Assembly: GCA_028700115.1 (NCBI GenBank)
Contig: JAQVTI010000001.1
Span: forward strand, 120,001-152,000
Reading direction: 5' to 3'
Source of the DNA: Candidatus Iainarchaeum sp.
GTDB lineage: Archaea; Iainarchaeota; Iainarchaeia; Iainarchaeales; CSSED10-239
DNA length: 32,000 nucleotides
Shown here: positions 1 through 32,000 of the stretch, piece by piece
How the letters are laid out: every line of letters starts with the position of its first letter
How positions within the stretch are numbered: position 1 is the stretch's first letter
Notes under the pieces: model-generated
What the model saw: only the letters and a program-made list of their open reading frames with translations
The model's database searches: none
What the model was told of the DNA's origin: nothing
Program-made: the position numbers and the translations under genes

Positions 1-561
1 ATTTAAATCTATTGGAAGAGAATCAGAAGATAATTCTTTTCCAATATTATTATTTTCATCTAAAATTGGAATTTTAGTATTTAATAAAGCTGCAAGAGCT
101 GCAAATTCAGTAGCATCTATTAAATTTCCATCTGCATTAATTGCAATACAATCAATAAAAATAACAAATACTTTTTCACCAGAAACAATAGATAATTTTT
201 TAAAGTCAATAAATTCTGAAGATCTTAAAGCTCTATCAGCAACTCTTCCATATTCAATTGCATCTATTTGTGGGGGTCCAGTAAAAAAATCTGGAGAAGA
301 AATACCTGTTAATTCTAAATTTAAACTCATAGATCCTTCATCAGGAGAATCTGGATAAGGACTACCTACTGCAAACTTAATTCCTGCAATTATTTCTGTA
401 TTACCTAATTTTACCCATGCAGATCCTGCTGCAGATGGAATCACACCTGTTTTTATTTCAAGATTTCTAAATTCATCTAAATTTCTTCCATCTAATCTTT
501 TTCCTTCTTTAATTAATTTTAAAACATTATCTGCATTAACAATATTTAATATACTACTCAT
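1..561 (-). CDS. rrp42: Exosome complex subunit Rrp42 (RNase PH-like), N-terminal part; 3' end lies beyond the window edge
   Basis: Not in the ORF track. My own reverse-strand translation from ATG (complement of 559-561) reads MSSILNIVNADNVLKLIKEGKRLDGRNLDEFRNLEIKTGVIPSAAGSAWVKLGNTEIIAGIK..., open to position 1. The KxRxDGR and GSAxVxLGNT motifs are typical of Rrp42. ATGA start/stop overlap with rrp41 (558-561). Position after rrp4-rrp41 matches the archaeal exosome operon. Confidence 0.85.
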   Translation of the reverse strand, partial: MSSILNIVNADNVLKLIKEGKRLDGRNLDEFRNLEIKTGVIPSAAGSAWVKLGNTEIIAGIKFAVGSPYPDSPDEGSMSLNLELTGISSPDFFTGPPQIDAIEYGRVADRALRSSEFIDFKKLSIVSGEKVFVIFIDCIAINADGNLIDATEFAALAALLNTKIPILDENNNIGKELSSDSLPIDLN

Positions 562-1283
562 TGTAAATCACCTTCTAATGGATACTTTTCAAGAATTGCT
601 TTCTTTTGAAGTTCATAAACTTTTTCAGCACCCTTTACTCCTACAGAAATTATTTTTTTCCAATCTTTTTGATTTACAAAACCATCCATTTGCATTAAAA
701 CAATTTCATTTTGTGGCATTAAAACCCCAATTGCTGTGTCTACAGCATCAAAAGTATCTTCTTCATCTTTTGTTAAATCTAAAACAAATTCTCCATTTGC
801 TCTTCCTGAAGCAACAGCACTAACAAGACCTTTCATTGGAAGACCTGCATCAGCACACGCTAAAGATGCAGCTGTTAATGCAGCAGCTCTTGTTCCAGCA
901 TCCGCAGAAAGAATTATTGAATTTATATCAATAACAGTATTTGGAAATTGCTCTAAATCAATTGCTTTTTCTAAAGCAAACCCAGAAACTAAAGAAATTT
1001 CTTTATCTCTTTTTCCAGGAACTGGATTTTTTCTATCAGATACTGAAAAAGGAGCCATTCTATATCTATAATCAATTACAGCCTTTGTAGAATCTGCTAA
1101 ATGTTTTGGAAACATTGGTTTTGGTCCATGAACAGTAGCAATAACTATATTTCTACCCCATTCTAAATAACAGGAACCATCTGCACTTTTTACAACACCT
1201 AATTTTATATTTATAGGTCTTAATTGATCTATTTGTCTATTATCTAATCTTGTCATATTATCACACTCATATATTTTTCTCAA
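558..1283 (-). CDS. rrp41: Exosome complex exonuclease Rrp41 (RNase PH domain)
   Basis: RNase PH motifs DQLRPINIKLGVVKSADGSCYLEWGRNIVIATVHGP and LSADAGTRAAALTAASLA. Lies between rrp4 and rrp42. The start may instead be the in-frame ATG at 1254-1256 (MTRLDNRQ...), which avoids the 17-nt overlap with rrp4. Confidence 0.93.
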   Translation of the reverse strand: MRKIYECDNMTRLDNRQIDQLRPINIKLGVVKSADGSCYLEWGRNIVIATVHGPKPMFPKHLADSTKAVIDYRYRMAPFSVSDRKNPVPGKRDKEISLVSGFALEKAIDLEQFPNTVIDINSIILSADAGTRAAALTAASLACADAGLPMKGLVSAVASGRANGEFVLDLTKDEEDTFDAVDTAIGVLMPQNEIVLMQMDGFVNQKDWKKIISVGVKGAEKVYELQKKAILEKYPLEGDLQ

Positions 1284-1878
1284 TATATTCTTTTATTGAA
1301 TTTGTAAGGTTTGATTTTTGAGAATTATTTATAATCAAATTAATTGCATTTTCTAAAATTAAATAATTATCACAATTATACCAAATCCAACCATTTTTAC
1401 CAATAACAATATTGGCTTTAAGTAAATTTTTAAATAAATTAAGCATAGAATCATTTTTACCAATAAGCCTTGGAACTTTTACAGGAGATGCATTAAAAAG
1501 TCTTCCTTTTGGTAAAATATTTATATGATCTATATCAATAGTATCATTATCATTAACACTAGAAAGCCTTGCAAAAATAATTTGCCCTTTTTTAAGTTCT
1601 TTTTTAATCATTGATTTTGGTAAAAAAGTATCTGTAAAAGAATTATATTCTAAAACATAACCATTTGGAAGATCATCTTTTACAATCAAAATAATCCCAT
1701 CATTAACATTTGGCTTATAAATCCCATTTAAAGCAACAACTGAAATATAATCTGTTGATTCAGATAATAACCCAACAACTTGACTATAAACTTTATTATT
1801 TAAAAGAAAAACATTTGATCCTAATTTTTTTCGTTGATCAGTTAGAAACTCTCCTGGGATTACAATTTTTTTATCCAT
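1267..1878 (-). CDS. rrp4: Exosome RNA-binding cap subunit Rrp4 (S1 + KH domains)
   Basis: N-terminal VIPGEFL, a central S1-like segment and a C-terminal KH motif (VPRLIGKNDSML...IVIGKNGWIWY). Located directly upstream of rrp41-rrp42. Confidence 0.85.
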   Translation of the reverse strand: MDKKIVIPGEFLTDQRKKLGSNVFLLNNKVYSQVVGLLSESTDYISVVALNGIYKPNVNDGIILIVKDDLPNGYVLEYNSFTDTFLPKSMIKKELKKGQIIFARLSSVNDNDTIDIDHINILPKGRLFNASPVKVPRLIGKNDSMLNLFKNLLKANIVIGKNGWIWYNCDNYLILENAINLIINNSQKSNLTNSIKEYIEKNI

Positions 1879-1952
1879 TTTTAAATCACACTCACTATTA
1901 AATTTAAGATATTTATAAAATTTATAATTATTTAAAAAAAATCTTTAAAAAA

Positions 1953-2660
1953 TTAAATATCTTCTTCAACTTTTAAAATAATATTACCATGTGTAACATT
2001 ATTTAATTCAGAAACTAATTGATTTTTAAGACCAGAAGCAATCTTTATTTTTGCAATAAGACTACCATTTGAAAGCCATTTTTGATCAATAATTTCATAT
2101 TTATAAACAACTGATGAAGCTCTACCAGAATAACTTGCTGGAATTTCAACAGAAACTATAATTTTCTCTAAAGAAATTGGCATAATTCTTTTTAATTTAT
2201 CTAAAATTTCTTCAATTTCTTTATCTTTTGTTTTATTTAAATTTATTTTTATTTTTAATTCCTCAAATGCATTTCTTATTCTTTGTTCTGGTATTGGGGT
2301 TTTATTTTTAGGATCATGAGCATTTGTTTTAATAAAAGTAATTATTTCATTTTCTCTTTTTTCAACCATTTGTTGTTTTTGAACAGTAGTTAATTGAACA
2401 TCTCCATGCATTATTATTTCTTTTGCAATTTTAAAAAAATCTGTAGTCCCAAAAATACTACTTAAATCTTCTTTTGAAGCTTCTTCTCCTTTTTTAGCAT
2501 CAGTATATACAGCTTCATAAGCAACCATATTGTCTATAGAAATATCTTTACCATGTTTAAAATCCCATGCCATGAAAGGATCAACATAAATTTCAAAATT
2601 TAATTCATTTTTTTTTAATCTTGCAAGAACTGCATCATCCATTTTAACCATAACAATCAT
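1953..2660 (-). CDS. sdo1: SBDS/Sdo1-family ribosome maturation protein
   Basis: LARLKK....FEI.VDP......K.G, then GEEASKEDL..IFGTTD and IAKEII..G.VQLT, are characteristic of SBDS. ATGA overlap with the psmA stop (2657-2660). Conserved superoperon position. Confidence 0.9.
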   Translation of the reverse strand: MIVMVKMDDAVLARLKKNELNFEIYVDPFMAWDFKHGKDISIDNMVAYEAVYTDAKKGEEASKEDLSSIFGTTDFFKIAKEIIMHGDVQLTTVQKQQMVEKRENEIITFIKTNAHDPKNKTPIPEQRIRNAFEELKIKINLNKTKDKEIEEILDKLKRIMPISLEKIIVSVEIPASYSGRASSVVYKYEIIDQKWLSNGSLIAKIKIASGLKNQLVSELNNVTHGNIILKVEEDI

Positions 2661-3376
2661 ATAAATTTATTTATTTTTTCAACAGATATTCTTTCACAAA
2701 TTTTATCAGAAACAAAATATGCTTCTAAATTACTAGCAATTAATTTTTGTTTAGATTCTAAATTTTGTGAAAGTGTTTTTAATGCTAATTTTAATGCATC
2801 ATCACTTGATAATTTTTCTTTAAAATTTTTTTCTAAAAAAGACATTAGTTTATTTCTATTTTGACCAATTGCAGCAGCTTTATAAGAAGTTGTTGCCCCA
2901 CTAGGTTCTGTTTCAAAAATATGATTTCCTAAAGAATCAAAACCAATTGTTAAAGTAGAAACCCCAAAAGGTCTTGCCCCACCATACTGGGTATAATATT
3001 GAACTATATTTGCTACTTTTTTAACTAATGTTTCTATCTCTATAGGATCATCATAATATACTTTATTCTCTTGAGCAATTTGTCTTGCAAAATCTACAAG
3101 TCTTCTACCATCTCCAATTAAACCAGAACATGCGATCCATATATGCTTATCTATTTTAAAAATTTTTTCAATAGAATCTGGGATAATTAAAGAAGAATAT
3201 ATTTTTTTATCAGCAACAACAACAACACCTTCCTTATAAGTAATTGCTACTGCTGGAGATCCTTTTTCTATAATTTTTGAAGCATAATCTACTTGATATA
3301 GATGACCTTCAGGACTAAAAACTGTAATTGAACGATCATAGGCTTGTGCCATATTAGCACCAGAAACTGGAAACAA
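2657..3376 (-). CDS. psmA: Proteasome alpha subunit
   Basis: Signature YDRSITVFSPEGHLYQVDYA plus GSPAVAI and the rest of the alpha-subunit pattern. The likely true start is the ATG at 3350-3352 (MAQAYDRSITVF...). Confidence 0.95.
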   Translation of the reverse strand: MFPVSGANMAQAYDRSITVFSPEGHLYQVDYASKIIEKGSPAVAITYKEGVVVVADKKIYSSLIIPDSIEKIFKIDKHIWIACSGLIGDGRRLVDFARQIAQENKVYYDDPIEIETLVKKVANIVQYYTQYGGARPFGVSTLTIGFDSLGNHIFETEPSGATTSYKAAAIGQNRNKLMSFLEKNFKEKLSSDDALKLALKTLSQNLESKQKLIASNLEAYFVSDKICERISVEKINKFI

Positions 3377-3545
3377 AATTATTCACCTTTTTTATTTTTT
3401 ATATAATTTTATTTATATAATCAAACATAATCTAAAATTAGATCTATTTTTTTAAATCTTCTTTTCTATATAATATATATAGTTAACACTTATAAATATA
3501 TTGGAAAAATGAAAATATTATAAAAACATAAAAAATATAAAAAAT

Positions 3546-3887
3546 TTAAGAAATTAAAGACTTTAAAGTAAAAGATTGCTTTTCTATAAAAAGTAATCCT
3601 AAATCATTATTTATATAAAAAAGAGAACTTAAAAAATCATTTAAAAATAATTTATTAACTCTTATAATTATAATATTATTTTTAAAATCTAAAACAGAAA
3701 TATTTGCCGAAGAAGTTTTAAATAAACCATGTGTTTTTTGAAAATTTTTAATAAATATATATGCTAATTTTTTATTATCATAAGAAGATAAATCATTAAA
3801 ACAACTAATTTTTAAATATCTTTTTTTATGTCTTAAAGTAGGTCTAATAACATTAATTTTTTTAAATTTAATCATATTTTTCCACAA
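3546..3887 (-). CDS. rnp2: RNase P protein component Pop5/Rpp14-like
   Basis: RPTLRHKKRYLKI matches the conserved archaeal Pop5 N-terminal motif (PPTLRxKxRYI). Size about 110 aa. Lies between the Rpp30-like gene and psmA, as in the archaeal superoperon. Confidence 0.72.
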   Translation of the reverse strand: MWKNMIKFKKINVIRPTLRHKKRYLKISCFNDLSSYDNKKLAYIFIKNFQKTHGLFKTSSANISVLDFKNNIIIIRVNKLFLNDFLSSLFYINNDLGLLFIEKQSFTLKSLIS

Positions 3888-4488
3888 ATTTATTATAATC
3901 TAAAATATTATTTAAGATATCTTGGTCTAAATTAAATTCTTTTAAAAAATTAAAAAGAACTTGTTTTGAACAAAGAGAATTTAGATCTTTTGCAAAAGAA
4001 CAAAAATACATATTAATTAATTTTTGTTTAAGAAGTAATATAATAAATTGAGCTTGTTTTATATTTTTTTGAAAATTCTTAGATCTAAAAGAATTATAAT
4101 TAAAAACAACTTTAATATTATTTATTTTACACAAATTAGAACATTGCTCATCAAAAATTAGAGAATCAGATAAAGGATTATATAAATATTTAATATTTTT
4201 ATTAATTAAAAATTTTGTAAGTTTATTACTTTTAGAAAAATTTGGATTAAATAAAATTATTTTTTTATCTAAATCTTTTAAAATAGAAATATCCTCTATA
4301 AGATAAATATATTCTAAAGAAATTTTTTTAAAAGAAGAAAAATCAGGATTTAAAATAATATCTTTTTTTGAAACAATAGGAACTATTACAAAAATTTTAT
4401 TAAAACCTAATTTTAAAAATATATTTTCTAGTTCTTTTGGATTTGAAGAATCTATTAAATCTTTATAAACTATATCAAAAAATTTCAT
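3868..4488 (-). CDS. rnp3: Probable RNase P protein component Rpp30/Rnp3 (divergent)
   Basis: 206 aa and starts MKFFDI. Weak similarity to the Rpp30 pattern (..NIKVVFNYNSF.. and ..FCSFAKD...L.S.Q..FNFL). The call rests mainly on the conserved position immediately upstream of pop5-psmA. Confidence 0.55.
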   Translation of the reverse strand: MKFFDIVYKDLIDSSNPKELENIFLKLGFNKIFVIVPIVSKKDIILNPDFSSFKKISLEYIYLIEDISILKDLDKKIILFNPNFSKSNKLTKFLINKNIKYLYNPLSDSLIFDEQCSNLCKINNIKVVFNYNSFRSKNFQKNIKQAQFIILLLKQKLINMYFCSFAKDLNSLCSKQVLFNFLKEFNLDQDILNNILDYNKFVEKYD

Positions 4489-4602
4489 AAAAATACCTTT
4501 ATTTGAAATAAATTTTTATATTTTCTAAAAAAAATAAAAAATATAATAAATATATTTATTATAAAGAATTTATAAACATATACATTATTTAAAAATAAAA
4601 AA

Positions 4603-6309
4603 CTACATTTTAGAAGGGATATTTATACCTAAAAGATACAATGCATTTTCTAAAACAATATAAAATGCTTTTGTAAATAAAAGCCTATTTGTAGAAATTG
4701 ATTTATTATTACATAGAACATGACAAGAATTATAAAATTTATTAAAAATATGAGATAATTCAATTACATAATTTGCAATAATATTTGGTTTAAAGTCTTT
4801 AGATGCATATATAACTTTTTCTTTAAATTCATTTAATTTATTAATTAATAATAACTCTTCTTTTTCAAAATCATCTTTTAAAAATAAAAAATCAGTATTA
4901 AAATTATTAAAATTAGATTTATCTAAAATACTTTTAGCTCTCACACCACTATATTGAACATAAGCAGAAGAATCACCATTAAGATCTGTAGATTTATTTA
5001 TATCAAAAACAATTGTTTTAAAAATAGAATTTTTTAATAATTCAAATTTTATAGTCCCAAAAGAAATATCTTTTATTACTTGACTATCTTTATCTAAACC
5101 ATTTTGATCTAAAACAAAATTTACTTTTTCAAATAAAGCATCTCTAAAATCTTCATATAAAAATAAAGACCCACTTCTAGATTTCATTTTTCCTTCAGGA
5201 GTATTTACAAGACCATGAGATATATGTTTATTATCTAAATTAGGATAAATTATTTTAAATAATTTAAATAATTGCTCAAAATAAAATTCTTGTTCAGAAG
5301 CAACAATATACAAAAAATTATTACAATCTTTAAATTTCTCTTTTTTAAGATTAATTAAACCAATATCTTTAGCACCGTATAAAAGTGCATGATTACTTTT
5401 AATAATAATAAAATTACCAAGATGCTTGTCATTTAAATCTGCAACAATTGCACCTTGATCTTCTTTAAAAATATAGTTATATTTATTAAAAAGGCCTTCT
5501 TTAATTTCATTAAATTTTTTCTCAGATTGACTTTCAAAAAAGTTAAAACATAAATTAATATCTAATTCTTTTGCAACTTCCATATACCCATTAAAACTAG
5601 AATCTATGAAAAGCTTTAATCTATTTTGTAAATTAATATTTTTAATTAATTGAATTTGATAACTTTCAACTTGAGCTTTATATAAATCTTTATTTTCTAA
5701 AATTTTTTCACCAGCAAGAATGTATATATTACCAAACCATTTACTTTTATCTTTTTCAGGAATTAATTTTTTATTTTCAGCTAAAAAATTATCATAATAC
5801 CAAAGCCATTTTGCAATATGTGTCCCAACATCCCCCATATAAGAAACTGGTCTTGGATCAAAACCTGTAAATTTAAGTAATCTACAAATTGATTCTCCAA
5901 CAACTCCATTTCTAATGTGACCTATATGAAGCATCTTTAAAGGATTTGGTTGAAAAGTGTCAATTACAAAAGATTTATTTTTACCAAAATCAGATTTACC
6001 AAAATCTTTTTTTTTATTTAAAATCTCGGAAATTACATTTTTAACTAAAATTGAAGAATTAATAGTTGCATTTAAATAACCATTTAGTGATTTAAAACTA
6101 AAAATATCAGAAAAAATATTTTCAGATAAATTATTAGAAATTACTACTGGAGATTTTTTTAAAGATTTAGATAAAAAAAAACAAGGAAAAGAAAAATTTC
6201 CCAAATCTATTTTTGGAGGTATTTCTATAAGATCATATATTTCTTGAAAATTAAAATCAGAACCTAATTGTTCTAAAATAAGATCTGCAAAACACTTTTT
6301 ATAATCCAT
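4603..6309 (-). CDS. argS: Arginyl-tRNA synthetase
   Basis: Class I HIGH motif (NPLKMLHIGHIRNGVVGE) and an MKSRSG (KMSKS-type) loop. C-terminal DALR-like anticodon-binding region ending in the ArgRS-typical terminal Met. Confidence 0.93.
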   Translation of the reverse strand: MDYKKCFADLILEQLGSDFNFQEIYDLIEIPPKIDLGNFSFPCFFLSKSLKKSPVVISNNLSENIFSDIFSFKSLNGYLNATINSSILVKNVISEILNKKKDFGKSDFGKNKSFVIDTFQPNPLKMLHIGHIRNGVVGESICRLLKFTGFDPRPVSYMGDVGTHIAKWLWYYDNFLAENKKLIPEKDKSKWFGNIYILAGEKILENKDLYKAQVESYQIQLIKNINLQNRLKLFIDSSFNGYMEVAKELDINLCFNFFESQSEKKFNEIKEGLFNKYNYIFKEDQGAIVADLNDKHLGNFIIIKSNHALLYGAKDIGLINLKKEKFKDCNNFLYIVASEQEFYFEQLFKLFKIIYPNLDNKHISHGLVNTPEGKMKSRSGSLFLYEDFRDALFEKVNFVLDQNGLDKDSQVIKDISFGTIKFELLKNSIFKTIVFDINKSTDLNGDSSAYVQYSGVRAKSILDKSNFNNFNTDFLFLKDDFEKEELLLINKLNEFKEKVIYASKDFKPNIIANYVIELSHIFNKFYNSCHVLCNNKSISTNRLLFTKAFYIVLENALYLLGINIPSKM

Positions 6310-6334
6310 TTTAAATCAAAATAAAATTTATAAG

Positions 6335-6407
6335 CGAGTCCGGAGGGATTCGAACCCTCGACCCACAGCTTAGAAGGCTGTTGCCCTATCCACTAGGCCA
6401 CGGACCC
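6335..6407 (-). tRNA. tRNA-Arg (anticodon UCU)
   Basis: Hand-folded cloverleaf from the reverse complement: GGGTCCG TG GCCT AGTGGATA GGGC A ACAGC CT-TCT-AA GCTGT GGGTC GAGGG TTCGAAT CCCTC CGGACTC G. 7-bp acceptor stem with one G-U pair, perfect anticodon stem, TTCGAAT T-loop, no encoded CCA. A GC-rich island in AT-rich DNA. Confidence 0.9.
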
Positions 6408-6480
6408 AATATAATATAGTATAGCAAAATATATAAATAGTAACTTTATTTGAACTAAAAAAAAATATAAAAAAGAAAAC

Positions 6481-7989
6481 CTATTGGTTTTCTAAAATAA
6501 TTTGATATTGTTCATTCAAATATTCTGATTCAGAAGCATATTTATCCATAATTGGTAAAACAATTTTTTCTTGCCCTAAAGAATCTTTTAAACTAAATAA
6601 AAGTCTATGTGTTTCTAAATAAACTCCTTGTTCTTGAGCACATCTAGAAAATACAGCTGGGAAAATTGCAGAAGTTTCATGAACAACAAAATCTTTAATA
6701 ACAAGATATGCTTTATTTGTGTCCACATATTCCTCTATAAACTTTTCTTGAGTATCTTTTTCAAATAATGTACAATATGGACAATCATAATCTGTAAAAA
6801 CATAAACCCCAAAATTAGAATATTTATTTCCAATAACATAATCGTTTGAATTTTCTAAAACAGTAGAATCAATTAACTTATATACAAAATCAAGACCACT
6901 AGAAGAAACTAAATTAGGCATAACAAATGGATTTAAAAGATAACCTTTTGATTTTGTTTCTATAAATAATTGCTCAAAAAAACTTTGAAAATTTTGATCA
7001 TAAACATCATCTTCAAAAATATTTCCTTCAATATATATAGCTGGGATTGAATCTATTTGAGAACCTTCTATAATTTTTTTAGCATTATCAGATTCATAAG
7101 AAAGATAAATAGTTTCAAAAGAATCTAAAATATCTGTGAAAAATTCTTTAACATCTAAAGTTAAATTTTCTGAATTTTTTAAAGAATTTATAAATTCAAT
7201 TGTATTTTGTTTAGAAACAGCATTATTTTCATTTGTAATAATATATATTTTTGGAACAGAATTTACATCTGAAATAAAAGTATTATTATAATCAAAAGAA
7301 ATAATTGGATCATTTAAAGTAAAATCAATTTTTTCTTTAAAAGAATTATAATCAACATATCCTGGTAACAAATAACCATTTAAATATATTCCAGGAGTAC
7401 CTGTTATTCCTAAAACATTAGCAAGAGAAATATCTTCAGTAATTTTTTTTATAATATCTGCTTTTTCAAGATTTAAATTTGGATTTGAATAATCATTTTC
7501 TATAATACAAGCATCCATTAATTCTTTATTAATATTTAAATCTTTATAATATGGTTCTAAAACTTCTAATTGTGCAAACTTTATATCTCTAAAAATATTT
7601 GATTGAAGAGAAGTCACTCTTTCTTCAAATTCTTCTAAACTAAGATTTTCTACAATATTGTTATCTATTTGATTTTCATCTAAAAAAGAATTTTGATCAA
7701 TAGATGAAGAACTGTCAATATTTTTAGGATATAAAATAATTAAAATTACAATTGCAATAATTAATAAACCTAAAACAATAATTGTTGCAATATCTTTAGA
7801 TTTATATTTTTTAGTAGACTTTACTTTAGAAATCTTTTTTTTATCATTAGAAGACGCATCTTTCTTTTTAGAAACAATATTATTATCAGAAATAGAATTT
7901 TTCTTTTTTGAAATATTCTTATTTTCTTTAACTACAACCTTTTTTTGTAGTTTCTTTTTATTACTTTTTTTAGTTGCCAAAATAACCAC
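6481..7989 (-). CDS. Membrane-anchored thioredoxin-fold / DsbA-like thiol:disulfide oxidoreductase (multi-domain)
   Basis: About 65 aa of Lys-rich N-terminal tail, one hydrophobic TM helix (IATIIVLGLLIIAIVILIIL), then an extracytoplasmic part. That part has a DsbA-type cis-Pro loop GITGTPGIYLNG (about 7391-7410), a second IPAIYIEGN, and a CPYC redox motif (6772-6783). The start is uncertain. The ORF-track GTG lies inside an AAGGTGG Shine-Dalgarno-like sequence (about 7986-7992), so the TTG at 7978-7980 is a plausible start. Confidence 0.6.
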   Translation of the reverse strand: MVILATKKSNKKKLQKKVVVKENKNISKKKNSISDNNIVSKKKDASSNDKKKISKVKSTKKYKSKDIATIIVLGLLIIAIVILIILYPKNIDSSSSIDQNSFLDENQIDNNIVENLSLEEFEERVTSLQSNIFRDIKFAQLEVLEPYYKDLNINKELMDACIIENDYSNPNLNLEKADIIKKITEDISLANVLGITGTPGIYLNGYLLPGYVDYNSFKEKIDFTLNDPIISFDYNNTFISDVNSVPKIYIITNENNAVSKQNTIEFINSLKNSENLTLDVKEFFTDILDSFETIYLSYESDNAKKIIEGSQIDSIPAIYIEGNIFEDDVYDQNFQSFFEQLFIETKSKGYLLNPFVMPNLVSSSGLDFVYKLIDSTVLENSNDYVIGNKYSNFGVYVFTDYDCPYCTLFEKDTQEKFIEEYVDTNKAYLVIKDFVVHETSAIFPAVFSRCAQEQGVYLETHRLLFSLKDSLGQEKIVLPIMDKYASESEYLNEQYQIILENQ

Positions 7990-8053
7990 CTTAATTTTTT
8001 ATTATTTAAAATATTATTTTAAAAAACAATAGATAATATAAAAAAGATAGAAA

Positions 8054-9070
8054 ATGTTTATAAACATACTTTATTTAATGTTTTCTTACAATATAAATAA
8101 TATGGATAAAGAAAAAATATTTAAAGACTTAAAAAAGAAACAATATGGTATTTTTGGAGATCATAGTGCGGTAGAAATTTGTGAATGGAATAAAAAAGCA
8201 TTAAGAGGAGAAGGAGTTTGCTATAAACAAAAATTTTATAATGCAGACTGTCACAGATGTGCACAAATTACCCCTGCTGTTATTTGGTGTCATCAAAATT
8301 GTATTTTTTGTTGGAGACCTGCAAATTATATGAAAGAACATATTCTTAAAGGAAAAATAAATGAACCAAAAGAAATAATAGATAATCTTTTTGAAGAAAG
8401 AAAAAAATTATTAAACGGATTTGGAGGAAATCCAAAAGTAGATAAAGAATTTTATAAAGAAGCATTAATACCATCTCATGTAGCAATATCTCTTGCAGGA
8501 GAACCAACTATATATCCTAAAATAGGAGAACTTATAAATGAACTTAAAAGCAGAGAAGAAATTAAAACAATTTTTTTAGTAACAAATGGATTAGAACCAA
8601 AAAGACTAAAAGAATTAAATGATAAAAATAATCTTCCAACACAATTATATTTATCTATAGAAGCATGTAATTATGATATGCATTTAAAAATAAACAGACC
8701 AAAAATAAAAGACTCTTGGCAAAGACTAAATGAAACAATAAAACTAATGCCAATTTTAAATTGTAGACGGGTAGTAAGATTTACTTTAATAAAAGGATTA
8801 AATGATTCTTTAGAATATATAGATGATTTTTTAAAAATGTTTGAAGAAACACAAACAGACTTTATAGAAATAAAATCATATATGTTTTTGGGGGAATCAA
8901 GAGAAAATTTAAAAAAAGAAAATATGCCAACACATACAGAAGTAGAAAACTATGCTAAAGAAATTGAAAAAAGATCTGAAAATTACTCTGTAATAGATAG
9001 ACAAGTTGCTTCCAGAATAGTACTTTTAAAAAATAAGAATAGCAAATATAGAAATTTCATAAAAGATTAA
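8054..9070 (+). CDS. taw1: tRNA 4-demethylwyosine synthase Taw1/TYW1 (radical SAM)
   Basis: Radical-SAM CxxxCxxC (CHQNCIFCWRP), preceded by the upstream Cys cluster typical of TYW1 (CYKQKFY..DCHRC). Also AISLAGEPTIYP and LVTNG. The likely start is the ATG at 8102 (MDKEKIF...). Confidence 0.85.
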   Translation: MFINILYLMFSYNINNMDKEKIFKDLKKKQYGIFGDHSAVEICEWNKKALRGEGVCYKQKFYNADCHRCAQITPAVIWCHQNCIFCWRPANYMKEHILKGKINEPKEIIDNLFEERKKLLNGFGGNPKVDKEFYKEALIPSHVAISLAGEPTIYPKIGELINELKSREEIKTIFLVTNGLEPKRLKELNDKNNLPTQLYLSIEACNYDMHLKINRPKIKDSWQRLNETIKLMPILNCRRVVRFTLIKGLNDSLEYIDDFLKMFEETQTDFIEIKSYMFLGESRENLKKENMPTHTEVENYAKEIEKRSENYSVIDRQVASRIVLLKNKNSKYRNFIKD

Positions 9071-9071
9071 T

Positions 9072-9935
9072 ATGGAAGAAAAATACAAACAAAAAATAAT
9101 AAAAGAAATAACAACAAATAAAACAATTTGTTTATTAGCACCTTCTTTTCCAGTAGATTTCAAATATCCAGATATAGTATATAAACTGAGACAAATTGGA
9201 TTTGATAAAATATTTGAATTAACATATGCGGCAAAAATAATTAACCAACATTATCATACAATAATAAAAAATGAAAACAAAAAACAATTTATAGCAGCAA
9301 ATTGCCCATGTACAATAACATATATAGAAAATCAATTTCCTGAATTTAAAAAAAACATAATAAACATTGCATCACCAATGGTAGTAATGGCAAGATTTTC
9401 AAAAAAAAAATATCCAAAAAAAAAATGTGTTTTTATAGGACCTTGCCTTGCTAAACAACAAGAAGCAAAAAAAAATAAAGAAGTAGATTTTGCAATAACA
9501 TTTAAAAACCTATATGAAATATTTAAATATTTTGAAAAAGAAAAAAAATTTAGAAAAATTAAAAAATCAAAAAAAAATTTGCAATTTGATTCATTATATA
9601 ATGATTATACAAAAATATATCCATTATCAGGAGCAGTTGCAAAAACAATGCATTATAAAAAAATACTTAAAAAAAATCAAATAATTGTTGCAGATGGGGT
9701 TATAAAAATTAAAGAAGCACTTGAAAAAATGAAAATTAATAAAAATATAAAATTCTTAGATGCACTTTTTTGTAAAGGAGGATGCATTGGAGGACCAGGA
9801 ATTATTTCTAAAAATAATTTAAATACAAAAATTAAAAAAATAAAAGAATATAGAAAAAATGCAAAAAAAGAAAAAATAGGAAAACATAAAGGATTATTTA
9901 AATATTCTAAAAATTTAAATGTAAAAAGAAAATAA
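9072..9935 (+). CDS. [FeFe]-hydrogenase H-domain-like protein (minimal, no accessory cluster domains)
   Basis: Three H-cluster signature blocks in canonical order: AANCPCT (Cys78/Cys80, nt 9303-9311), GPCLAKQQE (Cys125, Lys128, Glu131) and FCKGGCIGGPG (Cys234/Cys238). Also LLAPSFPV...LRQIGFDKIFELTYAA at the N-terminus. ATG is 1 nt after the taw1 stop. Confidence 0.7.
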   Translation: MEEKYKQKIIKEITTNKTICLLAPSFPVDFKYPDIVYKLRQIGFDKIFELTYAAKIINQHYHTIIKNENKKQFIAANCPCTITYIENQFPEFKKNIINIASPMVVMARFSKKKYPKKKCVFIGPCLAKQQEAKKNKEVDFAITFKNLYEIFKYFEKEKKFRKIKKSKKNLQFDSLYNDYTKIYPLSGAVAKTMHYKKILKKNQIIVADGVIKIKEALEKMKINKNIKFLDALFCKGGCIGGPGIISKNNLNTKIKKIKEYRKNAKKEKIGKHKGLFKYSKNLNVKRK

Positions 9936-9959
9936 AAAAATTAATTTCTTAAAAAGAAA

Positions 9960-11108
9960 TTAATCAACTAAACCATCACCAGTTACATTATATACAGCTT
10001 CACCATCTGGAAGAGAAGGAGAATCAACTAATTTTGCAATTCTTTTAGAACCAGTTCCTTTTCTTAAATAAACACGTGTTTTAGAAGCATGTTTTACAAC
10101 ATTCCCACCAATTGCATCTGTTGGGTCTCCAAACAATATATCTGGTCGTGACATAACTTGATTTGTAACAAAAACAACAACATTATAAAGTTCTGCAATC
10201 TTTTGTAAAAGTCTCATATGCTTATTGATTTTTTGTTGCCTATCTGATAATTGACCTCTACCAGTAAACTCAGATCTAAATTGACTAGTTAAAGAATCAA
10301 CAATTACAAGTTTAATATTTTTATCTTTAATTAAATCAACACCCTTTTCTGCAAGAAGCATTTGATGATCACTATTATATGCTCTTGCAACAAATATATT
10401 TTTCATAACCTTTTCAGGATCAAGTCCTCTATATTGAGCAATTTGAGACACTCTTTCAGGTCTAAAAGAATTTTCTGTATCAATATATAAAACAGCTCCA
10501 TCTAAACCACCTTGATCTTTAGGAAGTTGAGCAGTAACACATAATTGAAAACACCATTGACTTTTTCCAGAAGCAAACTTTCCATAAACTTCTGTAATTG
10601 ATTGACTTTCAATTCCACCACCTAATAACTCATCAAGACTTGAAGAACCAGTAGTTATTCTTGAAATTAATTTTCTTCTATCTAAAATTTTTTCAGCACT
10701 TTCAAAACCCATCTCAAGTGCATCTCTTGCAGCTTTAATTGCTTTTATAGCAGTACCTTCACCTAAAGATGCAACAGCAACAAGCTCCATAGGTGATGCA
10801 ACTGCAATAGATTCATAAGTTTCATAACCTGCGGCTTTTAATTTTTCTGCAGAAGTTGGACCAATACCAGGAAGATCAGTTATTTCTTTTGGTTTTATTT
10901 TTTCTTTTATAGGATCATCTATAATTTCATCATCTACATCTACTGGAGAATCTAAATTATCATAATCTTCTACACCTTCTTGATAACTATCATCTAAATT
11001 TTTATCTAAATTTATATTTTTTTTAGACATATTAAACACCTTCTTTTTATTTTTTATAAACTTTTTAAATTGCGTTTTATTTCTTGTGTTTCTCGCCTCA
11101 CAAATCAT
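9960..11108 (-). CDS. radA: DNA repair and recombination protein RadA
   Basis: HhH segment LPGIGPTSAEKLKAAGY, Walker A GKFASGKSQ, Walker B LVIVDS, and the rest of the RadA/Rad51 core. The probable true start is the ATG at 11028-11030 (MSKKNINL...), preceded by GAAGGTG at a 6-nt spacing. The ORF-track N-terminal 26 aa are probably not coding. Confidence 0.95.
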   Translation of the reverse strand: MICEARNTRNKTQFKKFIKNKKKVFNMSKKNINLDKNLDDSYQEGVEDYDNLDSPVDVDDEIIDDPIKEKIKPKEITDLPGIGPTSAEKLKAAGYETYESIAVASPMELVAVASLGEGTAIKAIKAARDALEMGFESAEKILDRRKLISRITTGSSSLDELLGGGIESQSITEVYGKFASGKSQWCFQLCVTAQLPKDQGGLDGAVLYIDTENSFRPERVSQIAQYRGLDPEKVMKNIFVARAYNSDHQMLLAEKGVDLIKDKNIKLVIVDSLTSQFRSEFTGRGQLSDRQQKINKHMRLLQKIAELYNVVVFVTNQVMSRPDILFGDPTDAIGGNVVKHASKTRVYLRKGTGSKRIAKLVDSPSLPDGEAVYNVTGDGLVD

Positions 11109-11428
11109 AACTTAAGTGAAGATATAACTTAAGAAAATATATATATATATATTATATAATTTAAATATATAATATAATCTATTATACTAAAATTAATTTT
11201 AATTTAACATAATATATTATTAATCAATATTTGTATACCTCCTATTTATAAACAGTTTTTTAAATTGTTTACAAATTATATAATTAAATAATATATGATA
11301 ATAAATAAGTTAATTTCTAAAGACCTTGTGACCGAGAAAAAAAATATAAAAATAAATTAAATATAAATATATTTCTATTTACTATTAAGATAGAAATTAA
11401 TATAAAAATACTAATAAAATGAAAAAAT

Positions 11429-13558
11429 ATGCTTGACGATAATAATATTAAATGGTTTAAAGATATAAAAGATAGTGAAATTACAGAAATAGGATATAAA
11501 GCACATAGACTTTCTGAATTACATAAATCACATTTCCCAATACCAAGAGGGTTTGTAATAAACTCAAAATATTATTTTAGTTTTTTTCAACAAAATGATC
11601 TTAAAGAAAAAATCTTAGAAATTTTAAAAACAATAAATATAGATAATAAAGAGGAAATTTTAAAAAAATCAAAACAAATTAAAGATTTAATATATAAAAC
11701 TAAATTTAAAGAAAAATTTATTAATGAAATTGCAAAAATGTATAATAAAATTGGAGAATCACAAATAGGATGGCTAAATAGTAAAGTCGATGAATATGTT
11801 GCAATTAGAGTATCTATAGTTTCAGAAAAGCACCCCCCTAAAGAACTAGATTTTATTGAAAAATATAGTGGTTTTCTAAATATTAAAGGAATTAACCAAA
11901 TTATGGAATGTATTAAAGAAATATGGGCATCTTCTTTTGATCCAGAATTAATTATTGAAAAAAATAAAAAAAATATTTCAGATAATGATTTTGCTATCGC
12001 AATAATTATTCAAAAAATGATAAATGCACCAATTTCAGGAATTATGAAAACAACAAATGATATTGGAGAAAAAAATACAATTATTGAAGCAATATATGGT
12101 TTTGGAGGAAGTGGTATAATTTGCCAAATAACTCCAGATAATTATGAAGTAAATAAAAAAAATATAGAAATTATTAGAAAAACACAATCAAAACAAGAAT
12201 GGATGTTAAAAAGAATAGTTGGGAAAACAACAAAAGTTATAATTGATGAAAATAAAAAAAATAAACCTAAATTAGAAAATCACGATATTAAAGAGCTTAC
12301 ATCTATTGGAAAAAAATTAGAACTTTTTTTTGGAAATCCATTATATGTAGATTGGGTAATTGATAAAGCAGATATATATATTCTTAGTGCTGATCCAATA
12401 GATCCTTCTAAAAAAAAAATTATTAAAAAAAACACAAAAAAAATAGAACATGAAGGATTCCAAGATAAAATGGACTCTTTTAAAAAAGATGTAATTATCC
12501 AAGGAATTCCTGTATCCCCAGGAATAGCAAACGGAGTTGTAAAAATTATAAAAAATAAATTAGATTTAGAAGAAATTGATTCAGAAACAATTTTAGTTTC
12601 AAAAATGACAAGCCTAGAAATGACTCCATATGTTAAAAAAGCAAAAGCTGTAATTACAGATGCAGGAAGTACTATTTGCCATGCAGCATTAATTTCAAAA
12701 AAATATGATATTCCATGTATAGTTCATACAGAATATGCAACAAGTAAATTAAAAGATGGACAAAATATACAAGTAAATGGAAATAATGGAAAAGTATATA
12801 ATCTTACAGGAGTAAAAATTATAAAAATAAAAAAAGAAGAAGAAAAAGAAATAAAAATGATTGAAAAAGAAAGCGAGATTCCAAAAACATTTACACAAAT
12901 AATTGTAAAAATTGATGAAATTGAAAAATTAAGAGAAATAAATAAAGAAGACATTAATGGAATATATATATGTACACAAAATCTTTTTACAAAAGAAGAA
13001 TATATAGAAATAATTAAAGATAAAGAAATATTAATTAAAAAAATTAGATCAAAAATTGATTTAATTAAAAAAATAACAGATAATAAAAAAATATATTATG
13101 AAATAAATCTCCATCAAAAAGACTTAGTTTATGAAAATATTTCTAATTATGAATTAGAAGCAATTTTTGAAGAAAATAATGAAAATATAAAAATTATTTT
13201 AGACAATATAAAATCTAAAGAAGAAATTATCCCAATAGAACAGAATACAATAAATAAAATTGGAATAAAAATAGATTCATTAAATACAAATATAATTTAT
13301 TCAATATTAGAAAATATAGAAACAATTATAATTAATACAGATAATTTTGATAAATCTAAAAATGTTGAAATTACAAATATTTGTAAAGAAAATAAAATTA
13401 AAAAAATAATTAATATTAATAAAAATAATAAAAAAAATATAAAAGAATATATTGAATCAAAAATAAATGCAATAATTATAGACTATAATGAAATTAATCT
13501 AAAAGAAATAGTCTATAAAAAAGAACAAGAGATGTTAAAAGATTTATTATCAATTTAA
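11429..13558 (+). CDS. PEP synthase / pyruvate,water dikinase-like protein with divergent C-terminal region
   Basis: N-terminal PPDK_N/ATP-grasp pattern (IGYKAHRLSEL...PIPRGFVI, WASSFDPE, ISGIMKT, EAIYGFGG). Swivelling phospho-His domain (GIPVSPGIANGVV...VITDAGSTICHAALISKKYDIPCIV; His codon 12680-12682). The last about 240 aa are K/I/E/N-rich and lack recognisable PEP-utilizer TIM-barrel motifs. Confidence 0.75.
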   Translation: MLDDNNIKWFKDIKDSEITEIGYKAHRLSELHKSHFPIPRGFVINSKYYFSFFQQNDLKEKILEILKTINIDNKEEILKKSKQIKDLIYKTKFKEKFINEIAKMYNKIGESQIGWLNSKVDEYVAIRVSIVSEKHPPKELDFIEKYSGFLNIKGINQIMECIKEIWASSFDPELIIEKNKKNISDNDFAIAIIIQKMINAPISGIMKTTNDIGEKNTIIEAIYGFGGSGIICQITPDNYEVNKKNIEIIRKTQSKQEWMLKRIVGKTTKVIIDENKKNKPKLENHDIKELTSIGKKLELFFGNPLYVDWVIDKADIYILSADPIDPSKKKIIKKNTKKIEHEGFQDKMDSFKKDVIIQGIPVSPGIANGVVKIIKNKLDLEEIDSETILVSKMTSLEMTPYVKKAKAVITDAGSTICHAALISKKYDIPCIVHTEYATSKLKDGQNIQVNGNNGKVYNLTGVKIIKIKKEEEKEIKMIEKESEIPKTFTQIIVKIDEIEKLREINKEDINGIYICTQNLFTKEEYIEIIKDKEILIKKIRSKIDLIKKITDNKKIYYEINLHQKDLVYENISNYELEAIFEENNENIKIILDNIKSKEEIIPIEQNTINKIGIKIDSLNTNIIYSILENIETIIINTDNFDKSKNVEITNICKENKIKKIININKNNKKNIKEYIESKINAIIIDYNEINLKEIVYKKEQEMLKDLLSI

Positions 13559-13791
13559 ATTTTACCTCTTGAAGCCATAAAAGATAAAACAGAAACAACA
13601 TGCTTATAGGATACATTTGGGTTATTTATAAATATTTTTTTTATTTCTTCTTTTTGAATATCTGATAACCTAGAATAACTTTTTCTAACTTCTTTTAATA
13701 ATAATTGATATTTTTTAGATACAGAAAGCGGATTTAAATTATTCTTTTTTGAAATATTTTCAACTTCTTTTACACCTAAAGTAAATCTCAC
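13555..13791 (-). CDS. Hypothetical small basic protein (78 aa)
   Basis: ORF only, with a GTG start and no motif I recognise. Co-oriented with and just downstream of tRNA-Cys. 4-nt convergent overlap with the PpsA-like gene end. Coding status uncertain. Confidence 0.3.
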   Translation of the reverse strand: MRFTLGVKEVENISKKNNLNPLSVSKKYQLLLKEVRKSYSRLSDIQKEEIKKIFINNPNVSYKHVVSVLSFMASRGKI

Positions 13792-13835
13792 TTTATTTTT
13801 TTTAATAATAATATCACCTTAAAATTATATTTAAA

Positions 13836-13906
13836 AGCCAAGGTAGGGAGTCGAACCCCACTCTTCCGCTCTGCAGGCGGAGGCATAACCGATCTGCCAC
13901 CTTGGC
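13836..13906 (-). tRNA. tRNA-Cys (anticodon GCA)
   Basis: Hand-folded from the reverse complement: GCCAAGG TG GCAG ATCGGTTA TGC C TCCGC CT-GCA-GA GCGGA AGAG TGGGG TTCGACT CCCTA CCTTGGC T. Perfect 7-bp acceptor stem. Discriminator U73 is the known tRNA-Cys identity element. No encoded CCA. Confidence 0.9.
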
Positions 13907-13989
13907 ATATTTTAATGAAAAGGTTTATATGATATTTTCTATATTAAATATATATAAACAAAAGAATTTATAAACAAAATGGATAAATT

Positions 13990-15198
13990 ATGAAAATTGC
14001 AATAATTAGTGATTGGCATTTGGGATTAAATTGGAAAACAGAATTAGAAATGGATTCATTTATACAACTAGAAGAAGCATTTAAACAAATAGAAACAGAA
14101 AATGTAGATTTAGTGCTATGTGCTGGGGATTTATTTGATAAACAATTACCTAATCATGAAGTTTATTTTCAAGCAATAAAAGTTTTAAATAAAATAAATA
14201 TTAAAAATAATATAGAACTTAAAAATAAATTTGGGCAATTGTTAAAAATACCAATGATAGGAATTATTGGAAATCATGAATATAGAGGAAAAGACTATAT
14301 TTCTACTGTTGAACTTTTAGAAATTATTGGATTTTTAAAAGTAATCCATGCAGAAAATATAAAAATTGAAAAAGAAAATGAAAAAATAAATATTTTTGGA
14401 ATTTCTGGACTTCCAGATTCATTAATTAAAGAAATATTAAATAAATGGAATCCAAAACCTATAGAAAATGAAAAAAATATATTATTACTCCATCAATCTA
14501 TAAAAGAATATCTACCATTTGAAACAGAAGATATGCTTTCTTTATCAAATCTCCCAAAAGGATTTAATTTAATTATAAATGGACATCTTCATTGGAATAC
14601 ATTAATAGATTTAGAACAAGGAAAATTTCTTATGCCTGGATCAACTGTTGCAACTCAACTTAAAAAAATAGAATCTAATAATAAAAAAGGATTTTATATC
14701 TATGATTCAAAAAAAGAAGAATATAAATATATAGAAATAAAAAATACAAGACAAATAATATATCTTGATTTAAAATATAATAATAAAACAATATCTGAAA
14801 TAAAATATAATATAATTGAAAAAATTAATCAAAGCTTAGAAAAAATAAAAAAAGAAAATATAAATAAAAAACCATTTATTAGAATAAAAATAAAAGGAGA
14901 ATTAGAAGATGGATTTTTTTCAAAAGATTTAAATATATCATATATTGAAAAAGAATTTCAAGAAAAAGCATATATTTCTATATCAAATAAATTAGAAGAA
15001 AAATCAATAAAAGAAAGTGTTGAAAAATTAAAAGATCTACAAAAAAATAAAGGAAATATTTTTGAAATATCTAAAGAAATCTTTTTTGAACAACTTAAAC
15101 AAACAAAATTAAATAATTCTTTTGATACTAAAAGACTTTTTGAAGCATTATACAATAAAGATATAGAAAAGGCAAAAGAAATTATTTTTAAAAACTAA
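13990..15198 (+). CDS. mre11: DNA double-strand break repair nuclease Mre11
   Basis: Calcineurin-like phosphoesterase motifs in Mre11 order: IAIISDWHLG, AGDLFD, GNHE, LLLHQ, GHLH. Confidence 0.85.
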   Translation: MKIAIISDWHLGLNWKTELEMDSFIQLEEAFKQIETENVDLVLCAGDLFDKQLPNHEVYFQAIKVLNKINIKNNIELKNKFGQLLKIPMIGIIGNHEYRGKDYISTVELLEIIGFLKVIHAENIKIEKENEKINIFGISGLPDSLIKEILNKWNPKPIENEKNILLLHQSIKEYLPFETEDMLSLSNLPKGFNLIINGHLHWNTLIDLEQGKFLMPGSTVATQLKKIESNNKKGFYIYDSKKEEYKYIEIKNTRQIIYLDLKYNNKTISEIKYNIIEKINQSLEKIKKENINKKPFIRIKIKGELEDGFFSKDLNISYIEKEFQEKAYISISNKLEEKSIKESVEKLKDLQKNKGNIFEISKEIFFEQLKQTKLNNSFDTKRLFEALYNKDIEKAKEIIFKN

Positions 15199-15247
15199 TT
15201 TTAAATTAAAACAATACTTATTTAAAATAGTTTATACTAACATATAT

Positions 15248-15553
15248 ATGAATTATAAATCATATCATTTATTTGAAGTAATATCTAATAAAACTAGATG
15301 GAAAATAATAAGTACACTTTACAAATCAGAAAAATGCGTTAAAGAAATTTGTAAAGATATAAAAGAAGAACAATCAAAAGTTAGTCATAATCTAAAAATA
15401 TTATCTAATTGTAAAATTGTTTTTTATAAAAGAGAAGGGAAATATAAAACTTATTCTTTAAATAAAAAAACAATTATACCAATAATAGAAATTACAGAAA
15501 AACATATAGATAATTTTTGTAAAAAAGAAGGGTGTAAATTTAAAAAAGATTAA
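15248..15553 (+). CDS. ArsR/SmtB-family winged-helix transcriptional regulator
   Basis: About 100 aa. LFEVISNKTRWKIISTLYKSEKCVKEICKDI...QSKVSHNLKIL...IVFYKREGKYKTYSLN matches the ArsR HTH plus wing. Stop is 2 nt before the iscS ATG. Confidence 0.75.
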   Translation: MNYKSYHLFEVISNKTRWKIISTLYKSEKCVKEICKDIKEEQSKVSHNLKILSNCKIVFYKREGKYKTYSLNKKTIIPIIEITEKHIDNFCKKEGCKFKKD

Positions 15554-15555
15554 AT

Positions 15556-16701
15556 ATGAAACAAATTTATTTAGATTATGCTGCTACTACACCTGTAGTT
15601 AAAGAAGTATATGATGAAATGAAAGATTATTTTTTAAAAAATTATGGAAATACATCTAGTCTTCATATACTTGGACAAAATGCAGATGAAAAAGTAGAAA
15701 AAGTAAGAGAAAAAATTAAACAAAAATTAAATGCAAAAGATCACAAAGTAATTTTTACTTCAGGAGGAACAGAAAGTAATAACTTAGCTATTAAAGGATT
15801 AGTTTATGCAAACAAAGAAAAAAAACATATAATTATTTCAAAAATAGAACATGATTGTATTTTAAAAACTGCAAAATTTTTAGAAAAACAAGGATATGAA
15901 GTCACATATTTAAATGTTGATAAAGAAGGTTTTATTGATTTAAAACAATTAGAAAAATCTATTAAAAAAGAAACTATATTAGTTTCAATAATGCACGCAA
16001 ACAATGAAATAGGAACTTTGCAAAATCTTAAAGAAATTGGAAAAATTTGTAAAGAAAAAAAGGTTTTATTTCATACAGATGCTTGTCAAAGTTTTACAAA
16101 AGAAAAAATAGATTTAGAAGAATTTAATATAGACTTGATTACAATAAATGCACATAAAATTTATGGCCCTAAAGGAATTGGAGCATTAGTTATTAAAAAT
16201 GGAATTAAACTAACCCCTTTATTACATGGAGGGGGACACGAATATGGTTTTAGAAGTGGAACTTTAAATGTACCTGCTATTATTGGCTTTGGAAAAGCAA
16301 TAGATGTAATTTCTAAAGAAGATATTAAAAAAATGATCGATTTAAGAAATTACATGATTAAAGAAATTTTAAAAAAAATACCAACTTCTAAACTAAATGG
16401 ACCTACAGAAAATAGACTTTGTAATAATTTAAATTTTTTATTTAATTATATAGAAGGAGAATCAATTCTTTTACAATTAGATATGGAAGGAATATGTATT
16501 TCAACAGGATCTGCATGTTCATCAAATACACTTGAAACAAACCACGTAGCAAATGCTATTGGAATACCAAAAGATAAGGCAAATGGAATTATAAGGATAT
16601 CTTTAGGAATAGAAACAACTAAAGAAGAAACAGATATTTTTATTGAAAAATTAATTAAAATTGTAAAAAGACTTACAGACATGTCTCCTCTTACAAAATA
16701 A
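15556..16701 (+). CDS. iscS: Cysteine desulfurase (IscS/NifS class I)
   Basis: YLDYAATTP, FTSGGTESNN, the PLP-lysine region INAHKIYGPKGIGAL, RSGTLNVP, and the active-site loop STGSACSS. Confidence 0.93.
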   Translation: MKQIYLDYAATTPVVKEVYDEMKDYFLKNYGNTSSLHILGQNADEKVEKVREKIKQKLNAKDHKVIFTSGGTESNNLAIKGLVYANKEKKHIIISKIEHDCILKTAKFLEKQGYEVTYLNVDKEGFIDLKQLEKSIKKETILVSIMHANNEIGTLQNLKEIGKICKEKKVLFHTDACQSFTKEKIDLEEFNIDLITINAHKIYGPKGIGALVIKNGIKLTPLLHGGGHEYGFRSGTLNVPAIIGFGKAIDVISKEDIKKMIDLRNYMIKEILKKIPTSKLNGPTENRLCNNLNFLFNYIEGESILLQLDMEGICISTGSACSSNTLETNHVANAIGIPKDKANGIIRISLGIETTKEETDIFIEKLIKIVKRLTDMSPLTK

Positions 16702-16720
16702 GCTTTAAAGAAAATTAATT

Positions 16721-17179
16721 ATGCAAAATATAAAATATTCTAAAAAAGTTAAAGAACATTTTCTACATCCACACAATATGGGTAAAATAAAAAATGCAGA
16801 TGGTATTGGAAAACTTGGAAACCCAGCTTGTGGGGATGTAATGTATATTTATTTAAAAATTATAAAAAAAAATGAAAAAGAAATAATTAAAGATATTAAA
16901 TTTCAAACAATGGGATGTGCAGCTGCAATATCAACATCTTCAATGATTACAGATATAGTAAAAGGAAAAACTTTAGAAGAAGCTTTTAAAATAACTAACA
17001 AAGATGTTGCAAAAGAATTAGATGGATTACCACCAATAAAAATGCATTGTTCTAATCTTGCTGCAGATGTTTTAAAAGAAGCAATAAAAGACTATTATAA
17101 TAAACAAAAAAATAGAAAAATAAAATATGAAAAAACAGCATGTTATAAATGTTGTGATTCTAAAAAAGAAATGGATTGA
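16721..17179 (+). CDS. iscU: Fe-S cluster scaffold IscU/NifU N-terminal-domain protein
   Basis: Three cluster-ligand Cys motifs: GNPACGDVM, FQTMGCAAAISTSS and KMHCSNLAADVLKEAI. Extra C-terminal tail with CYKCC. Confidence 0.92.
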   Translation: MQNIKYSKKVKEHFLHPHNMGKIKNADGIGKLGNPACGDVMYIYLKIIKKNEKEIIKDIKFQTMGCAAAISTSSMITDIVKGKTLEEAFKITNKDVAKELDGLPPIKMHCSNLAADVLKEAIKDYYNKQKNRKIKYEKTACYKCCDSKKEMD

Positions 17180-17391
17180 TAAAAATGATTACAAAAAATA
17201 CAACTTTAAAAGAAATTTTAGATCTTAAAAATGCAGAAAAAGTTTTAGAGAAATACAAAGTACCATGTCTTTCATGTCCTTATGCAAAAATGGAAATGGA
17301 TACTTTAGAAATTGGCTTAATTGCAGAAATGTATGATTTAGATTTAGATAACATTATTGAAGAATTAAATAAACTTAAAAAAATAAAATAA
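17176..17391 (+). CDS. DUF1858 / hybrid-cluster-protein-associated redox disulfide domain protein
   Basis: TLKEILDL..AEKVLEKYKVPCLSCPYAKMEMDTLEIGLIAEMYDLDLDNIIEELN matches the small CxxC DUF1858 family. The ORF-track start is a TTG overlapping the iscU stop. The ATG at 17185 (MITKNT...) is more likely. Confidence 0.75.
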   Translation: MIKMITKNTTLKEILDLKNAEKVLEKYKVPCLSCPYAKMEMDTLEIGLIAEMYDLDLDNIIEELNKLKKIK

Positions 17392-17442
17392 TTATTTTTA
17401 TTTAATAATTATTTTTATTTAATTATAAATATAAAAATAAAA
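17392..17442. terminator. Convergent-gene terminator zone with oligo-T tracts on both strands
   Basis: Lies between the convergent stops of the DUF1858 gene and ACD alpha. A 16-nt direct repeat TAATTATTTTTATTTA occurs twice (17389-17404 and 17406-17421), each with a T5 run. Oligo-T is the known archaeal termination signal. No experimental support. Confidence 0.35.
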
Positions 17443-18792
17443 TTAAATAAATTTTAAAATATCAGATAAATCTTTTGGATCTTTAAAACAAATAACATTA
17501 TTTTTTTCTAAAGTTTCTAAAAAAATATTTGTTTGAAAACCACCAATTGCTAAAACAAATATTGGTTTCTTACTTTTTTTTCTAATATTTATAATTTCAA
17601 TTAAAATATCTTGATTAATAGTAGATAATTGAAATAAAAATAATAAAATTAAACAAGAAATATTTTTATCATTTAAACAAATATTTATAGTTTTTATAAA
17701 TCTAAAATTATCACAATCTCCAGTAAGATCTAAAGGATTTTTAATAACAGCATAACTTGGAACAATTTTTTTAATTTTTTCAAAAGACTTTTTTGAAATT
17801 GAAGGTAAATTAAAACCATTAAAATCTAATTGATCAGAAGTTAAAACTCCAAACCCACCACCATTTGTAATTATTTGGATATTAGAAAGATCTAAATAAT
17901 CATAATTTGAAAAAACTTTTGCAAGAGAAAACATTTCTGAAATAGAATTAACTAGATATGCCCCAGATTGTTTACAAGCAGATTTAAAAACATCAAAAGA
18001 CCCAGCAATTGCAGCTGTATGTGACGTTGCTGCAACAATTCCTTTATTTGATATTCCTCCTTTTAAGATAATTATTTTTTTAGACTTTGATACTTTTTTT
18101 AAAGTTTTTAAAAAAAGATTACCATCTTTAATTCCTTCAATATAACATAAAATAATTTTAGTATTTTTCTCATTTTCTAAACTTAATAATAAATCAGATT
18201 CAGAAATATCTAAAGAATTACCATATGAAAAAAATTTACTAACACCTATATTTTCAAAATTAGCTCTATCTAAAAAAGATAAACCTAAAGCACCAGATTG
18301 AGATATCAAAGATACATTCCCTTTTTGTGGGAATTTAACTTCAGAAGAAATAAATGAAGCATTTAAATTATTATATAGATCTACATACCCAAGGCAATTT
18401 GGACCTAAAAGATTAATTTTATTTTTATCTAAGATATTTTTTAAATCTAAAGATAATTGTTTATTTCCAATTTCTAAAAAACCAGATGAAATTAAAATAA
18501 TATTTTTACAAGTTGTTTTAGATATATCTTTAATTACATCTAAAATAAGATTATGAGAAATGGCAATAATTACTATATCTATTTGTTTATTAATATCTAA
18601 AATTGACGAAAAAACTTTTTTATTAAAAATATATTTCCCAGAAAGTCTTGGATTTACATAAAAAACATCTTTTTTAAAAAAAGAAAGATTTTTAGAAATA
18701 GTATAACCTATACTATTTTCTTTATCAGAAGCACCTATTAAACAAATAGAAGACACATTATAAAAAGTATTTAAATTTTTCATATTTTTCAA
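17443..18792 (-). CDS. acdA: ADP-forming acetyl-CoA synthetase alpha-type subunit (CoA-binding + CoA-ligase domains)
   Basis: CoA-binding start ICLIGASDKENSIGY, then GPNCLGY, VSLISQSGALG, and the phospho-His loop ATSHTAAIAGS. Length of 449 aa fits the alpha subunit. No ATP-grasp beta subunit is adjacent. Confidence 0.8.
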   Translation of the reverse strand: MKNMKNLNTFYNVSSICLIGASDKENSIGYTISKNLSFFKKDVFYVNPRLSGKYIFNKKVFSSILDINKQIDIVIIAISHNLILDVIKDISKTTCKNIILISSGFLEIGNKQLSLDLKNILDKNKINLLGPNCLGYVDLYNNLNASFISSEVKFPQKGNVSLISQSGALGLSFLDRANFENIGVSKFFSYGNSLDISESDLLLSLENEKNTKIILCYIEGIKDGNLFLKTLKKVSKSKKIIILKGGISNKGIVAATSHTAAIAGSFDVFKSACKQSGAYLVNSISEMFSLAKVFSNYDYLDLSNIQIITNGGGFGVLTSDQLDFNGFNLPSISKKSFEKIKKIVPSYAVIKNPLDLTGDCDNFRFIKTINICLNDKNISCLILLFLFQLSTINQDILIEIINIRKKSKKPIFVLAIGGFQTNIFLETLEKNNVICFKDPKDLSDILKFI

Positions 18793-18935
18793 TATTTTTT
18801 TATAAAATATATATTATTTTTAATTATAAAATTTTTATAAATATTATAATTTTAGAAACATATAAATATACAATAGTTAATTATATAAATATATATATTT
18901 TAATAAAAATATATTTTACAAAAATAAAGATAATT

Positions 18936-19502
18936 ATGAATCAAAAAAGTGAAATAATATTTTATGGAAGAGGTGGACTTGGAGCAAAAACAGCAGCACA
19001 AATTCTTGCAGAAGCAGCAAATATAGAAGAAAAAAATATCCAAGCTTTTCCAGAATATGGTCCAGAAAGAAGAGGAGCACCTGTTAGATCTTTTGTTAGA
19101 ATATCAGATAAACATATAAGAGTGCATGAACCAATTTTAAATCCAGACTACATAGTTGTAATTGATTCAAACTTATTTGATGTTATTGAAAATTTAAAAG
19201 AATTTAATGGAACTTATATAATTAATACAAATAAACCTAAAGATTATTTTAAAAAAATTCTTAAAAATAAAAAATTTATTTTAATAGATGGAACTAAGAT
19301 TGCTTTAGAAAATCTAAAAATAAATAATCCAAATATAGTTTTGATTGGAGCTTTAATTAAACAAAGTAAAATTATTAAATTAAGTTCTGTTGAAAAAATA
19401 ATTGAAGAAGAATTTACAAAAAAAGGAAAAGAATATTTTATTAAGCCTAATTTAAAATGTTTAAATGAAGGTTATAATTATAATTTTAAAAAGAAAAAAT
19501 AA
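18936..19502 (+). CDS. porC: Pyruvate:ferredoxin oxidoreductase gamma subunit
   Basis: GRGGLGAKTAAQILAEAA...FPEYGPERRGAPV is the POR/KOR gamma signature. First gene of a gamma-delta-alpha-beta operon. Confidence 0.9.
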   Translation: MNQKSEIIFYGRGGLGAKTAAQILAEAANIEEKNIQAFPEYGPERRGAPVRSFVRISDKHIRVHEPILNPDYIVVIDSNLFDVIENLKEFNGTYIINTNKPKDYFKKILKNKKFILIDGTKIALENLKINNPNIVLIGALIKQSKIIKLSSVEKIIEEEFTKKGKEYFIKPNLKCLNEGYNYNFKKKK

Positions 19503-19524
19503 ATAAATTTAGGATAAAATAAAT

Positions 19525-19839
19525 ATGGAAAATAAAAAAAAATCTAAAGAACTACCAATTGGAAGTATACTTCCAGGAGGAACTTCAACTAAAAACAAAA
19601 CAGGTTCTTGGAAAGATAAAGTTCCTGTTTGGGATGAAAAAAAATGTATTCATTGTATGATATGTTATAATAAATGCCCAGAAAACTGTATTCTTGCACA
19701 AGTTAAAGCAGGAAAAATTAAAAGAACAAAAACAGATTTAGAATACTGCAAAGGTTGTGGAATTTGTGCAAAGGTTTGTCCAGTTGGAGCAATAACTATG
19801 AAAGATGCAAGTGAAGTTGAAAAAGAAAATAAAAAATGA
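19525..19839 (+). CDS. porD: Pyruvate:ferredoxin oxidoreductase delta subunit (2x[4Fe-4S] ferredoxin-like)
   Basis: Two CxxCxxCxxxCP motifs (CIHCMICYNKCP and CKGCGICAKVCP). About 100 aa. Located between gamma and alpha. Confidence 0.92.
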   Translation: MENKKKSKELPIGSILPGGTSTKNKTGSWKDKVPVWDEKKCIHCMICYNKCPENCILAQVKAGKIKRTKTDLEYCKGCGICAKVCPVGAITMKDASEVEKENKK

Positions 19840-19852
19840 ATTTGTGAAAAAT
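19839..19852 (+). promoter_or_regulatory. Conserved translation-initiation region AATTTGTGAAAAAT upstream of porA
   Basis: A 14-nt string identical to the one at 21020-21033 upstream of porB. It contains GTGA (complementary to the archaeal anti-SD ...UCACCUCC) 7-10 nt before the ATG at 19854. Confidence 0.4.
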
Positions 19853-19853
19853 T

Positions 19854-21014
19854 ATGAAAAATAAAAAAATGGCATTAACAGGTGGAGAAGCAATCTCATA
19901 TGCTTTAAAACAAATTAATCCAGATGTTGTGGCGATGTATCCAATAACTCCACAAACTCCTATTATTGAAAGATATTCAAAATATGTTGCAGATGGAGAA
20001 GTAGATACTGAACTAATTAGAGTTGAATCAGAACACTCTGCACTTTCAGCCACAATCGGAGCTGCTGCTTCAGGGTCTCGTGCAGTTACAGCAACAGCTT
20101 CTCAAGGTTTACTTTATATGTTTGAAGTTTTATCTGTTGCTTCAGGACTAAGACTTCCAATTGTTATGCCTGTTGTAAATAGAGCAATATCTTCTCCAAT
20201 AAACATACACTGCGATCATTCAGATTCAATGTCTGCAATTGATCAAGGTTGGATGCAAGTATATTGTCAAAATGCACAAGAAAGTTATGAAATGACTTTA
20301 TTTGCAACTAAGCTTGCAGAAAAAGTAAACTTACCTATTATGGTTTGTCAAGATGGATTTATAACTTCCCATAATCTAGAAAACATAGAAGTTTTTAATG
20401 ATAATAAAGTTAAAAAATTTATTGAGGACTACAAACCAGCATATAATTTATTAGATGTAGATAAACCTATATCAATTGGACCTTTAGCCTTAACAGATTA
20501 TTATTTTGAAATAAGAGCACAATTATTTGAAGCTTTTTCAAAAATTAAAAAAGAATTTAAAGAAATTTCAAATGAGTTTAAAGAAACTTTTGACATGAAA
20601 ATTAATTTTTTAGAAAAATATAAATCAAATGATGCAGAAATTATTTTTATATGCTTAAGCTCAACTGCTGAAAGTATAAAAGATGTAATTGATACTTATA
20701 GAGATAATGGTTATAAGGTAGGACTTGTAAGACCAGTTTTATTTAGACCATTTTTTTATGAAGAATATGCAAAAGAATTAGAAAATGCAAAAACAGTAGT
20801 TGTTTTAGATAGATCTGAAGGTCCAGGAAGCCATGCACCTTTGTTTAAAGACATAGTTATTTCTTTAACAAACATAGAAAAAAGACCAGAAGTTTTTTCT
20901 TTTGTTTATGGACTTGGTGGAAGAGAGATTTATCAAAAAGATATATGTAAATTATTAGATACTTTAATCTCTGGTAAGCTTCCAAAAAGTAAATATATTG
21001 GACTTAGAGAATAA
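19854..21014 (+). CDS. porA: Pyruvate:ferredoxin oxidoreductase alpha subunit
   Basis: ALTGGEAISYALKQINPDVVAMYPITPQTPIIE, ESEHSALSATIGAAASGSRAVTATASQGLLYM and GLGGREI are typical PorA/2-oxoacid:Fd oxidoreductase alpha sequences. Confidence 0.92.
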   Translation: MKNKKMALTGGEAISYALKQINPDVVAMYPITPQTPIIERYSKYVADGEVDTELIRVESEHSALSATIGAAASGSRAVTATASQGLLYMFEVLSVASGLRLPIVMPVVNRAISSPINIHCDHSDSMSAIDQGWMQVYCQNAQESYEMTLFATKLAEKVNLPIMVCQDGFITSHNLENIEVFNDNKVKKFIEDYKPAYNLLDVDKPISIGPLALTDYYFEIRAQLFEAFSKIKKEFKEISNEFKETFDMKINFLEKYKSNDAEIIFICLSSTAESIKDVIDTYRDNGYKVGLVRPVLFRPFFYEEYAKELENAKTVVVLDRSEGPGSHAPLFKDIVISLTNIEKRPEVFSFVYGLGGREIYQKDICKLLDTLISGKLPKSKYIGLRE

Positions 21015-23469
21015 TTTTAAATTTGTGAAAAATATGAATAATTCAGAACTTGCAATAAAGATTAATGAAAATAAAAAATTAGTTCCAGGACATAGAACAT
21101 GTGCAGGATGCCCTATTGCTGTGATATTAAGAACAGCACTTGCTTCAACTGATAAAAAAATAGTTGTAGCTTCAGCTACTTCTTGTGCAGAAGTAACTAC
21201 TACAATATATCCTTATACATCTTGGAATGTTCCTTGGATGCATTCTGTTTTTGCAAATGCAGCTGCAACTATTTCAGGAATTGAAAGTTCTTATAAAGCT
21301 TTAAAGAAAAAAGGCAAAATAAAAAAAGATATTAGATTTTTAGCTTTTGGTGGAGATGGTGGATGTTACATTCCAAAAACAAAAATATTAACTACAGAAG
21401 GTTTTAAAAATGTAGAAAAAATAACTACAAAAGATTTAATTTGGTCAATAAATCCAAAAAATAAAACTTTAGAAAAATCAAAAATAAAAAAAATGCATAA
21501 ATATAATTATAATGAAAAAATAATTTCTGTAAATCACAATTTTGTACATTTTGATGTATCTTTACAACACAACATTCCAATTTATAATAAATTAAATAAC
21601 AAAATAGAAGCTATTAAAGCACATGAATTATTAAATTATGGTAGAAGTGATAAAATAAATATAATAACAGGTGATTTAAACTGGAAAGGTAAAAATAAAA
21701 AATATTTTGAATTACCAAAAATTAAATACAACAAAAATTCAAATAATAAAAAGGACATACCTAAAATAAATATGAAAATTTGGTTAGAATTTTTTGGATA
21801 TTGGATATCTGAAGGACACCTTTCAAAACATAATAGTAAAAGAAATATATACAACACTTTTATATCTCAAACAAAAAAAGCAACTATTAAAAAAATAGAT
21901 AAATGCTTAAAACAAACTAAAATAAATTATTGGTATAATAAAGATAGATTTTGTATAAGTAATCAAAAATTATGGGTATATTTAGAACAATTTGGAAAAG
22001 CAAAAGACAAATATATTCCTCAAGAATTTAAAGAATTATCAAAAGACTATTTACAAATATTATTAAATTCATTAATGGAAGGAGACGGCACAATAATTAA
22101 AAGACTTAAAAGCACAGCTTATTCTTATAGTACAATTTCAAAAAAATTAAAAGACGATGTAATTGAAATTGCACTTAAATTAGGATATAGAGTGCATTTA
22201 GATGAAAGAACTAGAAAAAACAGAAAAGAATACAGTATATCTTTTTCAAATTACAAACCAACAAGATTAGCAAACCTAAGAAAAAAACACATCACAAATT
22301 ATAATTATAAAGGAAAAATATATTGTCCAGAATTAGAAAAAAACCACATCATGGTTATTGAAAAAGATGGGCGAATAAGTTTAAATATGAATAGTTTCGA
22401 CATTGGACTTCAAAGTCTATCAGGAGCATTAGAAAGAGGACATGATTTTACATATATATGTTATACAAACGAAGGATATATGAATTGTTTATCTACAGAT
22501 TCACTAATTATGACTGAATCAGGATTAAAACAAATTACAGAAATTAAAAAAGGAGAAAAAGTTTGGGCTTTTGATCAAAAAACATATCAACCTGTTTTAA
22601 AAAAATGCACAGGTGTATTTGATAATGGTAGAAAAAAAGTATATGAAATTGAAACTATACATCAAAATATAAAAGCAACATCTAATCATCCGTTCTTAGT
22701 ATTAAAAAGAAATAAAAATAAAGAAAATGAATTTGTTTGGAAAACAGTTACAGAACTTAAAAAAGATGACGAAATTGTAACTCTTAAAAAGAAATTTTAT
22801 AAAAACTTAGATATAAATAAAAATCTAAAAAATGATTATAAAATACAAAATAATCATTATTTTATAATAAGAAAAATAAAAAATATAATTCCTAGAAAAA
22901 TAGAACAAACATTAGATTTAAGAGTTGAAGGAGAACACAATTTTATTGCAAATGGAATTGTTGTTCATAACACAGGAAATCAGAGATCTTCAGCAACACC
23001 TTATGGAGCATCAACAACTACAACTCCTTCTGGAAAAGTTTCTTTTGGTAAAGAAAAATTCCAAAAAGATCTTGCACAAATTATAATTGCACACAACATA
23101 CCTTATGTGGCAACTGCAAATCCAGAATTCCAAATTGATATGTATGAAAAAATGAAAAAAGCTTTTGAAACAAAAGGACCTTCATTTATTTTAATTTTTG
23201 CAGCATGCCCTACAAACATGAAAGCAGATCCATCAGAGACATTTACAATTAGTAAAATGGCTACTGAGACAAATTACTTCCCACTTTATGAATATGAGAA
23301 TAGAAAATATAAAATTAATTATAAACCTTTTAAAAAAGTTCCAATTGAAGAATTTTTAAAACTACAAACAAAATTTAGAGAAGTTTTAAAAGATAAAAAA
23401 GAAATTAAAATCATACAAGAACACGTAGATGAAAAATGGAATAGTATTCTAAAAAAGGAAGAAAAATAA
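20998..23469 (+). CDS. porB: Pyruvate:ferredoxin oxidoreductase beta subunit (ThDP-binding) precursor carrying two inteins
   Basis: Exteins read [13 protein letters not shown]...LAFGGDGG | [31 protein letters not shown] | [19 protein letters not shown].... This is a normal PorB of about 306 aa counted from the ATG at 21034. The ORF is 823 aa because of two in-frame insertions with intein hallmarks. Confidence 0.92.
   Translation: [823 protein letters not shown]
21020..21033 (+). promoter_or_regulatory. Conserved translation-initiation region AATTTGTGAAAAAT upstream of porB
   Basis: 14/14 identical to 19839-19852 and immediately precedes the ATG at 21034. Supports 21034 as the real porB start rather than the TTG at 20998. 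Confidence 0.4.
21364..22392 (+). mobile_element. Intein 1 in PorB (343 aa, with LAGLIDADG homing-endonuclease domain)
   Basis: Begins with Cys ([14 protein letters not shown], block A) directly after GGDGG. Block B-like [10 protein letters not shown]. Two LAGLIDADG motifs ([10 protein letters not shown] and [11 protein letters not shown]). Block F-like [19 protein letters not shown]. Ends ...ISLNMN with a terminal Asn followed by a +1 Ser (22393). The penultimate residue is Met rather than the usual His. Confidence 0.85.
22486..22971 (+). mobile_element. Intein 2 in PorB (162-aa mini-intein, no endonuclease domain)
   Basis: Starts [13 protein letters not shown] (block A). TSNHPFLV matches the block B TxxH motif. 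[20 protein letters not shown] is a canonical block F/G ending in HN, followed by a +1 Thr (22972). Removing it restores YMN-TGNQRS. Confidence 0.9.
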
Positions 23470-23483
23470 AAAAGGTTTTAATT

Positions 23484-24191
23484 GTGCCAAACATCTCAAC
23501 ACATGCAAAAATAATTAAAGAAGTTTATTCTAAAAATAAAAAATTTAATTTAGATTATTTAGTATCTGGAAGTATATTTCCAGATTATTACTATTTTTTA
23601 AAATATCAAAAATATAATGACCCCACTAATTTACTACATTCTAAACTTGCAAAAAGATACTCAGAAAAACTAATTAAATCTGCAAAAAACAAAAAAGAAC
23701 TTTCTTTTGCAATAGGTGTTTATTCACACATTATAGTTGACCAAAAAGTTCATGCATATTTAAGAAAAAACAAACTTGAAAAAAACATAAATCACCTAGT
23801 AATTGAACATTTTTTAGAGATAAAACAACATACACCTGTTAACAAAATATTAATTTGTAAAAATTTAATTAAAAGAACTATTCCTAAAAAATATTATATA
23901 CATTTAAAAAAAATAAATTTATTTAATTCAATTAAATTTATTTTATTTAATAAAACTATATTTTTTTTAATAAAACAAAAATACATAAATAAAAAAAGAT
24001 CTAAGAAAAAAAGTATATGGAATTTAATTTTAAGAATAGGTTATAAAAGACCACTTAAAAGAGTAGAGTTTACAGATATAGAAAAAATAGTAAATCCTAA
24101 TTTTAAATTAAAAAAACATATAAAAAATATAGAAAAAGAAATAAATTTATCTAAAAAAGAAATAATTAAAAAAATCAAAGAATTAATTTAA
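23484..24191 (+). CDS. Hypothetical protein, possibly a zinc-dependent phospholipase C-like (His/Asp-rich) fold
   Basis: GTG start 14 nt after porB. N-terminal half has spaced His/Asp residues (MPNISTHAKII, FPDYYY, LLHS, YSHIIVDQKVHAYL, NHLVIEHF) reminiscent of the Zn_dep_PLPC family. C-terminal half is Lys-rich and hydrophobic. The assignment is weak. Confidence 0.4.
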   Translation: MPNISTHAKIIKEVYSKNKKFNLDYLVSGSIFPDYYYFLKYQKYNDPTNLLHSKLAKRYSEKLIKSAKNKKELSFAIGVYSHIIVDQKVHAYLRKNKLEKNINHLVIEHFLEIKQHTPVNKILICKNLIKRTIPKKYYIHLKKINLFNSIKFILFNKTIFFLIKQKYINKKRSKKKSIWNLILRIGYKRPLKRVEFTDIEKIVNPNFKLKKHIKNIEKEINLSKKEIIKKIKELI

Positions 24192-25370
24192 TAATTCTTT
24201 AACATCTCTAATCATTTGTAATTCTTCATTTGTTGGAATAACTAAAACTTTAATTAAACTATCTTCTGATGAAATTATTAATTCATTTGAATTATTTTTA
24301 CTTTCATCTAACTTAAGTCCTAAAAAACTAAAATGATCTAAAACAAGTTTTCTTAAAAAAGGAGAATGCTCTCCAACTCCTCCTGTAAAAACAATTACAT
24401 TTATTCCTTTCATCTCAGAAATGTATGCACCAATTATTTTAATTATTCTATTTACTAAAATATCATTTGCAAGAGTACAATCTTTACAACCTTTAATTGC
24501 ATTTTCTTCAATATACCTATGATCACTTGATTGCTTAGATATTCCTAAAAGCCCAGATTGTTTATTTATTAATTTTTTAATATCTTCTTTAGAATAACCA
24601 TTTTCTAATAAAAATAAAATTATTTCAGGATCAAAACTTCCAGATCTAGTTCCCATTGGAAGACCATCTAAAGGAGTAAAACCCATAGAAGTATCAAAAC
24701 TTTTACCATTTTTAATAGCACATATACTTTGACCATTCCCTAAATGACATGTAATTATATTTATTGAATCATAATCTTTTTCTAAAATCTCACATGCTTT
24801 TCTTGAAACAAACTTATGAGAGGATCCATGAAAACCATAACTTCTAATTTTAAATTTTTCATAAAGCTCTATTGGAAGAGCATATAAATAATTTTCTAAA
24901 GGTATAGTTGAATGGAATGCTGTATCAAAAACCCCAAAATGCTTTGTAGATTCTGGCAAATGACCTTTTAAAATTTCAACACATTTTAAATTTACAGGAT
25001 TATGAAGCGGTGCTAAAAAATTATATTTTTTTAAATCTTCTAAAACCTCAGAAGTAAGCTCTGTTGTTTTATTATATTTTTCAGCTCCATGAACAATTCT
25101 ATGAACAACATAATTAATTTCAAAAAAAGAAGTAATAATATTATTTTCTATTAAAAAATCTAAAAGATTAGAAACAGCTAAATCATGTTCTAAAATATCA
25201 AACTCATCTTTTAATTTTTTATCATTAAATTTAATTTTTCTAAGACAAGTTCTACCAGAAACTCCAATTCCATCAAATTGTCCAACAATTAATGTTTTTT
25301 CATTTTCAAAATCGGCTAATTCAAATTTTAAAGAACTACTACCTGCATTAATTACTAAAATATTACTCAT
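24183..25370 (-). CDS. ackA: Acetate kinase
   Basis: ILVINAGSSSLKFEL N-terminus, VHRIVHGAE, APLHNP, FDTAFH, YGFHGSSH, ITCHLGNGQS, MGTRSG.DP and FTGGVGEHS make up the complete acetate/propionate kinase motif set. Confidence 0.93.
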   Translation of the reverse strand: MSNILVINAGSSSLKFELADFENEKTLIVGQFDGIGVSGRTCLRKIKFNDKKLKDEFDILEHDLAVSNLLDFLIENNIITSFFEINYVVHRIVHGAEKYNKTTELTSEVLEDLKKYNFLAPLHNPVNLKCVEILKGHLPESTKHFGVFDTAFHSTIPLENYLYALPIELYEKFKIRSYGFHGSSHKFVSRKACEILEKDYDSINIITCHLGNGQSICAIKNGKSFDTSMGFTPLDGLPMGTRSGSFDPEIILFLLENGYSKEDIKKLINKQSGLLGISKQSSDHRYIEENAIKGCKDCTLANDILVNRIIKIIGAYISEMKGINVIVFTGGVGEHSPFLRKLVLDHFSFLGLKLDESKNNSNELIISSEDSLIKVLVIPTNEELQMIRDVKELLN

Positions 25371-25408
25371 AATTTATTCCTCACATATTTTTAAAAATAA
25401 AAAAAGAA

Positions 25409-25432
25409 AATGTATTTTTATAAAAATACATT
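25409..25432 (-). terminator. Possible top6A terminator hairpin
   Basis: Perfect 24-nt palindrome AATGTATTTTTA|TAAAAATACATT, 17 nt downstream of the top6A stop. On the minus strand it is followed by a T-rich tract (TTCTTTTTTTATTTTT). It may also overlap the ackA promoter. Confidence 0.35.
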
Positions 25433-25448
25433 ATAAAAAATTATAAAA

Positions 25449-26600
25449 TTATTTAACAAAAATTTTATTTTTAATTTTTTCTGGGAGATATTTTTTTGCA
25501 ACAAAATCTAAAGATTTATTTGCAAGAGCTTGTTGCTCTATCCTGATTTTTTTATCAAGTGCAATCTTTAATTCTTTTTGCCAACCAGGAGTATTAAACC
25601 AATCATATTTCATTAATTCTTTTGCTCTTTTAATATCCCCATCTTTCATCTTCTCAGTTACATTTTGTAAACCATATGTTTCTACATCTGTTAAAGTCAT
25701 ACCAACATATTCAGCATCTGGAACTGCAAGATATTTTGAATGAGCTGCAAGAGCCATAGACCCACTTTTAATTACAGAAAAAATATACCATCCATAAGGA
25801 TCCCCATCTGTAAAAACAATCACAGGTAAATTAAATTCATATCTTAATCTATGAATTAATCTTCTTGTACCTCTTGCAGCTTGCCCACCTGTTCCTATTA
25901 AAATAGCTCTATTTTCTTTTGTAAATCTTTCTTCAATTAATCTCCCATACATTGCAGAGGTTTCAATAACTAAAACATAATCTGCATTAACTTCTTTAAT
26001 TTCAATCTCTTCAGGTTCAAGTCTAGACATAATAGACCATCCCCCTCTTCCAAGAGTAGAACAATTAAATTCATCATTATCATGCTTTTTATCAATTAAA
26101 GTAATATCCCCATATAAAGATCCTTTAGGATCTGCATGAAGACCTAATTTTTCTCTAATAGTATTTACTGAATGTTCAATATCCACAATTACATCATTTG
26201 ATTCTTCTTGGGCATCAAAAGTGTTTTCTTTAGTACCTTCTACAGTTCTTTTAAGTTCATAATAAATTTCTCTGATAGATGCAGTTTTATCATGAATTAA
26301 ATAATCATAACATTTATCATTTACTAAAACAGTTTGCATGAATTTTCTTGCAGCTCCAAGATTTAAAAAAGGTCTTGTTACTTTTTTATCTCCTAATTGT
26401 ATAAAATTATTTTTTTCATCAAAATAAACATTTGAATATCCTCTAACTCTAGTTGTAAAAGTAGGAGAATGATTATTTTCAATCTGATGTGCAATATTTT
26501 TTGATATTTCAAAAACTCTTTTTGCAATATCTTTCTTCCCTTCAATTTCATGCTCTTCTAATTTATTTTTTTCTTGTTTTTTAACATTCATAAAAATCAC
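25449..26600 (-). CDS. top6A: DNA topoisomerase VI subunit A (Spo11-like)
   Basis: Winged-helix region with the catalytic Tyr (ASIREIYYELK). Toprim motifs VLVIETSAMYGRL and VFTDGDPYGWYI. Located directly downstream of top6B. Confidence 0.93.
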   Translation of the reverse strand: MIFMNVKKQEKNKLEEHEIEGKKDIAKRVFEISKNIAHQIENNHSPTFTTRVRGYSNVYFDEKNNFIQLGDKKVTRPFLNLGAARKFMQTVLVNDKCYDYLIHDKTASIREIYYELKRTVEGTKENTFDAQEESNDVIVDIEHSVNTIREKLGLHADPKGSLYGDITLIDKKHDNDEFNCSTLGRGGWSIMSRLEPEEIEIKEVNADYVLVIETSAMYGRLIEERFTKENRAILIGTGGQAARGTRRLIHRLRYEFNLPVIVFTDGDPYGWYIFSVIKSGSMALAAHSKYLAVPDAEYVGMTLTDVETYGLQNVTEKMKDGDIKRAKELMKYDWFNTPGWQKELKIALDKKIRIEQQALANKSLDFVAKKYLPEKIKNKIFVK

Positions 26601-26606
26601 AAATTT

Positions 26607-28379
26607 TTATTCTTCCATTTCATCATTTTCTTCAGAAAAATCATCATCTATATTTTCAGGTTTACTAGATAAATGTTTTTCATTTTCATCATCCATTTTT
26701 AATTTTTCTAAAACCATTTTATCTAAATTTTTTTGTAAAATTTTAGGATCTCCCCCAACTGTATGAACTATAGCTTCTACTACATATGGAGAATATCTAG
26801 AAAATACTTTTCTTTTTTCTTTTTTCTCAGCATCTCTTTTTTTATCTATTAAAAACTTACCAAGTCTTCTTGCAACATCTTGTAATGCAAGCTTTAAATC
26901 AGTTACAATTTCTTCTTCATCTGCAATTGCAGATTTACCTGCAGAAGTATAAGGTATATGAACAGAGATTAAATTTACAAAAATAGAAATTGGTGCAGAA
27001 TCTATATTTGATATTCCATATCTTTTCCAATCAATTGAAGAAACTGTTTTAGTAATAACACATCCTCCGGCATCAAAAAGTAAAGGTGCTTTATTTGAAT
27101 ATCTAATTATTTCAGAAACTCTTACTTCTCTTATAGTTTCTCCATTTTCACTTGCTTCTTCTGCTTCTTCTTTTTTCTTTTTAGAAACTTTTGCAGAATT
27201 TAAACTAACAAGTCTTCCAGCTTGCCCACCATATGCCAACCCAACTTCAACTTGAAAAGCATATCCACCTTTATAAACAGAAGGTTTTCTAGTATTTACA
27301 AAACAAAATTCTGGATCAATTACAGATTTTAAAGACTTTTCAATAAAAGGTTCTCCAATAGGCACTAAATTTTCTGTATTTGGTGCAATAAATTTTGTTT
27401 GTTTTATAGCTTTAACAATTTCTTCTGCTTCATCCCAAGTTAATTTTTTTGGATCTTTATTAAGATCAAAATGAACTAATTTTGCAACATTATCAACAGC
27501 AGTTTGACCAAATCTATCATATGTTATTAAAAGATATGAAGATACTTTTCTTGCAGGGCTATATCTTGCAAGAGATAACATTTCATCAACTGTAACTCCT
27601 CTTGGATGTGGTTTTACTTGTTTTGGAATTTTTGGAAGTTTTTTTACACTTCTAGGATATAAAGTTATTTCTCCAGAAGGATCTTCAAATTTAATAGTTG
27701 CATGAGGATTAGAAATTGCTGTTCGTCTTAAATATTCATCTACTGAATTTTGTCCTTTTTTATATTGTATTTCTTTAAATTTAGACTTTATTGCAAGACC
27801 TCTAAATTTTTTATCTAAATAAATTTTTTCAGTAATTTTTGGGGAATTTGTTTTTGAATCTATAGATATTTCTAAAGAAACAGTTTTTCCAGTTGTAGTC
27901 CCAGAAATAACTTTAGTTGGTTTACCAGTTGTAATTTGAGAAAATAAAATAATTCCAGAAACTCCAATTCCTTGTTGACCTCTTGTTTGAACTAGTCTAT
28001 GAAATTTAGTTCCAGCTAAAAGTTTTCCTAAAGCACTTCCAATTTTATTTTCTGGAATCCCAGGACCATTATCAATAACAGAAATTTCAAAATATTCTTC
28101 ACTGATTTCAGAAAGTTTAACTTCTATTTCAGGTAAAATTCCAGCTTCTTCACAAGCATCTAAAGAATTAGTTACAATTTCATGAATAATTGTTGTAAGT
28201 GTTCTTTGTTTTCCATAAAGACCTAACATTTGTCTATTTTTTTTAAAAAAATCAGCTACAGAATTTTCTTTAAATTCAGAAAATAAAACATTTGCATCTA
28301 TTCCATCTGGATTTTTATTATCTTGAGAATTATCAATATCAATTTCTTTTTTATTTTTTATATTTTTATTATCTGGCAT
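26607..28379 (-). CDS. top6B: DNA topoisomerase VI subunit B (GHKL ATPase)
   Basis: Bergerat-fold motifs HEIVTNSLDA, DNGPGIP and GQQGIGVSG, followed by the transducer region. Acidic C-terminal tail. Confidence 0.93.
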   Translation of the reverse strand: MPDNKNIKNKKEIDIDNSQDNKNPDGIDANVLFSEFKENSVADFFKKNRQMLGLYGKQRTLTTIIHEIVTNSLDACEEAGILPEIEVKLSEISEEYFEISVIDNGPGIPENKIGSALGKLLAGTKFHRLVQTRGQQGIGVSGIILFSQITTGKPTKVISGTTTGKTVSLEISIDSKTNSPKITEKIYLDKKFRGLAIKSKFKEIQYKKGQNSVDEYLRRTAISNPHATIKFEDPSGEITLYPRSVKKLPKIPKQVKPHPRGVTVDEMLSLARYSPARKVSSYLLITYDRFGQTAVDNVAKLVHFDLNKDPKKLTWDEAEEIVKAIKQTKFIAPNTENLVPIGEPFIEKSLKSVIDPEFCFVNTRKPSVYKGGYAFQVEVGLAYGGQAGRLVSLNSAKVSKKKKEEAEEASENGETIREVRVSEIIRYSNKAPLLFDAGGCVITKTVSSIDWKRYGISNIDSAPISIFVNLISVHIPYTSAGKSAIADEEEIVTDLKLALQDVARRLGKFLIDKKRDAEKKEKRKVFSRYSPYVVEAIVHTVGGDPKILQKNLDKMVLEKLKMDDENEKHLSSKPENIDDDFSEENDEMEE

Positions 28380-28390
28380 CTACAATCACA

Positions 28391-28440
28391 TTTATTTTAA
28401 TTTAGGTTAATTTATTTTAATTTATTTTAATTTAGTTTAA
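28391..28440. repeat. Tandem 10-bp repeat, 5 copies (TTTATTTTAA / TTTAGGTTAA / TTTAGTTTAA)
   Basis: Read directly: tttattttaa tttaggttaa tttattttaa tttattttaa tttagtttaa. It starts 12 nt upstream of the top6B ATG, in the core-promoter zone of top6B. Confidence 0.95.
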
Positions 28441-28452
28441 AAATATAATTTA

Positions 28453-28562
28453 ATTATTATAAAATTATTATAAAATTATTATAAAATTATTATAAAATTA
28501 TTATAAAATTATTATAAAATTATTATAAAATTATTATAAAATTATTATAAAATTATTATAAA
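28453..28562. repeat. Tandem 11-bp repeat ATTATTATAAA, 10 perfect copies
   Basis: Read directly: units start at 28453, 28464, 28475 and so on to 28552, with no mismatches. A degenerate tail follows (tattacaaattataaatatta). Each unit contains a TATA-box-like TTATAAA. Confidence 0.95.
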
Positions 28563-28696
28563 TATTACAAATTATAAATATTATATATATAATATATTAA
28601 AATATATTTATAAATATATTTATGATAAAGAAAGTAAAATAAATATAATAAAGATAAAACAAATAATTTAAATATATATTGTAAAATAAGATATTT

Positions 28697-30841
28697 ATGT
28701 GTTCGATTGCAGGTAGCTTTAATTTAACTCAAAGCATCAAAAATTGTTATGAAATGAATGTTTTAATGCAAAAAAGAGGTCCTAACCACACATCTTTTGC
28801 ACACATCAAAGATAATAAAGTATATATTTATGAATATACAGATAGATTTGAACAAAACAATACAATAAGCCATAATTTACTTGCAATTGTAGGAAACATA
28901 TCTCAACCTATAAAATATAAAAACACATTAATTACATCTAATTGTGAGATATATAATTGGAAAGAAATTTGTAAAAAAGAAAAAATAAATGCAAGAAATG
29001 ACTCAGAGATGTTAATTAAACTTTTTGAGAAAGAAAAAGTAAATAAGAAAACTTTAGAAAAACTAGATGGAGCATATGCATTTTGTTTCTGGAAAGAAAA
29101 CAAAATTTATCTTGCAAGAGATATTTTAGGAGTAAAACCTTTATGGTTTTCATATGAGAACAAAAGTTTTTGTTTTGCATCAGAAAAAAAAGCCTTAGAA
29201 AAAATTGGACGAGAAAAAATAGAATTTTTAGATCCAAGAAAGATTTTAATTTATGATATTAATAAAAATCTAATTAACTATAAAAAAAGAGAATTTATAA
29301 AAATTAAAGAAAATAAAAATGGTTTAGAAAAAAATAAAAAAATAATTCAAGAAAAATTAGAACAAGCAATTATTAAAAGAATTCCAGAAAAAAAACTAGC
29401 ACTTCTTTTTAGTGGAGGAATAGATTCTACAATAATTGCAATGATTCTTAAAAAACACAAAATAGATTTTACAGCATACTTTGCACATCTTAAAGGATAT
29501 AATGAAAATAAAGATTTAGAATATGTTAGAGAGATTGCAAAAAAATATAAAATTAAATTAAAAATTAAAAGTTTAGATTATAAAGACTTAGAAAAAAATA
29601 TTAAACAAGTTGTAAAAACTATTGAATCAACTAACCCTATTAAAATAGGAGTTGGCTTACCTATTTATCTTGCAAGTAAACTTGCTTCAAAAGATAAAAA
29701 TAAAGTTATTTTTTCAGGACTTGGTTCTGATGAGATTTTTGCAGGATATAATAGATTTAAAGAATCTAAACATATTCAAAAAGACACACTTAATCTACTT
29801 TATCAAATACATGAAAATGATTTAAATAGAGACGACTCTCTTACAATGGAAAACAGTATTGAGTTAAGACTTCCTTTTTTAGATTTACCTTTAATTAAAG
29901 AAGTAATTGGAATTGAAGATAAACAAAAAATTAACTCTGAAGAAAATAAAATTATCTTAAGAGAGATTTCAAAAGAATATAGTCTAGATGAAAAATATTT
30001 TAAAAGAAAAAAAGTTGCTGCACAATATGGTTCTGGGTTTGATAAAGGAATAATTAAACTTTCAAAAGAAAATAAATTTAAATCAAAATCAGAATATCTA
30101 AAAACTTTTTTAGAAAAGCAGAATCTTAATTTAGGATGTTTATATTCTTCTGGAAAAGACTCTAATCTTTCTTTAAATATTCTAAAAAAACAAAATTATA
30201 AAATAAAATGTTTAATTTCTATTATTCCAGAAAACAAAGACTCATACATGTATCAAACTCCTGATTTAAAAATTTTAAAAGCACAATCAGAATGTATAGA
30301 AATACCTTTAGTTTTAGGAAAAACAAAAGGTGAAAAAGAAAAAGAATTAATTGATCTTAAAAAAGTAATTAAAAAAGCAAAAGATAAATACAATCTGCAA
30401 GGAATTGTCTCAGGTGCATTATTTAGTAACTACCAAAGAGAAAGAATTCAAAACATATGTAATGATTTAGGTTTAAGATTGTTTTCACCTCTATGGAATA
30501 TAAACCAAGAAAAAGAAGTTTTGAAATTAATAAAAGAAAAATTTGATTTTAGAATTGTTAAAATTGCTGGATATGGACTAAATAAAGATTGGTTTTTAAG
30601 AAAAATAGATTTAAAAGCTTTAGAAGAACTTAAAAAACTAAATAAGAAATATGGTTTCAATGTAGCAGGAGAAGGTGGAGAATTTGAAACTATTGTTTTA
30701 GACTCACCTGATTTTAAAAAAAAAATAAAAGTTATAGACTACAAGATAAATTTAGAAAATGAATTTACTGGTGAAATTGAAATTAAAAAAATAAAAATAG
30801 AAGAAAAAAGAAAAACTAATTCTAACAAGTACAACCAATAG
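28697..30841 (+). CDS. Fusion protein: glutamine-dependent asparagine synthetase-like enzyme (GATase II + PP-loop synthetase) + diphthine-ammonia ligase-like (Dph6/MJ0570-type PP-loop) domain
   Basis: N-terminus MCSIAG (Cys2 nucleophile, 28700-28702), NCEIYN, NDSE, LDGAYAF, LARDILGVKPLW, FASEKKAL. First PP-loop SGGIDS (29411-29428), GLGSDEIFAGY, RLPFLD. From about 30125 a second module: LYSSGKDS (30149-30163), SYMYQTP, GIVSGALFSNYQRERI, SPLW and AGEGGEFETIVLDSP (30671-30691), typical of Dph6/ATP_bind_4. One uninterrupted frame. Confidence 0.85.
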   Translation: MCSIAGSFNLTQSIKNCYEMNVLMQKRGPNHTSFAHIKDNKVYIYEYTDRFEQNNTISHNLLAIVGNISQPIKYKNTLITSNCEIYNWKEICKKEKINARNDSEMLIKLFEKEKVNKKTLEKLDGAYAFCFWKENKIYLARDILGVKPLWFSYENKSFCFASEKKALEKIGREKIEFLDPRKILIYDINKNLINYKKREFIKIKENKNGLEKNKKIIQEKLEQAIIKRIPEKKLALLFSGGIDSTIIAMILKKHKIDFTAYFAHLKGYNENKDLEYVREIAKKYKIKLKIKSLDYKDLEKNIKQVVKTIESTNPIKIGVGLPIYLASKLASKDKNKVIFSGLGSDEIFAGYNRFKESKHIQKDTLNLLYQIHENDLNRDDSLTMENSIELRLPFLDLPLIKEVIGIEDKQKINSEENKIILREISKEYSLDEKYFKRKKVAAQYGSGFDKGIIKLSKENKFKSKSEYLKTFLEKQNLNLGCLYSSGKDSNLSLNILKKQNYKIKCLISIIPENKDSYMYQTPDLKILKAQSECIEIPLVLGKTKGEKEKELIDLKKVIKKAKDKYNLQGIVSGALFSNYQRERIQNICNDLGLRLFSPLWNINQEKEVLKLIKEKFDFRIVKIAGYGLNKDWFLRKIDLKALEELKKLNKKYGFNVAGEGGEFETIVLDSPDFKKKIKVIDYKINLENEFTGEIEIKKIKIEEKRKTNSNKYNQ

Positions 30842-32000
30842 CTGCACAACTTTTACCCCAAGCAGTTGCCATTGCTTGACAAAGTGCGACATTACCGTCT
30901 GTAGATGACCTATAAAACATATCACTTGTATCAGTTGTAATCGAAACATTCCATGAAGATAAATTTCTATTCATTTTAGTTCTACCAAACATATAATACA
31001 TAGTAGATACATTTGAAACATCCCAATTAGATAAATCTTGGTTAAAATTACTTGCATATGCGAACATATTACGCATATTATTAATATTTGAAACATCCCA
31101 ATTATTCATATTAGAAACATAAGATACATTTGAACAATTTCTAAAAAAACCTTCTAAACTAGTAACCCCATTTAAATCTAAAATATCAGTTGCAGTTATA
31201 CTAGTTAAATTACTACAACCATAAAATGCATTTGTACTAAATTTTGGGTTAAACCCCCCCCAATGAGATATATTTGTAATTTTAGGATAATCTCCAGAAG
31301 CATTAAAAGACCAACCTTGAATAGTTCCAAACATATTTACATCATAAATTCCTGATGAAGAATAAGTATGTAATTTATCAGAATCATCATAAGAAGTTAT
31401 TTCTGAAGTAGTCCCATCTCCCCAATCTACTGTAAAATCATAATTACCTTCAGAAACTAAAGGTAAAGATATTTGATTAGCTTCACTAGATCCAGTAGAA
31501 GTTTTTGTAGTATCCCAAGTTGAAGAAAAATAAGGAATTATACAATCTTGACCACATGAAGAAATTGTTTCATCTCCATTACAAGTTCCATCTCCACAAT
31601 AAGGTGCATTATCACATGAAACAAGACTTGCTCCTAAATAACTTACAGGAATAGAAATATATTTACCATCATTAGTTTTTAATTCTAAAATAAATTCTTT
31701 TGAAGGAATACATATTATATCTAATTGATTACTTCTATTTGGATTAATAACTAAAGGAGTTTCTAAAGTATATTCTGTGTTTATAAAATTTGTATTTTCT
31801 GCGGTTGTAGAAATTAATTTATATGCAACAACATTTAAATCTTTATTAAAATTGTTATTTTCTAAAACAACTTTAGAATAATCCCCAGACATACTTTCAT
31901 AAACAGATCTGTATTTTATAAACCCATCTAAATCTGATTTATCATAAGTAACTACAGAAGATTCATCTAGATTAGATGTAGTAAAATCTTTTGAAAAAGA
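30822..32000 (-). CDS. Secreted/surface protein with BspA/DUF285-type repeats and Cys-rich modules; 5' end lies beyond the window edge
   Basis: By my own translation the frame stays open upstream of the ORF-track Met to position 32000 (...SFSKDFTTSNLDESSVVTYDKSDLDGFIKYRSVYESMSGDY...). Contains CGDGTCNGDETISSCGQDC, the DWGDGT..YSSSG.Y motif, and repeated FxxCSNL.../WDVSN(I/V)xxMxxMF...FNQDLSxWDVSNV units typical of DUF285/BspA-like leucine-rich surface proteins. Cys-rich C-terminus CQAMATAWGKSCAAIGCTC. Confidence 0.7.
   Translation of the reverse strand, partial: SFSKDFTTSNLDESSVVTYDKSDLDGFIKYRSVYESMSGDYSKVVLENNNFNKDLNVVAYKLISTTAENTNFINTEYTLETPLVINPNRSNQLDIICIPSKEFILELKTNDGKYISIPVSYLGASLVSCDNAPYCGDGTCNGDETISSCGQDCIIPYFSSTWDTTKTSTGSSEANQISLPLVSEGNYDFTVDWGDGTTSEITSYDDSDKLHTYSSSGIYDVNMFGTIQGWSFNASGDYPKITNISHWGGFNPKFSTNAFYGCSNLTSITATDILDLNGVTSLEGFFRNCSNVSYVSNMNNWDVSNINNMRNMFAYASNFNQDLSNWDVSNVSTMYYMFGRTKMNRNLSSWNVSITTDTSDMFYRSSTDGNVALCQAMATAWGKSCAAIGCTC

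Follow-up and report, generated by a model that had tools for sequence, protein, structure and literature searches.

A putative group-E-type ultraminimal [FeFe] hydrogenase from an Iainarchaeota archaeon and its radical-SAM gene neighbours

A 287-residue protein encoded by a DPANN archaeon of the Iainarchaeota is probably (at a rough probability of 0.6) a group-E-type ultraminimal [FeFe] hydrogenase with a role in H2 formation. Its gene lies in a 32,000-nucleotide stretch of DNA, referred to here as the window, which also carries exosome, proteasome, RadA, Topo VI and TYW1 genes as archaeal markers. The assignment to the ultraminimal enzymes of DPANN archaea, one of two readings put forward in an earlier note on this DNA, is supported by HMM and profile searches, by the predicted structure, by the taxonomy of the host and by what has been published on group E. 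The genome pairs POR-based pyruvate fermentation with this putative hydrogenase, and no maturase genes are found nearby. The find itself is ordinary because a description of the class from DPANN archaea was published in 2024. The gene is one more sequence in that class, and NCBI already lists the identical protein (MDD3177958.1, 100% identity) under a name that gives only its domain. The comparative results on the H-domain-only family, namely its spread in CPR bacteria and its linkage to radical-SAM genes, may outweigh the gene itself.

An H-domain without accessory clusters

9072..9935, + strand: putative [FeFe] hydrogenase gene, H-domain only, group-E-type, 287 aa (ORF, PF02906)

The open reading frame begins with ATG and matches the earlier description exactly. 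Its product is composed of one PF02906 domain and contains no accessory clusters. The search against PF02906 (Fe_hyd_lg_C) that had been suggested as a check returned a match with E=1.1e-40 and 140.3 bits, against a cut-off of 22.1 bits, that spans profile positions 3–245 of 245. CpI and other solved [FeFe] hydrogenases were matched at 1e-13 with the single sequence and at 1e-21 to 1e-22 with a profile, establishing the homology. The start of the H-domain is recognisable as LLAPSFPV at residues 21–28. The domain begins at about residue 18 and Fer4 is not matched, in agreement with the reported absence of an N-terminal F-cluster domain. Cys20, conserved in 84 of 120 relatives, is the sole Cys N-terminal to the H-domain motifs. 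As the F-cluster relay is absent, the H-cluster would lie near the surface, and electrons would have to pass straight between it and a docked partner.

The AF2 model of the protein has a pLDDT of 92.2 and a pTM of 0.90. In a Foldseek search against the PDB, the top matches are all H-domains of [FeFe] hydrogenases, with E values down to 3.5e-16 and query-normalised TM scores of 0.72–0.78; the best are CbA5H, TkHydA1 and CpI. The predicted model superposes on CpI-type H-domains, and an H-domain fold is predicted with confidence.

The NCBIfam models of group B1 (140.9 bits, cut-off 450) and group A (72.5 bits, cut-off 406) were both rejected, the scores being far below cut-off. The traits of prototypical group A/B enzymes are missing: C299, M353 and M497 are replaced by Asn77, Gly123 and Leu232, and there is no Fer4. 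A scan for sigma-70 promoters and intrinsic terminators around the gene yielded no more sites than shuffled sequence and is uninformative for an AT-rich archaeon.

The H-cluster site and its likeness to group E

9138..9146, + strand: Ala23-Pro24-Ser25, equivalent to CpI A230-P231-S232 (alignment to CpI and TmHydA; family-invariant)
9291..9311, + strand: motif 1, I74-A-A-N77-C78-P-C80 (CpI alignments, column counts)
9438..9464, + strand: motif 2, G123-P-C125-L-A-K128-Q-Q-E131 (alignment to CpI)
9765..9800, + strand: motif 3, L232-F-C234-K-G-G-C238-I-G-G-P-G (alignment to CpI)

The motifs quoted earlier, AANCPCT (residues 75–81), GPCLAKQQE (123–131) and FCKGGCIGGPG (233–243), are all present, far beyond chance expectation. 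A residue-level alignment with CpI equates Asn77, Cys78 and Cys80 of motif 1 with C299, C300 (a [4Fe4S] ligand) and G302. In motif 2, Cys125, Lys128 and Glu131 correspond to C355, K358 and E361. In motif 3, Cys234 corresponds to C499 and Cys238 to C503, the bridging Cys. The Met residues of MPC and ExM are replaced, as had been pointed out, with Gly123 at the position of M353 and Leu232 at that of M497. The four ligand Cys and the equivalents of K358 and E361 were also aligned to TmHydA.

The earlier note had proposed Cys80, Cys125, Cys234 and Cys238 as ligands. The last three are retained, and the true first ligand is Cys78, because the alignment sets Cys78 at C300 and Cys80 at G302. All the relatives compared (120/120) have Cys78, Cys125, Cys234 and Cys238. 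By homology, the first three would be ligands of the [4Fe-4S] subcluster and Cys238 its bridge to the 2Fe subcluster.

The proton-relay Cys is not shifted, as had been thought. C299 is instead replaced by Asn77, which is conserved in the subclade (Asn in 117/120 relatives), and Cys80 is private to the window protein (1/120), its relatives having Thr or Ser. Cys80 as a shifted relay or an alternative ligand is rejected on this count and on the closest relative, which also has Ala75 and carries Ser80. Position 75 is Cys in 115 of 120 relatives (96%) and Ala in the window protein. The canonical proton pathway is missing family-wide, so protons must come by another route.

Lys128 (K358), Glu131 (E361), Ala23-Pro24-Ser25 (A230-P231-S232) and Ser101-Pro102 (S323-P324) are predicted to form a conserved 2Fe pocket. 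A230-P231-S232 of CpI makes backbone and side-chain contacts with the CN ligand of the 2Fe subcluster. The pocket residues are invariant across six H-domain-only subclades that share just 30–59% overall identity, a pattern that points to selection acting on a genuine 2Fe site.

Group E was described by Greening et al. (2024, Cell; PMC11216029) as ultraminimal enzymes, averaging 286 aa, from Iainarchaeota, Micrarchaeota and Nanoarchaeota, and as the sister of group C. Its member Fm, from Ca. Forterrea multitransposorum, binds one [4Fe4S] cluster and builds an H-cluster with 2Fe-adt (PMC11216029). Fm works in both directions, with a bias towards H2 evolution that the group C enzyme does not show; its activity was measured solely after artificial maturation (PMC11216029). 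HydEFG are absent from the genome of this characterised enzyme, and maturases are missing in most of the group-E genomes surveyed, one closed genome among them (PMC11216029).

The window protein resembles group E in its H-domain-only architecture, a length close to ~286 aa, condensed loops, a single [4Fe4S] and putative 2Fe site with four ligand Cys, proton-transfer residues that depart from the canonical ones, an Iainarchaeota host, the absence of HydEFG nearby and, tentatively, a sister relationship to group C. Fm was compared by its published description, and a homologue from the same genus (L048, Forterrea sp., from a genome scan) served as its proxy. H-cluster binding, H2 evolution and a bias to proton reduction have been shown by others for the Forterrea-clade relative; by analogy they may extend to the window protein, which is 42% identical to the congeneric copy L048. 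The subclade of the window protein carries the motif I-C-x-N-C-P, with Asn at the C299 position, and Forterrea-type sequences carry I-[AS]-S-V-C-P, with Val. The neighbouring gene also differs, being TYW1 for the window protein and a SPASM radical-SAM gene for the Forterrea clade. The subclade is distinct from that of the single Forterrea sequence compared, which counts against the group-E-type reading. In a rough neighbour-joining tree (224 columns, no branch support), the window protein falls inside an H-domain-only superclade together with the Forterrea sp. sequence, separate from long proteins of group C/D type.

The hydrogenase reading is also weakened by the absence of maturases, of the relay Cys and of Cys75. 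No hydE, hydF or hydG was detected in Pfam and NCBIfam profile searches of the 32-kb stretch, consistent with the earlier note. Since maturases are absent from the window and from most group-E genomes, an H-cluster in vivo is only putative. Catalytic activity, an electron partner and assembly of the 2Fe subcluster without HydEFG are properties that we infer for the 287-residue protein.

Gene context in the window and in relatives

8054..9070, + strand: TYW1 (4-demethylwyosine synthase; radical SAM plus auxiliary [4Fe4S] cluster; TIGR03972, 366.6 bits, cut-off 318)
15556..17179, + strand: Fe-S assembly genes, IscS-type cysteine desulfurase (15556–16701) and IscU/NifU_N scaffold (16721–17179) (Pfam)
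17443..18792, - strand: ADP-forming acyl-CoA synthetase, alpha-type subunit, for ATP-yielding acetate formation (Pfam Succ_CoA_lig, CoA_binding_2, Ligase_CoA_2)
18936..23469, + strand: POR gamma (18936–19502), delta (19525–19839), alpha (19854–21014) and beta (20998–23469, with inteins) (Pfam POR, Fer4, POR_N/PFOR_II, TPP_enzyme_C)
24183..25370, - strand: acetate kinase (Pfam Acetate_kinase, E=2e-130)

POR and ATP-yielding, acetate-forming enzymes had been noticed in the window, and all four POR subunits, an acyl-CoA synthetase subunit and acetate kinase were found. POR (pyruvate:ferredoxin oxidoreductase) would be the source of low-potential electrons. Re-oxidation of these electrons to H2 is the most likely physiological role of the protein, with ATP gained through the acyl-CoA synthetase and acetate kinase. 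The hydrogenase gene adjoins neither POR nor a ferredoxin gene, which counts against the fermentative reading. Within the window, ferredoxin-type motifs occur in PorD alone.

The immediate neighbour is TYW1. Just 1 nt separates its stop codon from the start codon of the hydrogenase gene, which makes co-transcription of the pair probable. TYW1 is directly upstream on the same strand in 11/11 loci of the archaeal subclade, with 0–16 nt between the two in loci that have gene calls, whereas the gene on the downstream side differs among loci (Suf-NifU, a restriction-modification system or RadA). In relatives, the hydrogenase gene is followed immediately by a NifU-SufDBC cluster.

Other radical-SAM genes are neighbours elsewhere in the family. 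Of 24 loci in the SR1/Gracilibacteria subclade, 20 have a RimO/MiaB-family methylthiotransferase gene on the same strand, either upstream or downstream, and 15 have a HemW-like radical-SAM gene downstream. In the Forterrea clade, a TIGR04084 radical SAM/SPASM gene lies directly downstream in 10/13 loci and a U32 Fe-S protein gene upstream in 7/13. ORFs with a CxxxCxxC motif make up 48 of 120 immediate neighbours (40%) and 10 of 428 other ORFs at the same loci (2.3%), an odds ratio of 28 that is a raw count over loci and covers only ~3–4 independent events. The H-domain-only family thus adjoins radical-SAM genes of four families, in three subclades and in both archaea and bacteria, well above chance. 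In three other H-domain-only clades (Dojkabacteria, Microgenomates and others), a radical-SAM neighbour was found in 0/18 loci. In SR1/Gracilibacteria the hydrogenase gene stands between two radical-SAM genes, a layout reminiscent of hydA between hydE and hydG.

Two questions left open by the 2024 paper are the source of the 2Fe subcluster without HydEFG and the physiological partners of the enzyme, and the radical-SAM neighbours are testable candidates for both. Group-E-type proteins and auxiliary-cluster radical-SAM enzymes (TYW1; RimO/MiaB-like and HemW-like; AF0577-type SPASM) may, as a tentative proposal with the odds against it, constitute a conserved module of DPANN and CPR organisms. 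The H-domain protein would then be a dedicated electron-exchange partner linking these enzymes to H2/H+, or one or more of the neighbours would act in a HydEFG-independent 2Fe route.

An alternative to the fermentative reading is that the protein is a dedicated redox partner of such enzymes (TYW1 here) in hosts with minimal electron-carrier repertoires. It would trade electrons with their Fe-S clusters, possibly coupled to H2/H+, and fermentative H2 would be secondary or absent. The constant TYW1 beside a variable downstream gene, the radical-SAM neighbours of the SR1/Gracilibacteria and Forterrea clades and the CxxxCxxC enrichment all point in this direction. The alternative is nevertheless unlikely. 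The few independent events behind the neighbour count and the 0/18 loci stand against it, and operons of tiny genomes often combine unrelated genes. Judged from standard potentials, H2 at environmental partial pressures would be a poor reductant for radical-SAM clusters. In addition, a Rosetta-stone search of sampled long relatives revealed no fusion of an H-domain with a radical-SAM domain; all that it returned were sensory architectures of group C/D type and a single eukaryote-like prediction with multiple copies.

Other H-domain proteins and the spread of the family

Eukaryotic Nar1, which takes part in the assembly of cytosolic Fe-S proteins, is an H-domain protein that has an additional Cys cluster at its N-terminus. 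Like Nar1/NARFL, the window protein is an H-domain homologue tied by its context to Fe-S protein biogenesis in a genome region without hydrogenase maturases. It could therefore be a [4Fe-4S] protein that is never given a 2Fe subcluster in vivo and serves as an Fe-S carrier, an insertion factor or a simple low-potential electron carrier. The lack of maturases in the window and their scarcity in group-E genomes (PMC11216029) are consistent with this role, as are IscS-IscU in the window, NifU-SufDBC in relatives and the conserved neighbours, which are all Fe-S client enzymes. However, the N-terminal Cys-cluster domain is absent, and Lys128, Glu131, Pro24-Ser25 and Ser101-Pro102, whose CpI equivalents are known only as contacts of the 2Fe subcluster, are invariant. 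Fm also accepts 2Fe-adt and displays well-defined H-cluster states (PMC11216029). The divergent, non-catalytic Nar1-like relative offered by the earlier note as its second reading is thus disfavoured, and the role is improbable.

The nearest multidomain relatives combine Fer4, an H-domain, PF04060 and PAS, histidine-kinase or sigma54 domains. Such an architecture is that of group C/D and agrees with the published placement of groups E and C as sisters. Most members of the group C/D sensory type (HydS type, for example Thermotoga maritima HydS and TamHydS) share with the window protein Gly at M353, Leu at M497, Met at Q325 and the lack of Cys at the C299 position. The window protein lacks their N-terminal Fer4, their C-terminal PF04060 four-Cys motif and their PAS, kinase or sigma54 outputs. 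A stand-alone H2 sensor from this lineage, signalling by protein-protein contact and not by turnover, would account for the sensory fusions among the closest relatives and for the shared M353-to-Gly, M497-to-Leu and C299 changes, but is highly improbable, as there is neither an output domain nor a conserved adjacent regulator gene and the catalytic currents of Fm are biased to H2 evolution, unlike those of the group C enzyme (PMC11216029).

The algal M1-type enzyme CrHydA1 (group A1) is, like the putative group-E-type hydrogenase, a monomer with an H-domain but no F-clusters, and it docks directly with ferredoxin, as the group-E-type protein presumably would. It differs in its size of ~450 residues, in keeping C299, M353, M497 and the canonical proton pathway, and in its need for HydEFG. 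The similarity between the two sequences is weak (E ~1e-5, single sequence).

The H-domain-only family is widespread in CPR bacteria as well. No earlier report of this distribution or of the radical-SAM linkage was found in the literature searched, a limited search that is no proof of novelty. In the neighbour-joining tree, the subclade of the window protein is sister to SR1/Gracilibacteria sequences, which were read with genetic code 25, so the group recovered is not exclusively archaeal. The SR1/Gracilibacteria copies are closer to the window protein than the Forterrea-type archaeal copies, a sequence relationship that implies probable inter-domain transfer of the gene among ultrasmall symbionts.

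The H-domain-only hydrogenase and its cluster ligands

9072–9935, + strand: H-domain-only [FeFe] hydrogenase gene, ATG start, 287 aa
9291–9311: motif 1 region, residues 74–80, without Cys75 and with a private Cys80

The window protein matches the Pfam profile PF02906 (Fe_hyd_lg_C) with an E-value of 1.1e-40 over essentially the whole profile (positions 3–245 of 245; protein residues 18–242), and the Pfam search found no other domain in it. The NCBIfam group B1 and group A hydrogenase models also match, with scores far under their cut-offs. Solved [FeFe] hydrogenases, including CpI and TmHydA, are matched at 1e-13 by phmmer and at 1e-21 to 1e-22 by the family profile. An AlphaFold2 model built from a 40-sequence alignment has a pLDDT of 92.2 and a pTM of 0.90. 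Its top Foldseek matches in the PDB are all [FeFe]-hydrogenase H-domains (CbA5H, T. kivui HydA1, and CpI), with E-values down to 3.5e-16 and query-normalised TM-scores of 0.72–0.78. The earlier note's identification of an [FeFe]-hydrogenase-type protein is correct, and every motif that it quoted is present in the translation. The class is already described and the protein already deposited: MDD3177958.1 and MDD3975673.1 at NCBI are identical to it, and the deposited identical protein comes from MAG GCA_028691725.1, contig JAQUYT010000002.1, under the label "Candidatus ainarchaeum", read here as a form of Candidatus Iainarchaeum (Iainarchaeota, DPANN). The interest lies mostly in an atypical motif 1 (Ala75/Cys80), a linkage to radical-SAM genes, and the sharing of the family between DPANN and CPR.

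Residue equivalences from alignments of the window protein to CpI and TmHydA (CpI numbering)
A23-P24-S25: A230-P231-S232
Asn77: C299 (proton relay)
Cys78: C300
Cys80: G302
Gly123: M353
Cys125: C355
Lys128: K358
Glu131: E361
Leu232: M497
Cys234: C499
Cys238: C503

From these alignments, the predicted cluster ligands are Cys78, Cys125, Cys234, and Cys238. Cys80, which had been proposed as a ligand, aligns with G302 of CpI, and Cys78 holds the ligand position. A clustered protein collection contains 1147 relatives at E<=1e-5, the best 120 of which are all 258–328 aa long with PF02906 as sole domain. Among these 120, the four ligands, K128, E131, and P24 are invariant, and 117 share Asn77. At position 75, 115 of them have Cys, against Ala in the window protein; position 80 is Thr or Ser save for a handful, and Cys in the window protein alone. 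The nearest relative (59% identity) shares Ala75 but carries Ser80. Column 75 aligns with CpI T297, two residues ahead of the relay position, and the conserved Cys75 of the relatives might form part of an alternative proton path together with Asn77. Cys119 of the window protein is found in 7 of the 120.

Relatives in DPANN archaea and CPR

An exhaustive representative search returned 3824 representatives, headed by about 25–30 H-domain-only clusters; next come proteins of 560–750 aa. The latter combine Fer4, H-domain, and PF04060 with PAS, HisKA-HATPase, or a sigma54 activator, the group C/D architecture, whereas the window protein contains PF02906 only. One representative, P0122, is a 4122-aa prediction that has the H-domain and the small-subunit domain seven times each, together with flavodoxin and FAD-binding domains; it probably results from the mis-joining of tandemly arrayed hydrogenase genes of eukaryote type and has no relation to the window.

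A species-level genome scan yielded 527 relatives. H-domain-only copies occur in DPANN archaea (Iainarchaeota, Diapherotrites, Nanoarchaeia, and Woesearchaeota), including a Forterrea sp. copy 42% identical to the window protein. In CPR they occur in SR1/Absconditabacteria and Gracilibacteria (loci L005, L015–L044, L060, and L067), and in Dojkabacteria/WS6, CPR3, Microgenomates, Levybacteria, Beckwithbacteria, and Berkelbacteria (other CPR loci: L035, L037, L043, L045, L051, L061–L066, L073, and L075). The SR1/Gracilibacteria copies are 45–51% identical to the window protein, as against 38–44% for Forterrea-type archaeal copies. Judged from sequence, this closer kinship and the CPR spread imply DPANN–CPR transfer of the gene and contradict a purely archaeal group E. 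No earlier report of the CPR distribution was found in the literature searched.

The SR1/Gracilibacteria-type genes contain 2–11 in-frame TGA codons and therefore use genetic code 25 (UGA = Gly). In forty of the best 120 database relatives (P0032–P0120), invariant Gly columns (G187, G236, G237, G241, and others) are occupied by Trp, because code-25 genes were translated as if UGA were Trp.

In a rough NJ tree (224 columns, without branch support), the archaeal subclade containing the window protein and its sister, the SR1/Gracilibacteria subclade, share the motif I-C-x-N-C-P. The Forterrea subclade carries I-[AS]-S-V-C-P, CPR subclades have Pro at the C299 position, and the long group C/D-like proteins fall outside every H-domain-only subclade. 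The 2Fe-pocket residues are invariant in every such subclade; C299 is replaced by Asn, Val, or Pro, M353 by Gly, Ala, or Ser, M497 by Leu, and Q325 by Met.

Linkage to radical-SAM genes

In the window, a single nucleotide separates the end of TYW1 (TIGR03972, 366.6 bits, cut-off 318) from the start codon of the hydrogenase gene. TYW1 followed by the hydrogenase gene on one strand recurs in 11 of 11 archaeal-subclade loci, with gaps of 0–16 nt where genes were called. The 3′ neighbour varies: RadA in the window, NifU-SufD-SufB-SufC in some relatives, and an R-M system in another. Of the 24 SR1/Gracilibacteria loci, 20 have a same-strand gene for a RimO/MiaB-family radical-SAM methylthiotransferase (TIGR00089, 280 bits, cut-off 251), sited upstream or downstream of the hydrogenase gene depending on the locus. 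Fifteen of the 24 have a downstream gene for a HemW-like radical-SAM protein (TIGR00539, 165 bits, under the cut-off of 205), which in 13 of them follows directly; the usual order is UvrB – RimO-like – HYD – HemW-like. In the Forterrea subclade, the gene directly following the hydrogenase codes for a TIGR04084 radical SAM/SPASM protein (314 bits, cut-off 225) at 10 of the 13 loci, and a U32 (TrhP/UbiU-like) gene lies upstream at seven.

As a control, CxxxCxxC ORFs make up 48/120 immediate neighbours and 10/428 other ORFs of the same loci (odds ratio 28, Fisher p 3.5e-26, a value that ignores kinship; roughly 3–4 events are independent). By clade, such neighbours occur in 11/11 archaeal, 20/24 SR1/Gracilibacteria, and 9/13 Forterrea loci, and in 0/18 loci of Dojkabacteria, Microgenomates, and other clades. 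The main text of Greening et al. 2024 makes no mention of radical SAM, TYW1, or Patescibacteria (PMC11216029), and no earlier report of the linkage was found in the literature searched.

Other neighbours also recur. Transcribed divergently from TYW1 is a gene for a 502-aa protein (6481–7989, − strand) that contains two thioredoxin/DsbA-like regions and is conserved in nearly every archaeal-subclade locus extending to that side. In loci L003, L004, L008, L009, L010, and L013, a convergent NifU-SufD-SufB-SufC cluster lies between the hydrogenase gene and radA; in its place the window has IscS-IscU (15556–17179), 5.6 kb downstream of the hydrogenase behind an ArsR-type regulator. A multi-pass membrane protein of ~180 aa, without Pfam or NCBIfam match, flanks the H-domain gene in Dojkabacteria/WS6, CPR3, and some Nanoarchaeia loci (L029, L035, L037, L043, L051, L055, L061, L071, and L088). 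It may correspond to 'hyd6TM', a protein associated with group A (PMC11216029).

Function and genomic setting

Group E, defined by Greening et al. 2024 (PMC11216029), comprises H-domain-only enzymes averaging 286 residues from Iainarchaeota, Micrarchaeota, and Nanoarchaeota, with ligand Cys kept and proton-transfer residues unlike the canonical ones. For Fm, the enzyme of Ca. Forterrea multitransposorum, 4.2 Fe were bound per protein, FTIR showed that 2Fe-adt gave an assembled H-cluster, and catalysis ran in both directions but favoured H2 evolution (PMC11216029). Group E is reported to be the sister of sensory group C (PMC11216029). HydEFG is missing from most group E genomes, including the closed Forterrea genome, and an unknown alternative maturation pathway was proposed (PMC11216029). 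Profile searches of the window ORFs likewise detect no HydE, HydF, or HydG in the 32 kb, as the earlier note had stated. The window protein resembles group E in its size, domain make-up, and host, and in the lack of both the relay Cys and the maturases.

A group-E-type hydrogenase is the best-supported reading, and the protein is virtually certain to belong to the H-domain-only family. We infer hydrogenase activity in vivo from the lack of variation in the 2Fe pocket and from biochemical work on a relative (genus-level homologue 42% identical). The exposed H-cluster would exchange electrons directly with a partner, and the simplest role would be re-oxidation of POR-derived reductant to H2. POR gamma/delta/alpha/beta, an ADP-forming acyl-CoA synthetase subunit, and acetate kinase are encoded in the window, in line with the pyruvate metabolism noted earlier; ferredoxin-type Cys motifs are absent from it beyond two in PorD.

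This fermentative sink does not account for the tight, recurrent radical-SAM linkage, which supports two less conventional readings: the protein may serve radical-SAM enzymes as their dedicated redox partner, or its radical-SAM neighbours may take part in maturation by an alternative route. Less likely are a Nar1-like function with a [4Fe4S] cluster only and a stand-alone sensor function.

The window (GC ~22%) encodes archaeal housekeeping proteins (exosome subunits, SBDS, proteasome alpha, Pop5, ArgRS, RadA, and Topo VI), IscS and IscU, a thioredoxin/DsbA-like protein, TYW1, a PPDK/PEP-synthase-like enzyme, a Mre11-like phosphoesterase, and ArsR. The stop codons of the convergent hydrogenase and radA genes are separated by 24 nt. 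An 8-bp AT-rich inverted repeat (TTAATTTC...GAAATTAA, 9941–9963) in this spacer overlaps the radA stop; it was not flagged by a terminator scan around the hydrogenase gene and may mark a transcript end common to both genes.

The 823-aa PorB ORF (20998–23469) appears to hold two inteins within its TPP-binding GDG...NN motif, with boundaries inferred from the translation:

about 21364–22395: putative PorB intein 1
about 22486–22971: putative PorB intein 2

The translation reads FGGDGG/C123...(LAGLIDADG endonuclease)...LNMN466/S467...YMN496/C497...VVHN658/T659, where slashes mark the junctions. Pfam finds Intein_splicing, LAGLIDADG_3, and Hint, and the exteins total ~317 aa, a normal PorB length. 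In addition, a 714-aa ORF (28697–30841) encodes a fusion protein in which an AsnB-like glutamine amidotransferase/asparagine synthase (residues ~53–359) precedes a diphthamide-synthase (Dph6-like) domain (481–700).

Follow-up and report, generated by a model that had tools for sequence, protein, structure and literature searches.

Two neighbouring inteins in the ThDP/Mg/substrate loop of PorB from a DPANN-type archaeon

The class 1 LAGLIDADG inteins, such as PI-SceI/Sce VMA, TliVMA, PhoVMA, PI-PkoII and PI-PfuI, have a two-domain architecture and contain a Cys1, a block B histidine, a terminal asparagine, a +1 nucleophile and two LAGLIDADG helices that end in an acidic residue. They also have a histidine before the terminal asparagine and an aspartate at position F:4, which are assisting residues in standard inteins, usual there but not obligatory. 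About 5% of the functional inteins lack the penultimate histidine, for example Ssp DnaE and Ceu ClpP, and the second commonest residue at F:4 is a cysteine (PMC4031507). The class 3 inteins, represented by MP-Be DnaB and AceL NrdHF, are devoid of the N-terminal nucleophile and instead contain the WCT triplet, Trp(B:12)-Cys(F:4)-Thr(G:5). The mini-inteins of the Ssp DnaB type (1mi8, 6frg) contain C1, TxxH, an aspartate at F:4 and a terminal HN, and have no endonuclease. Genes with two inteins are also known. One partner is a mini-intein in mcm of T. kodakarensis and dnaB of M. smegmatis, according to PMC10643990 and PMC6195587, and the inteins MCM-a and MCM-d of Haloferax are neighbouring, non-allelic inteins in a single essential gene that interfered with each other's homing (PMC10643990). 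The MCM and DnaB hosts of such pairs are replicative helicases.

Here, we describe the porB gene of a DPANN-type archaeon, located in a window of 32 kb, by which we mean the whole stretch of DNA that was analysed. The gene very probably carries two independent inteins of the class 1 type, placed 31 residues apart in the loop for ThDP, Mg and substrate, and both would need to be excised autocatalytically. The pair resembles the known double-intein genes in that one intein has an endonuclease while the other has none, in that the two are neighbouring and non-allelic in one gene, as in Haloferax, and in that alleles with a single occupied site are common in relatives, but the pair resides in PorB and not in a helicase.

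The genome is very AT-rich, with a GC content of 23%. The porGDAB cluster begins with porG for the gamma subunit (18936..19502, + strand; Pfam POR, 120.6 bits), and also contains porD for the delta subunit, a 2x[4Fe-4S] ferredoxin-like protein (19525..19839, +; Pfam Fer4 families), porA for the alpha subunit (19854..21014, +; Pfam POR_N, 250 bits, and PFOR_II) and porB. The window further encodes the alpha subunit of an ADP-forming acetyl-CoA synthetase, an acetate kinase and a homolog of PPDK/PEP synthase, and the genome may contain a second, intein-free por operon elsewhere, outside the visible 32 kb. The open reading frame listed for porB (20998..23469, +) starts with TTG and has 823 codons, which is the length reported in an earlier note on this DNA. 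However, the homologs, which start with MN(N/I)xEL, begin at the ATG at position 21034 (MNNSELAIK), and this is probably the start of a precursor of 811 codons (21034..23469, +), the best family of which is the PorB model NF008819 of NCBIfam. Both inserts are in frame and without stop codons. Their GC content is 21%, compared to 29% for the exteins; the low value was set aside as a sign of foreign origin in a genome with 23% GC, where it may reflect weaker constraint.

When both inserts are deleted, a PorB of 306 aa is obtained. While the unspliced precursor matches NF008819 in three separate stretches, the spliced product matches it in a single stretch from profile position 6 to 296 of 300. 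This model is the best match, with 364 bits, below its curated cut-off of 405 bits, and is followed by the VorB-type NF008818 with 317 bits. Three other traits expected of PorB are present, namely the GDG...N motif for ThDP and Mg, the porGDAB context and an asparagine at the position in the pyruvate pocket that corresponds to Asn996 of DaPFOR. The spliced product aligns with the PFOR beta chain 9bt4_C at high identity and with no gaps, and is also free of gaps over both junctions in comparison with the beta subunit of oxalate oxidoreductase, 5c4i_C, and the PFOR of D. africanus, 1b0p. Seven orthologs without inteins (about 58-74% identity) were aligned with the precursor by MAFFT, and long gaps occur only at residues 111-453 and 484-645 of the precursor, which are the two inserts. 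Each insert is thus located in frame at a conserved site and is missing from orthologs, and its removal restores the host sequence exactly. The earlier note, which had suggested an alignment with intein-free orthologs as a check, had placed the inteins at 21364-22392 (343 aa) and 22486-22971 (162 aa), and these borders are confirmed to the base by both the orthologs and the structures. We consider it extremely unlikely that the segments are lineage-specific domain insertions that are kept in the mature PorB. Their position in frame is all that speaks for this reading; both have the fold and signatures of HINT domains with Cys1, a terminal asparagine and a +1 nucleophile, both are missing from orthologs at 74% identity, and 343 plus 162 extra residues in the ThDP/Mg loop would disrupt the site.

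The N-extein (21034..21363, +) consists of 110 aa, contains three cysteines (C23, C26 and C51) and ends with FGGDGG. Both sites were previously assigned to the ThDP motif. Site a follows GDGG and is thereby one residue past GDG. The extein between the two inteins (22393..22485, +) is 31 aa long (SFDIG...TNEGYMN) and contains the metal-binding asparagine of GDG...N, which is N136 (D108 + 28) and matches Asn118b of StOFOR. Site b had been placed at the closing end of this motif, which contains the asparagine, but it is located after N141, five residues beyond the Mg-binding asparagine, and N141 aligns with Asn996 of D. africanus PFOR, a residue of the substrate pocket. The C-extein (22972..23469, +) comprises 165 aa and the stop codon, and contains C220 in the sequence AACPT.

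Intein 2, here called PorB-b (22486..22971, +), is a mini-intein of 162 aa without an endonuclease (CLSTDS...IVVHN/T, where the slash marks the junction). It was regarded as canonical in the earlier note, and it does contain C1, TSNH, an aspartate at F:4 and VVHN followed by Thr +1. The earlier note had also proposed a search with profile models, and in such a search Pfam Intein_splicing recognises intein 2 with 67.5 bits, compared to a cut-off of 35.8, and TIGR01445 and TIGR01443, the N- and C-terminal models, also match it above their cut-offs. It also matches the Ssp DnaB mini-intein 1mi8 in PDB end to end (E 6e-12). All of the features of the Ssp DnaB-type mini-inteins listed above are shared by intein 2, which differs from them in its host and site and in that it is a natural and recent deletion derivative of a PorB-b intein of 369-372 aa. 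The C1...HN/T pattern is found in all 107 inteins at site b. The two splicing halves of intein 2 are 82-88% and 78-84% identical to those of the full-length site-b inteins, and about 210 aa are missing; the identities were computed on the halves, as the global identity is misleading owing to the deleted domain. In the alignment with site-b inteins of 369-372 aa (P0001, P0007 and P0010), a linker of 17 residues (22786..22836, +) is located at the place of the deleted LAGLIDADG domain. Intein 2 is, as judged from these alignments, a recent endonuclease-loss derivative of the common PorB intein at site b.

Intein 1, here called PorB-a (21364..22392, +), is 343 aa long (CYIPKTK...ISLNMN/S) and scores 40.6 bits in two stretches on Pfam LAGLIDADG_3 (cut-off 22.5). 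A search with the single sequence against PDB gave no match, while the family profile matches PI-PkoII and the VMA inteins among the PDB intein chains. The AF2 model (pLDDT 90.9, pTM 0.90) predicts a HINT splicing domain combined with a LAGLIDADG endonuclease, which has the alpha-beta-beta-alpha-beta-beta-alpha pseudo-dimer fold and two LAGLIDADG helices. The top Foldseek matches to the model are all intein-endonucleases (7qsu, 1vde, 2cw7 and 1dq3; E 5e-15 to 6e-12), the best of which are the TliVMA intein, PI-SceI and PI-PkoII, and I-DmoI and I-SceI were also matched. Both LAGLIDADG motifs have intact acidic residues, as was noted previously. The first motif (14 residues; 21781..21822, +) contains E150, which is conserved in no less than 90% of the family members and is located at the end of the model helix 137-150, and the second motif (15 residues; 22051..22095, +) contains the invariant G240, D241 and G242 at the end of helix 227-241. 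Intein 1 is thus similar to the class 1 LAGLIDADG inteins in its two-domain architecture, although the sequence identity to them is just 10-14%, and it has a different type of host, a metabolic enzyme with ThDP and Fe-S clusters.

The catalytic set of intein 1 includes C1, H69 in block B, the terminal N343 and Ser +1. Block B (11 residues, with S66-x-x-H69; 21553..21585, +) contains H69, N70 and P72, which are invariant in 16 family members, and block F (16 residues; 22315..22362, +) contains the invariant C321, P322, N327 and H328. In total, C1, H69, C321-P322, N327-H328, N343 and D241 are invariant in the 16 PorB-a inteins, which are down to 32% identical. The two assisting residues of standard inteins are absent; their positions are occupied by Met342 and by Cys321 at F:4. 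A reading in which intein 1 is decaying and defective in splicing, with porB as a pseudogene or the gene of an inactive protein, could invoke these two deviations and the score on Pfam Intein_splicing, which is 24.5 bits and below the cut-off of 35.8. However, the reading frame is intact, the other catalytic positions are all invariant in the PorB-a inteins, dN/dS is about 0.2, and functional inteins that lack the penultimate histidine are documented (PMC4031507).

Moreover, the same deviations occur throughout the clade to which intein 1 belongs. Among the 77 intact relatives identified in GTDB genomes, Cys1 is present in 77, a Gly-Asn or Met-Asn end in 76 and the block F cysteine in 76. The hosts are many and unrelated, including MCM, SDR, carbamoyltransferase and NrdD, and the MCM inteins, which reside in a replicative helicase, are found also in cultured methanogens of the genus Methanoculleus. 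Methionine is found at the penultimate position only in the PorB-a subclade of the window, and glycine elsewhere in the clade. The lack of the penultimate histidine, for which Ssp DnaE and Ceu ClpP provide precedents, is thus a trait of the family. The Met-Asn end is non-canonical, as the earlier note stated, but is not an isolated oddity; it is a feature conserved throughout a large clade that is evidently functional, rather than a sign of decay, and we regard the decay of intein 1 as very unlikely. Intein 1 as a whole has a dN/dS of about 0.15-0.25 and its endonuclease part one of 0.17-0.30, near the values of the exteins. These are rough estimates, as dS is near saturation, but they indicate that intein 1 is under purifying selection. 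Its LAGLIDADG homing endonuclease is probably still active.

An assignment of intein 1 to class 3 was also considered, as it shares Cys F:4 and Ser +1 with these inteins and its modelled HINT domain, when superposed on the AceL NrdHF intein, fits to 1.6 A across 100 columns. It was rejected since intein 1 has Cys1, whereas B:12 is Ile/Val instead of Trp and G:5 is Asn/Ser instead of Thr.

The inteins in PorB are not restricted to the genome studied here. The best 120 database matches to the precursor are all intein-bearing PorBs, some of which are already labelled "PorB/intein/homing endonuclease" by the JGI pipeline. They are common in metagenomes of DPANN archaea and Omnitrophota, and hundreds of related uncultured microbes have the same ones. 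There are at least three insertion sites within about 32 residues of the PorB loop, represented by the PorB-a, PorB-b and PorB-c alleles. At 72-76% extein identity, all four states occur, with inteins at both sites, at site a only, at site b only and at neither. The double architecture is also present on independent contigs, including P0001/L002 (1023-1025 aa), L059 (1019 aa) and P0265 (798 aa), which are from other samples, and the partial P0116. The arrangement was called unusual in the earlier note, which is too strong in view of these matches and the recurrence of double-intein PorBs. The recurrence also bears on the suggestion that the gene is an assembly chimera of an intein-a allele and an intein-b allele. 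Both kinds of single-intein alleles do occur in close relatives, but the same double arrangement on independent contigs, the continuous and in-frame extein of 93 bp between the inteins and a database protein that is 100% identical over intein 2 and the C-extein make this explanation exceedingly improbable.

The intein in P0005 is 62.7% identical to the one in the window, while the exteins are only 48.5% identical. This incongruence, the patchy spread and the dN/dS of the endonuclease part are indirect signs for the homing of intein 1, in which the intein-less allele would be cleaved at a specific site. A full-text literature search identified no papers that describe PorB inteins, and a paper on inteins in Anaeramoeba reports no POR/PFO intein. 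The two inserts are real but ordinary inteins, of a kind for which we found no published description in PorB.

We infer that the 811-aa precursor would excise both inteins autocatalytically to yield the 306-aa PorB. The reaction would start with an N-S acyl shift at Cys1, after which the acyl group would be passed to Ser+1 in intein 1 or Thr+1 in intein 2, followed by cyclisation of the terminal asparagine and an O-N shift that forms the peptide bond. Only after splicing could the protein form the substrate pocket and the GDG...N metal site, and splicing may also unite the cysteine ligands of the Fe-S cluster, some of which reside in the N-extein and others in the C-extein. The activity of POR would thereby depend on two splicing events, in agreement with the earlier proposal. 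Intein 1 belongs, as a mobile element, to a widespread clade in which Gly or Met replaces the penultimate histidine and F:4 is a cysteine. Intein 2 has lost the ability to home on its own, and may persist because removing it imprecisely would abolish an essential active site. Co-conversion with intein 1 may also carry it along, although such co-homing is speculative given the interference observed between the inteins in Haloferax MCM.

Splicing could also be conditional, which would be compatible with the excision of two class 1-type inteins outlined above. In this scenario, an oxidative disulfide between Cys1 and Cys321 in intein 1 would keep the oxygen-sensitive POR as a precursor until conditions become reducing. 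The two cysteines are invariant across the clade, known inteins have F:4 adjacent to their two splice junctions (PMC2807308), and disulfides with active-site cysteines give redox-sensitive splicing in other inteins, according to PMC4031507 and PMC6195587. POR is also central here, given the acetyl-CoA synthetase, acetate kinase and PPDK/PEP synthase genes in the window. However, the patchy presence in close relatives is more in line with a selfish element than with a regulator, and since the clade of intein 1 occurs in many unrelated hosts, the cysteine is a property of the intein and not an adaptation of POR. A redox control of this type is therefore unlikely. A broader version, in which the PorB loop is a recurrent target for inteins that have been co-opted as a conditional switch, either by a Cys1/Cys(F:4) redox trap or by a hybrid class 1/class 3 route via a block-F thioester, and in which intein 2 spreads by co-conversion, seems unlikely to us. 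If true, it would mean that the mature, oxygen-labile POR is made only under reducing conditions.

The autocatalytic excision of two ordinary inteins, which is the reading preferred here, adds POR, a central enzyme of anaerobic energy metabolism, to the hosts of inteins. Its ThDP/Mg/substrate loop has inteins at no fewer than three sites in DPANN archaea and Omnitrophota bacteria, and provides a clean natural case of inteins at the most constrained residues of an enzyme that does not act on nucleic acids. The large clade with Cys1, Cys(F:4) and Gly-Asn is a candidate for studies of mechanism and redox control and may offer new splicing tools, and the full intein and the intein without a homing endonuclease, located only 93 bp apart, could serve as a test system for the hitch-hiking of a mini-intein on the homing of its neighbour. 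With PorBs of this kind, gene callers and family models produce fragments or low scores, and one database entry begins at a methionine inside the gene. Look-ups by exact sequence gave no record for the precursor or for the 329-aa product that starts at the internal methionine. As a consequence of such splitting and low scoring, POR could be overlooked or labelled a "hypothetical protein" in metabolic reconstructions of DPANN genomes.

The porB gene of the window carries two in-frame insertions on the forward strand, one of 343 aa at 21364-22392 (site a; CYIPKTK...GRISLNMN, followed by Ser) and one of 162 aa at 22486-22971 (site b; CLSTDS...NGIVVHN, followed by Thr), and these coordinates, which the earlier note had read from the sequence, are exact. 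The open reading frame has 823 codons when read from the TTG initially listed at 20998, and it overlaps the end of porA. However, homologues begin at ATG 21034 (MNNSELAIK), which gives 811 codons, and the TTG is therefore probably not the start. The NCBIfam PorB equivalog matches the 306-aa spliced product in a single stretch (profile positions 6-296 of 300, 364 bits), while it matches the 811-aa precursor in three separate stretches. Furthermore, the spliced product aligns without gaps at both junctions with PFOR beta 9bt4_C, oxalate oxidoreductase beta 5c4i_C, and the D. africanus PFOR 1b0p, and removal of the two segments thus restores the PorB core, as had been proposed. The best 120 matches to the spliced sequence were intein-free PorBs of 300-313 aa, with at most 74% identity over 100% of the query, and in a MAFFT alignment of the precursor with seven intein-free PorBs, long gaps were placed only at precursor residues 111-453 and 484-645. 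The suggestion that the segments are lineage-specific insertions retained in the mature protein is ruled out, since the spliced product is matched in one stretch and the junctions are exact relative to both the structures and the intein-free orthologues. One database protein of 329 aa (P0241) is 100% identical to “MN” followed by intein 2 and the C-extein (window 22480-23469). This gene call begins at the internal Met of YMN, which suggests that public annotation truncates or mis-calls intein-bearing porB genes.

In StOFOR, Mg2+ is bound by the GDG motif (89b-91b) and Asn118b, and Leu123b is the counterpart of Asn996 in D. africanus PFOR, a substrate-pocket residue that moves on pyruvate binding (PMC5020499). 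The gap-free alignment with 1b0p puts GDGG/S of the window on GDGW/A and YMN/TG on YSN/TG. Site a is thus located one residue beyond GDG, the metal-binding Asn is N136 within TNEGY, and site b directly follows N141, the equivalent of Asn996. Site b had been placed at the closing Asn of the GDG...N motif; it lies five residues past the metal-binding Asn, but still at an active-site residue. In the intein-free PorBs P0121-P0240, the residue after GDGG at site a is Thr in 83 and Ser in 23, while 13 have Leu, Phe, Ala or Gly. The latter could not act as the +1 nucleophile, so these 13 alleles may be intolerant of the intein. The spliced protein has cysteines at positions 23, 26 and 51 in the N-extein and 220 in the C-extein, which we take to coordinate the proximal [4Fe-4S] cluster; in that case, ligation of the protein would be required for cluster binding as well.

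Insert 2 is a canonical mini-intein, as first described. It scores 67.5 bits against Pfam Intein_splicing (cut-off 35.8), exceeds the cut-offs of both TIGR intein-terminus models, and aligns end to end with the Ssp DnaB mini-intein 1mi8. The catalytic set comprises C1, T-S-N-H, an Asp at position 4 of block F, and a terminal His-Asn with Thr as the next residue. The site-b inteins of P0001, P0007 and P0010 (369-372 aa) match intein 2 at 82-88% identity over its first 100 residues and at 78-84% over its last 45, both above the extein identity, and a 17-residue linker replaces the roughly 210 aa found in the full-length site-b inteins. Its identity to other mini versions at site b is only about 60%. 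Taken together, this shows that intein 2 is the product of a recent, independent loss of the endonuclease.

Insert 1 scores above the cut-off for LAGLIDADG_3 (40.6 bits) but below that for Intein_splicing (24.5 bits; cut-off 35.8), and as a single sequence it gave no match in a PDB search. However, when aligned with 15 homologous inserts that the initial database search had retrieved, it yields a family profile matching the PI-PkoII and VMA inteins, and an AF2 model built from this alignment had a pLDDT of 90.9 and a pTM of 0.90. The top Foldseek matches of the model are all intein-endonucleases (TliVMA 7qsu, E 5e-15, then PI-SceI, PI-PkoII and PI-PfuI), followed by free-standing LAGLIDADG enzymes such as I-DmoI. 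The LAGLIDADG helices (137-150 and 227-241) terminate in E150 and D241, the former conserved in at least 90% of the family and the latter without exception, in agreement with the two intact motifs recognized earlier. Insert 1 is thus a complete intein whose homing endonuclease is potentially active, as first suggested. In the closest double-intein relative (P0001/L002), the Glu of motif 1 is replaced by Lys (ISKGH versus ISEGH), and its site-a endonuclease is therefore probably inactive.

The Met-Asn end of intein 1 is indeed non-canonical, but it is conserved. None of the 16 PorB site-a inteins has a His-Asn end; the last two residues are Met-Asn or Gly-Asn throughout, and each of these inteins contains a Cys at block F position 4 inside an invariant Cys-Pro. 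A GTDB scan with one genome per species identified 192 relatives, and among the 77 intact ones in the best 80, all start with Cys, 73 end in Gly-Asn and three in Met-Asn, and 76 contain the block F Cys. This clade (L004-L080) spans archaea and bacteria, cultured methanogens among them, and sits in a wide variety of unrelated proteins. The hosts include MCM in cultured Methanoculleus species (e.g., L039, L049, L071; junction AMEQQ/C...GN/SISVAKAGI), an SDR-type sugar-nucleotide enzyme with the intein directly before the catalytic YxxxK motif (L020), carbamoyltransferases (L005), a radical SAM protein (L023), a GltB-like protein (L027), and NrdD (L041). We did not find the clade as such described in the literature searched. 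Because the deviations run through the clade and its many hosts, MCM of Methanoculleus among them, the Gly-Asn or Met-Asn end and the block F Cys are traits of the clade, whose inteins must work in essential genes, and not signs of decay. Consistent with this, about 5% of inteins that function have no penultimate His, and at F:4 only one residue is more frequent than Cys (PMC4031507). Class 3 inteins lack the N-terminal nucleophile and have Trp B:12, Cys F:4 and Thr G:5; intein 1 does not belong to this class, since it has Cys1, Ile/Val at B:12, and Asn/Ser at G:5. Splicing that is conditional and redox-dependent, by way of the Cys1/Cys(F:4) pair, seems improbable, as does a hybrid mechanism.

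Among orthologues with 72-76% extein identity, all four occupancy states are found: both sites (P0001), site a only (P0002), site b only (P0007, P0008, P0010, P0014), and neither (P0121-P0123). Intein a of P0005 is 62.7% identical to that of the window, compared to 48.5% for the exteins, suggesting that the intein has moved from one porB allele to another. The dN/dS ratios, which are rough as dS is near saturation, were about 0.15-0.25 for intein 1, 0.17-0.30 for its endonuclease part, and 0.10-0.23 for the exteins. Double-intein genes with one member lacking the endonuclease are known from T. kodakarensis mcm and M. smegmatis dnaB, and in Haloferax two active adjacent inteins interfered with each other (PMC10643990).

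The por genes are located in a porG-porD-porA-porB cluster (18936-23469, +), in a window of about 23% GC whose gene content (exosome Rrp41/Rrp4, proteasome alpha, SBDS, RNase P Pop5, RadA, topoisomerase VI A/B) identifies it as archaeal. Together with the nearby ADP-forming acetyl-CoA synthetase alpha subunit, acetate kinase and PPDK/PEP-synthase homologue, the cluster forms a pyruvate-to-acetate fermentation module. RadA, topoisomerase VI subunit B and PPDK/PEP synthase are classical intein hosts; their representatives in the window (9960-11108, -; 26607-28379, -; 11429-13558, +) have no inteins, while PorB has two. The C-terminal 250 residues or so of the PPDK/PEP-synthase homologue have no Pfam match. 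A 287-aa [FeFe]-hydrogenase-like protein (9072-9935, +; Fe_hyd_lg_C, 140 bits), unusually small for an archaeon, consists of the large-subunit C-terminal (H-cluster) domain without the ferredoxin-like N-terminal domain. A 714-aa protein (28697-30841, +) joins asparagine-synthase-like domains (GATase_7 and Asn_synthase) to a diphthamide synthase domain (Diphthami_syn_2). The GC content drops to 15.5% across 4001-5000, and a 206-aa ORF (3868-4488, -) has no Pfam match.

A central catabolic oxidoreductase that must splice twice had been considered unusual, but intein-bearing PorBs are abundant in public metagenomes. The best 120 matches to the precursor were all intein-bearing metagenomic PorBs, about 15 with site a and 105 with site b, under source names including Nanoarchaeota, Woesearchaeota, Aenigmarchaeota and Omnitrophica; some carry the JGI label “PorB/intein/homing endonuclease”. 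Of the site-b inteins, 83 are full-length (362-372 aa) and 24 are mini-inteins (153-224 aa); every one reads C1...HN/T. A C-extein-only search of 50%-identity cluster representatives, which avoids intein-sequence bias, identified inteins in about 14 of the best 150. The search also uncovered a third site, c (Y[IV]/C...ISN/CYDNE), which lies eight residues upstream of site b in P0246, P0248, P0249, P0281 and P0363, with inserts of about 480-540 aa that exceed the cut-offs for Intein_splicing and LAGLIDADG_3. The ThDP loop thus holds at least three insertion sites over a stretch of about 32 residues. Double-intein PorBs recur in P0001/L002 (1023-1025 aa), L059 (1019 aa), the partial P0116, and P0265 (798 aa), the last with site a holding a full intein and site b a mini-intein, as in the window, at an extein identity of only 45%. 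All carriers seen in this analysis are uncultured, and no description of PorB inteins was found in the literature searched. The observation of two inteins in porB is confirmed, and, once corrected as described, its interpretation is supported. PorB-a and PorB-b are uncharacterised intein alleles of an established kind, in a host class that is less familiar for inteins.

Follow-up and report, generated by a model that had tools for sequence, protein, structure and literature searches.

A three-domain archaeal protein joining a glutaminase and an AsnB-type PP-loop domain to a putative diphthamide synthetase (Dph6)

In the genome of Candidatus Iainarchaeum sp. we found a single gene encoding a 714-aa protein, in which a class-II glutaminase, an AsnB-type PP-loop domain and a diphthine-ammonia ligase (Dph6) domain follow each other in one polypeptide. 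Sequence comparisons and structure prediction make it highly probable that the AsnB-like + Dph6 fusion is genuine and that its C-terminal domain is a functional Dph6. According to the model that we favor, with a probability of about 0.5 for the model as a whole, the glutaminase would supply ammonia for amidation across the AsnB-type domain. A survey of relatives adds that, where the glutaminase has repeatedly been lost, the AsnB-type PP-loop domain is still joined to Dph6 or encoded next to it, and moves the question from the origin of the ammonia to the role of the second PP-loop domain.

Structure of the gene and its product

The following features were delineated in the window, i.e., the whole 32-kb stretch of DNA that was analyzed:

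28380..28696, no strand: intergenic region of 317 bp, very A+T-rich, shared with the divergent top6B (sequence)
28697..30841 including the stop codon, plus strand: whole gene, three-domain protein GATase-II + AsnB-type PP-loop + Dph6, 714 aa (ORF, Pfam, NCBIfam, homologues)
28697..29296, plus strand: class-II (Ntn) glutamine amidotransferase domain, aa 1-200 (Pfam GATase_7/GATase_6, residue table, 1ct9 alignment)
29309..30106, plus strand: AsnB-type PP-loop (synthetase-like) domain, aa 205-470 (Pfam Asn_synthase, TIGR01536, residue table, Foldseek against 1ct9)
30032..30142, plus strand: junction segment without a variable linker, aa 446-482 (alignment of 120 orthologues)
30128..30805, plus strand: Dph6 (diphthine-ammonia ligase, DUF71/Diphthami_syn_2) domain, aa 478-703 (Pfam, TIGR03679, structure alignments, Foldseek)

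The ATG-initiated ORF has no internal stop codons, and its translation is identical to P0001. The exact protein is already carried by NCBI under the name "diphthine--ammonia ligase" and is therefore not a discovery in itself. In Pfam, GATase_7 matched aa 69-168 (E=7e-21), Asn_synthase had its top stretch at aa 218-359 (E=4e-40), and Diphthami_syn_2 matched aa 481-700 (E=5e-61), covering profile positions 5-218 of 219. Among the NCBIfam models, TIGR01536 (asn_synth_AEB) gave 274.3 bits against a cutoff of 267.1 and TIGR03679 (Dph6_archaeal) 246.7 bits against 197.3. These scores are far beyond what is expected by chance.

The initial annotation, made from the letters of the sequence, had proposed a one-ORF fusion of an AsnB-like GATase/PP-loop half with a Dph6-type PP-loop ATPase, and this order was borne out by Pfam, NCBIfam, homologues and the junction. 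All the motifs that it quoted were located in the protein: MCSIAG (1-6), NCEIYN (82-87), LARDILGVKPLW (139-150), FASEKKAL (160-167), SGGIDS (239-244), GSDEIFAGY (343-351), RLPFLD (391-396), SSGKDS (484-489), SGALFSNYQRERI (572-584), SPLW (597-600) and EGGEFET (659-665).

An assembly or frameshift error joining two separate genes, against which the initial annotation had advised a check of the junction, has a negligible probability. Each of the 120 top database homologues (671-735 aa, 44-62% identity), which come from many independent assemblies, has both halves in a single polypeptide, and the junction is continuous and conserved across them. More than 120 full-length orthologues with a continuous ORF, from independent assemblies and sources, and about 30 additional fusions among GTDB species representatives rule the artefact out. 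The AlphaFold2 model of the entire chain is also confident (pLDDT 91.7, pTM 0.86), and the pTM value is an indirect pointer to a fixed arrangement of the predicted domains. Foldseek revealed no solved structure spanning the three domains; each match is confined to the AsnB part or to the Dph6 part.

The junction itself is rigid. Its length is fixed and it is nearly gap-free in 120 orthologues, with K464, S465, Y467, L468, F471, N476 and L479 conserved (N476 in 119/120, L468 in 116/120). Stand-alone homologues of the AsnB-like half and the split genes of Methanococcoides terminate exactly at the junction motif (E/D)Y(L/I)xxF.

Upstream of the gene, the intergenic region, presumably the promoter region, has a tandem repeat of 11 bp at 28452-28614. 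No dph2, dph5, EF-2, AsnRS or GatCAB gene was detected in the 32-kb window. In DPANN archaea generally dph1/2 is found, in some cases as two genes (PMC6143161).

The C-terminal domain

On archaeal EF-2, Dph6 uses ATP to adenylate the carboxylate of diphthine; ammonia then takes the place of AMP. In the 714-aa protein, the C-terminal domain aligns with PH1257 (2d13) at E=3e-58 and with PF0828 (3rjz) at E=4e-52, and its fold superimposes on both with TM 0.95-0.97. It keeps the PP-loop SSGKDS (484-489) and all nine Dph6-signature residues (S516, Y517, E550, Y579, Q580, A624, E659, E662 and E664), which were mapped through the 3rjz alignment and correspond to S44, Y45, E78, Y103, Q104, A149, E183, E186 and E188 of PF0828; the list of Dph6-specific residues is that of de Crécy-Lagard et al. 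2012 (PMC3541065). The signature residues compared in 50 orthologues, which were all but Y517, are invariant or nearly so. The assignment to an MJ0570/Dph6-type ATPase was thus correct, and with the TIGR03679 cutoff exceeded, Diphthami_syn_2 matched over its full length and the PP-loop and signature residues in place, the sequence identifies the domain as a bona fide archaeal Dph6. Methanohalophilus mahii and Methanosalsum zhilinae contain one DUF71 homologue each (Table S1, PMC3541065), and therefore the fused copy must be their Dph6.

The AsnB-like half

The glutamine site of AsnB reportedly consists of the nucleophile Cys1 together with Arg49, Asn74, Glu76 and Asp98 (E. coli numbering), where Arg49 is the ligand of the glutamine alpha-carboxylate. 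The nucleophile of the 714-aa protein is Cys2; R27 is conserved in it, as are the oxyanion and amino-group ligands N82, E84 and D102. Over the orthologues Cys1 was found in 118/120, R30 and E76 in 119/120 each, and N74 and D98 in 120/120. Hence Cys1, N74, E76 and D98 are present but Arg49 is replaced: in all 120 orthologues its position is occupied by Leu, here Leu61 within SHNLLAIVG (aa 58-66, nt 28868-28894), where the next residue is also Leu. With its motifs intact, the glutaminase looks active; glutamine as the donor is doubtful, however, because Arg49 is Leu.

Residues retained in the middle domain are the PP-loop SGGIDS, SGLGSDE (340-346), E346, Y351, D375, R378, RLPFLD and K439. Against 1ct9, Foldseek gave E=6.5e-29 and TM 0.78-0.79, in agreement with the two-domain AsnB fold. 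The TIGR01536 equivalog cutoff was passed narrowly, and the AsnB-specific model NF006949 failed (222 vs 499 bits). Compared with E. coli AsnB, the domain ends some 80 residues earlier, which is where Dph6 is joined on.

Thr322 and Arg325 of AsnB are said to have roles in the synthetase site; these names follow the older Met=1 numbering and correspond to 322 and 324 in Cys1 numbering. In the orthologue alignment the AsnB segment T-T-I-R (321-324) reads V-K-V-G, and Glu348 is Leu in 118/120 sequences (Leu342 in the 714-aa protein), so that the AsnB synthetase site is incomplete in spite of the PP-loop and K449. Glu348 is a catalytic residue of AsnB and sits at the tunnel exit. Its equivalent in human ASNS, Glu-364, is conserved (PMC11615228). 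The claim that the N-terminal half has "every hallmark" of AsnB consequently stood for the quoted motifs, the PP-loop and Cys2 and failed for Arg49 and Glu348, both of which are Leu clade-wide. Since Glu348 is Leu, the middle domain is probably not a canonical asparagine synthetase. At the same time SGGxDS, SGxGxE and K449 are essentially invariant, including in relatives with a dead glutaminase or without the GATase domain. Because of this invariance, the middle domain very probably has an ATP-dependent chemistry of its own and is not a passive conduit.

Distribution of the fusion and loss of the glutaminase

The fusion is widespread and recurs in Iainarchaeota, Woesearchaeota, Nanoarchaeota, Altiarchaeota, Nanohaloarchaeota and Methanosarcinales; the best-segment identity of the methanosarcinal and nanohaloarchaeal members is 33-43%. 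In several proteins (L026/P0224, L030, L031, L032) the GATase domain is absent and the AsnB-type PP-loop domain remains joined to Dph6; for L030-L032 Pfam gives Asn_synthase + Diphthami_syn_2 only. These proteins belong to at least two to three independent sublineages. Independence was deduced from nearest-neighbor BLAST, since their nearest relatives (50-56% identity) are differing three-domain fusions.

In other relatives the glutaminase is present in a damaged form. It is degenerate in Methanococcoides (Cys1 replaced by Gly, NCE by DTD, D98 by N), catalytic residues are lost also in L027 and L039, and L028 from Methanohalophilus has no recognisable N-terminal half of the domain. The closest homologue, P0002 (starting with MGRIICSIN), was considered as another dead-glutaminase example and left uncounted, because its Cys may become exposed if translation starts at another codon or if a propeptide is removed. 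Two species of Methanococcoides have the halves split into neighboring genes, and between these lie a stop codon, a GGAG motif and a GTG start.

In Woesearchaeota the AsnB-like half also exists by itself, in genuine homologues that bear the annotation asparagine synthetase B and are not near a dph6 gene. Another apparent stand-alone homologue, P0122, is a contig-end truncation; this explanation does not hold for P0194, P0152 and P0137, whose genes are complete and contig-internal with no dph6 nearby. Conversely, in Thermococci, Archaeoglobales, Thermoplasmatota and many Woesearchaeota Dph6 stands alone, with no AsnB-like gene within 4 kb. To judge from the sequences compared, Dph6 has its constant partner in the AsnB-type PP-loop domain and not in the glutaminase.

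Possible functions of the fusion

According to the coupled ammonia-supply model, the gene product would be the organism's diphthamide synthetase (Dph6), permanently linked through the rigid conserved junction to an AsnB-family module of a distinct archaeal clade. The Ntn glutaminase would hydrolyze an amide donor, probably glutamine, and action as an amide hydrolase is the likeliest working model for it because Cys2, N82, E84 and D102 are kept. The freed NH3 would cross the AsnB-type PP-loop domain, which may itself adenylate a substrate, and would serve amidation, presumably by reaching the Dph6 site; diphthamide formation would thereby become independent of free ammonium. The domains do look coupled, given the conserved junction, the confident model, the recurrence of the fusion and the adjacency of the genes after fission. 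Ammonia supply by the glutaminase as the sole rationale for the fusion is weakened by the lineages that have lost the glutaminase domain or its residues. Against the coupled model one may also list the Leu in place of Arg49, the dispensability of the glutaminase elsewhere, a middle domain that is very probably not passive, and a fusion that is not obligatory.

We consider it unlikely that the AsnB-type PP-loop domain is the real partner of Dph6 in an ATP-dependent step tied to diphthamide/EF-2, with the glutaminase as an optional accessory that in the 714-aa protein is present and probably active. The domain could then have a second adenylation/amidation substrate, form an activating or scaffolding PP-loop pair with Dph6, or gate the ammonia path. 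Such a role would agree with the survival of the fusion after independent deletions of the GATase domain and after its catalytic death, with the near-invariance of SGGxDS, SGxGxE and K449, with the adjacency of the Methanococcoides dph6 gene to the AsnB-like gene with its dead glutaminase, and with a clade signature (E348L, T322K, R324G) differing from canonical AsnB. It is harder to reconcile with the many archaea whose Dph6 has no AsnB-like gene within 4 kb, with AsnB-like genes unlinked to dph genes, with the single carboxylate that diphthine offers for amidation, and with yeast Dph6, which reportedly is active in vitro on ammonium alone. Somewhat more doubtful is the variant in which the short AsnB-like module (signature L49/C75/L348) is a dedicated, unrecognised archaeal component of diphthamide formation and not an asparagine synthetase, the glutaminase being a repeatedly lost add-on. 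The module would be a partner of Dph6 in cis (fused), as an adjacent gene, or in trans (the 300-500-aa stand-alone forms), and might be an ammonia relay or gate into the Dph6 site or catalyze a second ATP-dependent step on EF-2.

It is likewise unlikely that two independent enzymes, a glutamine-dependent asparagine synthetase and Dph6, are joined for co-expression or by neutral accident and share no ammonia. The otherwise limited amino-acid biosynthesis of DPANN archaea argues against this, and a neutral fusion is not expected to keep a conserved junction of fixed length, to leave the genes adjacent after fission or to outlast the glutaminase where several lineages have lost it. The N-terminal half does pass TIGR01536 (274 vs 267 bits), but only marginally; the putative aspartate-pocket residues E352, Y357, D384 and R387 and K449 are kept, but Leu stands clade-wide in place of both Arg49 and Glu348, whose conservation extends from E. 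coli to human ASNS. Consistent with separate enzymes are also the annotation of the stand-alone versions as asparagine synthetase B and the course of the AsnB tunnel, which runs to AsnB's own synthetase site (PMC11615228).

Comparison with known systems

The fold of the AsnB-like half, Ntn glutaminase plus PP-loop, is shared with E. coli AsnB (1ct9) and human ASNS (6gq3) at only 23% identity. Cys1, R30, N74, E76, D98, SGGxDS, S346/G347, E352, Y357, D384, R387 and K449 are kept from AsnB, whereas R49L, G75C, E348L, T322K and R324G are changed. Beta-lactam synthetase (1jgt) and carbapenam synthetase (1q15) have the same fold (13-16% identity). In these enzymes and lasso-peptide cyclases, i.e., the AsnB family with a silent glutaminase, the PP-loop acts on other carboxylates without glutamine. 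The Dph6 fusions with a dead or missing glutaminase resemble this family, whereas the 714-aa protein keeps Cys1; no sign of cyclisation chemistry was seen in it.

The PP-loop SxGKDS and the EGGExE motif are common to the C-terminal domain, the stand-alone Dph6 proteins (PH1257, 2d13; PF0828, 3rjz/3rk0/3rk1) and yeast Dph6, and the EF-2-interface and signature residues of stand-alone archaeal Dph6 are all found in the 714-aa protein. Unlike it, PH1257 and PF0828 are single-domain enzymes of about 220 aa, and in eukaryotic Dph6 RidA/YjgF domains are attached at the C-terminus, in place of an AsnB module at the N-terminus.

The closest known systems are the AsnB-DUF71 fusions of Methanohalophilus mahii, Methanosalsum zhilinae and Ca. 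Nanosalinarum J07AB56 (Biol Direct 7:32, PMC3541065), with an identical set and order of domains (GAT-II, Asn_synthase PP-loop, DUF71). The architecture, which the initial annotation did not know of, and the idea of ammonia supply were thus already known in 2012. GAT-II was proposed there as the NH3 source for one or both PP-loop domains, and a reviewer asked which PP-loop uses the NH3 (PMC3541065); in the literature searched we found no later work testing glutamine-dependent Dph6. In nature, the best hint that an attached amidotransferase serves some archaea as the nitrogen source for the last step of diphthamide synthesis comes from this fusion. The present copy comes from a very A+T-rich (~23% G+C) DPANN-type archaeon, and its glutaminase residues are intact, whereas they are degenerate in Methanohalophilus sp. 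RSK and the Methanococcoides relatives. With all three motif sets preserved and a confident structure prediction, the 714-aa protein is a clean candidate for a first biochemical test.

Structure and surroundings of the fused gene

The AsnB-like/Dph6-like protein is encoded by a single ORF (window 28697–30841, + strand; ATG start, 714 codons, zero internal stops), whose translation is identical to the NCBI entry "MAG: diphthine--ammonia ligase [Candidatus ainarchaeum sp.]". All 11 motifs quoted in the initial annotation were found where it had placed them. The following domains were revealed by Pfam:

aa 53–168: GATase_7/GATase_6
aa 218–359 (best stretch, plus a second one): Asn_synthase
aa 481–700: Diphthami_syn_2 (E=5e-61)

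In NCBIfam, the C-terminal 239 aa score well above the cutoff of the archaeal Dph6 equivalog TIGR03679 (246.7 bits, cutoff 197.3). The N-terminal 475 aa barely exceed that of the asparagine-synthase equivalog TIGR01536 (274.3 bits, cutoff 267.1) and fall far short of the AsnB-specific NF006949 (222 bits, cutoff 499).

Neighbouring genes are archaeal housekeeping genes (exosome Rrp41 and Rrp4, SBDS, proteasome alpha, Pop5, ArgRS, a Tyw1-like radical-SAM enzyme, RadA, IscS/IscU, PFOR and topoisomerase VI A/B); the G+C content is ~23%, which fits a DPANN-type archaeon. The 32-kb window contains neither dph2 nor dph5, and no EF-2 gene.

Other features of the window

4001–5000: extremely low G+C (15.5% over 1 kb), surrounding an unannotated 206-aa ORF (3868–4488, zero Pfam matches) and the 3' end of the ArgRS gene
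9072–9935 (+): directly downstream of the Tyw1-like radical-SAM gene (8054–9070)
17443–18792 (−): ADP-forming acetyl-CoA synthetase-like protein (Succ_CoA_lig/CoA_binding)
20998–23469 (+): 823-aa ORF after the PFOR gamma, delta and alpha genes; TPP_enzyme_C interrupted by an intein (Intein_splicing/Hint and LAGLIDADG homing-endonuclease domain), i.e., an intein-containing pyruvate:ferredoxin oxidoreductase beta subunit
24183–25370 (−): full-length acetate kinase (Pfam E=2e-130), an enzyme that few archaea have; no gene for phosphotransacetylase was detected in the window
28390–28440: shorter ATTTAGTTTA array
28452–28614: 11-bp tandem repeat AATTATTATAA, ~15 copies, 85% matches; like the ATTTAGTTTA array, in the 317-bp spacer between the divergent top6B and AsnB-Dph6 genes
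30822–31892 (−): gene for a Cys-rich DUF285 ('Mycoplasma') repeat protein of 356 aa, convergent with the AsnB-Dph6 gene and overlapping its final 20 nt by the 3' end

Conservation of the fusion

The fusion proved to be genuine: the best 120 homologues from a 5.8-billion-protein collection (671–735 aa, 44–62% identity) all contain both Asn_synthase/GATase and Diphthami_syn_2. Their named sources are Woesearchaeota, Nanoarchaeota, Diapherotrites/Iainarchaeota and "archaeon" MAGs. In their alignment the junction (residues 446–482) is nearly gap-free and conserved (K464 in 106/120, L468 in 116/120, N476 in 119/120, L479 in 110/120); it is not a flexible linker. An AlphaFold2 model of the whole chain (50-sequence alignment) reached a mean pLDDT of 91.7 and a pTM of 0.86, values that are difficult to obtain without a defined mutual arrangement of the three domains. 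In Foldseek searches the two N-terminal domains matched E. coli AsnB (1ct9) and human ASNS (6gq3) with TM 0.78–0.79, the C-terminal domain matched PF0828 (3rk1) and PH1257 (2d13) with TM 0.95–0.97, and no solved chain among the matches spanned all three domains.

An exhaustive HMMER search with aa 1–470 against 1.84 billion representatives gave 559 matches at E<=1e-30. Among the best 150 of them, 51 carry a Dph6 domain and the others do not; the signature residues of the clade are common to both kinds. Three Dph6-less proteins from Woesearchaeota or DPANN (P0194, P0152, P0137) are encoded by complete, contig-internal genes of 467–502 aa, with no dph6 nearby on their contigs. Another candidate, P0122, was rejected as a contig-end truncation. 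It should be mentioned that in the 1005-aa homologue P0155 the AsnB-like/Dph6 unit begins only at about residue 370, after an extra N-terminal region.

Catalytic sites

The three sites were compared residue by residue in 120 orthologues and E. coli AsnB (NC_000913), whose numbering is used for the glutaminase and the middle domain. The Dph6 domain is intact: it has the PP-loop S-x-G-K-D-S, and S516/Y517, E550, Y579/Q580, A624 and E659-G-G-E662-x-E664 correspond to the Dph6-specific, EF-2-facing residues S44, Y45, E78, Y103, Q104, A149, E183, E186 and E188 of PF0828 (PMC3541065). Apart from Y517, these residues were checked for conservation in 50 orthologues and proved invariant or almost invariant.

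The glutaminase is mostly intact as well (Cys1 118/120, R30 119/120, N74 120/120, E76 119/120, D98 120/120). The position of Arg49, which according to Larsen and colleagues (1999) reportedly binds the glutamine alpha-carboxylate in AsnB and other Ntn amidotransferases, is Leu in all 120. The adjacent residue is His in 110/120 and Leu in our protein (SHNLLAIVG), and Gly75 is replaced by Cys in 115/120.

The middle domain keeps its ATP-binding core yet diverges from AsnB. SGGxDS is invariant except for G235 (114/120), and L232, S346/G347, E352, Y357, D384, R387 and K449 are also conserved. Glu348, said to have been found necessary for beta-aspartyl-AMP formation in E. coli by Meyer and colleagues in 2010, is Leu in 118/120. 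The T-T-I-R segment of AsnB, implicated in intermediate formation, is V-K-V-G in the orthologue clade, and the AsnB-like part stops ~80 residues short of the E. coli C-terminus. The human equivalent of Glu348, Glu-364, is a conserved, tunnel-lining residue adjoining the synthetase site (PMC11615228). Thus the description of this half as a complete AsnB with every hallmark holds for Cys1, R30, N74, E76, D98, SGGxDS and K449 but is an overstatement, given the changes at Arg49, Glu348 and T-T-I-R and the earlier end. The AsnB-like half belongs to a separate clade within the AsnB family, marked by a signature of its own (L49, C75, K322, L348).

Repeated loss of the glutaminase

Scanning the species representatives of GTDB yielded 80 loci, which were classed by six-frame ORFs and phmmer/HMM searches, with a Pfam check of a subset.

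Classes of loci (L, loci; P, homologous proteins)

Class i, full three-domain fusion: Iainarchaeota, Woesearchaeota, Nanoarchaeota, Altiarchaeota (L016, L033), Ca. Nanosalina J07AB43 (L025), Methanolobus (L012), several Methanosarcinales MAGs
Class ii, Asn_synthase + Diphthami_syn_2: 482–523 aa at L026 (3707–5473, another Ca. ainarchaeum), L030 (3866–5434), L031 (3980–5425) and L032 (3914–5413); also representatives P0224, P0237
Class iii, full length, glutaminase catalytic residues gone: Methanococcoides L035/L060, L027, L039, L028
Class iv, gene fission: two Methanococcoides species, L035 (3794–6207) and L060 (3518–5783)
Class v, AsnB-type PP-loop only, ~300 aa: e.g., L054

In class ii the GATase domain is absent both from the protein and from the surrounding 4 kb. 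Since these proteins are each closest to a different three-domain fusion (50–56% identity), the glutaminase would have been lost independently, at least two or three times, with the PP-loop–Dph6 fusion retained. In class iii, the Methanococcoides proteins start with MGRIAG (Cys1 to Gly) and have DTD for NCE and N at D98; L027 has MTRILG, DAE and S, respectively; and in L028 (Methanohalophilus sp. RSK) the N-terminal half of the glutaminase can no longer be recognised (GATase_7 at 22.5 bits, cutoff 25). After fission, the AsnB-like gene with its dead glutaminase runs as far as the junction motif (...EYINSF stop), and Dph6 starts 10–20 nt after the stop with a GTG preceded by GGAG.

In L054 a stand-alone dph6 precedes the PP-loop-only gene by ~0.8 kb. 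This Nanoarchaeota MAG locus (134–2635) carries, on one strand, dph6 (134–835), a radical-SAM/SPASM gene (886–1833) and the AsnB-like PP-loop gene (1655–2635).

The middle PP-loop motifs are intact across all classes, bar occasional single substitutions.

Discussion

The C-terminal domain is securely a diphthine-ammonia ligase. The fusion is likely functional rather than accidental: its junction is rigid and conserved, it recurs across phyla, the two genes stay adjacent once split, and it outlasts the loss of a domain. That the protein is two independent enzymes joined together is in our view unlikely. Table S1 of PMC3541065 records a single DUF71 homologue in each of three species, M. mahii, M. 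zhilinae and M. burtonii, so the first two, which have the fusion, possess no Dph6 other than the fused copy.

In our working model, to which we give even odds (about 0.5), the Ntn domain would hydrolyse an amide donor and the released ammonia would be consumed by amidation within the same polypeptide, making diphthamide synthesis independent of free ammonium. The mostly intact glutaminase is consistent with this; with Arg49 absent, glutamine binding is not to be taken for granted. That relatives can dispense with the glutaminase shows that the PP-loop–Dph6 pair is able to function in its absence, presumably using free NH3. Strict conservation of the middle PP-loop implies a second ATP-dependent reaction. 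With E352, Y357, D384 and R387 retained, aspartate is still a possible substrate, but E348L speaks against canonical AsnB chemistry; we speculate that the hydrophobic Leu found there, at the exit of the tunnel, would be compatible with passing NH3 onward. That this middle domain is the true partner of Dph6 seems to us improbable, to the same degree as a mere fusion.

The initial observation is confirmed and its interpretation supported in part. The Dph6 identity and the genuine fusion stand, and the claim of novelty falls: the AsnB-DUF71 architecture, the ammonia-supply hypothesis and the alternative to it were all published in 2012 (De Crécy-Lagard et al.; PMC3541065), and the protein was already annotated in NCBI. 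Our literature search found no later papers testing that architecture or hypothesis, and the old ammonia-supply question keeps its interest. To the 2012 proposal our comparison adds a new point, namely that the AsnB-type PP-loop domain, and not the glutaminase, is the constant companion of Dph6.
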